A DNA stretch of 64,000 nucleotides, taken from Sedimentisphaerales bacterium (GTDB taxonomy: Bacteria; Planctomycetota; Phycisphaerae; Sedimentisphaerales; SM23-30). The DNA lies in contig CAXXFK010000006.1 in NCBI GenBank assembly GCA_963663965.2, forward strand, positions 64,001 through 128,000. The letters run 5' to 3'. The notes beneath the pieces were generated by a model. It had not been told where the DNA came from, searched no databases, and saw nothing but the letters and a program-made list of their open reading frames with translations. The position numbers and the translations under genes were made by a program. Positions 1-64,000 of this stretch are shown piece after piece; position 1 is the stretch's first letter, and each line of letters starts with the position of its first letter.

Positions 1-532
1 GATCCCATCTCTCGCCCATGCGATGAATGCCCGGTTCCAGGTATAGCACACTCGCATCATGATGGCTGGAATGTTTTTGGGTGGGCATTTCAGCCGAAAC
101 GATTAAATCGTGTGTTCCGCCAATCAGCAGATCCGCTTCGAAGATAAACTTGCATGGCTTATTCAGGGTTACTTGTAATTTTTCATCGGCTATTTGTCGG
201 ACCGCTCCGGGCTCCGGTTGAAGTGTCCAGCTTTTTATCGGACTGGCCGTTCTCAATTCCACCGTGACCGGATCGGTCATGGCAAAACTGCAAAACGAAA
301 CACCCCGGCCGGAAAACCCATTCCCGTTAATTTCCCGGCCATGATAGACGAAGGCATTTTCGCCGTTGACCAGCAGATCGAACCAGGCTGATTCGTTCAA
401 GCCTTCCACCTTGGATAAGTCACCTGGCAGTGGGTAAAGCACAACTCCCGGTTTTGACTGTTCAGTATGGACGCACCCGCTGACCAGAATCACGCATCCA
501 ACTATGAGCACTGGAATATAGATGTACCGCAT
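1..532 (-). CDS. Putative lipoprotein, probably a beta-helix glycoside hydrolase (GH28/GH49-like N-terminus); runs off the window edge
   Basis: Not in the ORF track. GGAG RBS then ATG at 532. Translates MRYIYIPVLIVGCVILVSGC (lipobox)...VSFCSFAMTDPVTVEL...VLYLEPGIH and is open to position 1. Confidence 0.6.
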   Translation of the reverse strand, partial: MRYIYIPVLIVGCVILVSGCVHTEQSKPGVVLYPLPGDLSKVEGLNESAWFDLLVNGENAFVYHGREINGNGFSGRGVSFCSFAMTDPVTVELRTASPIKSWTLQPEPGAVRQIADEKLQVTLNKPCKFIFEADLLIGGTHDLIVSAEMPTQKHSSHHDASVLYLEPGIHRMGERWD

Positions 533-729
533 TGAAGTATCTCCAATTTTTAATAGGTCGCAGTTGCGAATCATTCAAATCCATTTGTTGAGCCTGCGAA
601 TTTCAGACGGTTATCCTGTTCGCTTATTTCATGAAATTAACTGTAAGAAATCAGGGGTAATAAAGCAACACCTTTACCTCCTGATCGATAAAATCCATCT
701 TTATATGTTAAAGTTGCAATTTTATTAAC

Positions 730-744
730 TGATACCGATTATCA
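730..744. promoter_or_regulatory. Palindromic operator, Fur-box-like (7-1-7)
   Basis: TGATACCGATTATCA versus consensus TGATAATnATTATCA; lies in the divergent intergenic region upstream of the ABC transporter. Confidence 0.3.
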
Positions 745-895
745 GATCAGCCGGTCGGTGACAGAGGCAGATTTTAATGAGGAATATCCCTTGCATATAA
801 TGGGTTTCGGCTACTATATGTTGTATGTTTCAGACAACAAGACTCTGTTAACAATCTCAGAATGTCTTGTATAACTGATGATTCAGGAGTATGTT

Positions 896-2279
896 ATGAT
901 CAATAAGCGTTTAGTTGTCTTTTTTTTGGGCTTGACCTTGTCAAGCAGTATTTTTCTGATATCCGGTTGTACCAAAAACAACCCTGAAGAATCCGCCTCC
1001 GGAAGGGAGAGGCAACAGACTCCAAAATCGAAAAACTGGTGTTGATCAGTCCCCATAATGAAGATATTCGAAACGAGTTCGAAAAACGGTTTATTCAGTA
1101 TTACCAAGAAAAATATGGTAAAGACATTGAATTGGAATGGCGCGATGTCGGCGGCGGCAGTAGCACCATTCTGGCATTCCTGCGCAATATGTACAGCCAA
1201 TCCGATTCCAGCGGCATCGATGTCCTCTTTGGCGGGGGCGAATTCCCCTGTCAGTTCCTGGCCGCCGAAGGTTTGCTGACTCCCCTCGAACTGGATGCCG
1301 ATGTTTTGGAAAACATCCCGGACGAATTCTGCGGGATGCCGCTGTACGACAAAAATCTCCTCTGGTGCGGTAACGTACTGAGTGCTTTTGGCATTTTATA
1401 TAACCGCGATTTGTGTCAGCGCTATGATCTCAAGGAACCGAGGTTGTGGCAGGATCTGGGCCAGGACAAACTGTTCGGCCTGATAGTGCTGGCGGATCCC
1501 GGTGAATCGGGAAGCGCCGCGGCAACTTACGAAATGATCGTGCAATCCGCGCCCGATTGGCCGCAAGGCTGGCTCGACTGCTCGATATTCTTTCCAACGC
1601 CAAAAAATTTACCATCAGTTCCAGTGAAGCTGCTAATGCGCCCAAGGCCGAGGCGATTGCCGCGACAACAATCGATTTTTACGGGGCTCAACGTGTGGAA
1701 GAAATGAAGGGTGTACTGGCCTACGTCAATCCGAAAGGGCAGACTGGTTTCACTCCTGATCCTGTGGCTGTTTTGAAAAATCCGCCCCATCCACAGGCGG
1801 CGCAAGCTTATGCCCGATTTTTGTTGTCGGTAGAGGGCCAGGCTATCTGGGGCCTGCAAGTCGGCAAACCCGGTGGGCCGACTCGAAAAGCCCTGAACCG
1901 GATTCCGATCCGTAAGGATTTCTATACGAAATATGAAGCCGATCTGCCACCCTGGTTGCAAAACCCCTTTGCTGAAGGCGTAGGGATGCAGGTCGATAGC
2001 AGGATACGCGAAGTTCGCTACGGAGTTCTGGCCCAGCTGGTCCGCGCTGCGGCCATCGAAAATCTCGATATGATGAAAAAGGCCCGCCAGGTGCTGAAAC
2101 AGAATCCGGACAATCAGACTTTGCGTCAGTTATTTTATGCCCTGCCGGAAAATATGGATGCTGAAGATGACGTATTTACTGTCGCCGAAGGTCTGAAAGA
2201 TAAAGTACAGGCAGACAAAATTCTTTCAGGATGGATTGAGTTTTTCCGCACCAATTATAAACAGATAGTCAATCGCTAA
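896..2279 (+). CDS. ABC transporter substrate-binding lipoprotein (FbpA/AfuA, Fe3+/thiamine-type); two apparent indels near 1001 and 1571
   Basis: GGAG RBS, ATG at 896, MINKRLVVFFLG...ISGC lipobox. Continues into ORF 1039-1707 (LISPHNEDI, DVLFGGG, ADPGESGSA) and ORF 1557-2279 (PDPVAVLK, FLLSVEGQ). Confidence 0.8.
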
Positions 2280-4023
2280 TGACGACCCTACCCATTGAGA
2301 CTCCTATTAAATCTCGCAAGCCGATTCTCGCAGTCGTCTTGAAATACCTCCCTGCTTTATTACTGCTGGGATTTCTGTCTCTCTTTTTTCTCTATCCCTT
2401 ATTCCTTTCGATCAAGACCGGATTTGTTTTGGAAAATAAATGGAGCCTGTACTGGTTTGGCCGGGTGCTGACCGATCCAAATCTGATGGGCCAATTTGGC
2501 AACGGACTGCTGGTGGCCGGTGTGACGACGCTGGTGTGTTTTATCATCAGCATGCCTCTGGCCCTGCTGGCAACCCGATGCGAGTTTGCCGGCCGGTCAC
2601 TGATCAATGTATTGGTATTGCTGCCTTTGATCCTGCCACCGTTTGTCGGGGCTTTGTCCATCAGACGATTCCTCGGGCAATTCGGGCTTTTTAACCTGCT
2701 GTTGGATAAACTGGGCATTATTGATCTGTCCGCCGGTTTGCCGCCCGACTGGCTCAGCGGGGGATTTACCGGATTGGTGATCATACAGTCATTGCATCTC
2801 TTTCCGATCATGTACCTGAATATTGCCACGGCCCTGGCCAATCTCAATCCCTCCTATACCCAGGCCGCACGTAATCTCGGCGCCGGTCCCTGGACGACGT
2901 TTTTCAAGATTACCCTGCCTCTGCTGCGGCCCGGTTTGTTTGCCGGAGGGACGATTGTGTTTGTCTGGGCCTTTACCGATATTGGCACCCCGTTAATGGT
3001 TGGTTATGACAATATGCCGGCCGTGTCGATCTTTCGCGATCTGGTTCGGGCCAATTTTTCCCCCAAGACCTATGGCGTCACTTCCCTGTTATTGCTGGTA
3101 TCCGTGCTGCTCTATTATCTCAGTAAAACCGTTTTCCGGCCGAGTGTACCGGACGATGCTGTCAAAGCCAGTGTTTCCAGCGAGACTGTCAGGCTTAAAA
3201 CACCGGCGACGGTTGCGGTCTGGCTGTTATTTGGCTCAGTCATGTTTCTAGCCGTTTTGCCTCATATCGGGGTGATTCTGACTGCCTTTTCCGATAGCTG
3301 GATCGACACCATGCTGCCGCAAAGTTATACCCTGCGGCACATGAAATATGTCATTACCCGCCCCGAAACTTTCCAGAGTATTATCAACAGTTTAAAATAC
3401 GCCGGGATATCTACCCTGGTCGATATTGTTCTGGGGTCAGTCGCGGCATGGCTGATTGTGCGTGGGCGCATTAAAATCGCTTCGTTACTCGATGGATTGA
3501 TGATGATGCCGCTGGCGGTTCCGGGTATCATTCTTGCTGCTGGATTTATCGCGCTGACGGCGCCCGGCACTGCGCTGGAGGCCATCGGCCGATGCGCAAT
3601 CCTTTCTGGATCATTGTGATTGCCTATTCAATCCGTCGCATGCCATTTGTGATACGAGGTATGGTCAGCGGTTTGGAGCAGATTCCGGTTACGCTGGAAG
3701 AATCGGCCCGTAACCTGGGCGCCACCACCCTGGGCGCGATCCGTCATATCACTGCGCCCCTGATCCTTTCGAATATGATTGCGGCCGGAGTTCTGACTTT
3801 CTCTTTTGCCATGCTCGAGGTGAGCGATTCGCTCGTTCTGGCCCAGACCGAAGGCCATTACCCGATTACCAAAGAGATCTATCGACAAGCCATGTCGGCG
3901 AATACCGACGCCTATAATATTGCCGCGGCCATGGGCGTCTATGGCATGATAGTGTTAACGCTGGCTTTGATCGTTGCTGTTGTTCTGCTGGGCCGCCGTC
4001 TCGGCGCGATCTTCCGTTTTTAA
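2279..4023 (+). CDS. ABC transporter permease (FbpB-type, two TM domains); apparent indel near 3590
   Basis: Multi-TM with two EAA-type loops (QAARNLGA, EESARNLGA). ORFs 2279-3619 and 3592-4023 join as AIG-P-MRNPFW if one C is added. Confidence 0.85.
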
Positions 4024-4077
4024 AAAATGAATTTTTGTTATCAACAATGCACTGATTAGATCAAGGTTTCACTCGCA

Positions 4078-5163
4078 ATGACCACCAGAATCGATATCCA
4101 GGATATTACAAAAATTTATAATGAGCGAAAGAACCCATTCAAGGCTTTGGATGCGGTCTCTCTGACTATTGAACCGGGTGAATTATTCTTCCTGCTGGGC
4201 CCCAGTGGTTGTGGCAAGACTACCCTGCTGCGTACGATTGCCGGTCTGCTGGAACCCACCAGTGGGCGTATCTTCTTTAATGACAGGGACGTTACGCAGC
4301 AACTGGTCGAACAACGCAATACTGCCATGGTGTTTCAAAATTACGCGCTCTGGCCGCATATGACCATACGCCAGAACGTGGAATTTGGCCCGCGCATGCG
4401 CAAAGTGGAATCCGTGGCCCGAAAAGAACGCGCGGAATCCTGCCTGGAAATGGTAAGCATGAAAGAATATAGCCGGCGCAAACCCAACCAGTTGTCCGGC
4501 GGCCAGCAGCAGCGCGTTGCCCTGGCGAGGGCCTTGGCAGCCCAACCGGATTGTCTTTTACTGGATGAACCCTTAAGTAATCTGGATGCCGCCTTACGGC
4601 AGCGGATGCGCCTTGAATTGCATAACATGATTAAATCACAAGGAATTACTGCCGTTTATGTCACTCACGACCAGACCGAAGCCCTGTCCATGGCGGATCG
4701 GATTGCCGTAATGAGAGATGGCGTGATTGAACAAATTGACTCTCCCGCCCAGGTTTATTTTTCTCCAGTATCGAAATTTGTGGCCGATTTTGTCGGTGAA
4801 GGCAATTTTATAAAAGCCACTTTCGATCCCAGTACGCAACAGCAATGTGTGCAAACGGAAATTGGTACCCTTAAAGTAAAGCATCATAATGCGTTACGCT
4901 CTCAGAATGTCCTGTGCTGTATTCGTCCCGAACATGTACAAATTGTATTACCCGGTTCATCGAACCATGAATGGAATGAAATTAATGCCATGGTAGAAAA
5001 TGTTGTGTTTCAGGGAGATACCACCCGTATTATTGTGAAATTAGATAACATGGATAAATGGAAAATTACGCAGGTTTCGCATTTTAACAGCCTGACTGTA
5101 AAAAACGGCCAGACTGTAAAATTAAAATTTTTGCCTGAGTCTGTAATTATTCTGGACCATTAA
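4078..5163 (+). CDS. ABC transporter ATP-binding protein (FbpC/PotA-type with TOBE domain)
   Basis: Walker A GPSGCGKT, LSGGQQQRV signature, LLLDEP Walker B, VTHDQ. Confidence 0.95.
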   Translation: MTTRIDIQDITKIYNERKNPFKALDAVSLTIEPGELFFLLGPSGCGKTTLLRTIAGLLEPTSGRIFFNDRDVTQQLVEQRNTAMVFQNYALWPHMTIRQNVEFGPRMRKVESVARKERAESCLEMVSMKEYSRRKPNQLSGGQQQRVALARALAAQPDCLLLDEPLSNLDAALRQRMRLELHNMIKSQGITAVYVTHDQTEALSMADRIAVMRDGVIEQIDSPAQVYFSPVSKFVADFVGEGNFIKATFDPSTQQQCVQTEIGTLKVKHHNALRSQNVLCCIRPEHVQIVLPGSSNHEWNEINAMVENVVFQGDTTRIIVKLDNMDKWKITQVSHFNSLTVKNGQTVKLKFLPESVIILDH

Positions 5164-5311
5164 CGCAACATGTGATAAAAGCTAATAAAACTAAAATGCA
5201 ACCATTATAGAAATCTAACAAATTAAGGATATTATCATGTGTCTAATGTGTATGGATACCAGTGATATCCATTTTAATTTTTCTCTAATCTTTATTCTTC
5301 GGAGGAACAAA

Positions 5312-5947
5312 ATGATGAAGAAATTACTGTCTTTTGCTGTTGTGTTAATGCTGATTTCGTTGGTGAATGCTTCAACCGTATACGAATACGGATGGGAAAA
5401 TGGCGGAACGATCTTTGGTTTATATGGCAATGTTGTGAACCCGGAAAATGTAACCGATTTTTATCGTAGTGGTTCTCACGCCTTAAAAGTTACAGAAGCC
5501 CCTCACAGTGGGACTCCCCAGGCTTACATCGCCTTTGTAACGGGATTGACCGATGGGGATCAGGTGACTGCCAGCTTTTATGGTTTTGATGAAACCACCG
5601 ACGCCTCTCCATCGGTACGAATCTGGGGGCATTATGCCTCTTCCGCTGATGTGCTCAGTTATTTTGGCAGTGCTGGCGGCAACGATGCCTACACGGCCGG
5701 TACCGGTTGGGATCCGGTTGACTGGACCTGGACGTTTGATTCGAACGCCGGTGAACGGGATGCGTTGGTAATTGAAGTTCGTTTGTACAGTTCTCCCGCA
5801 ACCGGTGATTACAGCACGGATTACTATATTGATGATTTGTCTGTAACTGTCCCGGATACCGCGATGGTTACATTTCCGGTTCCCGAACCGGCTACTCTGA
5901 CAATTCTGGGGTTGGGAAGTTTGTTTATGATTCGTCGCAAAAAATAA
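5312..5947 (+). CDS. PEP-CTERM sorting domain protein
   Basis: GGAGG RBS before ATG 5312, signal peptide, C-terminal VPEPATLTILGLGSLFMIRRKK. Confidence 0.9.
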   Translation: MMKKLLSFAVVLMLISLVNASTVYEYGWENGGTIFGLYGNVVNPENVTDFYRSGSHALKVTEAPHSGTPQAYIAFVTGLTDGDQVTASFYGFDETTDASPSVRIWGHYASSADVLSYFGSAGGNDAYTAGTGWDPVDWTWTFDSNAGERDALVIEVRLYSSPATGDYSTDYYIDDLSVTVPDTAMVTFPVPEPATLTILGLGSLFMIRRKK

Positions 5948-6012
5948 GCAATAATGCTGATAATCACGTGCTTCTGGTGTCAACCAAAGATTAGTTTTAT
6001 AGAGTTTATTCT

Positions 6013-6046
6013 CAGGATGGGGTAGCATTTGCCTCATCCTGTTTTT
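6013..6046 (+). terminator. Probable intrinsic terminator or stabilising hairpin
   Basis: CAGGATGGGG...CCTCATCCTG stem followed by TTTTT. Confidence 0.55.
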
Positions 6047-6110
6047 CTGTGATAAAATTGATTAGTGTGCAGATTAATACCTAGCTGAGAGAAGGCGCAT
6101 GGGATACGAC

Positions 6111-7124
6111 ATGATGAACAACACTAAAAAGGGTTTTACTCTAATTGAACTGCTGGTAGTTATATCGATTATAGCGCTTTTAGTGGCAATTTTGATGCCG
6201 GCGCTGGGCAAGGCCCGTGAACAGGCCCGTAAAGCAGTCTGTATGGTCAATACCCGCAGTTGCGGAACCGCCATGGCGACTTATACCAGTTCCAATGATG
6301 ACTGGCTGCCCGGCCCCAATACCTCGGGCATGTGGTATCACCAGCAGAAATTATTGGGCAATTCCGGACCAGGCGTTTATCCCGCCACGCTTTCCAGTAC
6401 GACACCTATTCAAAATGTGGACTGGATGTCTCCCATTTTCGGTAAGGAACTGGGACTCCACAATGATCCTGGCAAACGGTATATGCAACTGTCCAATACC
6501 GACCTGTCCTGTCCTTCCAATCGCACCTATTACGACGGTACCTATCCATCCGGATCCACGTTTCTCACTCAGGATGATTTGTCACGCACAAAAATAACCA
6601 GTTACAGCGCATGCCTGGGATTTCAGGTTTATTTTGAATCCACGGCCGATCAGTCCAACCGGGTGCGCGGTGTCACCACCGACACGATTTCCAGCCAGAT
6701 GCTGGTACCCAAAAATTATTCTCCCCGCCTGACTAGTGTTGGACGCCAGAGTGAAAAAATCTTTGTTGTGGAAGGGGCTCGCTATGTCGCGCCGTCCAGC
6801 GGGGGATATCAGATTACCCTGAATAACCTTTCCTGGCAGGATGATGGCGGCAATTACATGTTGTATGGTCCGGCGACACCACATATGACTGGTGATCCCT
6901 ATAAATACGAAAATCCTGCGGATCCACAAATTGTTTCGGGTACCGAAAAATTTGCCTATCGTCACAATAATCAGTTATGCGTGATCTATTTCGATGGCCA
7001 TAGCGAAGCGCTGGGCTTGAAAGAAGCCCTGAATGTCCGGCTCTACTGGCCCAAAGGGTCCATGGTCCGTAACGCTACTTATACCTGGGATACCTCCGAT
7101 TACGATGGGATGACAATACGATAA
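6111..7124 (+). CDS. Prepilin-type N-terminal cleavage/methylation protein with H-X9-DG motif (planctomycete DUF1559-like pseudopilin)
   Basis: [36 protein letters not shown]-terminal [14 protein letters not shown]. Confidence 0.92.
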
Positions 7125-7125
7125 T

Positions 7126-9321
7126 ATGAAAATCTGGCAAAGGAGAATCTGGATACTGCTGGTCCTGTTGGGGGGGGCCGGCATGACAAATGCCGCGTTG
7201 CGGATTGCAACGTATAATATCGCTTTGGGCGAAATCCGGCCGGGTCTGGATACGGTTCTGCAAGCGATCTGTCAGGAAACCTATCAAGGCTATTCCCAAC
7301 CGCTTGATATCCTGCTCCTGCAGGAACAGGATTCCGTTCAATCGACGACTCAAGCCATTGTGGATATCATAAACAGGATTATGCCATCGGTGAATTATCG
7401 GCGCTCGCAAACCAACGGCACCGGTCCCGGAGGTACCATGGCGGTGGTCTACAATCCTCAAACAGTCACTTTGCTGGATGAAACGGCCTTGCCGCCGCCC
7501 ACCAGTGGGGATCGCGCTGTCATGCGATACCATTTTCAACTGGCCGGTTATTCGACATCCGATTCCCACCTTTATGTTTATGTCGCGCATCTCAAAGCGA
7601 CAACGAATTCGGACTCTCGTGACCGACGTGCCGTTCAGGCCGCTCAGATTCGAGCCGATGCCGACGCGCTGGGTAATGATGTCAATATCATTTATGCCGG
7701 TGACTTTAATATCTATACCAGTTCCGAACCCGCTTATCAGAATCTGGTCGCTGAGGGTTCGGCCCGCGCCTATGATCCGACCGGTCTGGTTGACTGGCAG
7801 GGCAGTGAGTATCGCCGCTGGCATACCCAGGCGCCCGCCATGGACCCGGCCGATGCTTCTCTGGTCGGCGGCGGCATGGATGACCGCTTCGATTTCCAGA
7901 TGATTTCGGATTCACTTCATGATGGTTCTGGTCTGGATTGGATTGAGGGTTCCTATCGAACCTTCGGCAATAATGCCACCCATGCTTATAATGGGAATAT
8001 CAGTTCCGGAAATGGGGCATCGGCGGTTGTCCTCAACGCCCTGATGACCGCTTCCGATCACTGTCCGGTTGTGCTGGAATATCGACATCCCGCCCGAATG
8101 TCGGTTTCTGCTTCTGATTTACCATCGCGGGTGATTGCCCGTGGTTTCCAATACCAGGTCCAAGTTACCAATACCGCCCCTTGTCAGGTGGGTACTCAGG
8201 GCGCCGCCGGTATTGACTATTCGATTCAGACCAATCTGACCGGTACCCGTCAGTACGCGTCTATGCCGTCTGAATGGACACTGGCCACGATAGGAACGCT
8301 TGCTGGTGAACCTTTTGCTCAGTATCTGATTAATCCGATTGGTTTCGAAATGAGTGGGGGGGGGAATATCTCTTCCACCTCCGACAACTTCCCATTCTTG
8401 TATCGTATCCTCCATGCTGATGGCAGTCTGGAATTGAAAGTATCGAATCTGCAAAGTGATTCACCCGGCGCCAATGCCGGTTTGATGGTTCGCCAGTCGC
8501 TGGAACCCGGTTCGCCCTTTGGGTATCTCTATCTGACCCGGGATTTCGGCCTGAAATGGCGTAGCCGGATGAGTCCCGGTTCGACCGCCTTTGTCAGCAA
8601 TGGTCCGGCGGATCTCAACTCGGCCTGGTTACGTATTTCGCGACAGGGAGAGCAGGTCCTTGCCGCCTGGTCCTCTGACCGGCAAAGCTGGACCGAATGG
8701 CAATCGATGACACTCTCAGGAATGACAGGCCCCGCGTACCTGGGATTGGCAATATCCTCGCTACACCCCACAGCGACAGCTTTCGCTTCTTTCGATACCG
8801 AAGACGCAGGGGGTGCTAATAGTGGTACGGCTTATTATGCCCCGCCTGCCGCCGGCCCCAATATCCATACCTTTTTGCTGGGTCAGGGCCAGACCGAAAA
8901 CCGGACCTTTAATATCGAAATAAAATCGAACGATCCAACCGTTCAAAATAATCACTGGCAGACCACCTGCGTCTATCGTTACGCTGATTTTGACGATTTT
9001 GACCAGGATTGCGATTTTGATCTCGACGATGTCAATCTGCTATTAACTCACCTCGGTTCGATAAACACGTTATACGATCTGGATCGCTCCGGTCTGGTTG
9101 ATATGACTGATCTCCAGATTCTGTTCGAAACGGTTCTTGACCGGCCTCTGGGCGATATCGATCTCGATGGCACGGTGGACCTGTCCGACTTTCTAATCCT
9201 GGCAAATTTTTTTATGACACCTTCTACTGGCTGGAATCATGCCGATCTGAATGGTGATCATTTTGTGAATATTTCAGACTTGAATATTATTGCTCAAAAC
9301 TGGATGCGTTTCTTTCCTTAA
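7126..9321 (+). CDS. Secreted endonuclease/exonuclease/phosphatase (EEP) domain protein with C-terminal dockerin-like repeats
   Basis: Signal peptide; RIATYNI, LQEQD, AHLKA, AGDFN, RFDFQ and SDHCPV motifs; C-terminal DLDRSGLVD, DIDLDGTVD and DLNGDHFVN repeats. Confidence 0.85.
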   Translation: MKIWQRRIWILLVLLGGAGMTNAALRIATYNIALGEIRPGLDTVLQAICQETYQGYSQPLDILLLQEQDSVQSTTQAIVDIINRIMPSVNYRRSQTNGTGPGGTMAVVYNPQTVTLLDETALPPPTSGDRAVMRYHFQLAGYSTSDSHLYVYVAHLKATTNSDSRDRRAVQAAQIRADADALGNDVNIIYAGDFNIYTSSEPAYQNLVAEGSARAYDPTGLVDWQGSEYRRWHTQAPAMDPADASLVGGGMDDRFDFQMISDSLHDGSGLDWIEGSYRTFGNNATHAYNGNISSGNGASAVVLNALMTASDHCPVVLEYRHPARMSVSASDLPSRVIARGFQYQVQVTNTAPCQVGTQGAAGIDYSIQTNLTGTRQYASMPSEWTLATIGTLAGEPFAQYLINPIGFEMSGGGNISSTSDNFPFLYRILHADGSLELKVSNLQSDSPGANAGLMVRQSLEPGSPFGYLYLTRDFGLKWRSRMSPGSTAFVSNGPADLNSAWLRISRQGEQVLAAWSSDRQSWTEWQSMTLSGMTGPAYLGLAISSLHPTATAFASFDTEDAGGANSGTAYYAPPAAGPNIHTFLLGQGQTENRTFNIEIKSNDPTVQNNHWQTTCVYRYADFDDFDQDCDFDLDDVNLLLTHLGSINTLYDLDRSGLVDMTDLQILFETVLDRPLGDIDLDGTVDLSDFLILANFFMTPSTGWNHADLNGDHFVNISDLNIIAQNWMRFFP

Positions 9322-9342
9322 TCCGTTGAAAGGAGAAATCAA

Positions 9343-11805
9343 ATGAAGAAGTTGAGTGTATTGGCCCTGATCCTGCTGGGGGCATCCCTGGCCTCAGCGA
9401 AAACCTTTTACTATAGCTGGGAAACCGGTGACGGGACGATCCTTGGGACAAATGGCGATATTACCGGTTCAATCACCACCGCAGAAAAAGTTCACGGTGC
9501 CAGGTCTCTCGAACTCTTTGATGGAGGCAAGCCCGGCACGCCTCAGGCTTACGTCGCCTGGGTCAAAGGCCTGCAAAATGGCGATACGGTTACTGCGTAT
9601 TTCTATGCCAAAAAACGACAGGGGTATGGGGTTCGTATCTGGGGGCACTATACCAATGATTTAACGAATATAGATTCCAGTACCGGATCTGCCGGTGGCA
9701 ATGATACTTACAGCGGTGATGACTGGACCAAACTGTCCTATACCTGGACGATGGATACCTCTGATGGTAAGAATGGTCTGGTGGTCGAAGCCCGCACTTA
9801 TACTACCACCAATGACGGCGGCTGGGTCGATGCCATTGTGGTGACCGCACCGGATTATGCCGAAATCGTATTCCCCGGCCCCGGGATTGAAGGCGAACCG
9901 GATGTCAATATTGGCGAAATCGATGAAGAATGGGGTACACCCACCCATTCTTACAGCTGGGAAAACGGTCAAACTGTCGTTGGAAATTATTATACCTATA
10001 CTGAAAACGTGGAGGATCCCGTTTACGATGGCAGTCAGTCGCTCAAAGTCGTCTCCGGAAACTATACCGGCGGTCAGGCCTATCTCGCCCTAATCAGTGG
10101 TCTTCAGAACGGCCAGGAAGTCAAAGCCCGGCTTTATGCCCGCAACGGTCAGACCAGTGGTCTCAGGCTCTGGGGTATTTATGAACAATTTGGGGCTTTT
10201 GCCGGTAGCGCCGGTGGGAATGGGAATTATAGTACCACTGACTGGACTAAATTGATTTATGCTTGGAATTTCGACGACGGACCCGATGACGCGATCGATA
10301 CGCTCATCGTTCAGGCCCGTGTTTATGGCGGCCAGAATAACTACGGCTGGGTTGACAAACTCGATCTATGGGGTGCCTGCCAACGCCACTGTTCAGCTAC
10401 CCGAACCCAACGAACCCGCCGATAATCGAATCGGGGTGTACAGCTGGGAAGATGGTGGCACGGCTTGGGGCAGCTACAATTACCCCGACGTCATGCAGAA
10501 TTCCGCGCAGGACTCCTTCGATGGCGCCAAGGCCTTGCGTGTTGTTCGCGGGTCCGCTTCTGGTGATCCCCAGATCTATCTCGCCTGGATCAAAGGTCTC
10601 AAACAGGGCGATAAATATACGGTTCGCCTCCATGCCAAAGCCACTCACGGCGCCGTCCTGTCCGGCCACTATACCTCAACGGATGATCCGGATGACTACT
10701 CCGGCCGCGATATGATACCTTATCAGATTACTGGTACAGACTGGACCGAACTGGAATACACCTGCTGTTTAATGTGGGGGATATTGACAATTATGACCCG
10801 CGCACCGGATTTATGGTTGAAGGTCTTGTTACCGGCGAACAGGGCGATGAAGCCTGGTTCGACCTGATTGAAATTTTCGCGCCCGATCATTGCACGGTTG
10901 AATTCCCGCCGGCCTCCACAGAACCCATCTGTTATGCCGATTTTGATCTGACCGGAGACTGCATGGTGAATGATCAGGACCTTATCGCCTTTAGCCAGCA
11001 ATGGCTCACCAGCGGCATCGAATCCACGCTCGGTGAAACAGGCGATCCCAATAACGTGCCCGAATTCTACCGTTACTACAAATATGACTGGTCTGATGGC
11101 AACAAAGCGCTGGGTACTTTTCCCTCTGCCGATGATCCCAATGGCATGCCGCGCGTGGCCAATATTCTCAATCCCGAAGATCCCAACACCTCTCAGGCCG
11201 GCGCGCGCCAGTTGGAAATCACCTGTGGCGATTATGATGGCGCTTCGGTTTATCTGGCCCAGGTTAACGAACTGCAACACAATGACCGGATCTTCGTTCA
11301 GATCAAGATGAAAAGCGGGGGAGCCGATGGCGCCGACTTACGTCTGGCCATGGATCACCACCGCAATGGCGCTTACGCCGGGGGATTATTTACCCGGCCC
11401 ATTTACAGTACCGATGAATGGGGGACCTATGCCACCATCTTCACTTATGATGTCGGTGATCTGACCCAGTTTGACCCGCGCACCGGTATTAAAATCCTTG
11501 TACTGGCCAATGGCAATCTGGATGATCTGGCCGGTTATATCGATGAAATTATCGTCAGCGTACCCTATCATGAAGATCAATGGGGGAATGAGAAATCCGG
11601 CTGGGTGCAGTTTCCCGATAATGGCATCCTTATGAATCGCGGCAAAGAAATATTCCCCAAAGAAGGCGACCTGCTGAAAGTCTGTGTCTCTCAGCCTACT
11701 GCCGATTTCGGTGGCGTGTATTGCTTTGTGGATATTTCCGACTTTGCCGGCCTCACCAGCCAGTGGCTCGAATGTGGCTGGAGTGATAGTGAACTCTGTC
11801 CGTAA
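9343..11805 (+). CDS. Secreted multidomain protein with four repeats of an uncharacterised domain plus dockerin-like repeats; indels near 10371 and 10765
   Basis: AAGGAG RBS, signal peptide. ORFs 9343-10425, 10259-10867 and 10774-11805 carry tandem Y-S/D-W-E/S-x-G...Y-(L/V)-A-(W/L/Q)-x-x-G/E-L repeats; DFDLTGDCMVNDQDL...QWL. Confidence 0.75.
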
Positions 11806-11835
11806 AGCCAGCTGGTAATGTAATCATGTTTTATT

Positions 11836-11867
11836 AAAACGCCGGGCTTCTAAACCCGGCGTTTTTT
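11836..11867 (+). terminator. Rho-independent terminator
   Basis: AAAACGCCGGG-loop-CCCGGCGTTTTTT. Confidence 0.85.
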
Positions 11868-11965
11868 CTTGCGCATGTGGAATCCGGACGACGCAACATT
11901 TTCAGTTGCGATTCCTTTCGGTCCGGTTATAATCAAATAAACTCAATCGAAAGGAAACAACCATC

Positions 11966-13006
11966 ATGAACATTACCAATCGAATTCTCATCGTTCTGAT
12001 AATAGCGACATCAAGTCTGTTGCCTTCCTGCGCGAAGCGCCCATCCATCGAACTTACCTGGCAGAATCCCGTCTGGGATGGCTATCTGGCCGATCCCCAT
12101 GTCTGGCAGACTGGCGGAGTCTATTATGCCTGTGGTACCGGCAAGGCGCCCGATGGCAACCAGTTTCCTATTCTCCGTTCAAAAGATCTGGCCCACTGGG
12201 AGTTCGTTGCCGGTGCCTTGCCGCCGCTGACCGATCCCAAACTTACCGAATACTGGGCGCCCGAGGTCGCTGAACGCGATGGCAAATTCTACCTCTACTA
12301 CGCCGGCGATCTTAAAATGCGCGTGGCAGTCGCTGACCATCCTGCCGGACCCTATCAGGATGCCGGTGTTCTGCTCTTTCCCGAGCTCGAGTTCTCTATC
12401 GATGCCCATCCCTTCCACGACCCCGTCACCGGTCAGTGGTATCTGTTTTTTGCCCGCGATTTCTTCGATCAGAAGCCCGGCACCGCGCTGTCCGTTGTCA
12501 GGCTCAATGATGACATGATCTCCACCTCCGGCCCCATGCACACCGTCATTCGCGCCTTCGCCGACTGGCAGATCTACGAACGTAACCGTACCCTCTACAA
12601 TAAACTCTGGCCCGCCTGGTACACCGTCGAAGGCCCGACACTCATCTATCGCAATGGCAAATACTACTGCTTCTATTCCGGTGGCAACTGGCAGACCCCC
12701 GGCTACGGTGTGGGCTGTGGGGTTTCCGATACCATCACCGGCCCCTATACCGATCCCTGGAGCAAAGAGGCTGCCTGTGTCCTGAGCAGCATTCCCGGCA
12801 AACTCATCGGTCCCGGCCACAATGGCACGATTCTCGGCCCGGACGGGCAGACTTATTTCATCGTCTATCACTCCTGGAACCCGCAGCGCACTGCCCGCCA
12901 GATGTGCCTTGATCCTATCATCTGGACCGAAGATGGCCCGCGCGCCTGGCAGCCCTCCCGTGGTGAAAAGACCGTAACGATTCCACTTACTGGCAATATG
13001 AAATAG
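11966..13006 (+). CDS. Glycoside hydrolase family 43 (lipoprotein)
   Basis: LADPHV, YWAPEV, SIDAHPF, VEGP, GPGHN motifs; LLPSC lipobox-like signal. Confidence 0.9.
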   Translation: MNITNRILIVLIIATSSLLPSCAKRPSIELTWQNPVWDGYLADPHVWQTGGVYYACGTGKAPDGNQFPILRSKDLAHWEFVAGALPPLTDPKLTEYWAPEVAERDGKFYLYYAGDLKMRVAVADHPAGPYQDAGVLLFPELEFSIDAHPFHDPVTGQWYLFFARDFFDQKPGTALSVVRLNDDMISTSGPMHTVIRAFADWQIYERNRTLYNKLWPAWYTVEGPTLIYRNGKYYCFYSGGNWQTPGYGVGCGVSDTITGPYTDPWSKEAACVLSSIPGKLIGPGHNGTILGPDGQTYFIVYHSWNPQRTARQMCLDPIIWTEDGPRAWQPSRGEKTVTIPLTGNMK

Positions 13007-13008
13007 CT

Positions 13009-14145
13009 ATGTTAAGTATCTCCTTTCAGGTATTTCCCCGCACCATACTGCTTCTGTGCGTTGTATTGGCAAATACACCCAATCTCTTTGCCGCCGACGT
13101 ATCGCGGAACATTCAGCCGACTTCCGCCGCTCAGTCAACATCCAAAATCTTTACTTATCACAATCCACTTCCTTTCGAGTATGAAGCGGGCGGCCAGACC
13201 CGCCGAGAAATCCGTGATCCCTGTATCATTCGCGAAGGGGATACCTGGTACCTGATCTTTACAGTCTGGCCATTTGCCAATCGGGAAGAAAACCGCCTGC
13301 ATCTTCCCGATCAGGGTGGTTCTCCCGGTATCAAACTCTACGCGTCCAGGGATCTCACCCATTGGACCTTTGTTAACTGGCTGGTCAAAGCGGATGAACT
13401 GCCCGACGATTGCCCCTATAAAAACCGTTTCTGGGCGCCCGAAATTCACAAAATCGGCGGTCGCTTTTATCTGATTTTCACTGCCGACAACTGGCTGAAA
13501 AAACCATATAATCCCGCCGGTTCATGGGGTACGGCCGGCTATGCCTTTGTGAGTGTTGCCAACCAGATCACCGGCCCATACCAACACATCACCTACATAG
13601 AAGGGGGGGGCTGCGATACTTCTTTGTTCGCCGATACCGATGGCCGGACCTATGCCGTCATTCCCGCTTATGACATTTTCCTCCAACCCATAGATCTTAG
13701 TAAAATTGATCAGGGCCAGGTCCGGTTAACTGGCACCCGTCAGAAAATCGTATCCTGTAAAAACGATGATATTCATTTTAATGCCGAAGCGGATTATCTC
13801 GAAGGCCCCTGGCTGTTTCGGCGTGACGGTCGTTATTATCTGATCTATGCCGGTCCCTATCGAGATTCGAAAAATACCACCGAACACCTGGGCTACTGGG
13901 CCAGCGTTGCTTATGCCGATTCACTAGATGGCCCCTGGCACAAAGATCCGCGTGGCCAGGTCTTCTTCGGTGGTCACATGGCTGTCTTCACCGGCCCGGA
14001 TCACCGGCCCTGGTTCTCATACCGCTGGGAAAAAGATAACGCGCACCGCGGCCTGCTCTGTATCGATCCAGTTACCATTGATCCCGCCGGCTTCCTCCAA
14101 CCCCACGGGCCATCCGATACGATAACGAAAATTCTGATCCCCTGA
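13009..14145 (+). CDS. Glycoside hydrolase family 43
   Basis: IRDPCII, FWAPEIH, CDTSLF, LEGPWL, GGH motifs; signal peptide. Confidence 0.88.
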   Translation: MLSISFQVFPRTILLLCVVLANTPNLFAADVSRNIQPTSAAQSTSKIFTYHNPLPFEYEAGGQTRREIRDPCIIREGDTWYLIFTVWPFANREENRLHLPDQGGSPGIKLYASRDLTHWTFVNWLVKADELPDDCPYKNRFWAPEIHKIGGRFYLIFTADNWLKKPYNPAGSWGTAGYAFVSVANQITGPYQHITYIEGGGCDTSLFADTDGRTYAVIPAYDIFLQPIDLSKIDQGQVRLTGTRQKIVSCKNDDIHFNAEADYLEGPWLFRRDGRYYLIYAGPYRDSKNTTEHLGYWASVAYADSLDGPWHKDPRGQVFFGGHMAVFTGPDHRPWFSYRWEKDNAHRGLLCIDPVTIDPAGFLQPHGPSDTITKILIP

Positions 14146-14196
14146 AAAATTTATTTGAAGCCATTCATGCTTCTGATAGCGGTTATATTCATATAA

Positions 14197-14967
14197 ATGT
14201 CAAAGTCTACACCAGATATCATCCTGCTCCACGGCGGCCCCGGCGTCTGGGGTTATCTCGGCCCCATCGCCGAATCCCTGTCCGGTTACGGTTGCATCCA
14301 CCAGCCCGTTCAGCGCACGGATGATAGTAACCAACCCATCACCGTGGCCGCTCATATTGCCGATCTGGCCGATTTTATCCAGCAGCATTGTTCTCAGTCT
14401 CCCATCCTCGTCGGCCATTCCTGGGGCGCCATGCTGGCCCTGGCCTTTGCTGCCGCCCATCCCCGGTCTGCCCGTGCCCTGGCCCTGGTTGCCTGCGGCA
14501 GTTTCGATAAACGCGCCCGGTCCCGCATGCACCTGATGATTGCCAACCGCACAACCCCGGCCATCCAGGCCGAAATCGAGCGGATCCAGGCCGAACAGCC
14601 CGACCCCGATCTCCGCTTGTCCCATTTCGGCCGTGCCATCCTGCCCATCTATGCATATGAACATGATCGTGACCCCGGTTCCATCCAGTGCAGCGCCCGC
14701 GCCTTCGACCAGGCCTGGAATGATATGCTCAACCAGCAGGACCGAGGCGTCTATCCCGCCGCCTTCAGTGTTATTCCATGCCCGGTCCTCATGATCCACG
14801 GCGACCACGACCCGCATCCCGGCTCTATGATCCGAGACAGCCTCCTGTCCCATATCCCTCAGCTCCAGTACCACCAGCTGACCCGCTGCGGCCACTACCC
14901 CTGGCTCGAACGCCACGCCCGCGAACCCTTCTTCCAATGCCTCAAATCCTGGCTTGACCAGTTCTAG
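14197..14967 (+). CDS. Alpha/beta hydrolase (proline iminopeptidase-like)
   Basis: HGGPG, GHSWG nucleophile elbow, GDHD, CGHYPWLE. Confidence 0.9.
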   Translation: MSKSTPDIILLHGGPGVWGYLGPIAESLSGYGCIHQPVQRTDDSNQPITVAAHIADLADFIQQHCSQSPILVGHSWGAMLALAFAAAHPRSARALALVACGSFDKRARSRMHLMIANRTTPAIQAEIERIQAEQPDPDLRLSHFGRAILPIYAYEHDRDPGSIQCSARAFDQAWNDMLNQQDRGVYPAAFSVIPCPVLMIHGDHDPHPGSMIRDSLLSHIPQLQYHQLTRCGHYPWLERHAREPFFQCLKSWLDQF

Positions 14968-14991
14968 CAGATCATCTTTCGTTTGTTATTG

Positions 14992-16737
14992 TTATGTAGC
15001 AGCCTCTTCTTCGGGCGTATTATTCTGATCAGTTTTCGGCCGTTTAATCAAACTCAGCACTGCGCCCGCGATCAGCAGTAAAAAGCCCAGTATCACATAT
15101 CGCCACTGTGCCATATGTCGCGACAGCATATACAACCGTACTCCCGGCGCGATCATCAGAGTTCCCGCTACGAGCCAGTCTCGATGCCTTATCCAAATCG
15201 CCCATGCAAGCGCCGCCGTTAGTAACACCACAATCAGATAGCTGAAATGCACCTGGTTTGGCAGTAGATCGTACAGGCAAAGCGTTAAACACCACGCCGC
15301 CACGATCCGGAATCCCCGGTGTATTTTCGCGCCAAAGATCAATCCCAGAATCAAAGTCGCCAGCCCGAAAAATCCCGCCAGGCCGCTGACCGGTGCCAGA
15401 TTCAAAGCTGATAAGAGCTTGCCGGAACCTCCCAGGAAACCAAAATCGACACACAACACCCCGATACTAGCCAGACAGAAATAAGGCTGCCATTTAATCA
15501 GCCCCCAACTCATCAATGCCGCCGCCAGGGTCCAGGCCGCCGGATGATAATGTAATGCGTAGGGCGCTTCCGGCCGGAATCCCATTGTCAAAATCACTCC
15601 CAGCCCATAGGCACATGCCACATAGCTCAGATACTTTAACCGGTGACGCCAAGCGATCCAGAGGACTGCCAATCCAGACAGGGCGATAAATACCGGCGGA
15701 TACGCAATCAGATCAACCATGACCTTCCCGGATACTACCACCGATTTCTGATCGATTGCGACTAAAATTGCGGCCAACGGCAGTCCAGCCAGTATGAATT
15801 CGATCATGCCGGCCCGTTTTCCACTTAACCGAAAAACCTCAATCAGTAACAGGCACCCTAGCGTGATAGCGGGGCAATAATCGCCCATCGTCCGTTCCAG
15901 CGTAAAAGTAAAAGACATTGAATACTGGTGAACACACGCCGCCGCCAGCAGTATCAATCCAAAGAGAACCGCCATCGCCGGCGATTGCAGGTACGCCGGC
16001 CGACTTTCGTCCGATTGGGCTCTCGGCGTTGACTGTAACGCGCTCAGCAGCATCAATCCGCCGCCGGCCAGCAATCCATACCACAGCGCCATCCAGATCC
16101 CGCGTCGTTGCATCTCTTTGGCGGCGTTACTTGCCAGCGAATCCGTTAACCAGACCGGCCCCAGGTAATTAATTACCACAATTAAACCCAATCCAGTGAG
16201 CATCGCCGCGTTAAACGGTACCCGTACCCATCGTTTCAGAACCCCCAGCTTAATCAAGCCAAGTGCCACGCCGGCAATTCCGGCCGTCAGCGCGTTCGCC
16301 ATATTCTTCTCCGCGATCGATCCCACCGCGATACTCGTCCCGATCAGATACAACGCGATCAGGACCATCAGCGAAATCGCGTCATCCACTACCTTTTTTC
16401 CCACAATCAAAATCAATACCGCCAGCAGCGCGATCTCATAACCATGCAGTGTTAACAGGCACGGCAGCGCCTCCCGCAGTGTCTGACCGGACGACAGAAT
16501 TGGCCCCAGCATGTTAACGATCCCGTACGTAATAAACACCGCGCTCAGGCAGTAAAACAGGCTACCCCCGGTCAGGTTAAAAAAAGCCTTCCAGGTCAGG
16601 TCCTGATACGGTTTATTTCCTGTGGCTGCCGGGAATATTTCTTCCACTGGTATATTACCTTGGAGGCCATCAATCAATGCTTTCTCAAAGCTGGTATCTT
16701 CCGGCAATTTCTGTTCAGGGGTATCAGGGGTATCCAT
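14992..16737 (-). CDS. Polytopic membrane protein of unknown function
   Basis: 581 aa with many hydrophobic segments; immediately downstream of the pseudopilin gene. Confidence 0.75.
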   Translation of the reverse strand: MDTPDTPEQKLPEDTSFEKALIDGLQGNIPVEEIFPAATGNKPYQDLTWKAFFNLTGGSLFYCLSAVFITYGIVNMLGPILSSGQTLREALPCLLTLHGYEIALLAVLILIVGKKVVDDAISLMVLIALYLIGTSIAVGSIAEKNMANALTAGIAGVALGLIKLGVLKRWVRVPFNAAMLTGLGLIVVINYLGPVWLTDSLASNAAKEMQRRGIWMALWYGLLAGGGLMLLSALQSTPRAQSDESRPAYLQSPAMAVLFGLILLAAACVHQYSMSFTFTLERTMGDYCPAITLGCLLLIEVFRLSGKRAGMIEFILAGLPLAAILVAIDQKSVVVSGKVMVDLIAYPPVFIALSGLAVLWIAWRHRLKYLSYVACAYGLGVILTMGFRPEAPYALHYHPAAWTLAAALMSWGLIKWQPYFCLASIGVLCVDFGFLGGSGKLLSALNLAPVSGLAGFFGLATLILGLIFGAKIHRGFRIVAAWCLTLCLYDLLPNQVHFSYLIVVLLTAALAWAIWIRHRDWLVAGTLMIAPGVRLYMLSRHMAQWRYVILGFLLLIAGAVLSLIKRPKTDQNNTPEEEAAT

Positions 16738-16742
16738 GTGTT

Positions 16743-17651
16743 TTACCTCGTTCGATATTGATTTTCATCTATTCCCGGCGGTTCCGTTTCCTTATCCGCC
16801 CACGCCCATTTCAGGTTACCCAGCGGATTATCGCTCCTGCTGTTACCGCGTATCTGATCTTCATATTCGATCCTCTCCACATGCCCATCCAGCATGACCA
16901 CGTTCCCCCAGCCATAATCCAGCTTTTTCGCGTTATTGACTCCATGATAGGTCGCGATACAATCCTGCGGTGTCTCATCGGCGCTGATCTGCAATACCGT
17001 ATCATCCAATCCTGCGCTGCTCAGGGACACCGATCCCTTACTGATAAACGAAGATGACCTCGCCCGGCCCCATATTGGCCATGAGTTTTCCTCACCAAAG
17101 AAAAATACTTCATCCGTCTTTTGTACCTGCGACAGCCGCCTCACACCGCCGGCCTGATCGCTGCCCAGGTACCCGTTCATCGTATAACTGTTTTGCGGCT
17201 TGAGATCGATCGATTTCACATGCTCGGGATTGGAACACCCCCGGCTGGGCGCGTAACGACGGAAGGTCGGGCACGGCCCGTAATAACCCCCGTCAAAATA
17301 GCTCCACAGCGTACCCCGAAAACCCTCGGTCTGCGCCATGACCTCACCATTGGGCGCCATCACTATATCATGCCAGCGGCAACCCATCGGATGCTCCTTG
17401 CTGACCGAAGACTCATGGTACAGCCAGCCCCGTGCCTCCGGAAACATCTGATTTTGATCATCCAGATAGACTGAACCCGCCTGCCCGTACCTGTGCAGAT
17501 AACTCATACACACGACTGCAGTTGACTGGCTTCTCGCTTTATTCAATGACGGCATGAGAAATGCCACCAGCAGCATAATCACCACGATGATGCAGAGCAG
17601 TTCAATGATCGTAAATCCGTTGCCGGCCTGTTTAAAACACCGTTTGTTCAT
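16743..17651 (-). CDS. Prepilin-type N-terminal cleavage/methylation protein (H-X9-DG-like)
   Basis: GFTIIELLCIIVVIMLLVAFLMPSLNKAR; NVVMLDGHVE. Confidence 0.88.
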   Translation of the reverse strand: MNKRCFKQAGNGFTIIELLCIIVVIMLLVAFLMPSLNKARSQSTAVVCMSYLHRYGQAGSVYLDDQNQMFPEARGWLYHESSVSKEHPMGCRWHDIVMAPNGEVMAQTEGFRGTLWSYFDGGYYGPCPTFRRYAPSRGCSNPEHVKSIDLKPQNSYTMNGYLGSDQAGGVRRLSQVQKTDEVFFFGEENSWPIWGRARSSSFISKGSVSLSSAGLDDTVLQISADETPQDCIATYHGVNNAKKLDYGWGNVVMLDGHVERIEYEDQIRGNSRSDNPLGNLKWAWADKETEPPGIDENQYRTR

Positions 17652-17913
17652 GACCGGGCAGGTCCCTTATAATGTGCGTTAATGAATACTCTATTCTAAA
17701 ATATGCAAATGAAACTACTTGTCATAAGTATACTCTGTTTTTTTATGAAATGCAAATGCATTCAACAATCTACGGTAATGATACAGCTTGTAACGGGAAT
17801 CATGTTTGCCCTGAAGTGACAAATTATGGTGAAGAGTATAAGTGAAAACATTTTGCCTGTTCAATTGAGGCTGGTAGCGTGAAGTAGATATCCCGCAGAC
17901 AGATGAAGTGCTT

Positions 17914-18798
17914 CTACCAATGAATTGTTCGGGATACGATTCGATTGATAGGCAGCTCAGAGAAGTTGGAGGGTAATATTTCCCATTCATAATAAATGGC
18001 GTTGTCCCTTCTGAATACCTTAACAGGAATGTTGGGATTATGCCATGTTATCTTCTCATGACTGCAATTCGAAAGAGAACAATCGGACGATTGATTGAAG
18101 TCCTCTGGATATCCCGGGCATCGGCGGGTGACGGCAATTGGAACTTCGGGAACATGCAAGGTAAAGGACCAGTCAACCATATGATTGATGGATATTCCCT
18201 GTCCCGTATTGCTTAACTCGCAACGGGATATCTTTCGTTCAGCGAGATGTTGCACAAGCTCGGATTTGTCGATACTGAGGGATTGATAATGTTGCCGAAG
18301 TTCATCGGTGGGGGGGCGATACTTTAACAGACAGGTCTCGCCATCAAAATTTGTTAAAATTCGTTGAGTCGCATGCTGATACATGCTGTTGTCGAACCGC
18401 ATGATGCGCGGATCAGTTTGCTGGCCGGCCAGCCATCGACCGAGGACAACCTCGCAAACATCCAGGCGGCTCAATACATCCAGAAGTCCCCAATCGTTAC
18501 AGACGACTTCAAATTTTTGTTGTATCTCCCCAAGCGTTTTCACTAATCCACTGACCCTATCCAATCCTGAATTGGTTAACGGTGGCGTGACCAGAGTAAT
18601 CTCAATGCCATTTTTTACCAGGTATTTCCCGAGTTCAAGCGCCACCTCACAGGATGGCAGGAGGCGTTCACAGGTTTCGTGGCCGAAATAGACCCGGTGA
18701 GAATTAAAATCGCAATTCTCGGCCTGCCACCAATCTATCCAGATTGCTTTTTCCATGTCCAACTCAAAATAATCTTTTCGCCTTATTGGTAATAACAA
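17914..18798 (-). CDS. U32 peptidase-family-like protein (UbiV-like partner subunit); likely start at 18756
   Basis: RVYFGHETCERLLP, ITLVTPPL, EVVCNDWGLL, LGRWL and a Cys-rich C-terminal segment; adjacent to a canonical U32 gene. Confidence 0.65.
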   Translation of the reverse strand: MLLPIRRKDYFELDMEKAIWIDWWQAENCDFNSHRVYFGHETCERLLPSCEVALELGKYLVKNGIEITLVTPPLTNSGLDRVSGLVKTLGEIQQKFEVVCNDWGLLDVLSRLDVCEVVLGRWLAGQQTDPRIMRFDNSMYQHATQRILTNFDGETCLLKYRPPTDELRQHYQSLSIDKSELVQHLAERKISRCELSNTGQGISINHMVDWSFTLHVPEVPIAVTRRCPGYPEDFNQSSDCSLSNCSHEKITWHNPNIPVKVFRRDNAIYYEWEILPSNFSELPINRIVSRTIHW

Positions 18799-19772
18799 TT
18801 CGACTGCTCACAAGCCGCTCCGAAAGTGTCCAAATATAACCTCTTTAATTTTTCCGACACAGTATCATCAGTCTTTATCGTGTTCCATAAACGAATGGAT
18901 TCTTTCAGGAAATTTGCCGACCTGCATATTATTTCCGAGTCATAACCCCGGCCGGCGATTTTGAAAAGACTGACACCGGCGTTCCATAATTCCCTTAATC
19001 GACAAGCGCCACAATGCGGTTTATAAAAATCGTCTCGGGTTAGATTAGAGACCCTGCCGTTCGCTGTCTCCCATTCCAGCTGGCAGCCATGACCTTCATA
19101 ACCGGGATCCGGCGAGTATACGGTTTTAATCGGGCCTTCTGTAATGACTTTATCGATGAATACGGGGGCGTCAACCGGTAACCGTACGCCATGGTAGAAA
19201 TTGCATAATCCATCGATGAACTGGCACTTCTGATTCATGACCAGCATTTCATATTCGATATCAGGCCCTCGATTAATGATACTTTCAATTTCCTTTAAAC
19301 TCAGGTGCCTTGGCAACACGACTCTGCTGACACCAAAATTGGCAAAATAGTTTATGGCGGCGCTGTTAAAGGGGGCGGCCACAATAGACAAATGATAATG
19401 AATCTTCCGGCAGTAATTTTGTAATGTGATTAACAACCCGGCATCAGCAATAATCATTGCCCCGCCTCCCGCGTCTTCCCACTGCTGAGCCAATTCAATA
19501 ATAGCGTTGACCTGCTGAGAGGAGTAATGACTGTTCAGAGTCAGGATGGTGTTAATTCCTCTGGTTTTGCCGATCTGGGCAATGCGGCTAAGGTCTTCTG
19601 AATTTCGAATGTGCGAAGATCTTCCCTGACGCCGACTGATAGTATCCGAATCTCCGTATTTGTCGCACCAGGCATCAGGCATGACGCCAAAATAGACTTC
19701 ATTCGCGCCGGCGTCAATGACCCGCAGGGCTTCCGTTTCCGAACAGATAGGGGCGACTATTCTGGGATTTAT
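18783..19772 (-). CDS. U32 peptidase-family Fe-S protein (UbiU/RlhA/TrhP-type putative hydroxylase)
   Basis: In-frame IVAPICSETEALRVIDAGANEVYFG upstream of the first ATG; IIADAGL, HLSIV, RVVLPRHLSLKEI, CQFIDGLC (Cx6C), CGAC, FKIAGR. Confidence 0.85.
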   Translation of the reverse strand: MNPRIVAPICSETEALRVIDAGANEVYFGVMPDAWCDKYGDSDTISRRQGRSSHIRNSEDLSRIAQIGKTRGINTILTLNSHYSSQQVNAIIELAQQWEDAGGGAMIIADAGLLITLQNYCRKIHYHLSIVAAPFNSAAINYFANFGVSRVVLPRHLSLKEIESIINRGPDIEYEMLVMNQKCQFIDGLCNFYHGVRLPVDAPVFIDKVITEGPIKTVYSPDPGYEGHGCQLEWETANGRVSNLTRDDFYKPHCGACRLRELWNAGVSLFKIAGRGYDSEIICRSANFLKESIRLWNTIKTDDTVSEKLKRLYLDTFGAACEQSNCYYQ

Positions 19773-21376
19773 CGAAGCGATGTCAGTTCTCCAGATTCCA
19801 TCTTGATCGCCGCAACCAGCTCTTCCAGCGAGTGAAAAAAACCTCCCGAGACCAGCATTCGGGCCCCCTGGATGGCTTTGTGGTAGTTGTCGTTGCGAAT
19901 GGGGTTGATTGCGGCATGACTGGCGTTGCCCGATTCGTGCATCGAAAGAACTTCAAAAAAACTTCTGGCTACTTCATGGTCAAGATAACTTAATATGTCT
20001 TTAAGTTTCAGAAGGGAAGGGGCAAATCGATCGTCAAAACGGCGCTTGGCGAGCAAAGGCGGTAAAGCACAAACCGCCTGCATGGAGGGGGCGGCCAGGG
20101 GATTAATGGCATCCAGCAAATCACGGTGGAAGGAATCAATTTCTGAGTGAATATAAGGGATAGGCTGAGGTCCCGGATTCGAGGAATGATACTGACCTGA
20201 ATTGACTCCATCGATATAATACTGCGATCCAGGCATGGCGTCCATGCGGTTTCTGGCGGAACGATATTCCAGAAGATGAAATTCTTTGAGTTTCAGGGCA
20301 AAGCGCTTGATTCCTTCCAAAGTGGCGTGAGAATGAAACATCATGACCCCGACATGAATTTCAGCCCCTTTTTTCCTGATCTCATTAACCAATGGCCATG
20401 GATTCTGGGTATAGGGCCGGTGCCATCTGCGGAGATCCGCCGGATCGTCAGATTCCAATCCCATAAAGACATAGGTGAGACCCGCCCGGGCTAACAGGTG
20501 AATAATCTCCTCATTCAAAGAATCCGGACGGACCTGAATCCCAAAGGAGATCTGTAACTGTCTTTGACATATCTCATCGGAGAATTCCCTGGCCCGAATG
20601 GTTGAATGATGATTGTTACCCAGAAAATCTTCATCAATAAAATTAAAAGACCGTGCTCCCATGTTCCGATTCAGGTTTTCGATTTCGTCCACAATATTTT
20701 TAATGGATCGTCCACGCCAGCGATTGGATGAATTCAGGGACATACCCGGGGAAGAGCAAAACATACAGGCCCCGCAACAACCCCGTGAACCCTGAAGATT
20801 GAAAGCCCAGCCGCTCCCCAGTATCTGTTCTGCGTAGGGCCGCTTGGGAAAAGGCAGCGTATCAAGATCATGGACTGCATGACCGCGGTATATTCTGGAT
20901 GGGTCAGGCTTGACTCCCGGATTTTTTGGTCCGGTCCAGTCATTCAAAAGTGATTGAACCAACGTTTCACCCTCAAATTGTGCCAGTAAGAAATCGGACG
21001 GCAGCATCTTGTCGGCGGCATCCAGTTCCGTCGAAATAAAATTTCCACCGGCCAGCCAGAGCACGCTTTTATCGCCCGAAAGCTTTTTTATTTCAGCGTA
21101 AATCGTCAGGACCGACTGGATTTCCTGGGCGGTTGTAATGGAAAAACCGATGACATCGGGTTCAAACGAGGCGGCTCGACGGGCTAAACGCGCATCAGTT
21201 AATCGATCCAGCGAACTGTCGAGTATGAGTACAAGACCGCCGGACGATTCTATCAGGGAGGCCAGGTACTCTATTCCAAGCGGTTCTTGAATTTCCGGAT
21301 CATAATAGGGAGAACAATTTTGCGGGCGTATCAGAACCCATCTCATTTTAGGAATTGGATCGCACATACATCTCAT
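19769..21376 (-). CDS. Cobalamin-binding radical SAM enzyme (class B methyltransferase-like)
   Basis: EPLGIEYLAS / PDVIGFS B12-binding domain; SRGCCGACMFC (CxxxCxxC), FIDEDF, MGLES. Confidence 0.9.
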   Translation of the reverse strand: MRCMCDPIPKMRWVLIRPQNCSPYYDPEIQEPLGIEYLASLIESSGGLVLILDSSLDRLTDARLARRAASFEPDVIGFSITTAQEIQSVLTIYAEIKKLSGDKSVLWLAGGNFISTELDAADKMLPSDFLLAQFEGETLVQSLLNDWTGPKNPGVKPDPSRIYRGHAVHDLDTLPFPKRPYAEQILGSGWAFNLQGSRGCCGACMFCSSPGMSLNSSNRWRGRSIKNIVDEIENLNRNMGARSFNFIDEDFLGNNHHSTIRAREFSDEICQRQLQISFGIQVRPDSLNEEIIHLLARAGLTYVFMGLESDDPADLRRWHRPYTQNPWPLVNEIRKKGAEIHVGVMMFHSHATLEGIKRFALKLKEFHLLEYRSARNRMDAMPGSQYYIDGVNSGQYHSSNPGPQPIPYIHSEIDSFHRDLLDAINPLAAPSMQAVCALPPLLAKRRFDDRFAPSLLKLKDILSYLDHEVARSFFEVLSMHESGNASHAAINPIRNDNYHKAIQGARMLVSGGFFHSLEELVAAIKMESGELTSLR

Positions 21377-21406
21377 CTAAACAATCATTGGAACATCTAA
21401 TGTTAT

Positions 21407-22543
21407 TCAGCGTTTAGCGTTCGCGCTGTAGAAGATGCTTATGAATAACGTTGTTGAGGCGAATATAATCCATCCTGAACCGGCAGGAATGCCCCAGCTG
21501 ATCAAATATAATATCGAATAGCACAGGCCACAGGCGATAAAAGTCCAGACCTTGGATCTTCTAATAAATAATATACAGAGAAACAGGCTGATAATCCCAA
21601 ATATAATGATAAATACCACACGATTCCCTGTGGTGTCTCTACCTCCCCAGTGCCCGATGAGGCCGGTTTGTAAAATATCCGGAAGAACAGTGGACGCTTG
21701 CATCAGTTGTTTGTATTTAATGGGAACATCCTTGTCAACCCATGGGATCAACAGGTTCCGGGCCTCGCGGAAATCACCCGCTCCATGTTTGTACCAGGCC
21801 AGGTTAAAAGCGGCCGATGGCATGGTGAGGCATTTTTCATAAGCTTCCCGGGCGATAAGTTCTGCCTGGCCGCTCTGGTGAAGTCTTTCGTAAACCACCG
21901 TTAAATTGATTAAGGATGGGATATAACCTGGGTTTTGTTTTCTCAGGCATTCAAGGTTTAGCTGGGCCGTAAGATCTTCGTTTCGATGCAATTCGGACAA
22001 GGCCAGATTGTTCCTTGCGTCAAAGTGATAGGGCTTCGCCTGTAACGCGAGAGTATACTTTTCAATGGCCCCGTCAAAATCGCCATTGCGGTATAATGTA
22101 TTGCCCTCTTCATAAAACGTGGCGCCCTCATTACTTTCCACGCCGGGGTCTTGATACTCCTCAACCATTGAAATCCATTCCTTTACGGCATCCTGGACTT
22201 GTTCGCATTTTCGATATGGATTTAACTTGTACAGTTCCTTTCGGACGCCAATGGACTCGAAGGTAAATCCTTTGACGACCATTTGATTGATCGTCGTGAT
22301 CGAATCGCCCGCAATGTCATCGTATTCTTTGAGCGGGCCTGTCAGATACATTTTGTCGGCGCTGACAAAATCGTGGGGATCCGCTCCAAACTGATAGTTT
22401 CCAAATTGAGATTCCTCTGTGTTGTCGGCGTAACAGGATGATCCGCCGCCAATGAGAATAACGCCCCCGGACAGAATCAAGAGCAGAGATAACGCAATTT
22501 GCTTCGCAGCTTTAAAATAATTCATGACAATCCCTTTTTGCAA
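21407..22543 (-). CDS. Tetratricopeptide-repeat protein with N-terminal signal and C-terminal TM helices
   Basis: GNTLYRNGDFDGAIEKYTLAL, ARNNLA, AAFNLA TPR motifs; about three C-terminal hydrophobic helices. Confidence 0.8.
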   Translation of the reverse strand: MQKGIVMNYFKAAKQIALSLLLILSGGVILIGGGSSCYADNTEESQFGNYQFGADPHDFVSADKMYLTGPLKEYDDIAGDSITTINQMVVKGFTFESIGVRKELYKLNPYRKCEQVQDAVKEWISMVEEYQDPGVESNEGATFYEEGNTLYRNGDFDGAIEKYTLALQAKPYHFDARNNLALSELHRNEDLTAQLNLECLRKQNPGYIPSLINLTVVYERLHQSGQAELIAREAYEKCLTMPSAAFNLAWYKHGAGDFREARNLLIPWVDKDVPIKYKQLMQASTVLPDILQTGLIGHWGGRDTTGNRVVFIIIFGIISLFLCILFIRRSKVWTFIACGLCYSILYLISWGIPAGSGWIIFASTTLFISIFYSANAKR

Positions 22544-22556
22544 ATACTTGATACTG

Positions 22557-22898
22557 TTACTTTAATGCACCGGCGCGCAGCGACACCCATAACCCCCCTC
22601 CTCCGCTCCGGTGACTGTTGCAGGAACAACTCACATGACCCACACAACTGCAGGCCGGAACGCAGGTACATACCTTATTGCATGAGCAGTAGACAGCGCC
22701 TACGGGATGACAGGAACACCCGGTTTCAGTGCGTTCTTCGTTGATGAGACCGGAGGTGTCCGAAAAGAACGTGTCTAGACTTGGACGTGGAAATTCCTTG
22801 CCATTGATAATCATGGTTATTTGGGGGATGGAATTGTCATCCTCGTTGCTGTCAGTTAAGTTGGGACGATCATTGGGCCTGTCGCTCATGGGTTTCAT
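22557..22898 (-). CDS. Cys-rich putative RiPP precursor peptide (CxC repeats); true C-terminus probably ...GGGGYGCRCAPVH with stop at 22562
   Basis: Acidic leader with FPRPSL motif; core CSC-CSC-CTC-CSC-CSC; overlaps the 3' end of the rSAM-SPASM gene; 6-G run at 22593-22598. Confidence 0.75.
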   Translation of the reverse strand: MKPMSDRPNDRPNLTDSNEDDNSIPQITMIINGKEFPRPSLDTFFSDTSGLINEERTETGCSCHPVGAVYCSCNKVCTCVPACSCVGHVSCSCNSHRSGGGGLWVSLRAGALK

Positions 22899-24267
22899 TC
22901 CTGTCTTTTGGGCATTCAGCCGATTCGGATAAACGGATTTTAACTAAATGTTCAAGTTGCAACCGGGTTAACGCTCTGTTCAGGTCGCAGCGGATAGTGC
23001 CACAGTGCGGACTGTCATTATCTCGATTTTTAAACACTTTCGCAAGGCAATCCCCGGCGCAATGCCATTTACAGAAGCAATCGGCACAGTAGGGGTGGTT
23101 CTCGACCGACAATCTTCGCAGCGCTTCAATTCGGTTATGGTCAAAGCAAAACATCGATTTCGCTTGATCGTATCGCCCGTAATGAAAAATCCCGGCTCGA
23201 GGATCGGCACAGTCCATTACTTCATAACAGGAAGTGACAATGCCTTCGGGAAGGATCGTGAAGCCATCTCCTGAGGCGGCGCAAAATTTACTTGTGATGA
23301 CATCGAGTCTTGCGCCGCTGTAATTCACATCGACCCCCAGTTCCCGTCCGCGTTCATAAGCTTTCATGAAATGCTCAATAAAAATATCGTCCGGGGGGGG
23401 CGACTCGCCGCTGATGGCGCATCGGCCGCAAAGGAAAACGGGCTCCATCTGCAAATAGGCAAACTGAAATTGATCGCGCAGCTTTTCGACGATTTCCACC
23501 ATTCGCGTAACGGTTGACCGGGTAATCGTCGTTCGAATGCCATAGAAAAAGCCGGCCTCGTCAAAATATTTCAGGGTCTCGGCTATTTCAGCGTAAGAAC
23601 CGTTGCCGTCCGTTTTGGGGCGATTATAGTCATGGATGTCCTGGGGGCCGTCCAGGGAGATGTTGACCGTGGAAAAATGCCGGGCGATAAATTCCCGTTG
23701 CTCTTTGGAAAGTAAACCATTGGTAGCCGCGAACAGGTTCACATCAAGCCCTTTTTGGGCGGCAACCTCACAGGCATATGTTACGGATTGTTGAATAAAA
23801 TCCCAGGCCTGGGTGGGTTCGCCCCCTCCATGATAGCCTACGGAAAAATTTTTGCTTCCCAGCCGGGCCGCATTTCTTGCGACAAAGTCGATGGCGGCTT
23901 TTCCGATCTCAAAAGGCATTTCTAAAAATCGGGTTCCGGCGTTCGCGTAACAATATCGGCAGCGAAGGTTGCACCGCGAGGTGGGAAATAGAGTGACCTC
24001 ATGTGGACTGAATTCACCTTGTTCCGGAAATCGGGGACTGTGCAGGGTGGGGGGATCGATGATTCCCTCTTGTCTGAGCTGGTCGATGATGGCGGAAGCC
24101 TCCGGGGACAATTCTGATCCATTGTTATTTAAATACGCCGACACAATTCTCGCCGCGGCGCGATTAATTACGGCAACACTCCGCAGAAGGGGGGCGTATA
24201 AATAATAGTCATCTCCAGAACGGGGAATTAAAAACAAATCATTGTTTTCTCTTGGGGACATAATCAT
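22870..24267 (-). CDS. Radical SAM/SPASM domain peptide maturase with an N-terminal RRE-like domain
   Basis: CNLRCRYC, YHGGGEP, ATNG, ISLDG...HDYNR; SPASM FCAAS...GIVTSC...CADCFCKWHCAGDC...C; N-terminal YYLYAP...LRQEGII. Confidence 0.92.
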   Translation of the reverse strand: MIMSPRENNDLFLIPRSGDDYYLYAPLLRSVAVINRAAARIVSAYLNNNGSELSPEASAIIDQLRQEGIIDPPTLHSPRFPEQGEFSPHEVTLFPTSRCNLRCRYCYANAGTRFLEMPFEIGKAAIDFVARNAARLGSKNFSVGYHGGGEPTQAWDFIQQSVTYACEVAAQKGLDVNLFAATNGLLSKEQREFIARHFSTVNISLDGPQDIHDYNRPKTDGNGSYAEIAETLKYFDEAGFFYGIRTTITRSTVTRMVEIVEKLRDQFQFAYLQMEPVFLCGRCAISGESPPPDDIFIEHFMKAYERGRELGVDVNYSGARLDVITSKFCAASGDGFTILPEGIVTSCYEVMDCADPRAGIFHYGRYDQAKSMFCFDHNRIEALRRLSVENHPYCADCFCKWHCAGDCLAKVFKNRDNDSPHCGTIRCDLNRALTRLQLEHLVKIRLSESAECPKDRNETHERQAQ

Positions 24268-24785
24268 TAACTGTAGCTTTCTGTATAATTATCGACAATA
24301 CAGGCATAAAAGGGCTCTGCCAGAAATCCCATCGCACCGAGTTGAGATATGAAATAGGCGATTTGTGCACAAAACCGAGAGTGCAATGTCAATCCATGCG
24401 AACGGGCTGTTAATCTGGCGATATCCTCCACCGTGTGTCGGCCATCTAACAGTTGAATGACTTCCGCCCCCAGTTTATTGACGACACACAACGAGGAGTC
24501 GGCATCATTTTCTTGCTTGACAACCAGATCAGATTTATCGTTAGAAACATGCACATCTGTCTTGAGTTGCGGATAGCAGGGTTTTTCTAAAGCAGGGTTT
24601 CCGGAATGCATCTCATCTGAAGGGGGCCTGGTAAATGCAAAATATCCGACTATTGATCCCACCGATCCAACACCCAGGGTAATGATAAAATTTCGCCGGG
24701 TATAATCTTTAGAAACGGGATGACTATCTACTTTTTTAAAAGCATGCAATTGGTTGAGTTCTGAATGGTCATCATGTTCAGACAT
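24267..24785 (-). CDS. PqqD-family / RiPP recognition element protein with a twin-arginine N-terminal signal or anchor
   Basis: AAGGAG RBS before ATG 24785; TRRNFII followed by a hydrophobic stretch; VVNKLGAEVIQLLDGRHTVEDIA...FISQLGAMGFL PqqD pattern. Confidence 0.75.
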   Translation of the reverse strand: MSEHDDHSELNQLHAFKKVDSHPVSKDYTRRNFIITLGVGSVGSIVGYFAFTRPPSDEMHSGNPALEKPCYPQLKTDVHVSNDKSDLVVKQENDADSSLCVVNKLGAEVIQLLDGRHTVEDIARLTARSHGLTLHSRFCAQIAYFISQLGAMGFLAEPFYACIVDNYTESYS

Positions 24786-25056
24786 TGACAGCTCCTTCGA
24801 AACTATTTTTTTATCGATAGTTATATAATAAATCCAATCAAAGACCATTTTTTATAATATATCAAACAGACAGCTGTTTGTCCAAAAGAAAATATTGGGT
24901 TATTTTAATCTCTGTTTGGTCTGGCTCTCACTTTCTATCTGCTACGCGTAACCGATGAAAATTATCCATGTGTTTTCCCTTGCATATCCCCTTTCAGCAA
25001 GTATAGTTAATGCCTTGCAAACCATTTAAACCATATGCCTCAAAGGAGTTAATGCC

Positions 25057-27390
25057 ATGAAATCCAGTTACTTACAGTTACGCCCCATGCTTGAATCCGT
25101 TCTCATAATCGCGCTGGCCCTCACCACCATCTCCTGTCAGCAGTTCCAGTCTGCTTCCTCAACCGGCCCAAATACCCCCGGCCTGTCCCAGTATATTCGC
25201 CCGATCATCGGCACCAAAGGCGAAGGCAACGTCTATCCCGGCCCCTCGGCCCCATTCGGCATGATTCAGCTCAGTCCCGATACTGACAAAGTCCTCTGGG
25301 CCACCGCCTCCGGCTACGAATACTCTGATCCCACTATACTGGGCTTCAGCCTGACCCACCTTTCCGGTACCGGTATCCCTGACCTGGGTGATTTTCTCTT
25401 CATGCCCCAGGTCGGCACGCCCGAACTCGTCAGCGGTACTAAAGACCAGCCCGACCAGGGCTATCAATCCCCTTATTCCCACGATGACGAAGTTGCCTCA
25501 GCCGGCTACTACAAAGTCAAACTCCAGAAATCCGGCGTCACCACCGAACTGGCCGCTACCGTCCACGCCGGTATTCTGCGTTTCACCTTCCCGGCCAGCG
25601 ATGAAGCCTCCATCATGACCGATCTGGCCCACGTCCTCAGCGGCGGCCGCTGGAAAGCCGCCCAGTCCCATGTCCGCATTGAAGACGACGCCACTGTGAC
25701 CGGTTACCACCTGATCAACGGCTGGGCCAAAGAACGCCATCTTTATTATGCCGCGCGCTACTCCCGTCCCTTCGACGAAGGTGTCATCTACAGCAACGGC
25801 AAGCGCGTCTTCTATGACAGCCACGCCAATTACCGCTTCCGCAGTTGCAAGGAAGCCGCCGGCACCAACCTGCAGTTCCTGGCCAAATACAAAACCAGAG
25901 CCGGCGAGGTCATTCAGGTCAAAGTGGCCGTCTCCACCGTCAGCGCCGCCAACGCCCTGGAAAACCTCGACGCCGAAATCCCCGGCTGGAACTTTGAAAA
26001 AGTCGTCGCCGACACCTGTAAGCTCTGGGACAAAGAACTCGCCTGCATGACTATCGAAGGCACCCAGACCGAAAAAGAGACCTTCTATACCGCGCTCTAT
26101 CACGCCTTCCTCATGCCTAACACCCATCAGGATGTCAACGGCCAGTATCGCGGATTCGACCAGAACATCCATACTGCCGATGGCTTTACCAAGTATACCA
26201 TCTTCTCCCTCTGGGACACCTACCGCGCCACCCATCCACTCTTTGCCCTGGTCCAGGCCAGACGTGATTCCGATATGATCAACTCCATGCTCGCCCACTA
26301 TGACCAGAGCGTGGACCACCTCCTGCCCGTCTGGGAGCTGCAAGGCAACGAAACCTGGTGCATGATCGGTTACCACTCCGTTCCCGTGATTGCCGACGGC
26401 TATCTCAAGGGCGTCAAAGGCTTCGATCCCGAACGCGCCTACCAGGCCATCAAGACTACCGCCATGAACCCCCATTACGATTCCGTGGCTGAATACGCCC
26501 GACTCGGCTGGGTTCCCTTCGATCACGAAAACGAATCGGTCTCCAAGACCCTCGAATATGCCTATGATGATTACACTATCGCGCAGATGGCCAAAGCCCT
26601 CGGCAAAACCGAAGATTACACCTACTTTATGAAACGCGCCGGCCATTATAAAAACATCTGGGACAACGAAACCGGTTTTATGCGCGGCCGCGATTCCCAG
26701 GGCAACTGGCGCACACCCTTCGATCCCCAGGGCTTCGTCCAGGGCGGCGATATCACCGAAGGCACCAGCTGGCAGTACAGCTGGTACGTCCCGCACGATG
26801 TCCCCGGCCTGATCCGGCTGATGGGCGGCAAAGAGGCCTTCCTCAAAAAGCTTGACACCTTGTTCCAGCTCGCCGCATCCGAAAACAGCGATTCTGGTGT
26901 CGATGATATCTACGGCCGCATTGGCGAATATTGGCACGGCAACGAACCCAGCCACCACATTATCTACCTCTATTGCTACGCCGGCCAACCCTGGAAAGCC
27001 CAGCAGTTGCTCCATACCGTCGTCAAGACCCAATACGGCAACCAGCCCCAATCGCTCACCGGCAACGATGACTGCGGCCAGATGTCCGCCTGGTACATGT
27101 TTACCTGCATGGGCTTCTATCCCGTCGCCCCGGCCAGCGACTATTACGTTATCGGCGCGCCCCAGATGAAGAAAATCGCCATGCGGCTCTCCAACGGAAA
27201 AACCTTCACCATGACCGCCGAAAACCTCTCCGAATCCAACCTCTACGTCCAGTCCGTCAAACTCAACGGCAAAGACTGGGCCAGCCCGTTCCTGCCCTAC
27301 GCCGAACTCAAAAACGGCGGCACCCTCGAATTCACCATGGGCCCAACCCCCAACAAATCCTGGGGCGCCAATCCTGTCATCCCACAATAA
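25057..27390 (+). CDS. Glycoside hydrolase family 92 (alpha-1,2-mannosidase-like), lipoprotein
   Basis: PGPSAPFGMIQLSPDT, THLSGTG, FSLWDTYRA, SKTLEYAYDD, HGNEPSHH, GNDDCGQMSAWY. Confidence 0.96.
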   Translation: MKSSYLQLRPMLESVLIIALALTTISCQQFQSASSTGPNTPGLSQYIRPIIGTKGEGNVYPGPSAPFGMIQLSPDTDKVLWATASGYEYSDPTILGFSLTHLSGTGIPDLGDFLFMPQVGTPELVSGTKDQPDQGYQSPYSHDDEVASAGYYKVKLQKSGVTTELAATVHAGILRFTFPASDEASIMTDLAHVLSGGRWKAAQSHVRIEDDATVTGYHLINGWAKERHLYYAARYSRPFDEGVIYSNGKRVFYDSHANYRFRSCKEAAGTNLQFLAKYKTRAGEVIQVKVAVSTVSAANALENLDAEIPGWNFEKVVADTCKLWDKELACMTIEGTQTEKETFYTALYHAFLMPNTHQDVNGQYRGFDQNIHTADGFTKYTIFSLWDTYRATHPLFALVQARRDSDMINSMLAHYDQSVDHLLPVWELQGNETWCMIGYHSVPVIADGYLKGVKGFDPERAYQAIKTTAMNPHYDSVAEYARLGWVPFDHENESVSKTLEYAYDDYTIAQMAKALGKTEDYTYFMKRAGHYKNIWDNETGFMRGRDSQGNWRTPFDPQGFVQGGDITEGTSWQYSWYVPHDVPGLIRLMGGKEAFLKKLDTLFQLAASENSDSGVDDIYGRIGEYWHGNEPSHHIIYLYCYAGQPWKAQQLLHTVVKTQYGNQPQSLTGNDDCGQMSAWYMFTCMGFYPVAPASDYYVIGAPQMKKIAMRLSNGKTFTMTAENLSESNLYVQSVKLNGKDWASPFLPYAELKNGGTLEFTMGPTPNKSWGANPVIPQ

Positions 27391-27421
27391 CCAACCACAT
27401 TATAACCCCCAATCAAACACT

Positions 27422-27449
27422 GGCCGGCTCCTTAAAAGACCGGCTTTTT
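27422..27449 (+). terminator. Probable intrinsic terminator
   Basis: GCCGG...CCGGC stem plus TTTTT. Confidence 0.5.
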
Positions 27450-27502
27450 CATTCTCCCGCCCCAATAGTTTCGCTGATGATCAATTAAATTGGAATGAAT
27501 GC

Positions 27503-27841
27503 TTACATCGTCTTTATTCTGACGGTCAAATCCATGGGATTATATCGTTGTAATTCTGTAGATAAACCAATATGTCCCTTCAGCCTGAGATGAAGTTTTT
27601 TAAGGTTCTTGCGGTTGATCACGATCCGAATATGGGTTTCATAGTCGTAGTAATCCGGCAATTGGTTATGAAGATATTCTTTGACCCGCTGATGAGAAAG
27701 GAACCGGTAAATACTGGAACGATCTTCAAGGGTAAAAACGGCATCTGGAAAATCATCGATCATAGCTAAGGCATCCTGAATACCATGGACATCCTTTTCA
27801 TAAACGGTTTTCCGGCCCAACAGCCAATCGATCATTTTCAT
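27503..27841 (-). CDS. Hypothetical protein
   Basis: 112-aa ORF in line with the upstream operon; no motif recognised. Confidence 0.6.
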   Translation of the reverse strand: MKMIDWLLGRKTVYEKDVHGIQDALAMIDDFPDAVFTLEDRSSIYRFLSHQRVKEYLHNQLPDYYDYETHIRIVINRKNLKKLHLRLKGHIGLSTELQRYNPMDLTVRIKTM

Positions 27842-27876
27842 CGGAGCGCCTTCTCTTGAATGATTTGTTTCAAGAC

Positions 27877-28803
27877 TCAGTTGTCAGCGTATGTCAGGTA
27901 AAATGCTTTGTCATTTATAGTTTCTGAATAGACCTCGCCGCTTGTGATCAGTTCTTCCAGATATTTTAACGCTTCATTGAGATGCAGGCCTAAACCATTG
28001 GCAATGTCGGCAACGGAACAAGGCCGCCGCCTCAATAATTCAGTGATATCATCCCGGTGTGCGATAAGATCAGGCTGATGATGGACACCGTGAAAGTCGG
28101 CGATAACCTCTGTTGCCGGATACAGTTGAGCCGCAATCTCATCCAGCCGCCCGGCCGAAACCGCTTTGGCCGATTTTTCAGCGGGGGGCCGCACCACGGT
28201 ATTCAATTGAAGCTTGTCCGGGGCAATGATTCCAATGTAACGTGACAGATTATCCAGCGCTCGCGGTGTTGTATTGATGTGATCCAGTATCATAACTTCC
28301 AGCCAGATCTTACCCTGGTAATCCTGTCGAAATGCCCTCAGACCGTCAAGCATCCGCCAGAATGGAATCGTTTCAATGGGACGGTTGATGAGGTGGAACA
28401 TCTCTGGATCACCGGCATCCAGAGAGGGAATGACCAGGTCGGCATGCGTCAGATGCTGTCTTACCTGGGGCAGCCACAGCAAAGAACCATTCGTTAAGAC
28501 TGCTATGGGAATATCGGTCAGATCTTTGAGTCGGTCAATCAGATCATGTATGGGCGTATAGAGTGTCGGTTCTCCTGATCCTGATAAGGTGATATAATCT
28601 GGACAGGTGGCTAATTGACGACGGACCTCCCGAATAATCTCTTCCAGCGGAAACCAGGTATGTTGCCGGGTTGTCTTAAGGGTGGTGCGGCCCAGTTGGC
28701 AATACACACAATCGTAGGAACAGGTTTTATAGGGAACCAGGTCAACCCCCAGGGAGCGCCCGAGGCGACGGGATGGGACCGGTCCAAACACATTGTTTCT
28801 CAT
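27877..28803 (-). CDS. Radical SAM Fe-S oxidoreductase (TYW1-related bacterial family) with C-terminal wHTH
   Basis: VFGPVPSRRLGRSLGVDL, CSYDCVYC, SGSGEPTL, LTNGSLL. Confidence 0.9.
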   Translation of the reverse strand: MRNNVFGPVPSRRLGRSLGVDLVPYKTCSYDCVYCQLGRTTLKTTRQHTWFPLEEIIREVRRQLATCPDYITLSGSGEPTLYTPIHDLIDRLKDLTDIPIAVLTNGSLLWLPQVRQHLTHADLVIPSLDAGDPEMFHLINRPIETIPFWRMLDGLRAFRQDYQGKIWLEVMILDHINTTPRALDNLSRYIGIIAPDKLQLNTVVRPPAEKSAKAVSAGRLDEIAAQLYPATEVIADFHGVHHQPDLIAHRDDITELLRRRPCSVADIANGLGLHLNEALKYLEELITSGEVYSETINDKAFYLTYADN

Positions 28804-28839
28804 AACCATCTCCCGTTTGTCAGGTGTGGGGTGGTTCGT

Positions 28840-29370
28840 TCACTCATCGGTTGTAGTTCCTTCAATGGGATGGTTCAATTTCATAAATTTGCCGGTCGCC
28901 ACCACTCGAAGCTGATCGTCTTGAATAATTTCTGCTTCGACCACATAAATCGGAGGGGTTTCGCGCACGATCCAGGCGCGCACCTGTCCATAGTGGCCCG
29001 TCAATATTGGATGACGAAAGCGAATATGCAGATCGGCGGTAACGGCGACACAATTCTGTGCGAATAGGCAGTTCGCCATGGCGCCGTCCAGGATGGCGGA
29101 GATCACCCCGCCGTGCAGTCGATTGCCGTATCCCTGGTAATTCCGGTCAAATTGAAACTGGGCCGAAACTTCCTTCTCGCCGGTGACGCGATAATCCATC
29201 TTTAGACCGCTCAGATTATCCGGGGAACAGACAATGCAACCCGGATGAACCTGTTGGCGTAGATCGACCAGTTGAAGGTCCTGCTGGTTTAGTGTGTTGA
29301 TAATCAATCGATTCTCTTTCAATTTAATGGTAATATAACATCCCTGTGAGTCAGGCCATACCTTGCTCAT
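28840..29370 (-). CDS. PaaI-family hotdog thioesterase
   Basis: CIVCSPDN, QGYGNRLHGGVISAILD, VTADLHIRFRHP. Confidence 0.88.
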   Translation of the reverse strand: MSKVWPDSQGCYITIKLKENRLIINTLNQQDLQLVDLRQQVHPGCIVCSPDNLSGLKMDYRVTGEKEVSAQFQFDRNYQGYGNRLHGGVISAILDGAMANCLFAQNCVAVTADLHIRFRHPILTGHYGQVRAWIVRETPPIYVVEAEIIQDDQLRVVATGKFMKLNHPIEGTTTDE

Positions 29371-29397
29371 TGGGTAGATCTGGGCCGCTAAGCGGAG

Positions 29398-29751
29398 TTA
29401 TTGGGCGCTGCTCTTTTCCAGTTCACTGATTCGCTGTTTGATCTCATGAATGGCTTCTTCATGAAATTGGAGTTGCTCATTCAGCGCTTCGGTTTCCTGC
29501 TCGACAGTCGGCCTCTCTCTATAAGGCAATCCATAGCCCCAACCGGCGCCATAGCGGTAGGCGGCGCCCAGCCGTCCCCGGCCGCCCGGGCCCATCATGC
29601 GACCCCTGCCGCGCCCGCGTCGCGCAAAACCAGATCCAACAAGAAACATTCCATGAGCATATCCGGGAGAGTCAAAACCCGCACAGAATCCGGCTGCTCG
29701 TCCAGTCATAGGCCCCATACCCATAGGGCCGGTTCCATCGCCGCCTGGCAT
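29398..29751 (-). CDS. DUF5320-family protein
   Basis: MPGGDGTGPMGMGPMTGRAAGFCAG, Gly/Arg-rich middle, coiled-coil C-terminus. Confidence 0.85.
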   Translation of the reverse strand: MPGGDGTGPMGMGPMTGRAAGFCAGFDSPGYAHGMFLVGSGFARRGRGRGRMMGPGGRGRLGAAYRYGAGWGYGLPYRERPTVEQETEALNEQLQFHEEAIHEIKQRISELEKSSAQ

Positions 29752-29811
29752 AATCAAGTCCTTTCAATAATCGAATTTTCATTTGTTGATATCGTATATC
29801 TATCCGCAATC

Positions 29812-30210
29812 TCACCCATTGCGGTTGGTTGGCTTGTTATTCTCTTTCCCGCAGTTTGGATCGTTACTATCCGGTTGTTGGCAACCCGGCATAAAAAAGC
29901 CCGGGGCGTTGATTTCTCCAGTCAGATAGGCTGTTACAATCGATTCGATAAGACCGCAGCGATTCGCCAGAATCTCAATTTGATTGGAGCGTAACGCCGC
30001 TTCATGCAGTTGCGAGATCGCGCCGCATATCACCAGATCAACCCCCTGTCCGGATAAGACAACGGCCCGGCCCCAATAATCCTTTGTATCCAGTGCCAGC
30101 GATTGCCGTTGCGTTTCCTGGTTTTCTTCAACATCCACCAGTAACATGGTGGCGGCTTCATCAAATACCGGCGAAAGCCGGTTCTGCCATTGTGGTAAAG
30201 CAACTTTCAT
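29812..30210 (-). CDS. NifB/NifX-family dinitrogenase FeMo-cofactor-type domain protein
   Basis: MKVALPQWQNRLSPVFDEA, VDLVICGAIS, FFMPGC. Confidence 0.85.
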   Translation of the reverse strand: MKVALPQWQNRLSPVFDEAATMLLVDVEENQETQRQSLALDTKDYWGRAVVLSGQGVDLVICGAISQLHEAALRSNQIEILANRCGLIESIVTAYLTGEINAPGFFMPGCQQPDSNDPNCGKENNKPTNRNG

Positions 30211-30221
30211 ATTTATCTTAA

Positions 30222-30238
30222 TGCATTTTTTGTGCCAG
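30222..30238 (-). promoter_or_regulatory. Sigma54 (-24/-12) promoter for the NifX-like operon
   Basis: Minus strand TGGCACAAAAAATGCA with exact GG-N10-GC spacing; a divergent sigma54 activator is adjacent. Confidence 0.8.
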
Positions 30239-30291
30239 ATGATTTGTGTTGATGTAAAATATTTAAATACAATAAGATAAGGTGTGAATGC

Positions 30292-30359
30292 TTGCGATTT
30301 GCCAGTTTTATAAATTGCAAATTGCAATTATTAGGCTATATTATAGTTGCAGAATGCCA
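30292..30359. promoter_or_regulatory. Three imperfect TTGC-N5-GC(A/C)A palindromes, putative enhancer (UAS) sites
   Basis: TTGCGATTTGCCA (30292), TTGCAAATTGCAA (30315), TTGCAGAATGCCA (30347). Confidence 0.6.
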
Positions 30360-30385
30360 TACTTTTTATAATCGAAAGGCTTATC

Positions 30386-31744
30386 TTGAATTCCTTGCCT
30401 GTTAATCAATACGCCGCTGTCATGCTCGACTCCATCAACGAAGGGGTATTTACGGTGGACAGCGACTGGCGCATTACGACGTTTAATAAAGCCGCCGAGC
30501 GGATTACCGGCATAGCCCGGTCGGATGCCTATGGCAAATTATGCTGGGATGTCTTTCATGCGAGTCTCTGTGAGAAATCCTGCGCGCTGAAACAAACCAT
30601 GGCATCCGGCAAACCGGTTATCAATGCCCTCGCCCATGTCATCGATATTCATGGCAAACGAATCCCCATACGGTTGTCCACTGCTCTGTTAAAAGATCCG
30701 CAGGGCCGTGTGATTGGTGGGGTAGAGACCTTTCAGGACCTGAGTCAGGTTGAGCAATTGCAGAAGGAATTACATGCCCAATATTCCTGTGAAGATATTC
30801 TGGGTCGCAGTCCGGAAATGCGAAAGCTGTTTGAAATCCTGCCGCAAGTGGCCGAAAGTTCCAGCACGGTACTGATTGAAGGGGCCAGTGGAACCGGTAA
30901 AGAGCTTTTTGCCCGCGCCCTGCACAACCTGTCCCCGCGCAAGTCGGGCCGGTTTGTGGCGGTCAATTGTGCCGCCTTACCCGATTCTTTACTCGAAAGC
31001 GAATTATTCGGTTATAAAGCGGGCGCCTTTACCGATGCCCGCAAGGATAAACCGGGGCGGTTTCTGCTGGCCCAACACGGCACGATCTTTCTGGATGAGA
31101 TCGGTGATATTTCGCCGGCCATGCAAGTCAGATTACTGCGCGTATTGCAGGAACGCGAAATCGAACCGCTGGGGGCGACCCAAACCATTCCCGTGGATGT
31201 ACGCGTTATTGCCGCTACCAATAAAAATCTGTACCATCTGGTCCGCAAAGGCAAGTTCCGGGATGACCTCTATTATCGCATTCGCGTGGTTGCGCTAAAA
31301 CTACCACCCCTCTGCCGGCGTCGGGAGGATATCCCCATGCTGGTGGATCATTTGGTGGATAAATTCCGCCACCTCCACAATAAAGATATAGTCGGCGTTT
31401 CCAATGAAGTCCTGGCCATTTTAATGAATCATGATTTCCCCGGCAATATCCGGGAACTGGAAAATATTATCGAACAGGGATTCGTCTTGTGCCAGAGTGG
31501 TTTCATCCAGACCCGGCATCTGCCTCCCGAACTGCGCGGATCCGATCAAAATCCGACCGGCGACCTGCACCCCATGTCATTACGCGCGATGGAAAAACAC
31601 CTGATCACCGAATCCCTCCGCCGCCACAACGGCAAACGCTCACTGGCCGCCCGCGAACTCGATATCGATCCCAGCACTCTTTATCGTAAAATGAAAAGTT
31701 ATGCCATCGAGTTCCCGGCTGGGAATAACAACTCAAACCCGTGA
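30386..31744 (+). CDS. PAS-domain sigma54-dependent transcriptional activator
   Basis: PAS domain, GASGTGKE, ESELFG, GAFTDA, FLDEIGD, PGNIRELEN, Fis-type HTH; start uncertain (TTG 30386 or 30347). Confidence 0.93.
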   Translation: MNSLPVNQYAAVMLDSINEGVFTVDSDWRITTFNKAAERITGIARSDAYGKLCWDVFHASLCEKSCALKQTMASGKPVINALAHVIDIHGKRIPIRLSTALLKDPQGRVIGGVETFQDLSQVEQLQKELHAQYSCEDILGRSPEMRKLFEILPQVAESSSTVLIEGASGTGKELFARALHNLSPRKSGRFVAVNCAALPDSLLESELFGYKAGAFTDARKDKPGRFLLAQHGTIFLDEIGDISPAMQVRLLRVLQEREIEPLGATQTIPVDVRVIAATNKNLYHLVRKGKFRDDLYYRIRVVALKLPPLCRRREDIPMLVDHLVDKFRHLHNKDIVGVSNEVLAILMNHDFPGNIRELENIIEQGFVLCQSGFIQTRHLPPELRGSDQNPTGDLHPMSLRAMEKHLITESLRRHNGKRSLAARELDIDPSTLYRKMKSYAIEFPAGNNNSNP

Positions 31745-31815
31745 TTATGTCTGCGGTAATTATGCTGATACAACGTGACCAGACACACCTGACCGAAAAA
31801 CATGTCATTAGCGTT

Positions 31816-32133
31816 TTAACCGGATATCGTTTGTGATGAAATGGCATTTTGCGCCCGGCAAAACGCTTCCTTAAAAAGTTGGAGATTACGGGCTGGATCT
31901 TGTTTATAGGAAATAATACGGAGCGACCTGTTGCCTTCGATCCCTTTGAGAAAATAACAGTTTTTAACATGAACCTTAAAAAATGGTCGGGCGAAGTCCG
32001 GATAGTAATCCAGATTACCTTCGGATGCCCAGAACAGGATAAATGCTTTATGGATTGGCTCATCCAGTAATATCTCTTGCATAATGGTGCCGTCAAAGCA
32101 GTCTTCAACCGGTTTTGTCTGGACAATATTCAT
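31816..32133 (-). CDS. Hypothetical protein downstream of the cysteine desulfurase
   Basis: 105-aa ORF (VEDCFDG...YYPDFARPFF) in line with the operon. Confidence 0.65.
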   Translation of the reverse strand: MNIVQTKPVEDCFDGTIMQEILLDEPIHKAFILFWASEGNLDYYPDFARPFFKVHVKNCYFLKGIEGNRSLRIISYKQDPARNLQLFKEAFCRAQNAISSQTISG

Positions 32134-32161
32134 ATTATTTCATTTCAGGTATTCAACGTGG

Positions 32162-33310
32162 TCAGAGAGCGTGGATCATTTGTTTCAGTGCATCGATTAG
32201 AGTTTGTATTTCTGAAGCATGATTCAAAAACGAGCAGCTGATCCGCACGGTTCCGCCACTCGAACTGCCTAGATAGGAATGGATCAGGGGCGCGCAGTGC
32301 AGTCCGGTCCTGCAAATGATACCAAACGAATGTTCCAGTATAAATCCGCATTCTTCAGCCGGAATCCCTTTGATGTTAAAACTGACAATGGCATCGAAAT
32401 GGTCTGAATCTTCGGTAAGCCGACTGCGGTACAATGTCACCCGTGGTTCATCAAGCAGAAACTCCAAGAGAGGCTTGATCAGTTGAGTCTTATGCTGCTG
32501 GATAGATGAAGGGCTGTTTTGCCGGCAGAAAGTTACCCCGGCGCCCAGGGATGAAAATCCCGGGCCATTCAACGTGCCCGCTTCATACCTGGCCGGGCGT
32601 TCGATCGGTTGCAATTGATAATCACTGCGCGTGCCGGTGCCTCCGGTAATGAGGGGCGCCGGTTGAAAAGTATCCGCCAGATATAACCCTCCGGTTCCCT
32701 GATAACCGAAGAGATTTTTGTGCCCGGCAAAAACCAGCGCATCAACAGGAATGTCTCGGATATGAATGGGTATTGATCCGGCGGATTGCGATGCGTCCAC
32801 GACCAGGCAGGCTGGATGATCTTTGACGAGATGACCGATGGCTTCGATATCCTGAATAGCGCCGGTAACATTACTGCAGTGATTGACCACTACCATCCTG
32901 GTCGTTGGCGTCAGGGCGTCACCAATGGCTTCCGGAGATACAAAACCCAGTTGATCGCATGGAACGATAGTGATATCGATTCCCCGCTCAAGCTTGAGAT
33001 GGTTAAGCGGCCGGTAGACGGAGTTGTGTTCGATGGCGGTTGTGACAACATGATCCCCGGGCCCCAGTGACCCCAGCATGACAAGATTAAGGGCATACGT
33101 GGCGCCTGGTGTCAGGATGATGTCAGACGAATGCTCGGCGCCCAGTAGCCGGGTTAAAGCCTCACGGCAAGACCGGACCGGATCTCGATCATATTGTTCG
33201 ACCCCTGCGCGCCCGGCATGAGATGGAAACGAACAGATCGTCTGTTGAACCGCTTGCAGAACGACTTCTGGTTTGGGGTAGCTGGTGGCGGCATTATTAA
33301 AATAGATCAT
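32162..33310 (-). CDS. Cysteine desulfurase family protein (aminotransferase class V, SufS-like)
   Basis: YFNNAATS, EHNSV, DASQS, AGHK (PLP Lys), EAGT, RTGLHCAP. Confidence 0.93.
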   Translation of the reverse strand: MIYFNNAATSYPKPEVVLQAVQQTICSFPSHAGRAGVEQYDRDPVRSCREALTRLLGAEHSSDIILTPGATYALNLVMLGSLGPGDHVVTTAIEHNSVYRPLNHLKLERGIDITIVPCDQLGFVSPEAIGDALTPTTRMVVVNHCSNVTGAIQDIEAIGHLVKDHPACLVVDASQSAGSIPIHIRDIPVDALVFAGHKNLFGYQGTGGLYLADTFQPAPLITGGTGTRSDYQLQPIERPARYEAGTLNGPGFSSLGAGVTFCRQNSPSSIQQHKTQLIKPLLEFLLDEPRVTLYRSRLTEDSDHFDAIVSFNIKGIPAEECGFILEHSFGIICRTGLHCAPLIHSYLGSSSGGTVRISCSFLNHASEIQTLIDALKQMIHAL

Positions 33311-33337
33311 GAATAGCGACGATCGTCTGTAGCGTTA

Positions 33338-33931
33338 TCATGCGCGGGTGATAATAAATTCTCCGTAGGAATCGCCCATTTCAATGCCTTTGGTCTGGGT
33401 GCACTTGAAAGTCCCCAGGCCCTCTGGATAAGCCTGGCCATACGCAATATCCATAAAAGCCCGGCAAACGCCGCGAATCATATAGGCGCACGGTTTCTTC
33501 ACTTGAAACGTGTCCGTGATTTCAGACTCATAATAGTTATAAGCCCTGACCACCATTTTCTGGTTCGGTTGCAATTCGACGATTTCTGAATTGGCCCATC
33601 CCCAGGCCGTGAAAACGGCGAAAGCGCCATGTAATACATCTTCCGGAACGTTGGTAATCATGGGACCGACTATCGACTGGAACTCCTCGGAGTTGACAAT
33701 GCCATATCCGGTGTGATAGCCGCATTCTGCCGCGGCCCTTTCCAACCCGGTTTCTGCCTCCTCGTAATATTTACTGCCGGCAGCCTTCAATATTTTCTCT
33801 GTAAAGGTGTTCCAGAAATAAGCGGGTAGAAATTGCACCAGCACCCCAAACGCCGGAATCAGGCCTTCCTGGTTGCCTTGGACTTTTATTTGAGAAAGGT
33901 CATGAATTGCTTTTTTGCGATCGATAGCCAT
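33338..33931 (-). CDS. V4R-like domain protein
   Basis: AWGWA, YES, PCAYMIRGVCRAF, TQTKGIEMGDSYGEF follow the V4R layout. Confidence 0.65.
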   Translation of the reverse strand: MAIDRKKAIHDLSQIKVQGNQEGLIPAFGVLVQFLPAYFWNTFTEKILKAAGSKYYEEAETGLERAAAECGYHTGYGIVNSEEFQSIVGPMITNVPEDVLHGAFAVFTAWGWANSEIVELQPNQKMVVRAYNYYESEITDTFQVKKPCAYMIRGVCRAFMDIAYGQAYPEGLGTFKCTQTKGIEMGDSYGEFIITRA

Positions 33932-33934
33932 TGC

Positions 33935-34465
33935 TCATTCTCCCTTTAAATTAAGAGTGAATTCTGATTGTTTGTGTCCCATAACGATGCTGCGTGTTTC
34001 CTCGACCTCATAGCTGCCGATTGGTTCATTATAGATAACGGAAAAGGCCCCTTGCAGATAGCCTTGTCCGATAAAGTTGACCGGTTGATTATGCCTGTTC
34101 CATTTTTTTAACCACCCTTCATCGAGGTGTGAATGGGACATAACCGCGTTGCCGCCCTTACGCCCAAAACAGGTTAATTCCAATTGTCCCAGACCAATCA
34201 AACCGAAGTATTGCGTGGCAATAGCGATTTTATCTTCCGGATCGGTAATGTTGTTGGAGATCATGTATTTCTGTAATACCAGGAAGCTGGATTCTTCCAT
34301 GGCTTCCCGCAGCAGGACGGTTCCGTTAAGGTTGTCCAGGTCAAATGCTAATTTGGTAAAAAGCGTGGCATAATGATGACAGTGCAGCACCGATGTTTCA
34401 TTGTTGACATATTGCAGCATCTTAAGGTTGTCGAATTCCTGAATAAATTGGCATTCAGCGCTCAT
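33935..34465 (-). CDS. V4R-like domain protein with HCHHY motif
   Basis: IGLGQL, PVNFIGQGYLQGAF, EVEETRSIVMGHKQSEF. Confidence 0.65.
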   Translation of the reverse strand: MSAECQFIQEFDNLKMLQYVNNETSVLHCHHYATLFTKLAFDLDNLNGTVLLREAMEESSFLVLQKYMISNNITDPEDKIAIATQYFGLIGLGQLELTCFGRKGGNAVMSHSHLDEGWLKKWNRHNQPVNFIGQGYLQGAFSVIYNEPIGSYEVEETRSIVMGHKQSEFTLNLKGE

Positions 34466-34483
34466 GAATTATTTCCTTTCTGG

Positions 34484-35626
34484 TCAATGGTGAAGGCAGC
34501 CCAGCAGTCGTTTGGCTCGAACGGTGACTCGTCCTAGTTTATTGACACCGTCGATGATTCGGAACTTCTCCTGACAGGTTCGATGGGTGTCTTTGTCGAT
34601 GTTCTCACTGATTCGAACCAGATTTTGAATCGCCTGCTTGATTTCCTGATTGGCGATGGATTGCGCATTCAGACTTTCTCGTAACTCATCATTAATGGTC
34701 ATCAGGTTCTTGGTCAGTGTGTTGAATTCTTCTGCCGCTGCCGCCTGAGAGGTCATGTTTTGAGAAATCTGCTGGGTAAAATCTTTCATTTTGGTTGTCA
34801 GATCTTCAATCGATGAAAACGCGTTAATCGCTTTGGAGGCGCTGGCTACGGATAGTTCGACATCTTTTAGGACATGCTCAACAGATTGAGTGATATGTTG
34901 CACGTTGTCCGCGCTTTGATTGGCCAGATTTTTGACTTCGTCCGCTACGATGGCGAAACCCTTGCCAAACTCACCGGCCCGGGCCGCTTCAATCGTGGCA
35001 TTCAGGGCCAGCAGCTTGGTTTGTTCTGAAATCTCGGATATGATTTCAATCGCTTGATTAATCTCTTTGGATGATTCCACCACGGAATTGATCGAGGTAA
35101 CGGTTTCAGATACGATAACCGATCCCGAACGTGCTGAATCGTTGAGTTCGCCCGCGATGATATCTGAATTGGCGGCTTGCTGACTGGCTTCAGTAATCGC
35201 CAGGACCATCTGTTGGGTGCTATCGGCAAAATGATTGACAATTCGGGTTTGTTCTTCCATACGATTGCTGATCGATTCAATACTGGCAACCATTTCTGTT
35301 ACTGCCGCGGAACTGGTATTAGAGACCTCTCTCTGTTCTATCATATTCTGAGAAATATTGTTCAGCGCGTTGATCGTGTTATCGGTCATTTTGATAAAGT
35401 ATTCGAAAGCGTTGTTCAGAACGTTGACATTCATTTCCAGTTCATTGTAATAAGTGTTATTGCTCTGATGCTGTTTTCCTGACCAGAAGTTGATGGCTTT
35501 GGATAATAATAGCACAGGTAAAATGAATAACCATTTGAGTTGAATATCCCCTTCAAACAGGATTAAAGAAATAATGGCAGTTTCAATAACACTGACGACA
35601 ACGATAGAAATGAGTCTTCTAACCAT
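34484..35626 (-). CDS. Methyl-accepting chemotaxis protein without a periplasmic sensor domain
   Basis: [34 protein letters not shown] signalling hairpin; two closely spaced N-terminal TM helices. Confidence 0.92.
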
Positions 35627-36511
35627 CGATACACCTTTCTGAAGTTTCTCTCTTTTCTGCCCTGTAAAGAGTTATCTGCCAGTTAGGAAGGGTACTTAAA
35701 TCGGTCTCAAAATAATTTTTGTATTTAGCAAGGTAGGCATAAAAAAGAATTTAATTATTATGAGTGTTCACATATTCATTCTGGTGCTAGATGTCCCGGC
35801 TTATAGAAAGGGTATCGGTATGAATGACCTCCGGATATCCAAAAAAACAATCATAATACTTTGAATCATAGTAACATACAATTATTAGAGTGTGGCCTCT
35901 GAGTATAATAGGGCATGAATACCACCCACTAAGGCATCAAAATCATGGCTTAAGGATAGACAAAACGATCACCTTAACGGTATATGGGAAGTGATTCTCA
36001 ATCCCGGCTACTCATAATTCCTCCAGACGGCACCATCGAACGGGCTGCCCGCGAACAACAGTTATCAGCCTGTTCTGCGCAGGATATGGGACCTGCTGGC
36101 AACCACAGATTCAGCCCGATGTCTGACAAGTAGCTCAACCATTTCTGGTTAAGATTCTTTCACGTACAACGACAATCACCTCCCAGCAATTCTCCACCAA
36201 TCCAAACCTTACCTTGTGTATGGGCACACCTCCTTACCGTCGTTTTTCCAATTTATTCCGTCCAGGTATAGACACAATGCGTTGTGTCTCTTACTCGCTC
36301 CCGCAAAGTACAATTTATTAATAATCCTGACGGTATGGTCAGTTCGCGAACCGCCTATAGATCCCCGTGATCCCCGATATCCAAATAAGGCTCCGGCTCA
36401 AAACAGCCTTGATTAGTGTCCTTTCATGGTCGTTTATGGGATTTTTTTGAAGTTTCGCAGGTTTATAAAAAGCTCTTTCAATATTTGCGATACAAACTTT
36501 TTATATAAAAT

Positions 36512-36556
36512 AAAAAAAAGAAAGCCAAGAGGTATTATAACTTCTTGGCTTTCTTT
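36512..36556 (-). terminator. Intrinsic terminator downstream of the tRNA-Val 3' fragment
   Basis: AAAGAAAGCCAAGA / TCTTGGCTTTCTTT inverted repeat with an A-run (U-tract on the minus strand). Confidence 0.75.
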
Positions 36557-36566
36557 GATTTATGAA

Positions 36567-36608
36567 TGGGCGATACTGGACTTGAACCAGTGACCCCCAG
36601 CTTGTCGA
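36567..36608 (-). other. 3' half of tRNA-Val(GAC); island attachment site
   Basis: Minus strand TCGACAA-GCTGG-GGGTC-ACTGG-TTCAAGT-CCAGT-ATCGCCC-A; no D-arm or 5' acceptor strand upstream; adjacent to the integrase. Confidence 0.85.
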
Positions 36609-36770
36609 TTAATGGAACTTATTGGTTCTAAGTAATTTTAAAACAAGCGAATATAATTGTGCAATGTATATAAATATCTGGAAACATTGGCTTAATATCA
36701 ATTAATAGCGTATTATAGATAATTGAAACTTACTATAAATTATTCTATTTTCCTGTTTTTTCTTGCATTC

Positions 36771-36789
36771 TGTCTAAATAATGTCTAAA
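36771..36789 (+). repeat. Tandem TGTCTAAA direct repeat with 11-bp period, putative integrase arm-binding sites
   Basis: TGTCTAAAtaaTGTCTAAA between the att site and the integrase start. Confidence 0.5.
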
Positions 36790-36822
36790 AGACTTATGAA
36801 CCTTTTAAACAGGGAGAAAACC

Positions 36823-38121
36823 ATGGCAGGAAAAAGAAAAGCACCTAAGCTTCGGATCGATGGTTCTTATTATACGTCGAAAATATACACTCCGAAAGGG
36901 AACCGAACAACGATTAGTTTTGGGCATGTTAATGATAGGCCGGAACCGGAAGTTTATGCAATTTTTGCAAAATGGATTGATTTATACCAGAAGCAGCCTC
37001 AGAAAATGCTTTCTTTTGAGAGCCCCTATGAAGCTGTTGAGCAGGTAATTAATCCGACAACATTTACAACAGTGGAGGATTTTCTCGAAAGATATCTACA
37101 GTGGGCAAGTGAGAATGAAAAGGGATCTCGTGCCAGTAAGGCTGTTGATATCTATAGAATTAATCGAATAAAACGATTTCTTGAACCTTATCATGATTGG
37201 CCAGTAAATGATTTTGGACCAGACGAGTTGAAAAAAGTACAGAAAGCGTTAAGTCAATACAAATATAAGACCGGAGACAAAGAGAAGAAATATACGCGGG
37301 GTGCTATTAATGATACGATAAAGTATATTCGTAAAATATGGCGATGGGGTTTGGGCCGAAGAGTAGTCAGTTACGAAGTTGTGCAGAGTCTGGAAGAAGT
37401 CAGGCCTGTACGCCTTGGTCAAGGGGAGGTCTATGATAAGCCAAAACGGGCTCGGGTTACTTACGATGAGTTCTTTAAGGTTAGTGGGGCGGTGAATGCT
37501 ACAATCTCAGATATGCTTCAATTGATCTGGCATACAGCAATGAGGCCCTATGAAGTCTGCGAAATGCGGCCGTATGATATCTTGATTGAGGATGAAGAGT
37601 GTTGGCTCTATATTCCGGGACGGGATATAACTCCATATGGCAAACATAAAACTACACATATGGAGCGAGTTAAAGTTATTCCTTTGACCAGAAAATCTCA
37701 GGATATATTGAAGCGGCGAATCACCAATTATGATTCTAAGGATTACATCTTTAGTCCAAAAGTGGCAGTTGATGAAATTTTGGAGGAAAAGCATCAAGGG
37801 CGAAAAACGCCCTTAAAATATGGTAATCGGCCTGGAACAAATAAAAGGGAACATCCGATGATAAAGCCGGGTGAGAAGTATTCACCTAGTGCGCTTAGGA
37901 TTGCTTGTAAACGTGGTTGTATGCGGGCTGAAGTTGAGGTGTTTACACCTTATGATTTACGTCGAAGTGTAGCCACTGAAACTAGAGCTAGTTTAGGTAA
38001 AGAGGCGGCCAAAGTATTACTTGGACACACGAAGACAGATACGACAGATATTTATCTATTGGATGAAGTCAAAGAGGCTGTAAAAGTGGCCAAGTTGTTG
38101 GCTAAGATTAATGGGGAATAA
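36823..38121 (+). CDS. Tyrosine recombinase / site-specific integrase
   Basis: GGGAG RBS; catalytic motifs MRPYE, HKT, YDLRR, LLGH, IY; AT-rich relative to flanks. Confidence 0.92.
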   Translation: MAGKRKAPKLRIDGSYYTSKIYTPKGNRTTISFGHVNDRPEPEVYAIFAKWIDLYQKQPQKMLSFESPYEAVEQVINPTTFTTVEDFLERYLQWASENEKGSRASKAVDIYRINRIKRFLEPYHDWPVNDFGPDELKKVQKALSQYKYKTGDKEKKYTRGAINDTIKYIRKIWRWGLGRRVVSYEVVQSLEEVRPVRLGQGEVYDKPKRARVTYDEFFKVSGAVNATISDMLQLIWHTAMRPYEVCEMRPYDILIEDEECWLYIPGRDITPYGKHKTTHMERVKVIPLTRKSQDILKRRITNYDSKDYIFSPKVAVDEILEEKHQGRKTPLKYGNRPGTNKREHPMIKPGEKYSPSALRIACKRGCMRAEVEVFTPYDLRRSVATETRASLGKEAAKVLLGHTKTDTTDIYLLDEVKEAVKVAKLLAKINGE

Positions 38122-38517
38122 AATGAATGCTCACATTGGTTGATTTTAGGATGGGTTAGTGGTCCGTTCCGTTCTGATAATATTAGGGATTAAAAGACCA
38201 TAGCGGAATTTTGATAAACGACTACAATACAAAATGTTACGATAATAACGAGATTGAGCGTGTCCAAAAGCTTGCCCAATGCCTGTTATCCGACAAACAT
38301 TTTATGACACTTGCAGAGGAATGGGAAAAGCTTACAGAAAGCCAGAAAATTGCAGTGAATGGTATTGTTCAGGTGATAATGACACTTTGATACTTTTTGA
38401 AACGAACGGTTTGTAGATATTATTCCGCACAGGAACCAGCAGCCGATATGGCAGCGTTTGCCCCAACCACCGCTAAACCCTATTACCATCGTAAATCCTG
38501 AGAGATCCGTTGCCTAG

Positions 38518-40505
38518 CCCAAGTTCCACAGTTAGGGGGTAAAAACCGTGTTTTTGACCCCGCCAGGGCCGAAAGTCTTCACTACATGACTTTTAATTTT
38601 CCATCTGGCAGGGCAGGTCCAGGCCCAGCCGCTCCAGCAAAATCGCCTGATGATCGGTGGGTCGGCGGCCACAGCGCCGGCGGATAGATGGGCCGTTGCG
38701 GGTGGGTAATATCACATCGACCAGGCTGATTGTGCCCAGTTCGTCGAAGATACGGCGGGGTTCATCCCCCAGACCAGCCCGGCAGGTCAGCGCCGCCAGG
38801 GTTTGCCACAGCGTATAGGCCAGGAAGCAGACCAGGATATGGGTCAGCACCCGGTCCCGTTTCTGATGCCAGACAGGCCGGATTTTCAAATCGCTCTTAT
38901 GAATCCGGAAGGCAGCCTCCGCTTCGGTCAACTGGATATAGGCCCGCCATAATTCATCGGCGGTCCAGTCGGTGACATTGGTCCGCAGCAGATAACACCC
39001 TTCGTTCAACTCGGCCCAGGCCCGCCAGGACTCATTTTTGCTCCAGCGGACCGTGGCACATCCCTGCGTTTCGGTTACCTCGACGCTAAACAATCCGGCC
39101 GCCCGGTTGTTCCGGGCCAGGAGACGGCCCACCCGGCGGTCGAGGGTTTCTTTCTTATGACGCCGTTGTTCACAACTGGCCCTGAGCTTTTCCAGGGCGG
39201 TTTCAATTCGCTGTTCAAGACCGCTGGTGCATCGCCTTTTCCTTCTCCCGCCGGTCCCGGGCTGCGGCACAGGATAAAAAGCTCATCGGCCGCCTCCGGC
39301 GAAGGCACCGCTTGACCTCCAGGCCGGCATGCACCTCCCTGCCAGTTGTCTTCCAGCAACTCCCGTTCGAATCGTTTCAGGGTGTTTTTCGAAGCGCCAA
39401 TGATATACTTTCGCTGATCAGACCGCATAAATTCGATATTCGCCTGGCTGAGCATGTCCCCGGTCGCCGCACCAGATCCGGTCGGCTTGGCCATAACGGG
39501 CCTCCAGGGTGGTGACGATCTCCTGCCAGGTCTTGACATCATGGCGGTTACCCTCGAACACTTCATAGCCCAGCGGCATGCCGTCCCGGGAGACGACCAG
39601 GCCAATGCACACCTGTTTGTAGTCCGGTCGCTGGTCGCGGGAATACCCCCGCTGCGCCATCGGATTGCCCGGACACTGGCCTTCAAAATAGGTGCTGGTC
39701 ACATCGTAGAGCAGTAAATCATATTTCAGATCAAAGAGGGTGCCCAGCCGGTTCTTGAGGTGGGTTTCCAAGGCTTGTTTATGGGGCAGCAACTCATCCA
39801 GCGCCCGGTAAAGCCGCTCATCATAGACCTTGTCCGCCGGGACGCCCATCAACTCCGGCAAGGCGGTGGTGCGATAATAATGCTCGGCGATATGCAGTTC
39901 GCTGGAGGGGTTACATAACCGGCAGATGGCCATCACCTGAGCCATCCGGGACCAGGGGATCTCCTCCCGGCCCGGCGGCATGATTTCCTCCAGAACCTTA
40001 TCGAGTTCCAGCAGATGAATCAGTTGCAGGGCCAGCCAGGGACCGCCAAAGGCCAGTTCGTTCTCCACCCGAATCCCGGCGGTATCCACCTCCACCCACT
40101 GCGGCCCGGGGCGGAGCATGGGTATCGAATAAGCCCGGTTGCCGGAACGAAGAACGAGGGTTTCCCCGGGCCGCCTGTTCATCCCCAACCGTTCTGCTTC
40201 GGTCTCTGGCCCAGATAAGCCACCACCCGCTGACGCGGACCCCGTGCGGTACGATATGATTCCACCAGCATCCAGTATGCGTGCTTTTTGCCATTCTTCT
40301 TTTTATGACAGGGTCGAATAAACATACCGCCATTGTAAATCTCCAACCCCCCGAAACAAGGGTTAAGGTCTTCACTACAACGGGTTTAATAGCGATTTAT
40401 AAGGTTTGTTTATGGTCAGTACAATCCCAATCCCGCTTTACGACTCAAAAAGCAAGCCTCTACCAAAATTTATTTTTGAAATAATTTTCTACAGTGGAAC
40501 TTGGG
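38518..40505 (-). mobile_element. IS1634-family insertion sequence
   Basis: Terminal IRs CCCAAGTTCCAC / GTGGAACTTGGG, each flanked by CTAG (putative target duplication). Confidence 0.85.
38593..40325 (-). pseudogene. IS1634 transposase with multiple frameshifts
   Basis: MFIRPCHKKKNGKKHAYWMLVESYRT..., LLYDVTSTYFEG, GYSRDQRPD, YLLRTN, EAAFRIHKSDLKIRPVWH spread over three or more frames. Confidence 0.85.
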
Positions 40506-40533
40506 CTAGATCAACTGAACTTGGCCTCAATAA

Positions 40534-41001
40534 ATGTGGCATACGCCCGGGCAAGTGTTGTGGTATCGGGTCAGCCAGCAGCCGGTGTTGTTGGTTATCA
40601 GCCGCGATCCGGAAGGCAAAGAGAAGGATGACTTTTTCTTTACCACCGATGTAACGATGAAACCTGGCGAAGTGATCGGGATTTACGCCGACCGCTGGGC
40701 CATCGAAGACACCTTTCAGTTCGTCAAGCAGTACCTGGGTGGCCAGCAGCCACAAACCTATCAACGCAAAGAGCCGGAACGAGCCGCGGGGTTGAGCCTG
40801 TGGCTCTACTCGACGGCCTGGCTGTGGTATCTGCAACAGAAAGAATCCAAGCGAACCTTTTGGGTGCCGCCCTGGTATTGCCAGAAAACAACACCCAGCT
40901 TTACCGACGTGCTGACCGGCCTGCGCCGGGAACTTTGGCGCGAACGAATAAAATGCATGTTCGGAAATACTGCCGTTCATGATAAAAATTTGAGTTCTTA
41001 G
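40534..41001 (+). pseudogene. C-terminal fragment of a DDE transposase (IS701/IS4-like)
   Basis: LLVISRDPEG...FFTTD...YADRWAIEDTFQFVKQYLG...PPWY..K..PSF; N-terminus missing. Confidence 0.75.
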
Positions 41002-41240
41002 TAGAAAAACCTGGCAAAAAGCCGTTTAGATGGTTACAAAATGTGCGAAAGTTTACCAGTAATGTGATATGAATAATATTGTGTTGACTCTGATACCAAG
41101 TGAACGCAGTGTTAGTGTTTTTGTTAATTTGCAAGGTTGTGTGTTAGAATTTGGTTACTCTCTTGCAGCAAGACTTGAAAATTCCTTTAATAGGTGGATT
41201 GTTCTTTAAATGACTGTCATCATCGATTGTGAGAGAAGCA

Positions 41241-44200
41241 ATGAAATCAGTTTTGTATATTTTTATTATTTTGGGTGCGTGCGTTGCCGCATTAGCCGGT
41301 GCGACTGATGAGTCGAATCCGGTTAGTACACGGGCAGAATCTGGAAAATATCAACAATAACTTAAGCGGACATTATCATCTGGTGAATGATATAGGACCT
41401 TTCCGGAACAACTTATGATCAGGCCGTGATCGCTGCCGACAGTGTGCCCTTTACGGGAGTTTTTAATGGCGGGGGGTTTATCATCAGAAATCTGACCATT
41501 AACAGTGAAGGGGATCAAGTAGGATTGTTTGGTCAGATTGGTGATGGGGGTATTGTAACAGAGCTGGGGATGGTCGATGCAGATATAGGGGGCAGACAGA
41601 ATGTCGGAGTTTTGGCGGGGAGTACGCTGGCAGGAAGTTCCATTGTTCAGTGTTTTTCAACCGGAGCAGTTGTCGGGACGGGGGATCATAGCGGTGGATT
41701 GGTCGGCAGCAGCGCCGGCGCCATTCGCCAATCATTTTCAATAGCAGACGTTACCGGGGTGAATCATGTAGGGGGGCTGGCCGGGTATAATATGGCCCCG
41801 GACACTATTTCTCAGACTTATTCAACCGGTCAGATTGTCGGTACGGGAACGGAGGTTGGCGGTTTGATGGGTTGCAGTCCGGTTTCCAGTCGCAAAGCAG
41901 TGATGTTTGATGGGGATGCCGACTACATTGCGCTATCCAAGCCGCTATCGATTTTTAACAGTTCCTTTACAATTGAGATGTGGGCTTATTTTAATGATGA
42001 CGGCAGGGGTATTTTGCTGGGTGATTATAGCCTGTCAGGCGCTATCAATACCAATTTTGAACGGTATACCAGTGGGCAATTACGGATATACTGGAATAAT
42101 GGGGCTTTGAATTATTATACCGATGCGGATGTTGTCGGGACGGGGCGATGGGAGCATCTTGCATTTCAAAGAGACAAAGATGCCAATGTGTTCCGGATTT
42201 TCGTCGATGGGAAGCTGGTCAGTACATTTGACGATGCCGGCGTTGATCTGGCGGCGTCAATTCCGCATTATCTGGGGCGTGATAGCCGGACCGGCTCGAC
42301 GGCCCTGAATGGCAGGATGAGCGATGTCCGGATCTGGAATACAGTGAGGACGGAAACTGAAATCCGGGCCGACCGGTATCAGCCACTGTCTGGCAATGAA
42401 CCGGGTTTGGCAGGGTACTGGAAACTGGATGAAGGAACCGGGGCGGTTGCTCATGACAGTACCGCCGGTGGGAACCATGGCTATTGTTCGCTTTCGGTTG
42501 TACCGGATTTAGGACCGGGCAAAAATGATGGCGCCATCAACGGCGCCTCACCAACTCCTGTTATCGATCAGTCTTTTTCTTCCGCCATGACATTTAACGG
42601 TGACTCAGATTGTGTTATTTTAAGCAAGCCGCTCCCCATTTTTGGCGGTTCCTTTACGATAGAGATGTGGGCTTATTTTAACGATAGCGGCCGGGATGTT
42701 CTACTGGGAGATTACAGCCTGGCAGGGGCCATTCAAACGAATTTTGAAAAGTATACCGATGGCCGGTTGAGGATCTACTGGAATGGCGGCAATCCCAACT
42801 ATCTGACGAATGCAGGTATGATAACCACCAATACCTGGCAACATATCGCATTTCAAAGAGATAAGGCTGCCGGTCTGTTTCGGGTCTTTGTGAACGGAGC
42901 GCTGGTGGGTTCCTATGCAAATATTGGAAATGACCTGAGCGCGAGTATTCCGCACTATCTCGGGCGCGATTCCCGTACGGGTACGACAGCTATGAATGGA
43001 CAATTGGCTGATGTGCGTATCTGGAACTATGCTCGCACCCATGGGGATATTCAGGCTGATATGAATGCGGTACTGGCGGGCAGTGAAGCGGGTCTGCTGG
43101 ATTACTGGAGATTTGATCAGGAGGAGCTATCGGCTGATTTATCCTGGGATGAAACCGTATTGATGACGGACAGTTTCTGGGATAAGGAGAATTCCCTTCT
43201 GACCGTCAGCAGCGGCGGTATTGGCGTCAGTACGGCGCAGATGCGGCAAATTGATACGTTTCTTGGGGCGGGATGGGATATGGAGAATGACTGGAGTATG
43301 CTGGCAGCATCGTATCCTGTCCTGGCGTGGCAGATGTTATCGGCGGATCTGGATAGAAATGGAATAGTCGATAGCAGGGATTTTGCCAGTGTTGAATCCG
43401 ACTGGTTTAAGCGGGCGGATGAGTTGCCGGAATATCCTGAGTTCTCCATGACGAACCCGTATGCCGAGGTCGACTGGGGTACAGCCGGGCAGTACAAAGC
43501 CAATATGCATACCCATACCACCATGAGTGATGGCAGTGACGATCCAGCTACCGTTATCGATGTTTACCATTCATTAGGCTACAACATCCTGGCGATTACC
43601 GATCACGATACCAGTTCGCCGTCAACGCCGACCTGGCCCTGGACGGATTATGGCCGCGATCCCGTGGCGCTTGACATGATAGCAATCGAGGGAAATGAGA
43701 TAAGCAGACCCCATCATACCTTGAGTTATTTTTGTGATTATGGCAATCCGAGCGAGACATTATGTGAACAAGCTATCATCGGAATTGGCAACCAGGGTGG
43801 GTTGGCGGTTCTGGCCCATCCGGTATATACCAATCATTATCTGGGAACGCAAGGTCTGCCGGCCGGTATGACCTGGACGTCGGAAGTATACGCGAATTTA
43901 TTTAAACAGTACACCCAACTGGTCGGTATGGAGGTCTATAATCATATCACGCATATGGACGCGCACCGGCCGGTCTGGGATGCCATTTTGACATTGACCA
44001 TGCCAGACCGCCCGGTTTGGGGTTTCTCTAATGATGATTCACATTCCCCGAGTCACCGGGGATATGGGTATGAGATATTCCTTTTGTCTGACCCCAACGA
44101 ACAGGGGGTTCGTACTGCTATGGAAAACGGCAGTTTCTATTTTGGCTATGCGTATGAGGTCGGCAAGTCCGGTCCGACGATCCATTCAATTGATGTAGAC

Positions 44201-44512
44201 GTTTTAACCGGCCATATCCATATTCATGCTTCGGATTACGAACGTATTGACTGGATCTCGCGGGGGAAGGTGGTGGAGATCGGGGATGAGATCAGGATTG
44301 ATGCCAGTTCCAGCGTCCAGAATTATATCCGCGCGGAAATAATCGGCTCGAGTGGTGTCGCATTCACACAGCCGTTTGGCGTTATAAATCCTTGCCGTTA
44401 TCTCCATGAACACGGCATGAACTACGCGGGTGATATCGATCAGAATTGTAAGGTGGACATGAGCGATTTAAAGATACTGGCCACGCAGTGGCTCGATACG
44501 GTCTGGAGATAA
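41241..44512 (+). CDS. Secreted GLUG + 2x LamG + PHP-type metallohydrolase + dockerin-like protein; indels near 41340 and 41395
   Basis: Signal peptide from ATG 41241; VGGLAG GLUG repeats; two LamG domains (FTIEMWAYF...DVRIWN); PHP motifs HTHT, ITDHD, AHP, DDSH; DLDRNGIVD and DIDQNCKVD repeats. Confidence 0.85.
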
Positions 44513-44528
44513 TTGCTCCTAATGTATA

Positions 44529-44565
44529 GGGCCTCTAAAGCAATTTCAGAGGCCCCTTTTCTTTT
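44529..44565 (+). terminator. Rho-independent terminator
   Basis: GGGCCTCT...AGAGGCCC followed by CTTTTCTTTT. Confidence 0.8.
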
Positions 44566-44679
44566 AGTCCCTTAGGGTACAAAAATTAACATTCCATAAT
44601 CTCATTGAAATCAGACACTTAAAGAATGTTCGGTCGAACATGATTGTGGTTTTTTCCTGAATTGATAGACTTGGGGGAC

Positions 44680-44860
44680 TATGAAACAGAAGATATGGAT
44701 CACCCTTGCGACATATATTGCCTACTGCATCAATAAAGAGGGGAGTTCTATCAGGCGATTGAGTATCTCAAAACCCAGGAAGAAGTCTTGATTGAACAAC
44801 AGGAGCAACCGAACAAAGGCATTCTGTTGGCCAATCCTGAATGGATAAGAATCTGACCAT
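44680..44860 (+). pseudogene. Degraded N-terminal remnant of an integrase-core (rve) transposase
   Basis: Frameshifted MKQKIWITLATYIAYCINKE / YQAIEYLKTQEEVLIEQ resembles planctomycete rve transposase N-termini. Confidence 0.35.
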
Positions 44861-44927
44861 TCGCCCGGAGGATTTTGAAAGTGCCGGTCGAGCGGTTGAG
44901 GAATTGGCCGAAAATACCACTTTGACC

Positions 44928-44949
44928 GATTGACACCATTTTGACACCG
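44928..44949 (+). repeat. Arm-type repeat GATTGACACCATTTTGACACCG, copy 1
   Basis: 20/22 identical to 46521-46542; internal TTGACAC repeat at 11-bp period. Confidence 0.7.
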
Positions 44950-45019
44950 CAGGGGTATTTCGGGCAGTAAAAGAAAAAGCCTTTATTTGTAAGTTACTAG
45001 AAATCAAGGCTTTACAAAA

Positions 45020-45061
45020 CGAGGCCGACGAGGCTCGAACTCGCAACCTTCGGATCGACAG
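45020..45061 (-). other. 3' half of tRNA-Asp(GTC); att core
   Basis: Minus strand CTGTCGA-TCCGA-AGGTT-GCGAG-TTCGAGC-CTCGT-CGGCCTC-G; the upstream bases cannot pair to form the anticodon stem. Confidence 0.8.
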
Positions 45062-45156
45062 GCTGGCATTCTATTTGTAAGTATGTTGATAATAATATGT
45101 TAAGGCGAAATTTTGACGCCTTTTTTTGATATTCAGGTACATAACAACCTTATTTT

Positions 45157-46481
45157 GGCTCATCCGGTTAATGAGTAGTTTTGGTTATGGATATGATGGA
45201 TCCGGAGATAGAAGTATTCCTGATCGCGGTAGCCATGAGCCATTCGTTGCAGGAGGCCGATTTTACGGTTATTGACTTCGACTTTGCTGGTGCTGATGGG
45301 ATGGTCATACCAATTGAGCAGGAAGGGTTTCCAGAGTTGCAGTTGTTTGGCGGCATCCAGCAGGATCCGAATCCCGCTGGTTTGCGCCTGGCTGATCCAG
45401 CGTTTAAGTTCCTGTTCAGCCAGCGGAGCCGTGATCGCATCAAAAAGGAGACGGAGCCGTTCTTTCATGTAATAGGCGGTGGCCAGCGGCTGGTTGAGTT
45501 GCAGAGCCTCCTGCAACCGGTGCCGTTCATCTTTGGCGCTATCGGCATGGGATTTAAGGTTCTCCGGCGCTTTGAGCAGCAGCCAGCGGCTGCCTTTAAG
45601 TACCGCTTTGCCCATGGTATCGGCCTCCCGGTACAAATCCCGGCGTAAACTGGTCAGTTTGTCGTTAAACCATTTGACCAGATGAAAATGGTCCAGCACC
45701 AGTTTGGCTTGCGGCAGTTCTTTCAGGACACTGGTCATAAAACCACTGGCCATATCGGTAGCCACCGCGGCAATCACCGCCCGGCTGCGTCGGACACGCC
45801 CCCAGAATCCCACCAGGGCCTCTTGGCCTTTGCCCTGGCCGATATGCAAGATTTGTCCGCTTTCCAGGTCGGTTACCAGCGAGATGTATTTGCTTTTCCT
45901 GCCCAGATACAATTCGTCAATCCCCAGATAACGAACCTTTTTCAGGGAAATCTTTCGGTACCGTCGACCTAGCCAGGACTTATGAATCGATTTGATGGTA
46001 TCCCAGCTTAAGCCGGTCCGTCGGGCCACCTCTTGCAGGGAAGCCGCCTGACATAAATCGATGACATACCGTTCCAACGCATGGGTGTAATGCTTCTTGG
46101 GGTCGGCAAATGGCAGATGAGGCTGACGAATGGCCCCGCACGCCAGACATTTCAATCGGGGAATAGTGACAAGCAACTCCATTTGACGCAGACCGGCGGG
46201 TACCATGGCAAACCTCCGGGCCTTGTGACCGAAGTAAATGAAATTACGGGAGTTACAACAAGGGCAACGCAGACTATCCGCCGGCAAGATGCCGTGAATC
46301 ACGCTCTTGCCCGCAAAAATATTCTGTCTTTTGGTATTGAACACCTCGAACACCAAAAGTATGATACAACATACTTGTGGACATGACTTTAGCTCCTAAT
46401 ATGAGGTTTTATTTTTTTCCTCAAACAGTAAAGTCATGTCTCTCTTTTTGCAACATTAACTACTCATTTTTCGGAAGAACC
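45157..46481 (-). mobile_element. ISL3-family insertion sequence
   Basis: IRs GGCTCATCCGGTTAATGAGTAGTT / GGTTCTTCCGAAAAATGAGTAGTT; 8-bp flanks CTTATTTT / CTTATTAT. Confidence 0.9.
45160..46384 (-). CDS. ISL3 transposase; probable indel in the T-run near 46316
   Basis: GGAG RBS, MSTSMLYHTFGVRG, CPCC zinc finger, LGIDE, VATDM, LDHFHL, EVNNRKI...GYRD. Confidence 0.9.
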
Positions 46482-46520
46482 CTTATTATTCAAGTGAGAA
46501 ACAAGTGAGTTACCAGTGAC

Positions 46521-46542
46521 GATTGACACTAATTTGACACCG
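46521..46542 (+). repeat. Arm-type repeat GATTGACACTAATTTGACACCG, copy 2
   Basis: Direct repeat of 44928-44949. Confidence 0.7.
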
Positions 46543-46676
46543 AAAAGCTATAAGCCAGGAGTTTAAGCTCCATTTCGGCTGATTTTCTGAAAACAAACTG
46601 TCGTAGGGTCACTTATTTAGCTGCCGATGAATTTTTGCACTATAAGGAGCAATATACTCAAATGTATCGGTCTTTT

Positions 46677-48107
46677 TTACAGGTCTCTTTCTGGGTTGGC
46701 CTGGTAGATTCCGCCGAGATTGATGTGGCCCCAGGGGTCTGAAGACTGATCGATCACCAGGAGGATCAAAGGGCGTGCCAGAAAAGCCTGGCAATCGATT
46801 TGAACCGGTTCAAGCTGGTTGCTGTTATTTCCAGTGGTTTTAAAATAGACTGTCCCATTATTGCCATCGATTATTTTAATTTGGAGACGCTCTGTATCCT
46901 GGCCACCAGAAAGGTAAAGCAGGCAGTGCGGACGGGTCAGGTAAAAAACCGGGCTTTCGATCTGTCCGGTCAAGCTGTCATCGAACGTATCGGGTTCGGT
47001 TTCTGCAGTAGCGATAAAATATTCGGTTCGAGGGTGAAACCAGGTGCGAATAGAGTTCGTGAAAATGGCGTTCAGGTTACCTGATTTAAGCTGCCAATGC
47101 GAACGATGATCCGGATTATCGAAGTCGAAGACGGGCTGATCGTAACATTTCCAATGCAAGCGGGTGATCCTGATGCCATCCAGATTGGGATTGAGGGCGG
47201 CGATGTAATATTTGTCATCGAGTTTAACAATTTCCGGGGCGCAGAGATTGAGCTGGCAGACATAGCCGGAATCATTATCGATCCCGAAATGCAGGGGATT
47301 GCCGGACTGGTAGATGGTGGTTTGCGCGCCTGGGCCGTAATACTGGGTGCGGAAAAGGAAATAGCTGTCGGGCATGAGTTCGACGACATGCGGGCATTCA
47401 CAGGAATAGGGATTGTTGCCGGCCTTGCCGCCGTAACTGACGATAAAGGAATCGGACCAGTTCAGCAGGTTATCAGAGGTGCGGCAGAAGACATAGCCAT
47501 GACGCGCGGGAAAGGCGGTATAATAACAATGCCATTTATCCTGCGTGAACAGCAGCATCGGATCGCGATTGTTGACATTGGGGCCTTCGCTGAAAATGAC
47601 ACCGGCGTCGGTCAGGCGGGTAAACTTTTTACCATCGTTACTGGTTGCCAGCCGGATGTTATCCCAGTCGCCATAGATCATCCAGTAACGGCCCTGGGTT
47701 TTAATGACATGAGGCGCTTGCAGGCCGCCTAGTGGTTCACCCAGTTGGGGATTAGCTTCCATGACGATCCCCCTGGGAGCCCAGCCTTTATCGGTCAGTT
47801 TCCGGCCCTCCCAGCGGTAGAATAGCCGGGTATGGCCGCCCAGATTAGTAAAACGGATGCAGGACCAGATCTGCCAGGAGCCGTCGGCCGCCTGCCAGAG
47901 AGCAAAATCAACCGGCTGTTGTTTATCGCTCTGGTAGCGTTCCAGTTCAGGAGTTGAAGCGACTTGCCACCAGTTATCGTCGACAGTGGGAATATAGCAA
48001 CGATCAGCGATAAGCATTGCCGTCAAAGATAGTATGATAAAACAACCGGCATAGAAATTAATTTTTGTGTTCATACGAGTTCCAGAATTTACATTAGGCA
48101 TTGTCAA
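46677..48107 (-). CDS. Five-bladed beta-propeller glycoside hydrolase-like protein (GH32/GH43 clan)
   Basis: QPVDF, QAPHVI, NRDPML, CECPHV, APEIV; C-terminal GQIES...WGHIN domain. Confidence 0.75.
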   Translation of the reverse strand: MTMPNVNSGTRMNTKINFYAGCFIILSLTAMLIADRCYIPTVDDNWWQVASTPELERYQSDKQQPVDFALWQAADGSWQIWSCIRFTNLGGHTRLFYRWEGRKLTDKGWAPRGIVMEANPQLGEPLGGLQAPHVIKTQGRYWMIYGDWDNIRLATSNDGKKFTRLTDAGVIFSEGPNVNNRDPMLLFTQDKWHCYYTAFPARHGYVFCRTSDNLLNWSDSFIVSYGGKAGNNPYSCECPHVVELMPDSYFLFRTQYYGPGAQTTIYQSGNPLHFGIDNDSGYVCQLNLCAPEIVKLDDKYYIAALNPNLDGIRITRLHWKCYDQPVFDFDNPDHRSHWQLKSGNLNAIFTNSIRTWFHPRTEYFIATAETEPDTFDDSLTGQIESPVFYLTRPHCLLYLSGGQDTERLQIKIIDGNNGTVYFKTTGNNSNQLEPVQIDCQAFLARPLILLVIDQSSDPWGHINLGGIYQANPERDL

Positions 48108-49279
48108 TTAATGTCGTTATAAAAAGTTCCTCGTGGATTACGGGTTACGGTGTGCAGTTTTTTTTGAAGTTGGCATAGGTTCCGGAAGGTGCACATCGGC
48201 TGAAGCGAATGGTCCAGGTTGGGAAAATAGCGGCCAGTGGCGAGCAGGGGAGTGACTTTAACATTGATTTCGAAGTTAATCAGCGAATCGTTGCCCTCGT
48301 TGACGACTTCTTTTTCGACCCAACCGAAGAATATGAAATCAGGAAATTGTTGCCGCAGCAACATCAGATCGTTGTTGGATTTGGCTTCCACTGGATAAAT
48401 GCCATTGACGCCCAGTTGATGGAGTAAGGGAACGAACTCCATGACATTGCCATCCGTATCCACGACTAAACAATCGCAATCAAGATGATGGGCTAATTGA
48501 ACAATTTCACGATAAGAGTCACCGCAAAAGTCCAGAAAATGTTGTGGAGCGATCATCATGCCATGATTATAGCAGCAATCTTCACCGATTTTGAGTATTT
48601 CGGGCTTGAGGCGTTCGACCAGTGGAAAGAGGTATTTTCTACGCAGATTGGCCTGCCACTGAATGATATCGTGGGCCAGTTCCGGATCGTCGTATAAGAG
48701 GGTACAGGCAGTCTCCGGTCCCATCAGGTCGCGGATTGCTCCCCAGGTGGATAGCAGTGAGATGAACAGGGGTATGTCGCGATGATCATAGGGGCTACAG
48801 ACCTGATCAATTATTTCAGAGGGCCAAAGCTGTCCGGGTGTGTTCACATCACGATAGAATTCCCAACTGGCGCGATCTCGCACATGATAAACAGCAAACT
48901 CGGGCATGGAATAGGCATTGTCGCCATCAAGAATTTGACGAGTTATGGCGCCGGTATTGTATTCGATGATCTCATACCCATCTCGATATGTTTTTTTTGA
49001 CTGAATGCCTGGACAGGGATCGCAGGGCCAGAAATCGATGGTTAACGGGGTGAGAGTGCCCCAGTAATCTGACCAGGATTGAGCGGCGATCGGATCCCAT
49101 TGGGTTTGATAATTCCAGCCTTTGACGTGTTTGGGCATACCGGTGTCCAGCAAACGTTGGTAGATCTGGCCCCAAGCTCCGCCAAAGGACAGGCCGGACG
49201 CGCCCGGCAAACCGATCAGGGGAATATAATCCACCTGTTGGCCCCGACAGATTGCCTGGAATCGTTCTTTTTCGTTCAT
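48104..49279 (-). CDS. Uroporphyrinogen decarboxylase / MtaA-like (URO-D superfamily) protein
   Basis: MNEKERF, RDLMGPE...LLYDDPEL, GEDCCYNHG, VDTDGN, YPVE, PNLDH. Confidence 0.8.
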   Translation of the reverse strand: MNEKERFQAICRGQQVDYIPLIGLPGASGLSFGGAWGQIYQRLLDTGMPKHVKGWNYQTQWDPIAAQSWSDYWGTLTPLTIDFWPCDPCPGIQSKKTYRDGYEIIEYNTGAITRQILDGDNAYSMPEFAVYHVRDRASWEFYRDVNTPGQLWPSEIIDQVCSPYDHRDIPLFISLLSTWGAIRDLMGPETACTLLYDDPELAHDIIQWQANLRRKYLFPLVERLKPEILKIGEDCCYNHGMMIAPQHFLDFCGDSYREIVQLAHHLDCDCLVVDTDGNVMEFVPLLHQLGVNGIYPVEAKSNNDLMLLRQQFPDFIFFGWVEKEVVNEGNDSLINFEINVKVTPLLATGRYFPNLDHSLQPMCTFRNLCQLQKKLHTVTRNPRGTFYNDIN

Positions 49280-49283
49280 GGTG

Positions 49284-51884
49284 TCAATGGCCCGGGCTGA
49301 ACGCTGACATGGGGCCGAGTTCGAGGCCTTGAAGGATGGCTTCTTTATCATCGACCCCGGTCAGGTGGATATTGATTATGCCGTTTTGAGGATTGATATC
49401 GGTAAAAGTCTTATCTATCGCCCGGAAAATGCCACCCGCCGCATCGGGGATATTCATTTTTTCGATGACGGCCTTGTCATTGATTTTGACGTTGACGGCA
49501 TGCGAGAGACGCTGATTGTCTTTATCCCGTTCCAGGAAGGGATGCAGGGGGGTATCGGCGAACTTGAGAGTCACATAATAATCACCGGGGCCTACGGTCA
49601 GGTTTACCCAGAAATCCGGACCGTGAGCGCCGTATCGATAGATTTCGGGATCGGGAGTATTGCCGATATACATACTGCGGCGTTGTGTCCACCAGGCCTT
49701 TTCCACGGTATCATTGCCATAGCCGCTACGAATGATCCACTCAGTGGCCGGCCGCCAGGCGTTACCTTTAGAATCGATATAGTCCTGACGGAGCGGGTAT
49801 CCAAATATCATACGTTGATGGCCGGTGGGACCGGAACCCTGACCGAAATCGGGTTCGGCCAGCGCCTGGGATGTCTGGAGATAATCGATGGCGATTGTTT
49901 CACCGCTAGAGATCAGGTTGCCCTGACCCCGGACAATCATCTTTAAGGTGTGTTCGCTGTTATCCAGTCCATTTTTAAAATACAGCAATTGCCGGTTGCG
50001 GAATTGTGGATTCCAGCAATCAATCAAGGTGGATTGTTTCTGACCGTCCAGATAGACATCGGCCAGACCGCCATCAGGTCCAACGCGGCCGAAAACCCGG
50101 ATCTGATTTCCGGTGAAGTTGAACTCCAGGGCCGCATCTTTTCGGGATGTGATATGAAGCTCATTGTTCAGGGCGCCGGTATCAGTTGTTGCTTTCCACT
50201 CTTTGTTAAAATTCAGAGTTGAATCGTCGATCTGTTCCTGAGGATCGTTTGATCCGATGACGATGATACGGGTGGCCCGGTCATGTCGAATGGTGATGAG
50301 ATAATCAGAGCCGGGCAGCGGTTTGATGGTGTACCCATTGCGGTTGAGGGTTGCCAGTTCCGGCAGTGGCTTGGTATCGGCAGTGATTGAATCCGGCAGG
50401 AAGGATAGTCGCAGGATATCAATGGTTTTTTCGGGCGCGTCGAAGGTGGTGTATTCGATCCGGTTCTGCAGGTATACCACATGGTTGACAACGGACGTGC
50501 TGCGCATGATATGATTTTCATTTTTGGGTCCGAACAGTTCCGGTGTCCAAGCCAGGGCTTCCATGACCTGGCAGAGGGGCCAGGGATGGGCCAGATTGGA
50601 CCATTCCTTGGTGGCGACAGCGTCGCCGAAGATGCCATCCCAGACCACACCGTTTTCGTGGCTGTCGTAGGTTGCCATAATCATCATGCGCCGCCCGATT
50701 TCGAGGATGCGGTCGTTACTGGCCAGGACTCCGAAGCGCAGCAGAGTGGGGCCGGCGGTATACTGGTTGTAGGACAGTGAGGTACCGCAGCAGGTCAGGG
50801 ATTCAGGGAACGCCCAGGCCCCATGATAGACATCGCCCACCGAGTAAGGATCGGCGCCGTTGCGATTAAAAATAAGCGTCAGGATATTGCGTAAATCGGT
50901 TTGCCAGTTGGGAAAAGCCTGGGGATTTTTCATAATATAATCGCCGCACATGGAGACTATCCCGCAGATTACGGGATTGTCCCAATCCCAGTAATTGCGG
51001 CCCCAAGAGTCGTTTTGGAGCCATTCGGGCAGGAGGATCTCGCGAATATAACGCCGGCCCGCGTCGCGCGCTTTCAGAATCTGGCGTTCTTTGCCGGTGT
51101 AACCCATTCGAATAAGTTTGTCGAGGAATTCCAGGATCAGGGTCGTACTGCCGGTCAGTTCATCGGACCAGCCGACGACTTCCGGATGGGAATAACGGTT
51201 CCAGGGCGGCATAGAGGGATCCAGATTGCATTTTTCGGCAAAGACATCGCCCCAATGTTGAGCGGATTCGAGATAACGTTCGTTGCCGGTCAATTTATAG
51301 GCCCTGAGAATTTCAGTACCGACGATCGCGCAGAGATCAAGTTGGGTACGGGCCTCCTGGATACATTTGCCATAGGCCTTGCCGCTGGTCGGAGTGGCGA
51401 TGGGGAACCGCGGCCAGTCGTGATCCTCGCTGGTCTGGGCGTAATCAAGAATATAATCGGCAGTGAGCGGGATATAAAGAAACGCGATAGGGTCACCACT
51501 GTATTGGTAATAGGCAGTAAGGCCTTTGATAATACTCCAAGCCCGCTGACTGAGATCGCCGCACATCCAGTCATTGGTTGAGGGTATCAGGATAGTGCCG
51601 TCGGATTCAATGCTCCAATGGGAGTTGTAAATAAAATCGGGCGCGGCCATAACCGCTTTTTTGTCATCAACCCAGGGATAACGTTTCATGGTTTCAACCG
51701 CTATACGCAGACGGGTATCCAGCGGGCCGTTTTGACCAGGATGCCAGGGGGCAATGACCCCTTGTTCATCTTGACGGACACTATGGGCGTAATAGCTGGA
51801 TCGGGTCTGAGCGGATTGGGAATGGCTGCATGACAAGCAAAAAAACAATAGTGTTACGAATACTGAACAGGCGCCTGATTTCAT
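49284..51884 (-). CDS. Secreted (lipo)protein, putative carbohydrate-active enzyme with a C-terminal malectin-like domain
   Basis: CLSC lipobox-like signal; Trp/Asp-rich helical N-terminal domain; FTGNQIRV...ADVYLDG module; YYVTLKFA...NVKIND...GIINIHL malectin pattern. Confidence 0.65.
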   Translation of the reverse strand: MKSGACSVFVTLLFFCLSCSHSQSAQTRSSYYAHSVRQDEQGVIAPWHPGQNGPLDTRLRIAVETMKRYPWVDDKKAVMAAPDFIYNSHWSIESDGTILIPSTNDWMCGDLSQRAWSIIKGLTAYYQYSGDPIAFLYIPLTADYILDYAQTSEDHDWPRFPIATPTSGKAYGKCIQEARTQLDLCAIVGTEILRAYKLTGNERYLESAQHWGDVFAEKCNLDPSMPPWNRYSHPEVVGWSDELTGSTTLILEFLDKLIRMGYTGKERQILKARDAGRRYIREILLPEWLQNDSWGRNYWDWDNPVICGIVSMCGDYIMKNPQAFPNWQTDLRNILTLIFNRNGADPYSVGDVYHGAWAFPESLTCCGTSLSYNQYTAGPTLLRFGVLASNDRILEIGRRMMIMATYDSHENGVVWDGIFGDAVATKEWSNLAHPWPLCQVMEALAWTPELFGPKNENHIMRSTSVVNHVVYLQNRIEYTTFDAPEKTIDILRLSFLPDSITADTKPLPELATLNRNGYTIKPLPGSDYLITIRHDRATRIIVIGSNDPQEQIDDSTLNFNKEWKATTDTGALNNELHITSRKDAALEFNFTGNQIRVFGRVGPDGGLADVYLDGQKQSTLIDCWNPQFRNRQLLYFKNGLDNSEHTLKMIVRGQGNLISSGETIAIDYLQTSQALAEPDFGQGSGPTGHQRMIFGYPLRQDYIDSKGNAWRPATEWIIRSGYGNDTVEKAWWTQRRSMYIGNTPDPEIYRYGAHGPDFWVNLTVGPGDYYVTLKFADTPLHPFLERDKDNQRLSHAVNVKINDKAVIEKMNIPDAAGGIFRAIDKTFTDINPQNGIINIHLTGVDDKEAILQGLELGPMSAFSPGH

Positions 51885-51981
51885 GGTTGTCTTTCTCTCT
51901 TATGATCTTGATGACGGGTTAATGAATCGAAGAAGACTGCATGTGTCGACTGAAACCTGAATCAAAACAGGAGCGGCAGGA

Positions 51982-52833
51982 TTACGGCAGCAGTCCTTGA
52001 CGACTGGTGTCCCAAAGCAGGTTATAACGGCGAAGCGAAATATTGAAAGGGGGTGGAGCGTTGTCTTGATCCCAAACTTTTTCTGGCGGTAGAAAATCGG
52101 AATGGCCGTCGAAATATGCCAGAGAAGCGGTTCCGGCGTGGCGGTAACAGGTCATGCCTATATTGCCACGGGTAATGCTTTCGCCGCCCGGATTACCACT
52201 GATTAAGCCATTCCAATAATCTGGATTGGATCTTACGTATTTAGCCTGATAGTAATTACTGTCGATAAACATCATGACGCTGGCGGGCTGTTTGATCGAA
52301 CTGGCTCGATGCCCGTAAAAAGTACCCCGGGGCCACCAGGTGGCATCGTCGTTCAGGTTGCCGTTGCCACGCCATTGTTCGGTATTCAGGCCATAGCTCT
52401 GAACCACTTTCCAGCCTTCTTTACTCAGAATGTCGGCGGTATATTCATCGAGATCCCTGATTTTCTGGGCCGGGCAGCGCAGTTCATCGGGATACAAAAA
52501 CGCATCGTTCCAACCGCCATCTTCAATTTTGACACGACTGGAAACCGATATAATTTTACGGTATTCGAGGTTTTCGCACCAGCGTTCATCCCAGGTTTTA
52601 GAGGGACGAGGTTGAGAAAAGGGCACAAAATAGTCGTTGTTGTTGGCTGAGTAAGCGATGTTGGCCATGCCGTAGGATTTCAACAGAGCCAGACAGGCCA
52701 CACGCCGGGCGGATTCCCTGGCTTTACCCAGGGCCGGCATCAGGATCGCCACCAGCAACGCAATGATTGAGATTACCACCAGCAATTCAATTAAGGTAAA
52801 ACCGCGTTTCAGCCTGTCATCAGACACTGGCAT
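51982..52833 (-). CDS. Prepilin-type N-terminal cleavage/methylation protein with H-X9-DG motif
   Basis: [48 protein letters not shown]. Confidence 0.92.
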
Positions 52834-52986
52834 AAGAACACTCCCTATTTATTAGCGGATATTCCTGGATAACATAGGGAAGCCAGATGAGCCATTGACG
52901 CTCAAAAAGCCCCCTTTGACTTGTTTGAAATTCAAACAAGCTACACATTTTCTCTTTTTCGGGTGAAAGGAATTAATTTAATAAAA

Positions 52987-53853
52987 TCAGTTTCTACTTT
53001 TTTTTCGCAGTAGCACGCTGCCGCCCAACGCCAGTAATGTCAATGTTGCCGGTTCGGGTACAACACTTACTGTCAACGGGGTGGCCGTATTATTATAAAG
53101 CGCAGCGACACCATCGGCGTCGAGATAGCAATCTCCCCAGATGGCGACGTCGTCCAGAGCGCCCATAAAGAAATCTTTATCAGGCCAGGTCTGACCACCA
53201 ATCTTGAAAACGGCGGTATCCCAGCCATCTTTCCATATATCGTTTATTTCCTGATCCGCAATAGCGATGGAATTGCCCACGCCGTTGATATAGCGAGTCA
53301 GGTTTTCGCCATCGTAAGTCAGGGCAAAATGGTACCAGGTGTCCATGGGTCCGGTTGTTCCGATATCCAATTGGAATTCCGAAGTACCGTAGGGCCAGAA
53401 GTAGTCGTGTTTCCAACCGGGAACACCCAGTTCGATTTCATAATTCGGACAGGAGATCAGTCTTTGATAACCTGCACCGTCTCCAACATTCATTGCTACG
53501 CTGTCTTCATCCTGGCGGATCCAAGTAGACACGGACCAGTTGGCCCCCAGATACCTGAGAGAATCGCTTTTGAGTGCGGCGACATAATTGAAGTTCTGGC
53601 CGTTGGGTGTGCCAAAAAGCAGGGCGCCATTGTTCACTCCGGTCGTCCAGGCGGGCGAAGTAGTACCGCTTAGAGGGGATGGAGGATTGCCAGCCTCCGT
53701 GGCAGCGATCAGCTGGCCATGATTGCCATAGGCCGAAGCGTCATAGGCAATATCGCCCTGACCTTCGTCAAAGGCCCAGTAGGCGCGCAAATCGGCTTGA
53801 GCCGTTGTTCCAATTAAAAGAGCAGCCACCAATAATAACCATATCACTTTCAT
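52987..53853 (-). CDS. PEP-CTERM protein with LamG-like domain
   Basis: Signal peptide; AYWAFDEG, WYHFALTYDG, GALDDVAIW; VPEPATLTLLALGGSVLLRKKSRN. Confidence 0.92.
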   Translation of the reverse strand: MKVIWLLLVAALLIGTTAQADLRAYWAFDEGQGDIAYDASAYGNHGQLIAATEAGNPPSPLSGTTSPAWTTGVNNGALLFGTPNGQNFNYVAALKSDSLRYLGANWSVSTWIRQDEDSVAMNVGDGAGYQRLISCPNYEIELGVPGWKHDYFWPYGTSEFQLDIGTTGPMDTWYHFALTYDGENLTRYINGVGNSIAIADQEINDIWKDGWDTAVFKIGGQTWPDKDFFMGALDDVAIWGDCYLDADGVAALYNNTATPLTVSVVPEPATLTLLALGGSVLLRKKSRN

Positions 53854-53923
53854 CTTGTTAACCTCCGTACAAAAGAGTTAAGAGTACCCCCGGACACACA
53901 CCGGGGATCCTTCATATTGTCCG

Positions 53924-56890
53924 TTACGGGCAAATCGCCGGATCGTTACAGGTCAGCCAATGCGCTGCAAGCAACAGGAGATCATCCAGGTCGACTGAAC
54001 AGTCATTATTCAGGTCGGTGCTAATCGTTAAACCGGAGATTTCCATCTGTTGTTGACAGGTATAAGGCCCGACTGGAGTTCTGGGTTCTTTACTGAGGTA
54101 AATTTCTTCAAAAGTGGGGTAAAGTACGGCGGGATCGTCGCAGCGGGCGCTGACATAGAAATAATTTCCTGCCATGGTCGCGTCGGCGGTAAAACTGGTT
54201 TCCGCTGACAGCCAAGGAGTATATGGGCTATTGTTGTAATCGGGATTGCCTACCAGGGGACCGACTATGGGAGCTTTGAGCGACGCAATCAAGTTCCCGG
54301 CGAGAGGTTTGTTTTGCCTCGAGGTCAGCCAATAGATATCTACTACCATATTAGGATCTTTAGCGGGCCAACTAGTGCCCGATACATATTGTGAGCCATT
54401 AATACAGGCAAGGAAATCAAGATAGTAAGTCTGTCCGTTCTGGATGGTTTCGCCGGTTATTTTCTGTTCGATTTTATTGGTAAACCAGGCGGAAATCCTG
54501 CCGGTAGCCGGTTGCGGGGCGGGCGCCCAGAGCATACATTGCAAGCCGAAATAATAAGCGGCATTGGAACTGGTGTCCCAGCCGGGAATATTGTTCATAG
54601 TGAAATGGTTGACATAGGAGAACAGGTCGAGCCAGCCATCATTGTTATTGGTGCCCATCGACAGCGAACTATAATCTTCGAAATCACCATTGACCAGCAG
54701 ATTGTTTCTGCGACAGGCAGATGGTTGACTGATCGTTATAGACGCTTTACCAATCACGCCATATCCAGCAGCGGTAGAGTCCGGGAATGGGTTGGGGCCG
54801 AACTCGAAACGTAATCGTAGAAACCTGCCATGGGCATCCGCATCGGCGGTAAATTCGGTTGATATTTCGCGCCAGACCAAGTATTCCGGCATGATGTATT
54901 CAGAGCTGGCGACCGGAACTACGATGCCTGGATTATCGGGATCATCTACATATTCCAGGATCATTGTCAGCATACTCAGGTACGCACCACCGGTCCCGGC
55001 AATCATTGCCGAACAGTTGTAGGTTTTTCCATTTTCGATTGGTGTCGCGGTGACGGTCTGCTGTAAATCAGTCGTGGCATCGATATAAGCGGCAACCGAC
55101 CCGCCGGCGGGTTGACTGGCTTGGTTAGCGGCAGCGCCAGATTGACTGACATTCTGGATGCCGGCAACCGCCGGGTCGTCAGTTGGCGGAACGAACTGCC
55201 ACCCGAAGGGCGTCATTCCGGTGAAATCGCCATTGCCGGGGACCTGATCGAGATTATAGTAAAAATCGGGATTGATCAGCAATTCTCCATTTTTGATATC
55301 CGGTTCCGGTGGAAAGATTGTCTGCCATTGTTCAGAGAGCAGGGTATAATCGTTTAATTCAACCTGACAATCGTTATTCAGATCACCCGTCAGACCGCTA
55401 TTGCCAAAATTATAGTCAATACGGGCCTGGCAGGTCATGAAGGCTACCGGGTCAATTCGGACAAAATCGAAATAGCCAAAGGATTCCCCGCGTCCCGGTC
55501 CGGTTCCCTGTTGGACATAACAAACCGCCTTGAATCTCTGGTTGTGGTCCGTCGCCGTTGAGGTATAGAGCGTGCTGACGTCAAACCAGGTTTTATTCGC
55601 GGTTATGTTTTTTTGTAGATCGGCAATCAGAACCTCATTGCCATAGGGAGATTCCAGGTCAACACGATAAAATTTAACTCCAACGATGTTGCCAATGGCA
55701 TTTTCTCCGCCGATCCGGGCTTTCAGTTCATACTGGATATCTGCAAAAGCGCGTCGGCCCAGGGCGACCTGTGATATCGTGTCGTCGATGGTGCAGTATC
55801 CGGCGTATTCAATATTTGTCGCATCGCCATCCCAGAGTCCGGCATTTGCCAGTCCCCAAAAATTGGGATCATTGTTATTGGGATCGGTGATCTGTTCATT
55901 GACCTGCCAGTTCCAGGAAGATTTTCCCTGGGCTTTTTCGTCAAAATCCAGGACAACCTGTCCATTGTTGTATCGAATAATGAACGAGGGATCCCAGAGG
56001 TAGGTGATGGGGCTATCATCTTCGACCGATATTTTGGTCCAGGGGCCGCTGAAATCACCACTCATGATCGTCTGGATTTGAGTTTGGGATAGCGCCTGGT
56101 TAAAGATGGCGACATCATCCAGTGCGCCGATAAAGTAATCTTTGGCTTGATCGGTTTGACGCGCCAACCGTAAATATTCCCAGTTATCCCAGGTGGCAGG
56201 GAGAAATTCACTGGCGATTGGAGTTGAAAAGACGGGGCTACCATTAATGTATTTAATCAGATTAACGCCATCGTAAACCAGCGCCATATGGTACCATTGT
56301 TTTAATGACTGAGTTGCCCCGATGGCCTTATCAAACGTGCCGGTACTCCCATCTGGATAATAAGGCCAGAAATAGTCAGTCCGGTCATTAGCTGTTCCCA
56401 GTTCGATTTCATAAGCGGGACAGGAAATGACTCGCTGGTAACCGCCGCCTCCGCCAATGTTGATGGCCGGATCATTGACATATTGGTTGATCCATAACGT
56501 GATCGTCCAGCGGGTGCCCAGATTATTCAGGCTGTCAGATCTTCCGCTGATTAGATAGGCGTAATTCCAGTTCTGATTACTGGAGTCGGGCAGGGAGCCG
56601 TTCGACATGGTGCAAAATTCCAAAGCGGTACCATGACTACTGTGGGAAATCCATCTGGGCATAGTACTGGGAGCCGAAGAACCATTAACCAAACCATCTG
56701 GGGCGTTCCATAATCCAAAGTGGTTATTGAAACCGGACGCATCATAAGCCTCTGTTCCGCTACCTTCATCGAATTGCCAAAGCCCTACAAGGTCAGCTGA
56801 TGCCATGCTTGCGAAGTGTAAAAAAACAACGATCAGATAAACAATCACTTTTCTCATGGCAATATTCCCCAATAATTTTGCATTCAACAT
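53924..56890 (-). CDS. Secreted LamG-domain, CBM-like-domain, dockerin-like protein; likely start at 56857
   Basis: GLWQFDEG, WYHMALVYDG, GALDDVAIF; LLINPDF and LLVNGDFE modules; GDLNNDCQV and TDLNNDCSV repeats. Confidence 0.85.
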   Translation of the reverse strand: MLNAKLLGNIAMRKVIVYLIVVFLHFASMASADLVGLWQFDEGSGTEAYDASGFNNHFGLWNAPDGLVNGSSAPSTMPRWISHSSHGTALEFCTMSNGSLPDSSNQNWNYAYLISGRSDSLNNLGTRWTITLWINQYVNDPAINIGGGGGYQRVISCPAYEIELGTANDRTDYFWPYYPDGSTGTFDKAIGATQSLKQWYHMALVYDGVNLIKYINGSPVFSTPIASEFLPATWDNWEYLRLARQTDQAKDYFIGALDDVAIFNQALSQTQIQTIMSGDFSGPWTKISVEDDSPITYLWDPSFIIRYNNGQVVLDFDEKAQGKSSWNWQVNEQITDPNNNDPNFWGLANAGLWDGDATNIEYAGYCTIDDTISQVALGRRAFADIQYELKARIGGENAIGNIVGVKFYRVDLESPYGNEVLIADLQKNITANKTWFDVSTLYTSTATDHNQRFKAVCYVQQGTGPGRGESFGYFDFVRIDPVAFMTCQARIDYNFGNSGLTGDLNNDCQVELNDYTLLSEQWQTIFPPEPDIKNGELLINPDFYYNLDQVPGNGDFTGMTPFGWQFVPPTDDPAVAGIQNVSQSGAAANQASQPAGGSVAAYIDATTDLQQTVTATPIENGKTYNCSAMIAGTGGAYLSMLTMILEYVDDPDNPGIVVPVASSEYIMPEYLVWREISTEFTADADAHGRFLRLRFEFGPNPFPDSTAAGYGVIGKASITISQPSACRRNNLLVNGDFEDYSSLSMGTNNNDGWLDLFSYVNHFTMNNIPGWDTSSNAAYYFGLQCMLWAPAPQPATGRISAWFTNKIEQKITGETIQNGQTYYLDFLACINGSQYVSGTSWPAKDPNMVVDIYWLTSRQNKPLAGNLIASLKAPIVGPLVGNPDYNNSPYTPWLSAETSFTADATMAGNYFYVSARCDDPAVLYPTFEEIYLSKEPRTPVGPYTCQQQMEISGLTISTDLNNDCSVDLDDLLLLAAHWLTCNDPAICP

Positions 56891-57359
56891 GTCGACACAC
56901 TTACGCCTGAATAATATGGAACATACCAGCTATCTGGCCGAACTGTTTGCACAGGCCCTATTAACTATTAATAGCATAACTTTAAGTATATCTGCAAATA
57001 TCAGGAAATAAAATGGTTGAAACTCTTATTTTAAAAATTTTATGATGTAAAACGCAAATTTTGTTTGCAACCAGTTAAAAAGGGGAAAAAGCGATATCTG
57101 GACCATCGCAAATCTTTGTAACAAGAAAAAGAGCTAAAGAAAAAGTGGTGAAATAAATTAAAATCAACCATTTAAAACTGATGACAAAATGTTTAATACT
57201 CTCAAATAAGATTAAAAATAATGGATATAATGTGTGTTACTCTTATTTTGATGTCATATCATATGCGTGGCCATCTATATTATTTTAGATTTTTTTCTTG
57301 CTAATCTTGCTTTAAATGGTGATATTGGAATTTATTGACAATTGAATTAACGATAGAAC

Positions 57360-58298
57360 ATGGGATTGGACATGGGTAAAAGTCTTCAATACTATGCGGA
57401 CAATCTGATCGTTTCGCCTAAATCCGAACGTCGTCAGTTGCATTTAAATCATATCGATGCCAAACTAATCAAGGATCGGGACATCATATTAGCGGCATTA
57501 TGCCATTTGAAAGAGGAATGCGAGGTCTATCGTAAGAAACCCGAGGTTCATGTGATAATCTTTTCGCTGGCAGGTAAAGCGACGTTATTTATCGCGGATT
57601 CCCCCAAACGAGGTATTCCTATTGAACCTGAAACCGTAATTATTTTGCCTGCCGGTCATCCACACAAATATGTCATGGAGGAGGCCGAATGGAAAGCGAT
57701 CTGGTTTTACTTGGTTGACAGTAATATCTGGCGACATATACGGGAGAGCAAACCGCATATCCGGGCCTCACTGACTCAAAACGAGATTCGGGCCGCAATG
57801 GAGGGGTTTCTGGCTGAAACTCTTCGTAACGATAACCGGGCCCGCCAGGCCATCCGACACTATGCCGATCTGATCGTTTTGAACCTGGATCGGGAACTGG
57901 AGATGGAGGAAAATCCCGGCCGACAGGAAATGAAGCAGAGGCTGTACCGGTTATGGGACGTTGTCAACGCCAATCTGTCACATAATTGGACGGTCATGGA
58001 AATGGCAGAACAGGTGGGTATTTCCCCGCAGCATTTTTATAAAATCAGCGCACGGTTTTCTGGATTTACCCCGGTAGAAATGGTAACGCGCTTGAGAATG
58101 CAGCAGGCGCAAGAGTATTTAATCAGTACAGACTATATGATCAAATCGATAGCCAGGTTGCTGGGCTACTCCGATTCTTTCAGTTTTTCCGCAGCGTTTA
58201 AACGTTATAGCGGATGCAGTCCCAGGAAATTCCGGGATAAACATCTGAATCAATACGCCCAGAAATCCAGAGAAGAAAGTGAAGATGGTTGGTATTAA
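57360..58298 (+). CDS. AraC-family transcriptional regulator
   Basis: WTVMEMAEQVGIS...TP...RLRMQQAQEYL...IARLLGYSDSFSFSAAFKRYSGCSP. Confidence 0.93.
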   Translation: MGLDMGKSLQYYADNLIVSPKSERRQLHLNHIDAKLIKDRDIILAALCHLKEECEVYRKKPEVHVIIFSLAGKATLFIADSPKRGIPIEPETVIILPAGHPHKYVMEEAEWKAIWFYLVDSNIWRHIRESKPHIRASLTQNEIRAAMEGFLAETLRNDNRARQAIRHYADLIVLNLDRELEMEENPGRQEMKQRLYRLWDVVNANLSHNWTVMEMAEQVGISPQHFYKISARFSGFTPVEMVTRLRMQQAQEYLISTDYMIKSIARLLGYSDSFSFSAAFKRYSGCSPRKFRDKHLNQYAQKSREESEDGWY

Positions 58299-58327
58299 GT
58301 TAAATGTAGTTATTGAAAGGGTCTCAC

Positions 58328-60418
58328 ATGAAATCGAGTAATATTTGGTTATGTACCGGAATCGCAATATTTTTGGGCCTTACTGGATGTATGGCATCGG
58401 AATCAGATGTGGAACAGGCGGCGGGGAGTCATCCCACGACACATTCCCTCGAGCCAGTTTGCCAATTGACTTATCTCGATCTTATCAATCGGCTAGGCGA
58501 TCTGGAACGCCTGGCATTATTGCCACAAGAAGGCGAAGTATGTCGGCAGTGGTCTAGCTATGATCGATCCAGCCGATATGATGAAAGTTCTGGAAAGTAT
58601 GTCAACTGGGAGGCTAATAGTGACGGATTTGGCGGGAAGGGTTGGATTCGCAAAGAAAACGACAAACTGGTTCTGGCTGAGATGGAAGGGCCGGGATGTA
58701 TCTGGCGCATCTGGTCAGCTACCCCGCGAAACGGGCATGTAAGGATATATCTGGATGGCCAGTCTGAACCGGTGGTTGATCTGCCTTTTTTAGATTATTT
58801 CGACGGCAAGGTTAAACCGTTCGATCGTTCGGCACTGGTTCATATTCTTGCCAGCGGAAAAAACAATTATACCCCGATTCCTTTTCAGAAATCCTGTAAG
58901 ATTGTTGCAGACAGTGATTATGGCGAGTTTCATCATTTTACCTATACGCTGTATCCCAAGGGCACGCAGGTGCCAACGTTTTCAATGTCTCTTTCGCCGG
59001 ATGAAGCAAAAGCATTGGATGATATGAACGAATTTCTGGTCAATTGCGGGGCCAATGCTATTAAAGTTTATCCTGACCAACAAACCGAGTGGTTTGCTGT
59101 GACCTTATGGCCGGGACAATCGGAAGTATTCGAGCTTGAAGGAAAGCGAGCAATAACTTCGTGCGTTGTTGACATTAAGCTTCCTGACGATATTGAAGAG
59201 CAGCGTCGCATTTTGCGCGAATTGGCAGTGGCTGCCTATTGGGACTACGAATCAAATCCCAGTGTCTGGAGTCCCTTAGGAGATTTTTTCGGAACGGGAC
59301 CGGGTTATAATCCATATCGATCATTGCCGTTGGGGATGACAAAGGAAGGATTCTATGCCAATTGGTATATGCCATTCGAGCAGCATGCCAGGTTGGAGAT
59401 AATCAACGACGGCGATCAGTCTCAAACCGTGACGATTGAGCTGACCCACGCGTCGCATACCCTGGAGGCGGGTACTTACGGCAAATTTCACGCCAAGTGG
59501 CATCGAGACACCTTTTTGCCAGTTGAGCCGGAGCGCTGGATCGACTGGACAATGCTGAAAACCAGCGGCCGGGGACGATTTTGTGGCGTTCAGTTAGAGA
59601 TATGGAATCCGCGTGGGGGATGGTGGGGCGAAGGTGATGAAAAGTTTTTTGTGGATGGCGAAAAATTTCCTTCCATGTTTGGCACCGGCTCGGAAGATTA
59701 TTTCGGATATGCCTGGAGCGATCCCAAATTATTTGAAAACTGTTATCATAATCAGCCTATCAGTGAGGGGAATAAAGGGCATGTCTCGGTGAATCGCTGG
59801 CATATTGTCGATAATGTGCCGTTTCAGCATTCATTTGAGGGTACAATTGAAAAATTTTATAAAAACTCGCGACCGACACAATACGCCTGTATCGCGTACT
59901 GGTATCAGGCCGGAGGTCAGGATCCATACGAGGTTATGCCGCTTAATGAGAGAGTGGATTTCTACGCGCCATTGACTTATCCGATGACGATTGAAGATAT
60001 TGTCATTCTGGAAAAGCCAGAAGGTACTATCGAAGAACAGCACATGGGCAGTTTCAAAGCGGATAAATGGCGGGGAGACCGTCAGGTGTGGTGGATTGGT
60101 GAACAAGGCGCGCAGTTGAAGATTGGATTGGATATCGCGACAACCGGGCGTTATGAAATTAAAACGCGCCTAACCCAGGCGGCTGATTACGGTATTATCC
60201 AGTTTAACCTGGATGGCCAGAATGTGCTTAAACCGATGGATATGTATTTTGCCGATGGCGTCAAGGCGACCCAGGCGATTACGCTGGGAGATTTTGATCT
60301 TAATAAAGGACGGCATGTCCTGACTGTGGAAATTGTTGGCAGCAATCCGCAAGCGATTAAACGGTATATGGTGGGCATCGATTATATCGACGTTAAACTA
60401 TTGTCCAGGAAGCAGTAA
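58328..60418 (+). CDS. DUF2961 / GH172-family glycoside hydrolase, lipoprotein
   Basis: LTGC lipobox; SSYDR, GPGCIWRIW, PLGDFFG, WWGEGDEKFFVDGE, GTGSEDYFGYAW. Confidence 0.9.
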   Translation: MKSSNIWLCTGIAIFLGLTGCMASESDVEQAAGSHPTTHSLEPVCQLTYLDLINRLGDLERLALLPQEGEVCRQWSSYDRSSRYDESSGKYVNWEANSDGFGGKGWIRKENDKLVLAEMEGPGCIWRIWSATPRNGHVRIYLDGQSEPVVDLPFLDYFDGKVKPFDRSALVHILASGKNNYTPIPFQKSCKIVADSDYGEFHHFTYTLYPKGTQVPTFSMSLSPDEAKALDDMNEFLVNCGANAIKVYPDQQTEWFAVTLWPGQSEVFELEGKRAITSCVVDIKLPDDIEEQRRILRELAVAAYWDYESNPSVWSPLGDFFGTGPGYNPYRSLPLGMTKEGFYANWYMPFEQHARLEIINDGDQSQTVTIELTHASHTLEAGTYGKFHAKWHRDTFLPVEPERWIDWTMLKTSGRGRFCGVQLEIWNPRGGWWGEGDEKFFVDGEKFPSMFGTGSEDYFGYAWSDPKLFENCYHNQPISEGNKGHVSVNRWHIVDNVPFQHSFEGTIEKFYKNSRPTQYACIAYWYQAGGQDPYEVMPLNERVDFYAPLTYPMTIEDIVILEKPEGTIEEQHMGSFKADKWRGDRQVWWIGEQGAQLKIGLDIATTGRYEIKTRLTQAADYGIIQFNLDGQNVLKPMDMYFADGVKATQAITLGDFDLNKGRHVLTVEIVGSNPQAIKRYMVGIDYIDVKLLSRKQ

Positions 60419-60540
60419 TTGCGCGTACCAAAAGGATAGCCCTTGGACTCGTTCACGATTAATCGCCGTCAGTTGCTGAGCGCTTTTGCTGCTGCCGGCG
60501 AAATAAAAGAGGGACTTACAATTAATACCGGAATTGAGAC

Positions 60541-61635
60541 GTGACCGATCAAAAAACACTTTGTGTTATAGGAGCCGGTAACGGTGGTTGTGCCCTGGCC
60601 GGGGATATGACCCTGGCCGGCCATCGATGCCGGTTGTTTGAATTTTCGGATTATGCCGCTAATATCAATCCGATTATTCAAAACGGCGGTATCGAAGTAA
60701 CCGGTATTGCCCGGACCGGATTTGCCCGGCTGGAGTTGGCCACGGCGGATCTGGCAGAGGCGGTACGGGGTAGTGATGTGATCATGGTAACAACCCAGGC
60801 TCTGGCTCATGAGCGATTCGCCCGGGAGGTCGCTCCTTATCTGACTGCCGGGCAGACAGTCATTCTCTGGCCCGGCAGTGGCGGGACGCTGGCCGTTCGT
60901 AAGCGATGGGATGATATGGGAATGGATACTCCGGTGGTACTGGCTGAAGCTGTGACATTTCCCTACTGCTGTCGATGCCTTGGGGGGCCGGGAACAGTGA
61001 ATATTCACCGGGAGGACGGTCCGAATATGCTTTTAGCTGCATTGCCGGCAAGTGATACTGTCAAGGCGATAGTAGCCTTACAGGGCACCTACGCGAATGT
61101 GGTAAAACCGGCCAGAAGTATATTGGAACCCGCATTATATAATGTGAATATTATCGTCCATCCCGTTGGCGCGCTGTTGAATATGGGGCGGATCGAATAT
61201 GCCAACGGTGAATTTTATATGTACAAAGAGGGCATCACCCCCTCTGTAAAAAAAGTCGTTCATGCCATGGACCGGGAACGCAGCGAATTATTTACCTGGT
61301 TAGGTTATTCTCCTTATACCTACGATCAGATTTTCGCGGACTGTTTCAATATGACATTTCCGGAATTCGCGAAGAGTTCGAGCAAGGGACCGTTCAGCAT
61401 GCAGGATCGGTATGTCACAGAAGACATTCCAATGGGGACCACCCTGTCGTTATCTCTGGGGAAAAATTTTGGCGTGTCCATGCCCACTTACGAATGTATT
61501 ATCCACCTGGCATCGCTGGTGAATGAAACGGATTATTACGCGAAAGGCCGCAATCTGACAAATCTGGGATTTGATCGTTATAACAAAGATCAATTTGAGC
61601 AGTATCTGCAAACCGGAATCAAGGCGACAATTTAG
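60541..61635 (+). CDS. NAD/NADP octopine/nopaline (opine) dehydrogenase family protein
   Basis: VIGAGNGG Rossmann motif; NIIVHP, FYMYKEGIT, DRER, RYVTEDIP. Confidence 0.9.
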   Translation: MTDQKTLCVIGAGNGGCALAGDMTLAGHRCRLFEFSDYAANINPIIQNGGIEVTGIARTGFARLELATADLAEAVRGSDVIMVTTQALAHERFAREVAPYLTAGQTVILWPGSGGTLAVRKRWDDMGMDTPVVLAEAVTFPYCCRCLGGPGTVNIHREDGPNMLLAALPASDTVKAIVALQGTYANVVKPARSILEPALYNVNIIVHPVGALLNMGRIEYANGEFYMYKEGITPSVKKVVHAMDRERSELFTWLGYSPYTYDQIFADCFNMTFPEFAKSSSKGPFSMQDRYVTEDIPMGTTLSLSLGKNFGVSMPTYECIIHLASLVNETDYYAKGRNLTNLGFDRYNKDQFEQYLQTGIKATI

Positions 61636-61697
61636 CATTTGAGTAGTTATATTTGATATACCGTATTCGTCAGTTGGATACGGCAACAGGAATTTTC

Positions 61698-63137
61698 ATG
61701 ATACCCCATCCCATCCAGTTATGTGAAAACGCCTCAAACCAGGATATTGAAACCATTCTGGATGCCTCTTTTACTGTCCTGGAAAGCAAAGGACTCATCA
61801 TTCAATCGTCAACCGCCCACAAGGCTCTGGCCGACGCAGGTTTGAGAGTGAACGCTCAAGATCAAAAAGTATATTTTACCAGGCCGGTCATTGAGGAGGC
61901 ATTATCTTTGGTGCCATCCCAATGGATTTTGCAGGCCCGGAATCACCTGAAGAGTGTCCAGTTTGGCGGTTCCAGTCTGGCGATCGCGCCGGGATACGGC
62001 AGCGTATTTATTGCCGACGAGCAAGGTCGGCGCCGGGAAGCTACATTGAACGATTTCGAAAAACTGTCGCGATTGTCCTACGCCAGCGCTTTAATTGATA
62101 TTACCGGTGGATTACTGGTAGAACCAAACGACATTCAGATCGCACTGCGACCGCTGGAAATGACCTACGCATTGATTCGTAATTCGGACAAGCCGTATAT
62201 GGGGGCGGTGGTCAAAACCGACGGCGCCTACGATTCCATTGAGATGAGTCGGATAGTTTTTGGCGATCTGTCCAATCAATATTGCGTTATTGGCCTGATC
62301 AATATCAACAGTCCTCTTCGGCTGGATGTGACTATGGCCAATGCCCTGATCGCCTATGTCCAGGCAGGTCAGCCGGTTTTGCTGACTCCGGGAATTATGA
62401 TGGGCATATCCGCTCCGGTCACATTCGCCGGCGCGCTGGTTCAGGCCTATGCCGAGTTGATGGGCTGTGTGACTCTGGTGCAAGTCCTGCGACCGGGTAC
62501 GCCGGTGATAATTGGATTAGGTGGTTTCGGCAGTGAGTTGCGAAATGGGACCACGGGCTTTGGCCGGCCTGAAAATGCCCTGGCGATGCAGGTGGGCGCC
62601 CAGATTGCCAGGCGATTACATATCCCGTTTCGATGTTCGGCGGCGGTTACCAGCGCGCGTCAACCCGATTGCCAGAGCGGTTATGAACGAATGATGACCG
62701 CATTAAACGCATACCACAGTGGGTCTCATTTTTGTCTTCAGGCGGCCGGCATTCTGGATTCAATCAATACGATGAGTTATGAGCAATTTATCATCGATCT
62801 GGAAATCTGGTCTTATATTGCCCGCCTGGGTCAGAAGATGACGGTTGATTCGGATGCCCTGGGACTGGATATCATCAATTTTCATTCGGATAATTATCTG
62901 GCTCATGAACATACGATACGTTATATGAGGGAAGAGTTATTCGCACCATCTCTGGCCCCCTTGGAACCTTATGAACAGTGGCTGGAATCCGATAGAAAAG
63001 ACATTGTCATTCGCGCGCGGGGGATCGCCGAGCAAATCCTTAAGGCTACGGATATGCCTGAATTGGATGCTGCTGTCGACAATGAGTTGAAACAATATAT
63101 GAAGTCGCGGAAAAAAACACTACTTGGTATCCCTTAA
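61698..63137 (+). CDS. Trimethylamine methyltransferase (MttB) superfamily protein, non-pyrrolysine
   Basis: LQARN, RREATLNDF, VEPND, SDKPYMG, ININSPL, APVTFAGALVQ, DCQSGYE, AAGILDS...SYEQFIID; no in-frame TAG. Confidence 0.9.
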   Translation: MIPHPIQLCENASNQDIETILDASFTVLESKGLIIQSSTAHKALADAGLRVNAQDQKVYFTRPVIEEALSLVPSQWILQARNHLKSVQFGGSSLAIAPGYGSVFIADEQGRRREATLNDFEKLSRLSYASALIDITGGLLVEPNDIQIALRPLEMTYALIRNSDKPYMGAVVKTDGAYDSIEMSRIVFGDLSNQYCVIGLININSPLRLDVTMANALIAYVQAGQPVLLTPGIMMGISAPVTFAGALVQAYAELMGCVTLVQVLRPGTPVIIGLGGFGSELRNGTTGFGRPENALAMQVGAQIARRLHIPFRCSAAVTSARQPDCQSGYERMMTALNAYHSGSHFCLQAAGILDSINTMSYEQFIIDLEIWSYIARLGQKMTVDSDALGLDIINFHSDNYLAHEHTIRYMREELFAPSLAPLEPYEQWLESDRKDIVIRARGIAEQILKATDMPELDAAVDNELKQYMKSRKKTLLGIP

Positions 63138-63151
63138 GAAGGCTGGATTCA

Positions 63152-64000
63152 ATGCTGACACCGGAAATCCCGTTATCACGAATCAATTCCGAACGCCTGC
63201 GAGACCGTTTGTGGCGATTGGTCCAGATTGCCAGTCCGACCGGGCGAGAAAAAAAGGCAGCCGGGATGTTTGTCGAATTGCTGGAACAAGCAGGCGCCCA
63301 GGTGGTTGTTGATGATAGATTGCCGGATAGTCCAAATGTCATTGGCCGTTTGAAAGGGAATAAGCCCGGCCCGACGATTCAACTGGCCGGCCATCTTGAT
63401 CATATCGACATTGCCCATCCTGTGGCAGAATTACATTTGGATCGGGTAATCGGCAGAGGCGCGGCCGATATGAAAAATGGTTTGGCCGGCATTCTTGAAA
63501 TCGTTCAAATTCTTCATGACACCGGATGTGAATTTCCGGGGGAGATCCTGATTACTGCTTATGGATTGCACGAAGCGCCGGTCGGCAATTCGAAAGGATT
63601 GCTGAATCTGCTGGAAGCCGGCATTAAAGGTGATGCCGCCATTGTTTTTGAGGGGCCCAGTGATGTTGCGGCCGTCATGGCGAATGGGATGGCAATCTGG
63701 AACCTGGGTATTACGCATGCGGCGCCCGCCAGTCATGAATTGTGTACTGACCGGGATAAATATGAATTACTCGAATGGGCATCTCATGTTGTAACGGTTT
63801 TTAAACAAGCCGACCTGGAAAAGAAACAACGTTTAAATCCGTTTCCATTATTACCGGCGGAATCGATTTTTGTCGGACAGTTTCACTATGGCGATTTTTA
63901 TAATCGTTTGACGAATCAATGCGTTCTGCAGGGCACCCGACGCTGGCAACCCGATAAAACATTTGACGAGATCAAAGTTGAATTGGAGTCGGTGATACAG
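63152..64000 (+). CDS. M20/ArgE-DapE family metallo-hydrolase; runs off the window edge
   Basis: Not in the ORF track. MLTPEIP...IASPTGRE...AGHLDH...GRGAADMKNG...LHE, open to the window end. Confidence 0.85.
   Translation, partial: MLTPEIPLSRINSERLRDRLWRLVQIASPTGREKKAAGMFVELLEQAGAQVVVDDRLPDSPNVIGRLKGNKPGPTIQLAGHLDHIDIAHPVAELHLDRVIGRGAADMKNGLAGILEIVQILHDTGCEFPGEILITAYGLHEAPVGNSKGLLNLLEAGIKGDAAIVFEGPSDVAAVMANGMAIWNLGITHAAPASHELCTDRDKYELLEWASHVVTVFKQADLEKKQRLNPFPLLPAESIFVGQFHYGDFYNRLTNQCVLQGTRRWQPDKTFDEIKVELESVIQ

What the first reader, a model, noticed from the sequence alone, without database searches (positions are those of the whole stretch)
17914..24785. Candidate undescribed RiPP system: Tat-RRE + rSAM/SPASM + CxC-repeat precursor + TPR + B12-rSAM + U32 pair
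Seen in sequence: seven co-oriented, abutting or overlapping minus-strand genes encoding a PqqD-like protein, an rSAM-SPASM enzyme, a 113-aa Cys-rich peptide, a TPR membrane protein, a cobalamin-binding rSAM and two U32-family proteins. The block looks less GC-rich than the flanking GH92 gene (by eye). Established: RRE + rSAM-SPASM + Cys-rich peptide is the sactipeptide/ranthipeptide pattern; B12-rSAMs C-methylate RiPPs; U32 proteins (UbiU/V, RlhA, TrhP) are Fe-S, O2-independent hydroxylases. Inference: an anaerobic pathway making a thioether-crosslinked, methylated and possibly hydroxylated peptide. I know of no characterised RiPP class with this enzyme combination. No leader protease or ABC exporter is visible, which suggests an unusual export route or role, such as a cell-associated metal-binding peptide.
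Basis: partly seen in the sequence, partly recalled or inferred. Interest (0 to 1): 0.9.

Follow-up and report, generated by a model that had tools for sequence, protein, structure and literature searches.

The report
Seven-gene histidine-tailed peptide maturation system
Seven neighbouring genes, conserved across many bacterial groups, most likely cross-link a small cysteine-rich peptide, chemically alter its final histidine without using oxygen and carry it out of the cell, using enzyme types not yet shown to act on such peptides.

Summary
The operon is real and conserved: 32 non-redundant loci among 160 fetched hold all seven genes, 30 in the same order, under at least ten phylum labels. Main correction: the 113-aa precursor is frameshifted at a C6 run (22593-22598); the neighbouring frame ends GYGCRCAPVH-stop, matching the family's C-x-C-[AV]-P-V-H end. 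That terminal His tracks the tailoring genes: B12-rSAM in 34 of 34 PVH loci against 0 of 13 other precursor rows, U32a in 29 of 29 against 0 of 11, and two nested lineages lost both the His and the adjacent B12/U32 genes. The rSAM/SPASM is closest to the thioether synthase CteB. U32a is a divergent PF01136 member; U32b has no Pfam match but is a TIM barrel with a UbiV-like Cys layout and is fused to U32a in some hosts. The RRE has RRxF in 40 of 42 homologues; no protease or exporter is conserved. Best reading: a new ranthipeptide-like family whose His is hydroxylated by a UbiU/V-like pair and probably methylated, then exported by Tat on the RRE to an outside TPR partner. All chemistry and export are inferred. 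No family model or paper found describes it.

The parts
24856..24884 (-). Best sigma70-like promoter match upstream of the operon (10 of 12, extended TG); weak
   Evidence: 18 sites found against 11.7 +/- 3.5 in shuffles, so not significant alone
24267..24785 (-). Tat-RRE, 172 aa: twin-arginine motif (RRNF, residues 30-33) and hydrophobic anchor, then a PqqD/RRE domain
   Evidence: PqqD matched by 37 of 42 homologues at E<=0.05; profile hits PDB PqqD at E 1.5e-4 and, weakly, Rieske Tat anchors at E 0.05-0.25; RRxF in 40 of 42; Atlas top hits are PqqD clusters
22870..24267 (-). Radical SAM/SPASM maturase, 465 aa, CteB/PapB-like: CxxxCxxC at 99-106; C329, C347, C394, C397, C403, C407, C427; extra invariant C280, C283, C399
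   Evidence: CteB 5WGG E 1.3e-35, next anSME 2.4e-17; all NCBIfam models far below cut-off
22562..22889 (-). Precursor gene: leader (PxDR ... PxI ... RPxLxTFF), CxCxxV/H repeats, Gly/Ser linker, terminal CxC[AV]PVH; start probably the second ATG (22889); reading frame broken in this assembly
22593..22598 (.). C6 run (G6 on the coding strand) where the precursor frame shifts; probably an assembly homopolymer error, possibly a true mutation
   Evidence: run; one 151-nt record of run X3 lacks one base at 22593; no X1 or X2 record spans the run
21407..22525 (-). Extracytoplasmic TPR protein, 372 aa: N-terminal signal-like stretch, TPR core with conserved Asn residues, variable C-terminal membrane segments
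   Evidence: N207, N241 invariant; N172, N173 at 90% or more of 30 rows
19769..21346 (-). Cobalamin-binding radical SAM enzyme, 525 aa from the conserved MRWVLIRP start
   Evidence: closest solved structure OxsB E 3.6e-28, CysS 2.6e-7, Trp C2-methyltransferase 6e-5
18783..19772 (-). U32a, 329 aa, UbiU-like U32 protein; apparent ATA start overlapping the B12 stop; invariant E175, C183, C190, C230, C254, C257, C321, C326
   Evidence: PF01136 97 bits over cut-off 22.4; best NCBIfam UbiU 76.7 of 440 bits; model best matches U32 Mk0906 5D88, Z 16.6, rmsd 3.8, 214 aligned, tied with CutC
17914..18756 (-). U32b, 280 aa, unannotated TIM-barrel partner with a UbiV-like Cys layout (C29 ... C213-x12-C-x4-C); fused to U32a in L012, and fused as a Cys-less half in five Coriobacteriia-type loci
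   Evidence: 78% probability to U32a; 5D88 Z 12.7, rmsd 3.9, 198 aligned, tied for top

Best explanation
A dedicated anaerobic maturation and export pathway for one ribosomal peptide. (1) Shown: the seven genes travel as a unit. (2) Inferred: the rSAM/SPASM binds the leader and forms Cys-S-to-carbon thioether links along the CxCxxV repeats. (3) Inferred from co-loss: the B12-rSAM and the U32a/U32b pair act on the C-terminal PVH, most likely the His; the U32 pair adds an O to the imidazole without O2, with prephenate as donor by analogy to UbiU/V, and the B12 enzyme adds a C-methyl or does OxsB-type radical chemistry there. (4) Inferred: the membrane-anchored Tat-RRE binds the uncut leader and carries the folded peptide through the Tat channel, where the outside TPR protein holds it; this explains the lack of a protease and exporter. 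The product is a retained periplasmic or surface peptide with a modified His, probably a metal- or redox-active unit, not a released antibiotic. In this assembly the precursor's His tail is out of frame, more likely by assembly error (about 65%) than by mutation.
For: Conserved seven-gene unit in 32 loci; closest solved enzyme is CteB with its seven SPASM Cys aligned; PVH against B12: 34 of 34 and 0 of 13 rows, against U32a: 29 of 29 and 0 of 11; L103 (ends PVRI) has neither gene in 9.6 kb downstream or the rest of its 21-kb locus and L066 (ends PVRVR) has an unrelated gene after TPR and no B12 orthologue in its draft genome; both nest among PVH loci, AU p 7e-10 against a PVH-only clade; U32a-U32b fusions; RRxF in 40 of 42 RREs; tatC genes directly upstream of the RRE in L114 and tatA/tatC-like genes 3 kb upstream in L015; TatC in 10 of 10 other hosts; in sister clades the same kind of leader and Cys core bracket a twin-arginine signal and a WD40 domain in one ORF (L046, L057); known U32 hydroxylases act on ring carbons without O2 (PMC10990095, PMC11574389, passages).
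Against: No activity, product or expression data. The His coupling rests on two nested losses in draft data; 11 of the 12 non-PVH loci are distant clades, so the large counts are not independent, and loss of the enzymes could simply have freed the tail. L092 has RRE, SPASM and the U32 pair but no precursor, TPR or B12 gene on a 19-kb contig. L053 has a more distant B12-rSAM beside a non-PVH precursor. Similar U32 pairs occur elsewhere (2010 clusters at E<=0.001; L167). TatC was not found in this genome (94.6% complete; TatA found; TatC in 16 of 18 same-family genomes). The extra invariant C280/C283/C399 could close the open AuxI site that thioether formation is thought to need. The residue after CxC is mostly not Asp/Glu, unlike freyrasin.
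Confidence: 0.5

Rival explanations
1. Same RiPP pathway, but B12-rSAM and U32 act on other core residues (Val, Pro, the repeats), and the His is only a recognition or metal-ligand residue.
For: Val is the commonest residue at repeat position 6 (206 counts); B12-rSAM RiPP methylases often target Val or Pro (recalled: PoyC, bottromycin enzymes); only two nested co-losses.
Against: L103 and L066 keep Pro-Val and the repeats yet lack the enzymes; known U32 substrates are ring carbons and His is the only conserved ring residue in the core.
Confidence: 0.25
2. The four-gene core (Tat-RRE, SPASM, precursor, TPR) is the RiPP system; the B12-rSAM plus U32 pair is a linked module that modifies a non-peptide (sugar, lipid, quinone or nucleoside) later attached or unrelated.
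Against: No glycosyltransferase, ligase or other gene cluster is shared beyond five of the 32 full loci; tight coupling of stop and start codons; co-loss with the His.
Confidence: 0.15
3. The RR segment is only a membrane anchor or pilot; the peptide is matured at the membrane and is not carried through Tat by the RRE.
For: No TatC found in this assembly; tat genes adjoin only 2 of the core-clade loci seen; no clear cleavage site in most RREs.
Against: RRxF in 40 of 42 at about 27% mean identity; N-in topology would put the RRE outside, where it could not serve cytoplasmic Fe-S enzymes (inference); Tat-signal fusions in sister precursors.
Confidence: 0.25
4. This particular copy is a decaying, inactive cluster (true frameshift plus ATA start).
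For: Two lesions in one operon; not found in 60 relatives searched; ATA present in the X2 record.
Against: The other six frames are intact; holders are at depth 2-4; one X3 record lacks the extra base, and three other X3 records match the window without differences; the ATA sits where several homologues have an overlapping ATG, GTG or TTG start.
Confidence: 0.3

Closest known systems
Ranthipeptides: CteB/CteA (SCIFF, thermocellin; PDB 5WGG) and PapB/PapA (freyrasin)
   Same: N-terminal extension plus rSAM/SPASM with the seven SPASM Cys aligned to CteB; Cys-rich precursor; top NCBIfam hits PapB and SCIFF maturase.
   Different: Scores far under cut-off (129 of 340; 118 of 425); CxCxxV repeats and a PVH end; three extra invariant Cys; added Tat-RRE, TPR, B12-rSAM and U32 pair; no protease or exporter.
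UbiU-UbiV (and RlhA, TrhP): O2-independent, prephenate-linked U32 hydroxylases
   Same: Adjacent pair; U32a has Cx6C plus later Cys; this U32b has an early Cys plus Cx12Cx4C, like UbiV's CXnCX12CX3C (PMC6747719, passages).
   Different: U32a scores 76.7 of 440 on UbiU with different spacing (Cx6Cx39C) and three extra invariant Cys; U32b has no family match and loses Cys in several lineages; no UbiT or ubi genes nearby; proposed substrate is a peptide.
Cobalamin-dependent radical SAM enzymes (OxsB; RiPP methylases such as TsrM, ApyD, TmoD)
   Same: B12-binding domain plus CxxxCxxC core.
   Different: No model near cut-off; much closer to OxsB than to the solved methylases, so methylation is not assured.
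QhpC/QhpD of quinohemoprotein amine dehydrogenase (mostly recalled)
   Same: A thioether-cross-linked small protein, further oxidised on a ring residue and exported to join a secreted partner: a functional analogy.
   Different: No heme subunit, flavin hydroxylase, protease or ABC exporter here; TIGR03906 96.7 of 453 bits.
Tat co-export of signal-less partners (hydrogenase subunits; recalled) and Rieske-type uncleaved Tat anchors
   Same: RRxF plus hydrophobic anchor; weak profile likeness to Rieske anchors.
   Different: The carrier would be an RRE and the cargo a RiPP; not found in the papers searched.

Membership tests
Ranthipeptide/sactipeptide | rSAM/SPASM with CxxxCxxC and seven-Cys SPASM motif beside a Cys-rich precursor | tested here: met
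Ranthipeptide/sactipeptide | Cys-S to carbon thioether in the product | not testable with these tools
   needs LC-MS/MS or NMR
SCIFF / PapB / other named NCBIfam maturase families | Score over the curated cut-off, and matching precursor model | tested here: not met
   best 129 of 340 bits; 0 of 7 intact family precursors match a peptide model at E<=1
Cyclopropyl synthases (TvgB, TigE) | GYW motif (PMC10878394, passages) | tested here: not met
   no GYW in the window protein or the consensus of 43 homologues
Peptidase U32 (PF01136), U32a | Pfam score over cut-off; TIM barrel; Cx6C-based Cys set | tested here: met
Peptidase U32 (PF01136), U32b | Pfam score over cut-off | tested here: not met
   0 of 25 homologues; 0 of 15 further stand-alone relatives and of 2 methyltransferase fusions, the one hit being the U32a fusion
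Peptidase U32 superfamily, U32b | U32-type TIM barrel and UbiV-like Cys layout | tested here: inconclusive
   5D88 tied for top with other TIM barrels but longest alignment; 78% to U32a over 82 columns; nearest Pfam-bearing Atlas cluster U32 at 0.78, a lead only
UbiU/UbiV ubiquinone hydroxylase | NCBIfam cut-off, CX6CX16CX38C in UbiU, ubi context | tested here: not met
PqqD/RRE | PqqD-type domain by profile | tested here: met
   window protein under cut-off (18.1 of 23.4) but 37 of 42 homologues match and the profile finds PDB PqqD
PqqD/RRE | Binds the precursor leader | not testable with these tools
   needs a binding assay
Tat substrate | Conserved RRxF plus hydrophobic segment; host has TatC | tested here: inconclusive
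   motif met; TatC in 10 of 10 other hosts but not found in this assembly
Class B (cobalamin) rSAM methyltransferase | Methyl transfer activity | not testable with these tools
   architecture met; nearest solved relative OxsB

The most novel reading that the evidence does not exclude
A new RiPP class in which a UbiU/V-like U32 pair hydroxylates a peptide histidine with prephenate oxygen, a cobalamin radical enzyme modifies the same residue into a new cofactor-like or metal-binding heterocycle, and a twin-arginine RRE carries the uncut, cross-linked peptide through Tat to a TPR partner. It would be the first U32 enzyme acting on a peptide and would give the U32 family a soluble, gene-encoded substrate for an in vitro assay.
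Probability: 0.3. Interest if true: 0.92.

Novelty: new variant of a known kind. Interest (0 to 1): 0.76.

Why it matters
Direct hydroxylase activity of U32 proteins had not been shown in vitro in the papers read, and most U32 subfamilies are uncharacterised (PMC10990095, PMC11574389, passages). A U32 pair tied to a short gene-encoded substrate with a predicted target residue makes that question testable by simple mass shifts and a one-residue mutant. The family also offers a test of RRE-mediated Tat export of a RiPP. A cultured host with an intact cluster exists: Desulfobacter curvatus DSM 3379 (L003), where NCBI names are only generic.

Tried and rejected
Complex prediction of RRE 62-172 with precursor 1-56: no verdict (0.29 and 0.19, mark 0.32). 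No RNA holder listed. Reads: X1 contigs break inside the C run and X2 stops at 21597, so neither tests the frameshift; the X3 record has only 17 letters on one side and a loose end, short of the tool's bridging rule. Foldseek on U32b gave generic TIM barrels and no U32 entry among the 50 rows shown. U32a profile found no solved relative by sequence. Low GC as a sign of recent transfer rejected. Programmed frameshifting rejected: homologues reach PVH in frame. Flanking pilin-like, membrane and GH92 genes are not part of the system: no tblastn hit for the pilin-like or membrane protein in 160 loci; GH92 was not queried, but no gene cluster beyond the seven is shared by more than five full loci. 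Conserved protease or exporter not found: ABC ATPases of mixed kinds in 5 of 32 loci. Paper searches with no description of the system: (0; 28 listed, none relevant by title and abstract start; 1; 1; 6; 1; 0; 3; 0), 103 (4); subscription papers are mostly outside the library and no supplements were read, so a listing in a genome-mining supplement is not excluded. Earlier-finding look-ups by place, sequence and PVH words gave nothing. The careful 85-row tree did not finish; quick trees were used.
Full report
Observation. Seven minus-strand genes lie between 17914 and 24785 with gaps of at most 60 nt: Tat-RRE 24267-24785, rSAM/SPASM 22870-24267, precursor 22562-22889, TPR protein 21407-22525, B12-rSAM 19769-21346, U32a 18783-19772, U32b 17914-18756. 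No NCBIfam model of a named RiPP system reaches its cut-off. The block's GC (0.478) is low only against GH92 (0.573); the genome is 0.486 and the block sits at the 37th percentile.

The precursor is frameshifted. The annotated 113-aa frame ends in a tail seen in no homologue, while the neighbouring frame reads GYGCRCAPVH-stop. Of 81 precursors picked by my pattern in the 160 loci, 59 end in PVH; of 51 distinct PVH precursors with a clear start all end C-x-C-[AV]-P-V-H, with 7 to 26 Cys in C-[STGA]-C-x-x-[VHY] repeats. The shift is at a C6 run, 22593-22598. One 151-nt record of run X3 lacks one base there, with only 17 letters on one side and a loose end; X1 and X2, at depth 2-4, do not span the run. 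I put assembly error at about 65%. U32a lacks a common start; its conserved N-terminus begins at an ATA overlapping the B12 stop, where several homologues have ATG, GTG or TTG in the same overlap; the X2 record, possibly the assembly's source, has the ATA.

Conservation. An alignment of 43 rSAM homologues fetched the best 80 of 197 genome loci and the best 80 of 144 metagenome loci. With profiles built from these same loci, 32 non-redundant loci carry all seven genes and 30 keep the order. Record titles span Verrucomicrobiota, Thermodesulfobacteriota, Pseudomonadota, Bacteroidota, Fibrobacterota, Acidobacteriota, Bacillota, Planctomycetota, Nitrospirota, Chloroflexota and Actinomycetota; most are MAGs and many are anaerobes. 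The rSAM was not found in 60 relatives of this genome, so the spread is patchy. Beyond the seven genes nothing is shared by more than five of the 32 loci (mixed ABC ATPases). More distant rSAMs (30-41% identity) often keep an RR-bearing upstream protein, a Cys-repeat precursor ending YWYPN-like and a secreted partner, but lack the B12 and U32 orthologues. The system is thus a four-gene core plus a three-gene tailoring module.

The terminal His tracks the module. Among precursor rows with at least 4.5 kb downstream, the B12 orthologue is present in 34 of 34 PVH rows and 0 of 13 others (12 loci; L113 counted twice); with at least 6 kb, U32a in 29 of 29 and 0 of 11; rows with less flank were dropped. 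Most negatives are distant clades, so the informative cases are nested: L103 (PVRI) lacks both genes in its 21-kb locus (its genome is not held), and L066 (PVRVR) has an unrelated gene after TPR, no B12 match at 1e-20 in its draft genome where three clade-mates have one, and only partial, distant U32 matches. A tree holding the 21 PVH rows together without them is rejected (p-AU 7e-10, quick tree of 31 rows that I chose). Against: L092 has RRE, rSAM and the U32 pair with no precursor, TPR or B12 gene on its contig; L053 has a more distant B12-rSAM beside a non-PVH precursor that my pattern missed.

Enzymes. The rSAM profile's best solved match is CteB (E 1.3e-35; anSME 2.4e-17), with the seven SPASM cysteines aligned; CteB forms a Cys-Thr thioether (PMC11002830, passages). 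It lacks the GYW motif of cyclopropyl synthases (PMC10878394, passages). Three extra invariant Cys (280, 283, 399) are unexplained. The B12-rSAM is closest to OxsB (E 3.6e-28), well ahead of CysS and the Trp C2-methylase; that OxsB does not methylate is recalled. U32a is a PF01136 member with seven invariant Cys and a model matching 5D88 (Z 16.6, rmsd 3.8, 214 aligned, tied with CutC). U32b has no Pfam match, belongs to a large unnamed family (2010 clusters), folds confidently as a TIM barrel (pLDDT 91) tied for best with 5D88 and aligned longest to it, and in the window shows an early Cys plus Cx12Cx4C, like UbiV's CXnCX12CX3C (PMC6747719, passages); the later Cys are variable or lost in several rows. 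It is fused to U32a whole in L012 and as a half in five loci. So U32a is probably the catalytic unit and U32b its partner.

Export. The RRE family matches PqqD (37 of 42; PDB PqqD E 1.5e-4) and has RRxF in 40 of 42 rows followed by a hydrophobic stretch weakly like Rieske Tat anchors. TatC-like genes directly precede the RRE in L114 and tatA/tatC-like genes lie 3 kb upstream in L015. TatC is in 10 of 10 other hosts checked but was not found in this 94.6% complete assembly (TatA found; TatC in 16 of 18 same-family genomes). In L046 and L057 one ORF runs leader-like stretch, RRxF signal, WD40 repeats, Cys repeats, YWYPC, which places the family's Cys core on Tat substrates. The TPR protein keeps a signal-like N-terminus and conserved Asn residues; that such Asn rows bind extended peptides is recalled.

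Mechanism and status. Shown: gene content, conservation, frameshift, motifs, His-module coupling in this sample. Inferred: thioether cross-linking (about 65%), action of U32 and B12 on the peptide (about 75%) and on the His in particular (about 50%), Tat co-export on the RRE (about 55%), retention by the TPR protein and a metal or redox role (about 35%).

Novelty. It works like a ranthipeptide pathway joined to a UbiU/V-like hydroxylase and a cobalamin radical enzyme, but it fails the membership tests of every named family examined. Ten paper searches found no description; five papers were read as passages only, no supplements, and most subscription journals are outside the library. In the cultured host D. 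curvatus the genes carry generic names and the precursor is 'hypothetical'. Verdict: real, undescribed as far as searched, a new variant of the radical-SAM RiPP kind with two features that would be new if confirmed.

Noticed in passing
L046:16093-17556, L057:16066-17523, L113:2918-4665, L071:8254-8754: Sister-family precursors with an internal twin-arginine or lipoprotein-like signal, some with WD40 repeats, between a leader-like stretch and a Cys-repeat core ending YWYPC/YWYPN: a modified tail on an exported protein.
   Followed up: partly
L026, L028, L033, L034, L036, L039, L042, L046, L052, L057: Distinct clade with RR-bearing upstream protein, YWYP-ended precursor and a large secreted propeller-like partner instead of TPR, without B12/U32; resembles a dehydrogenase-type layout.
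   Followed up: partly
P0246, P0268 and other hits: The U32b family is large and unnamed; some members are fused to class I methyltransferases.
   Followed up: partly
L167:1117-2926: Another U32a/U32b-like pair, in reverse order, in a Coriobacteriaceae genome outside this system.
   Followed up: no
L011:15134-16771: A transposase-like ORF splits the U32a gene in this locus.
   Followed up: no
L092:7032-10686: Partial cluster: RRE, rSAM and U32 pair with no precursor, TPR or B12 gene on the contig.
   Followed up: partly
window 14992-17651: Downstream pilin-like N-terminal protein (one of many paralogues in the genome) and a 581-aa membrane protein with no family match and no hit in the related loci.
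   Followed up: partly
window 35000-46400: Low-GC stretch (0.39-0.41 at 35-38 kb) with an integrase-like ORF and transposase-like fragments, judged by eye from translations.
   Followed up: no
window 31816-34465: Small minus-strand cluster: PLP cysteine-desulfurase-like gene and two related unannotated proteins, judged by eye.
   Followed up: no
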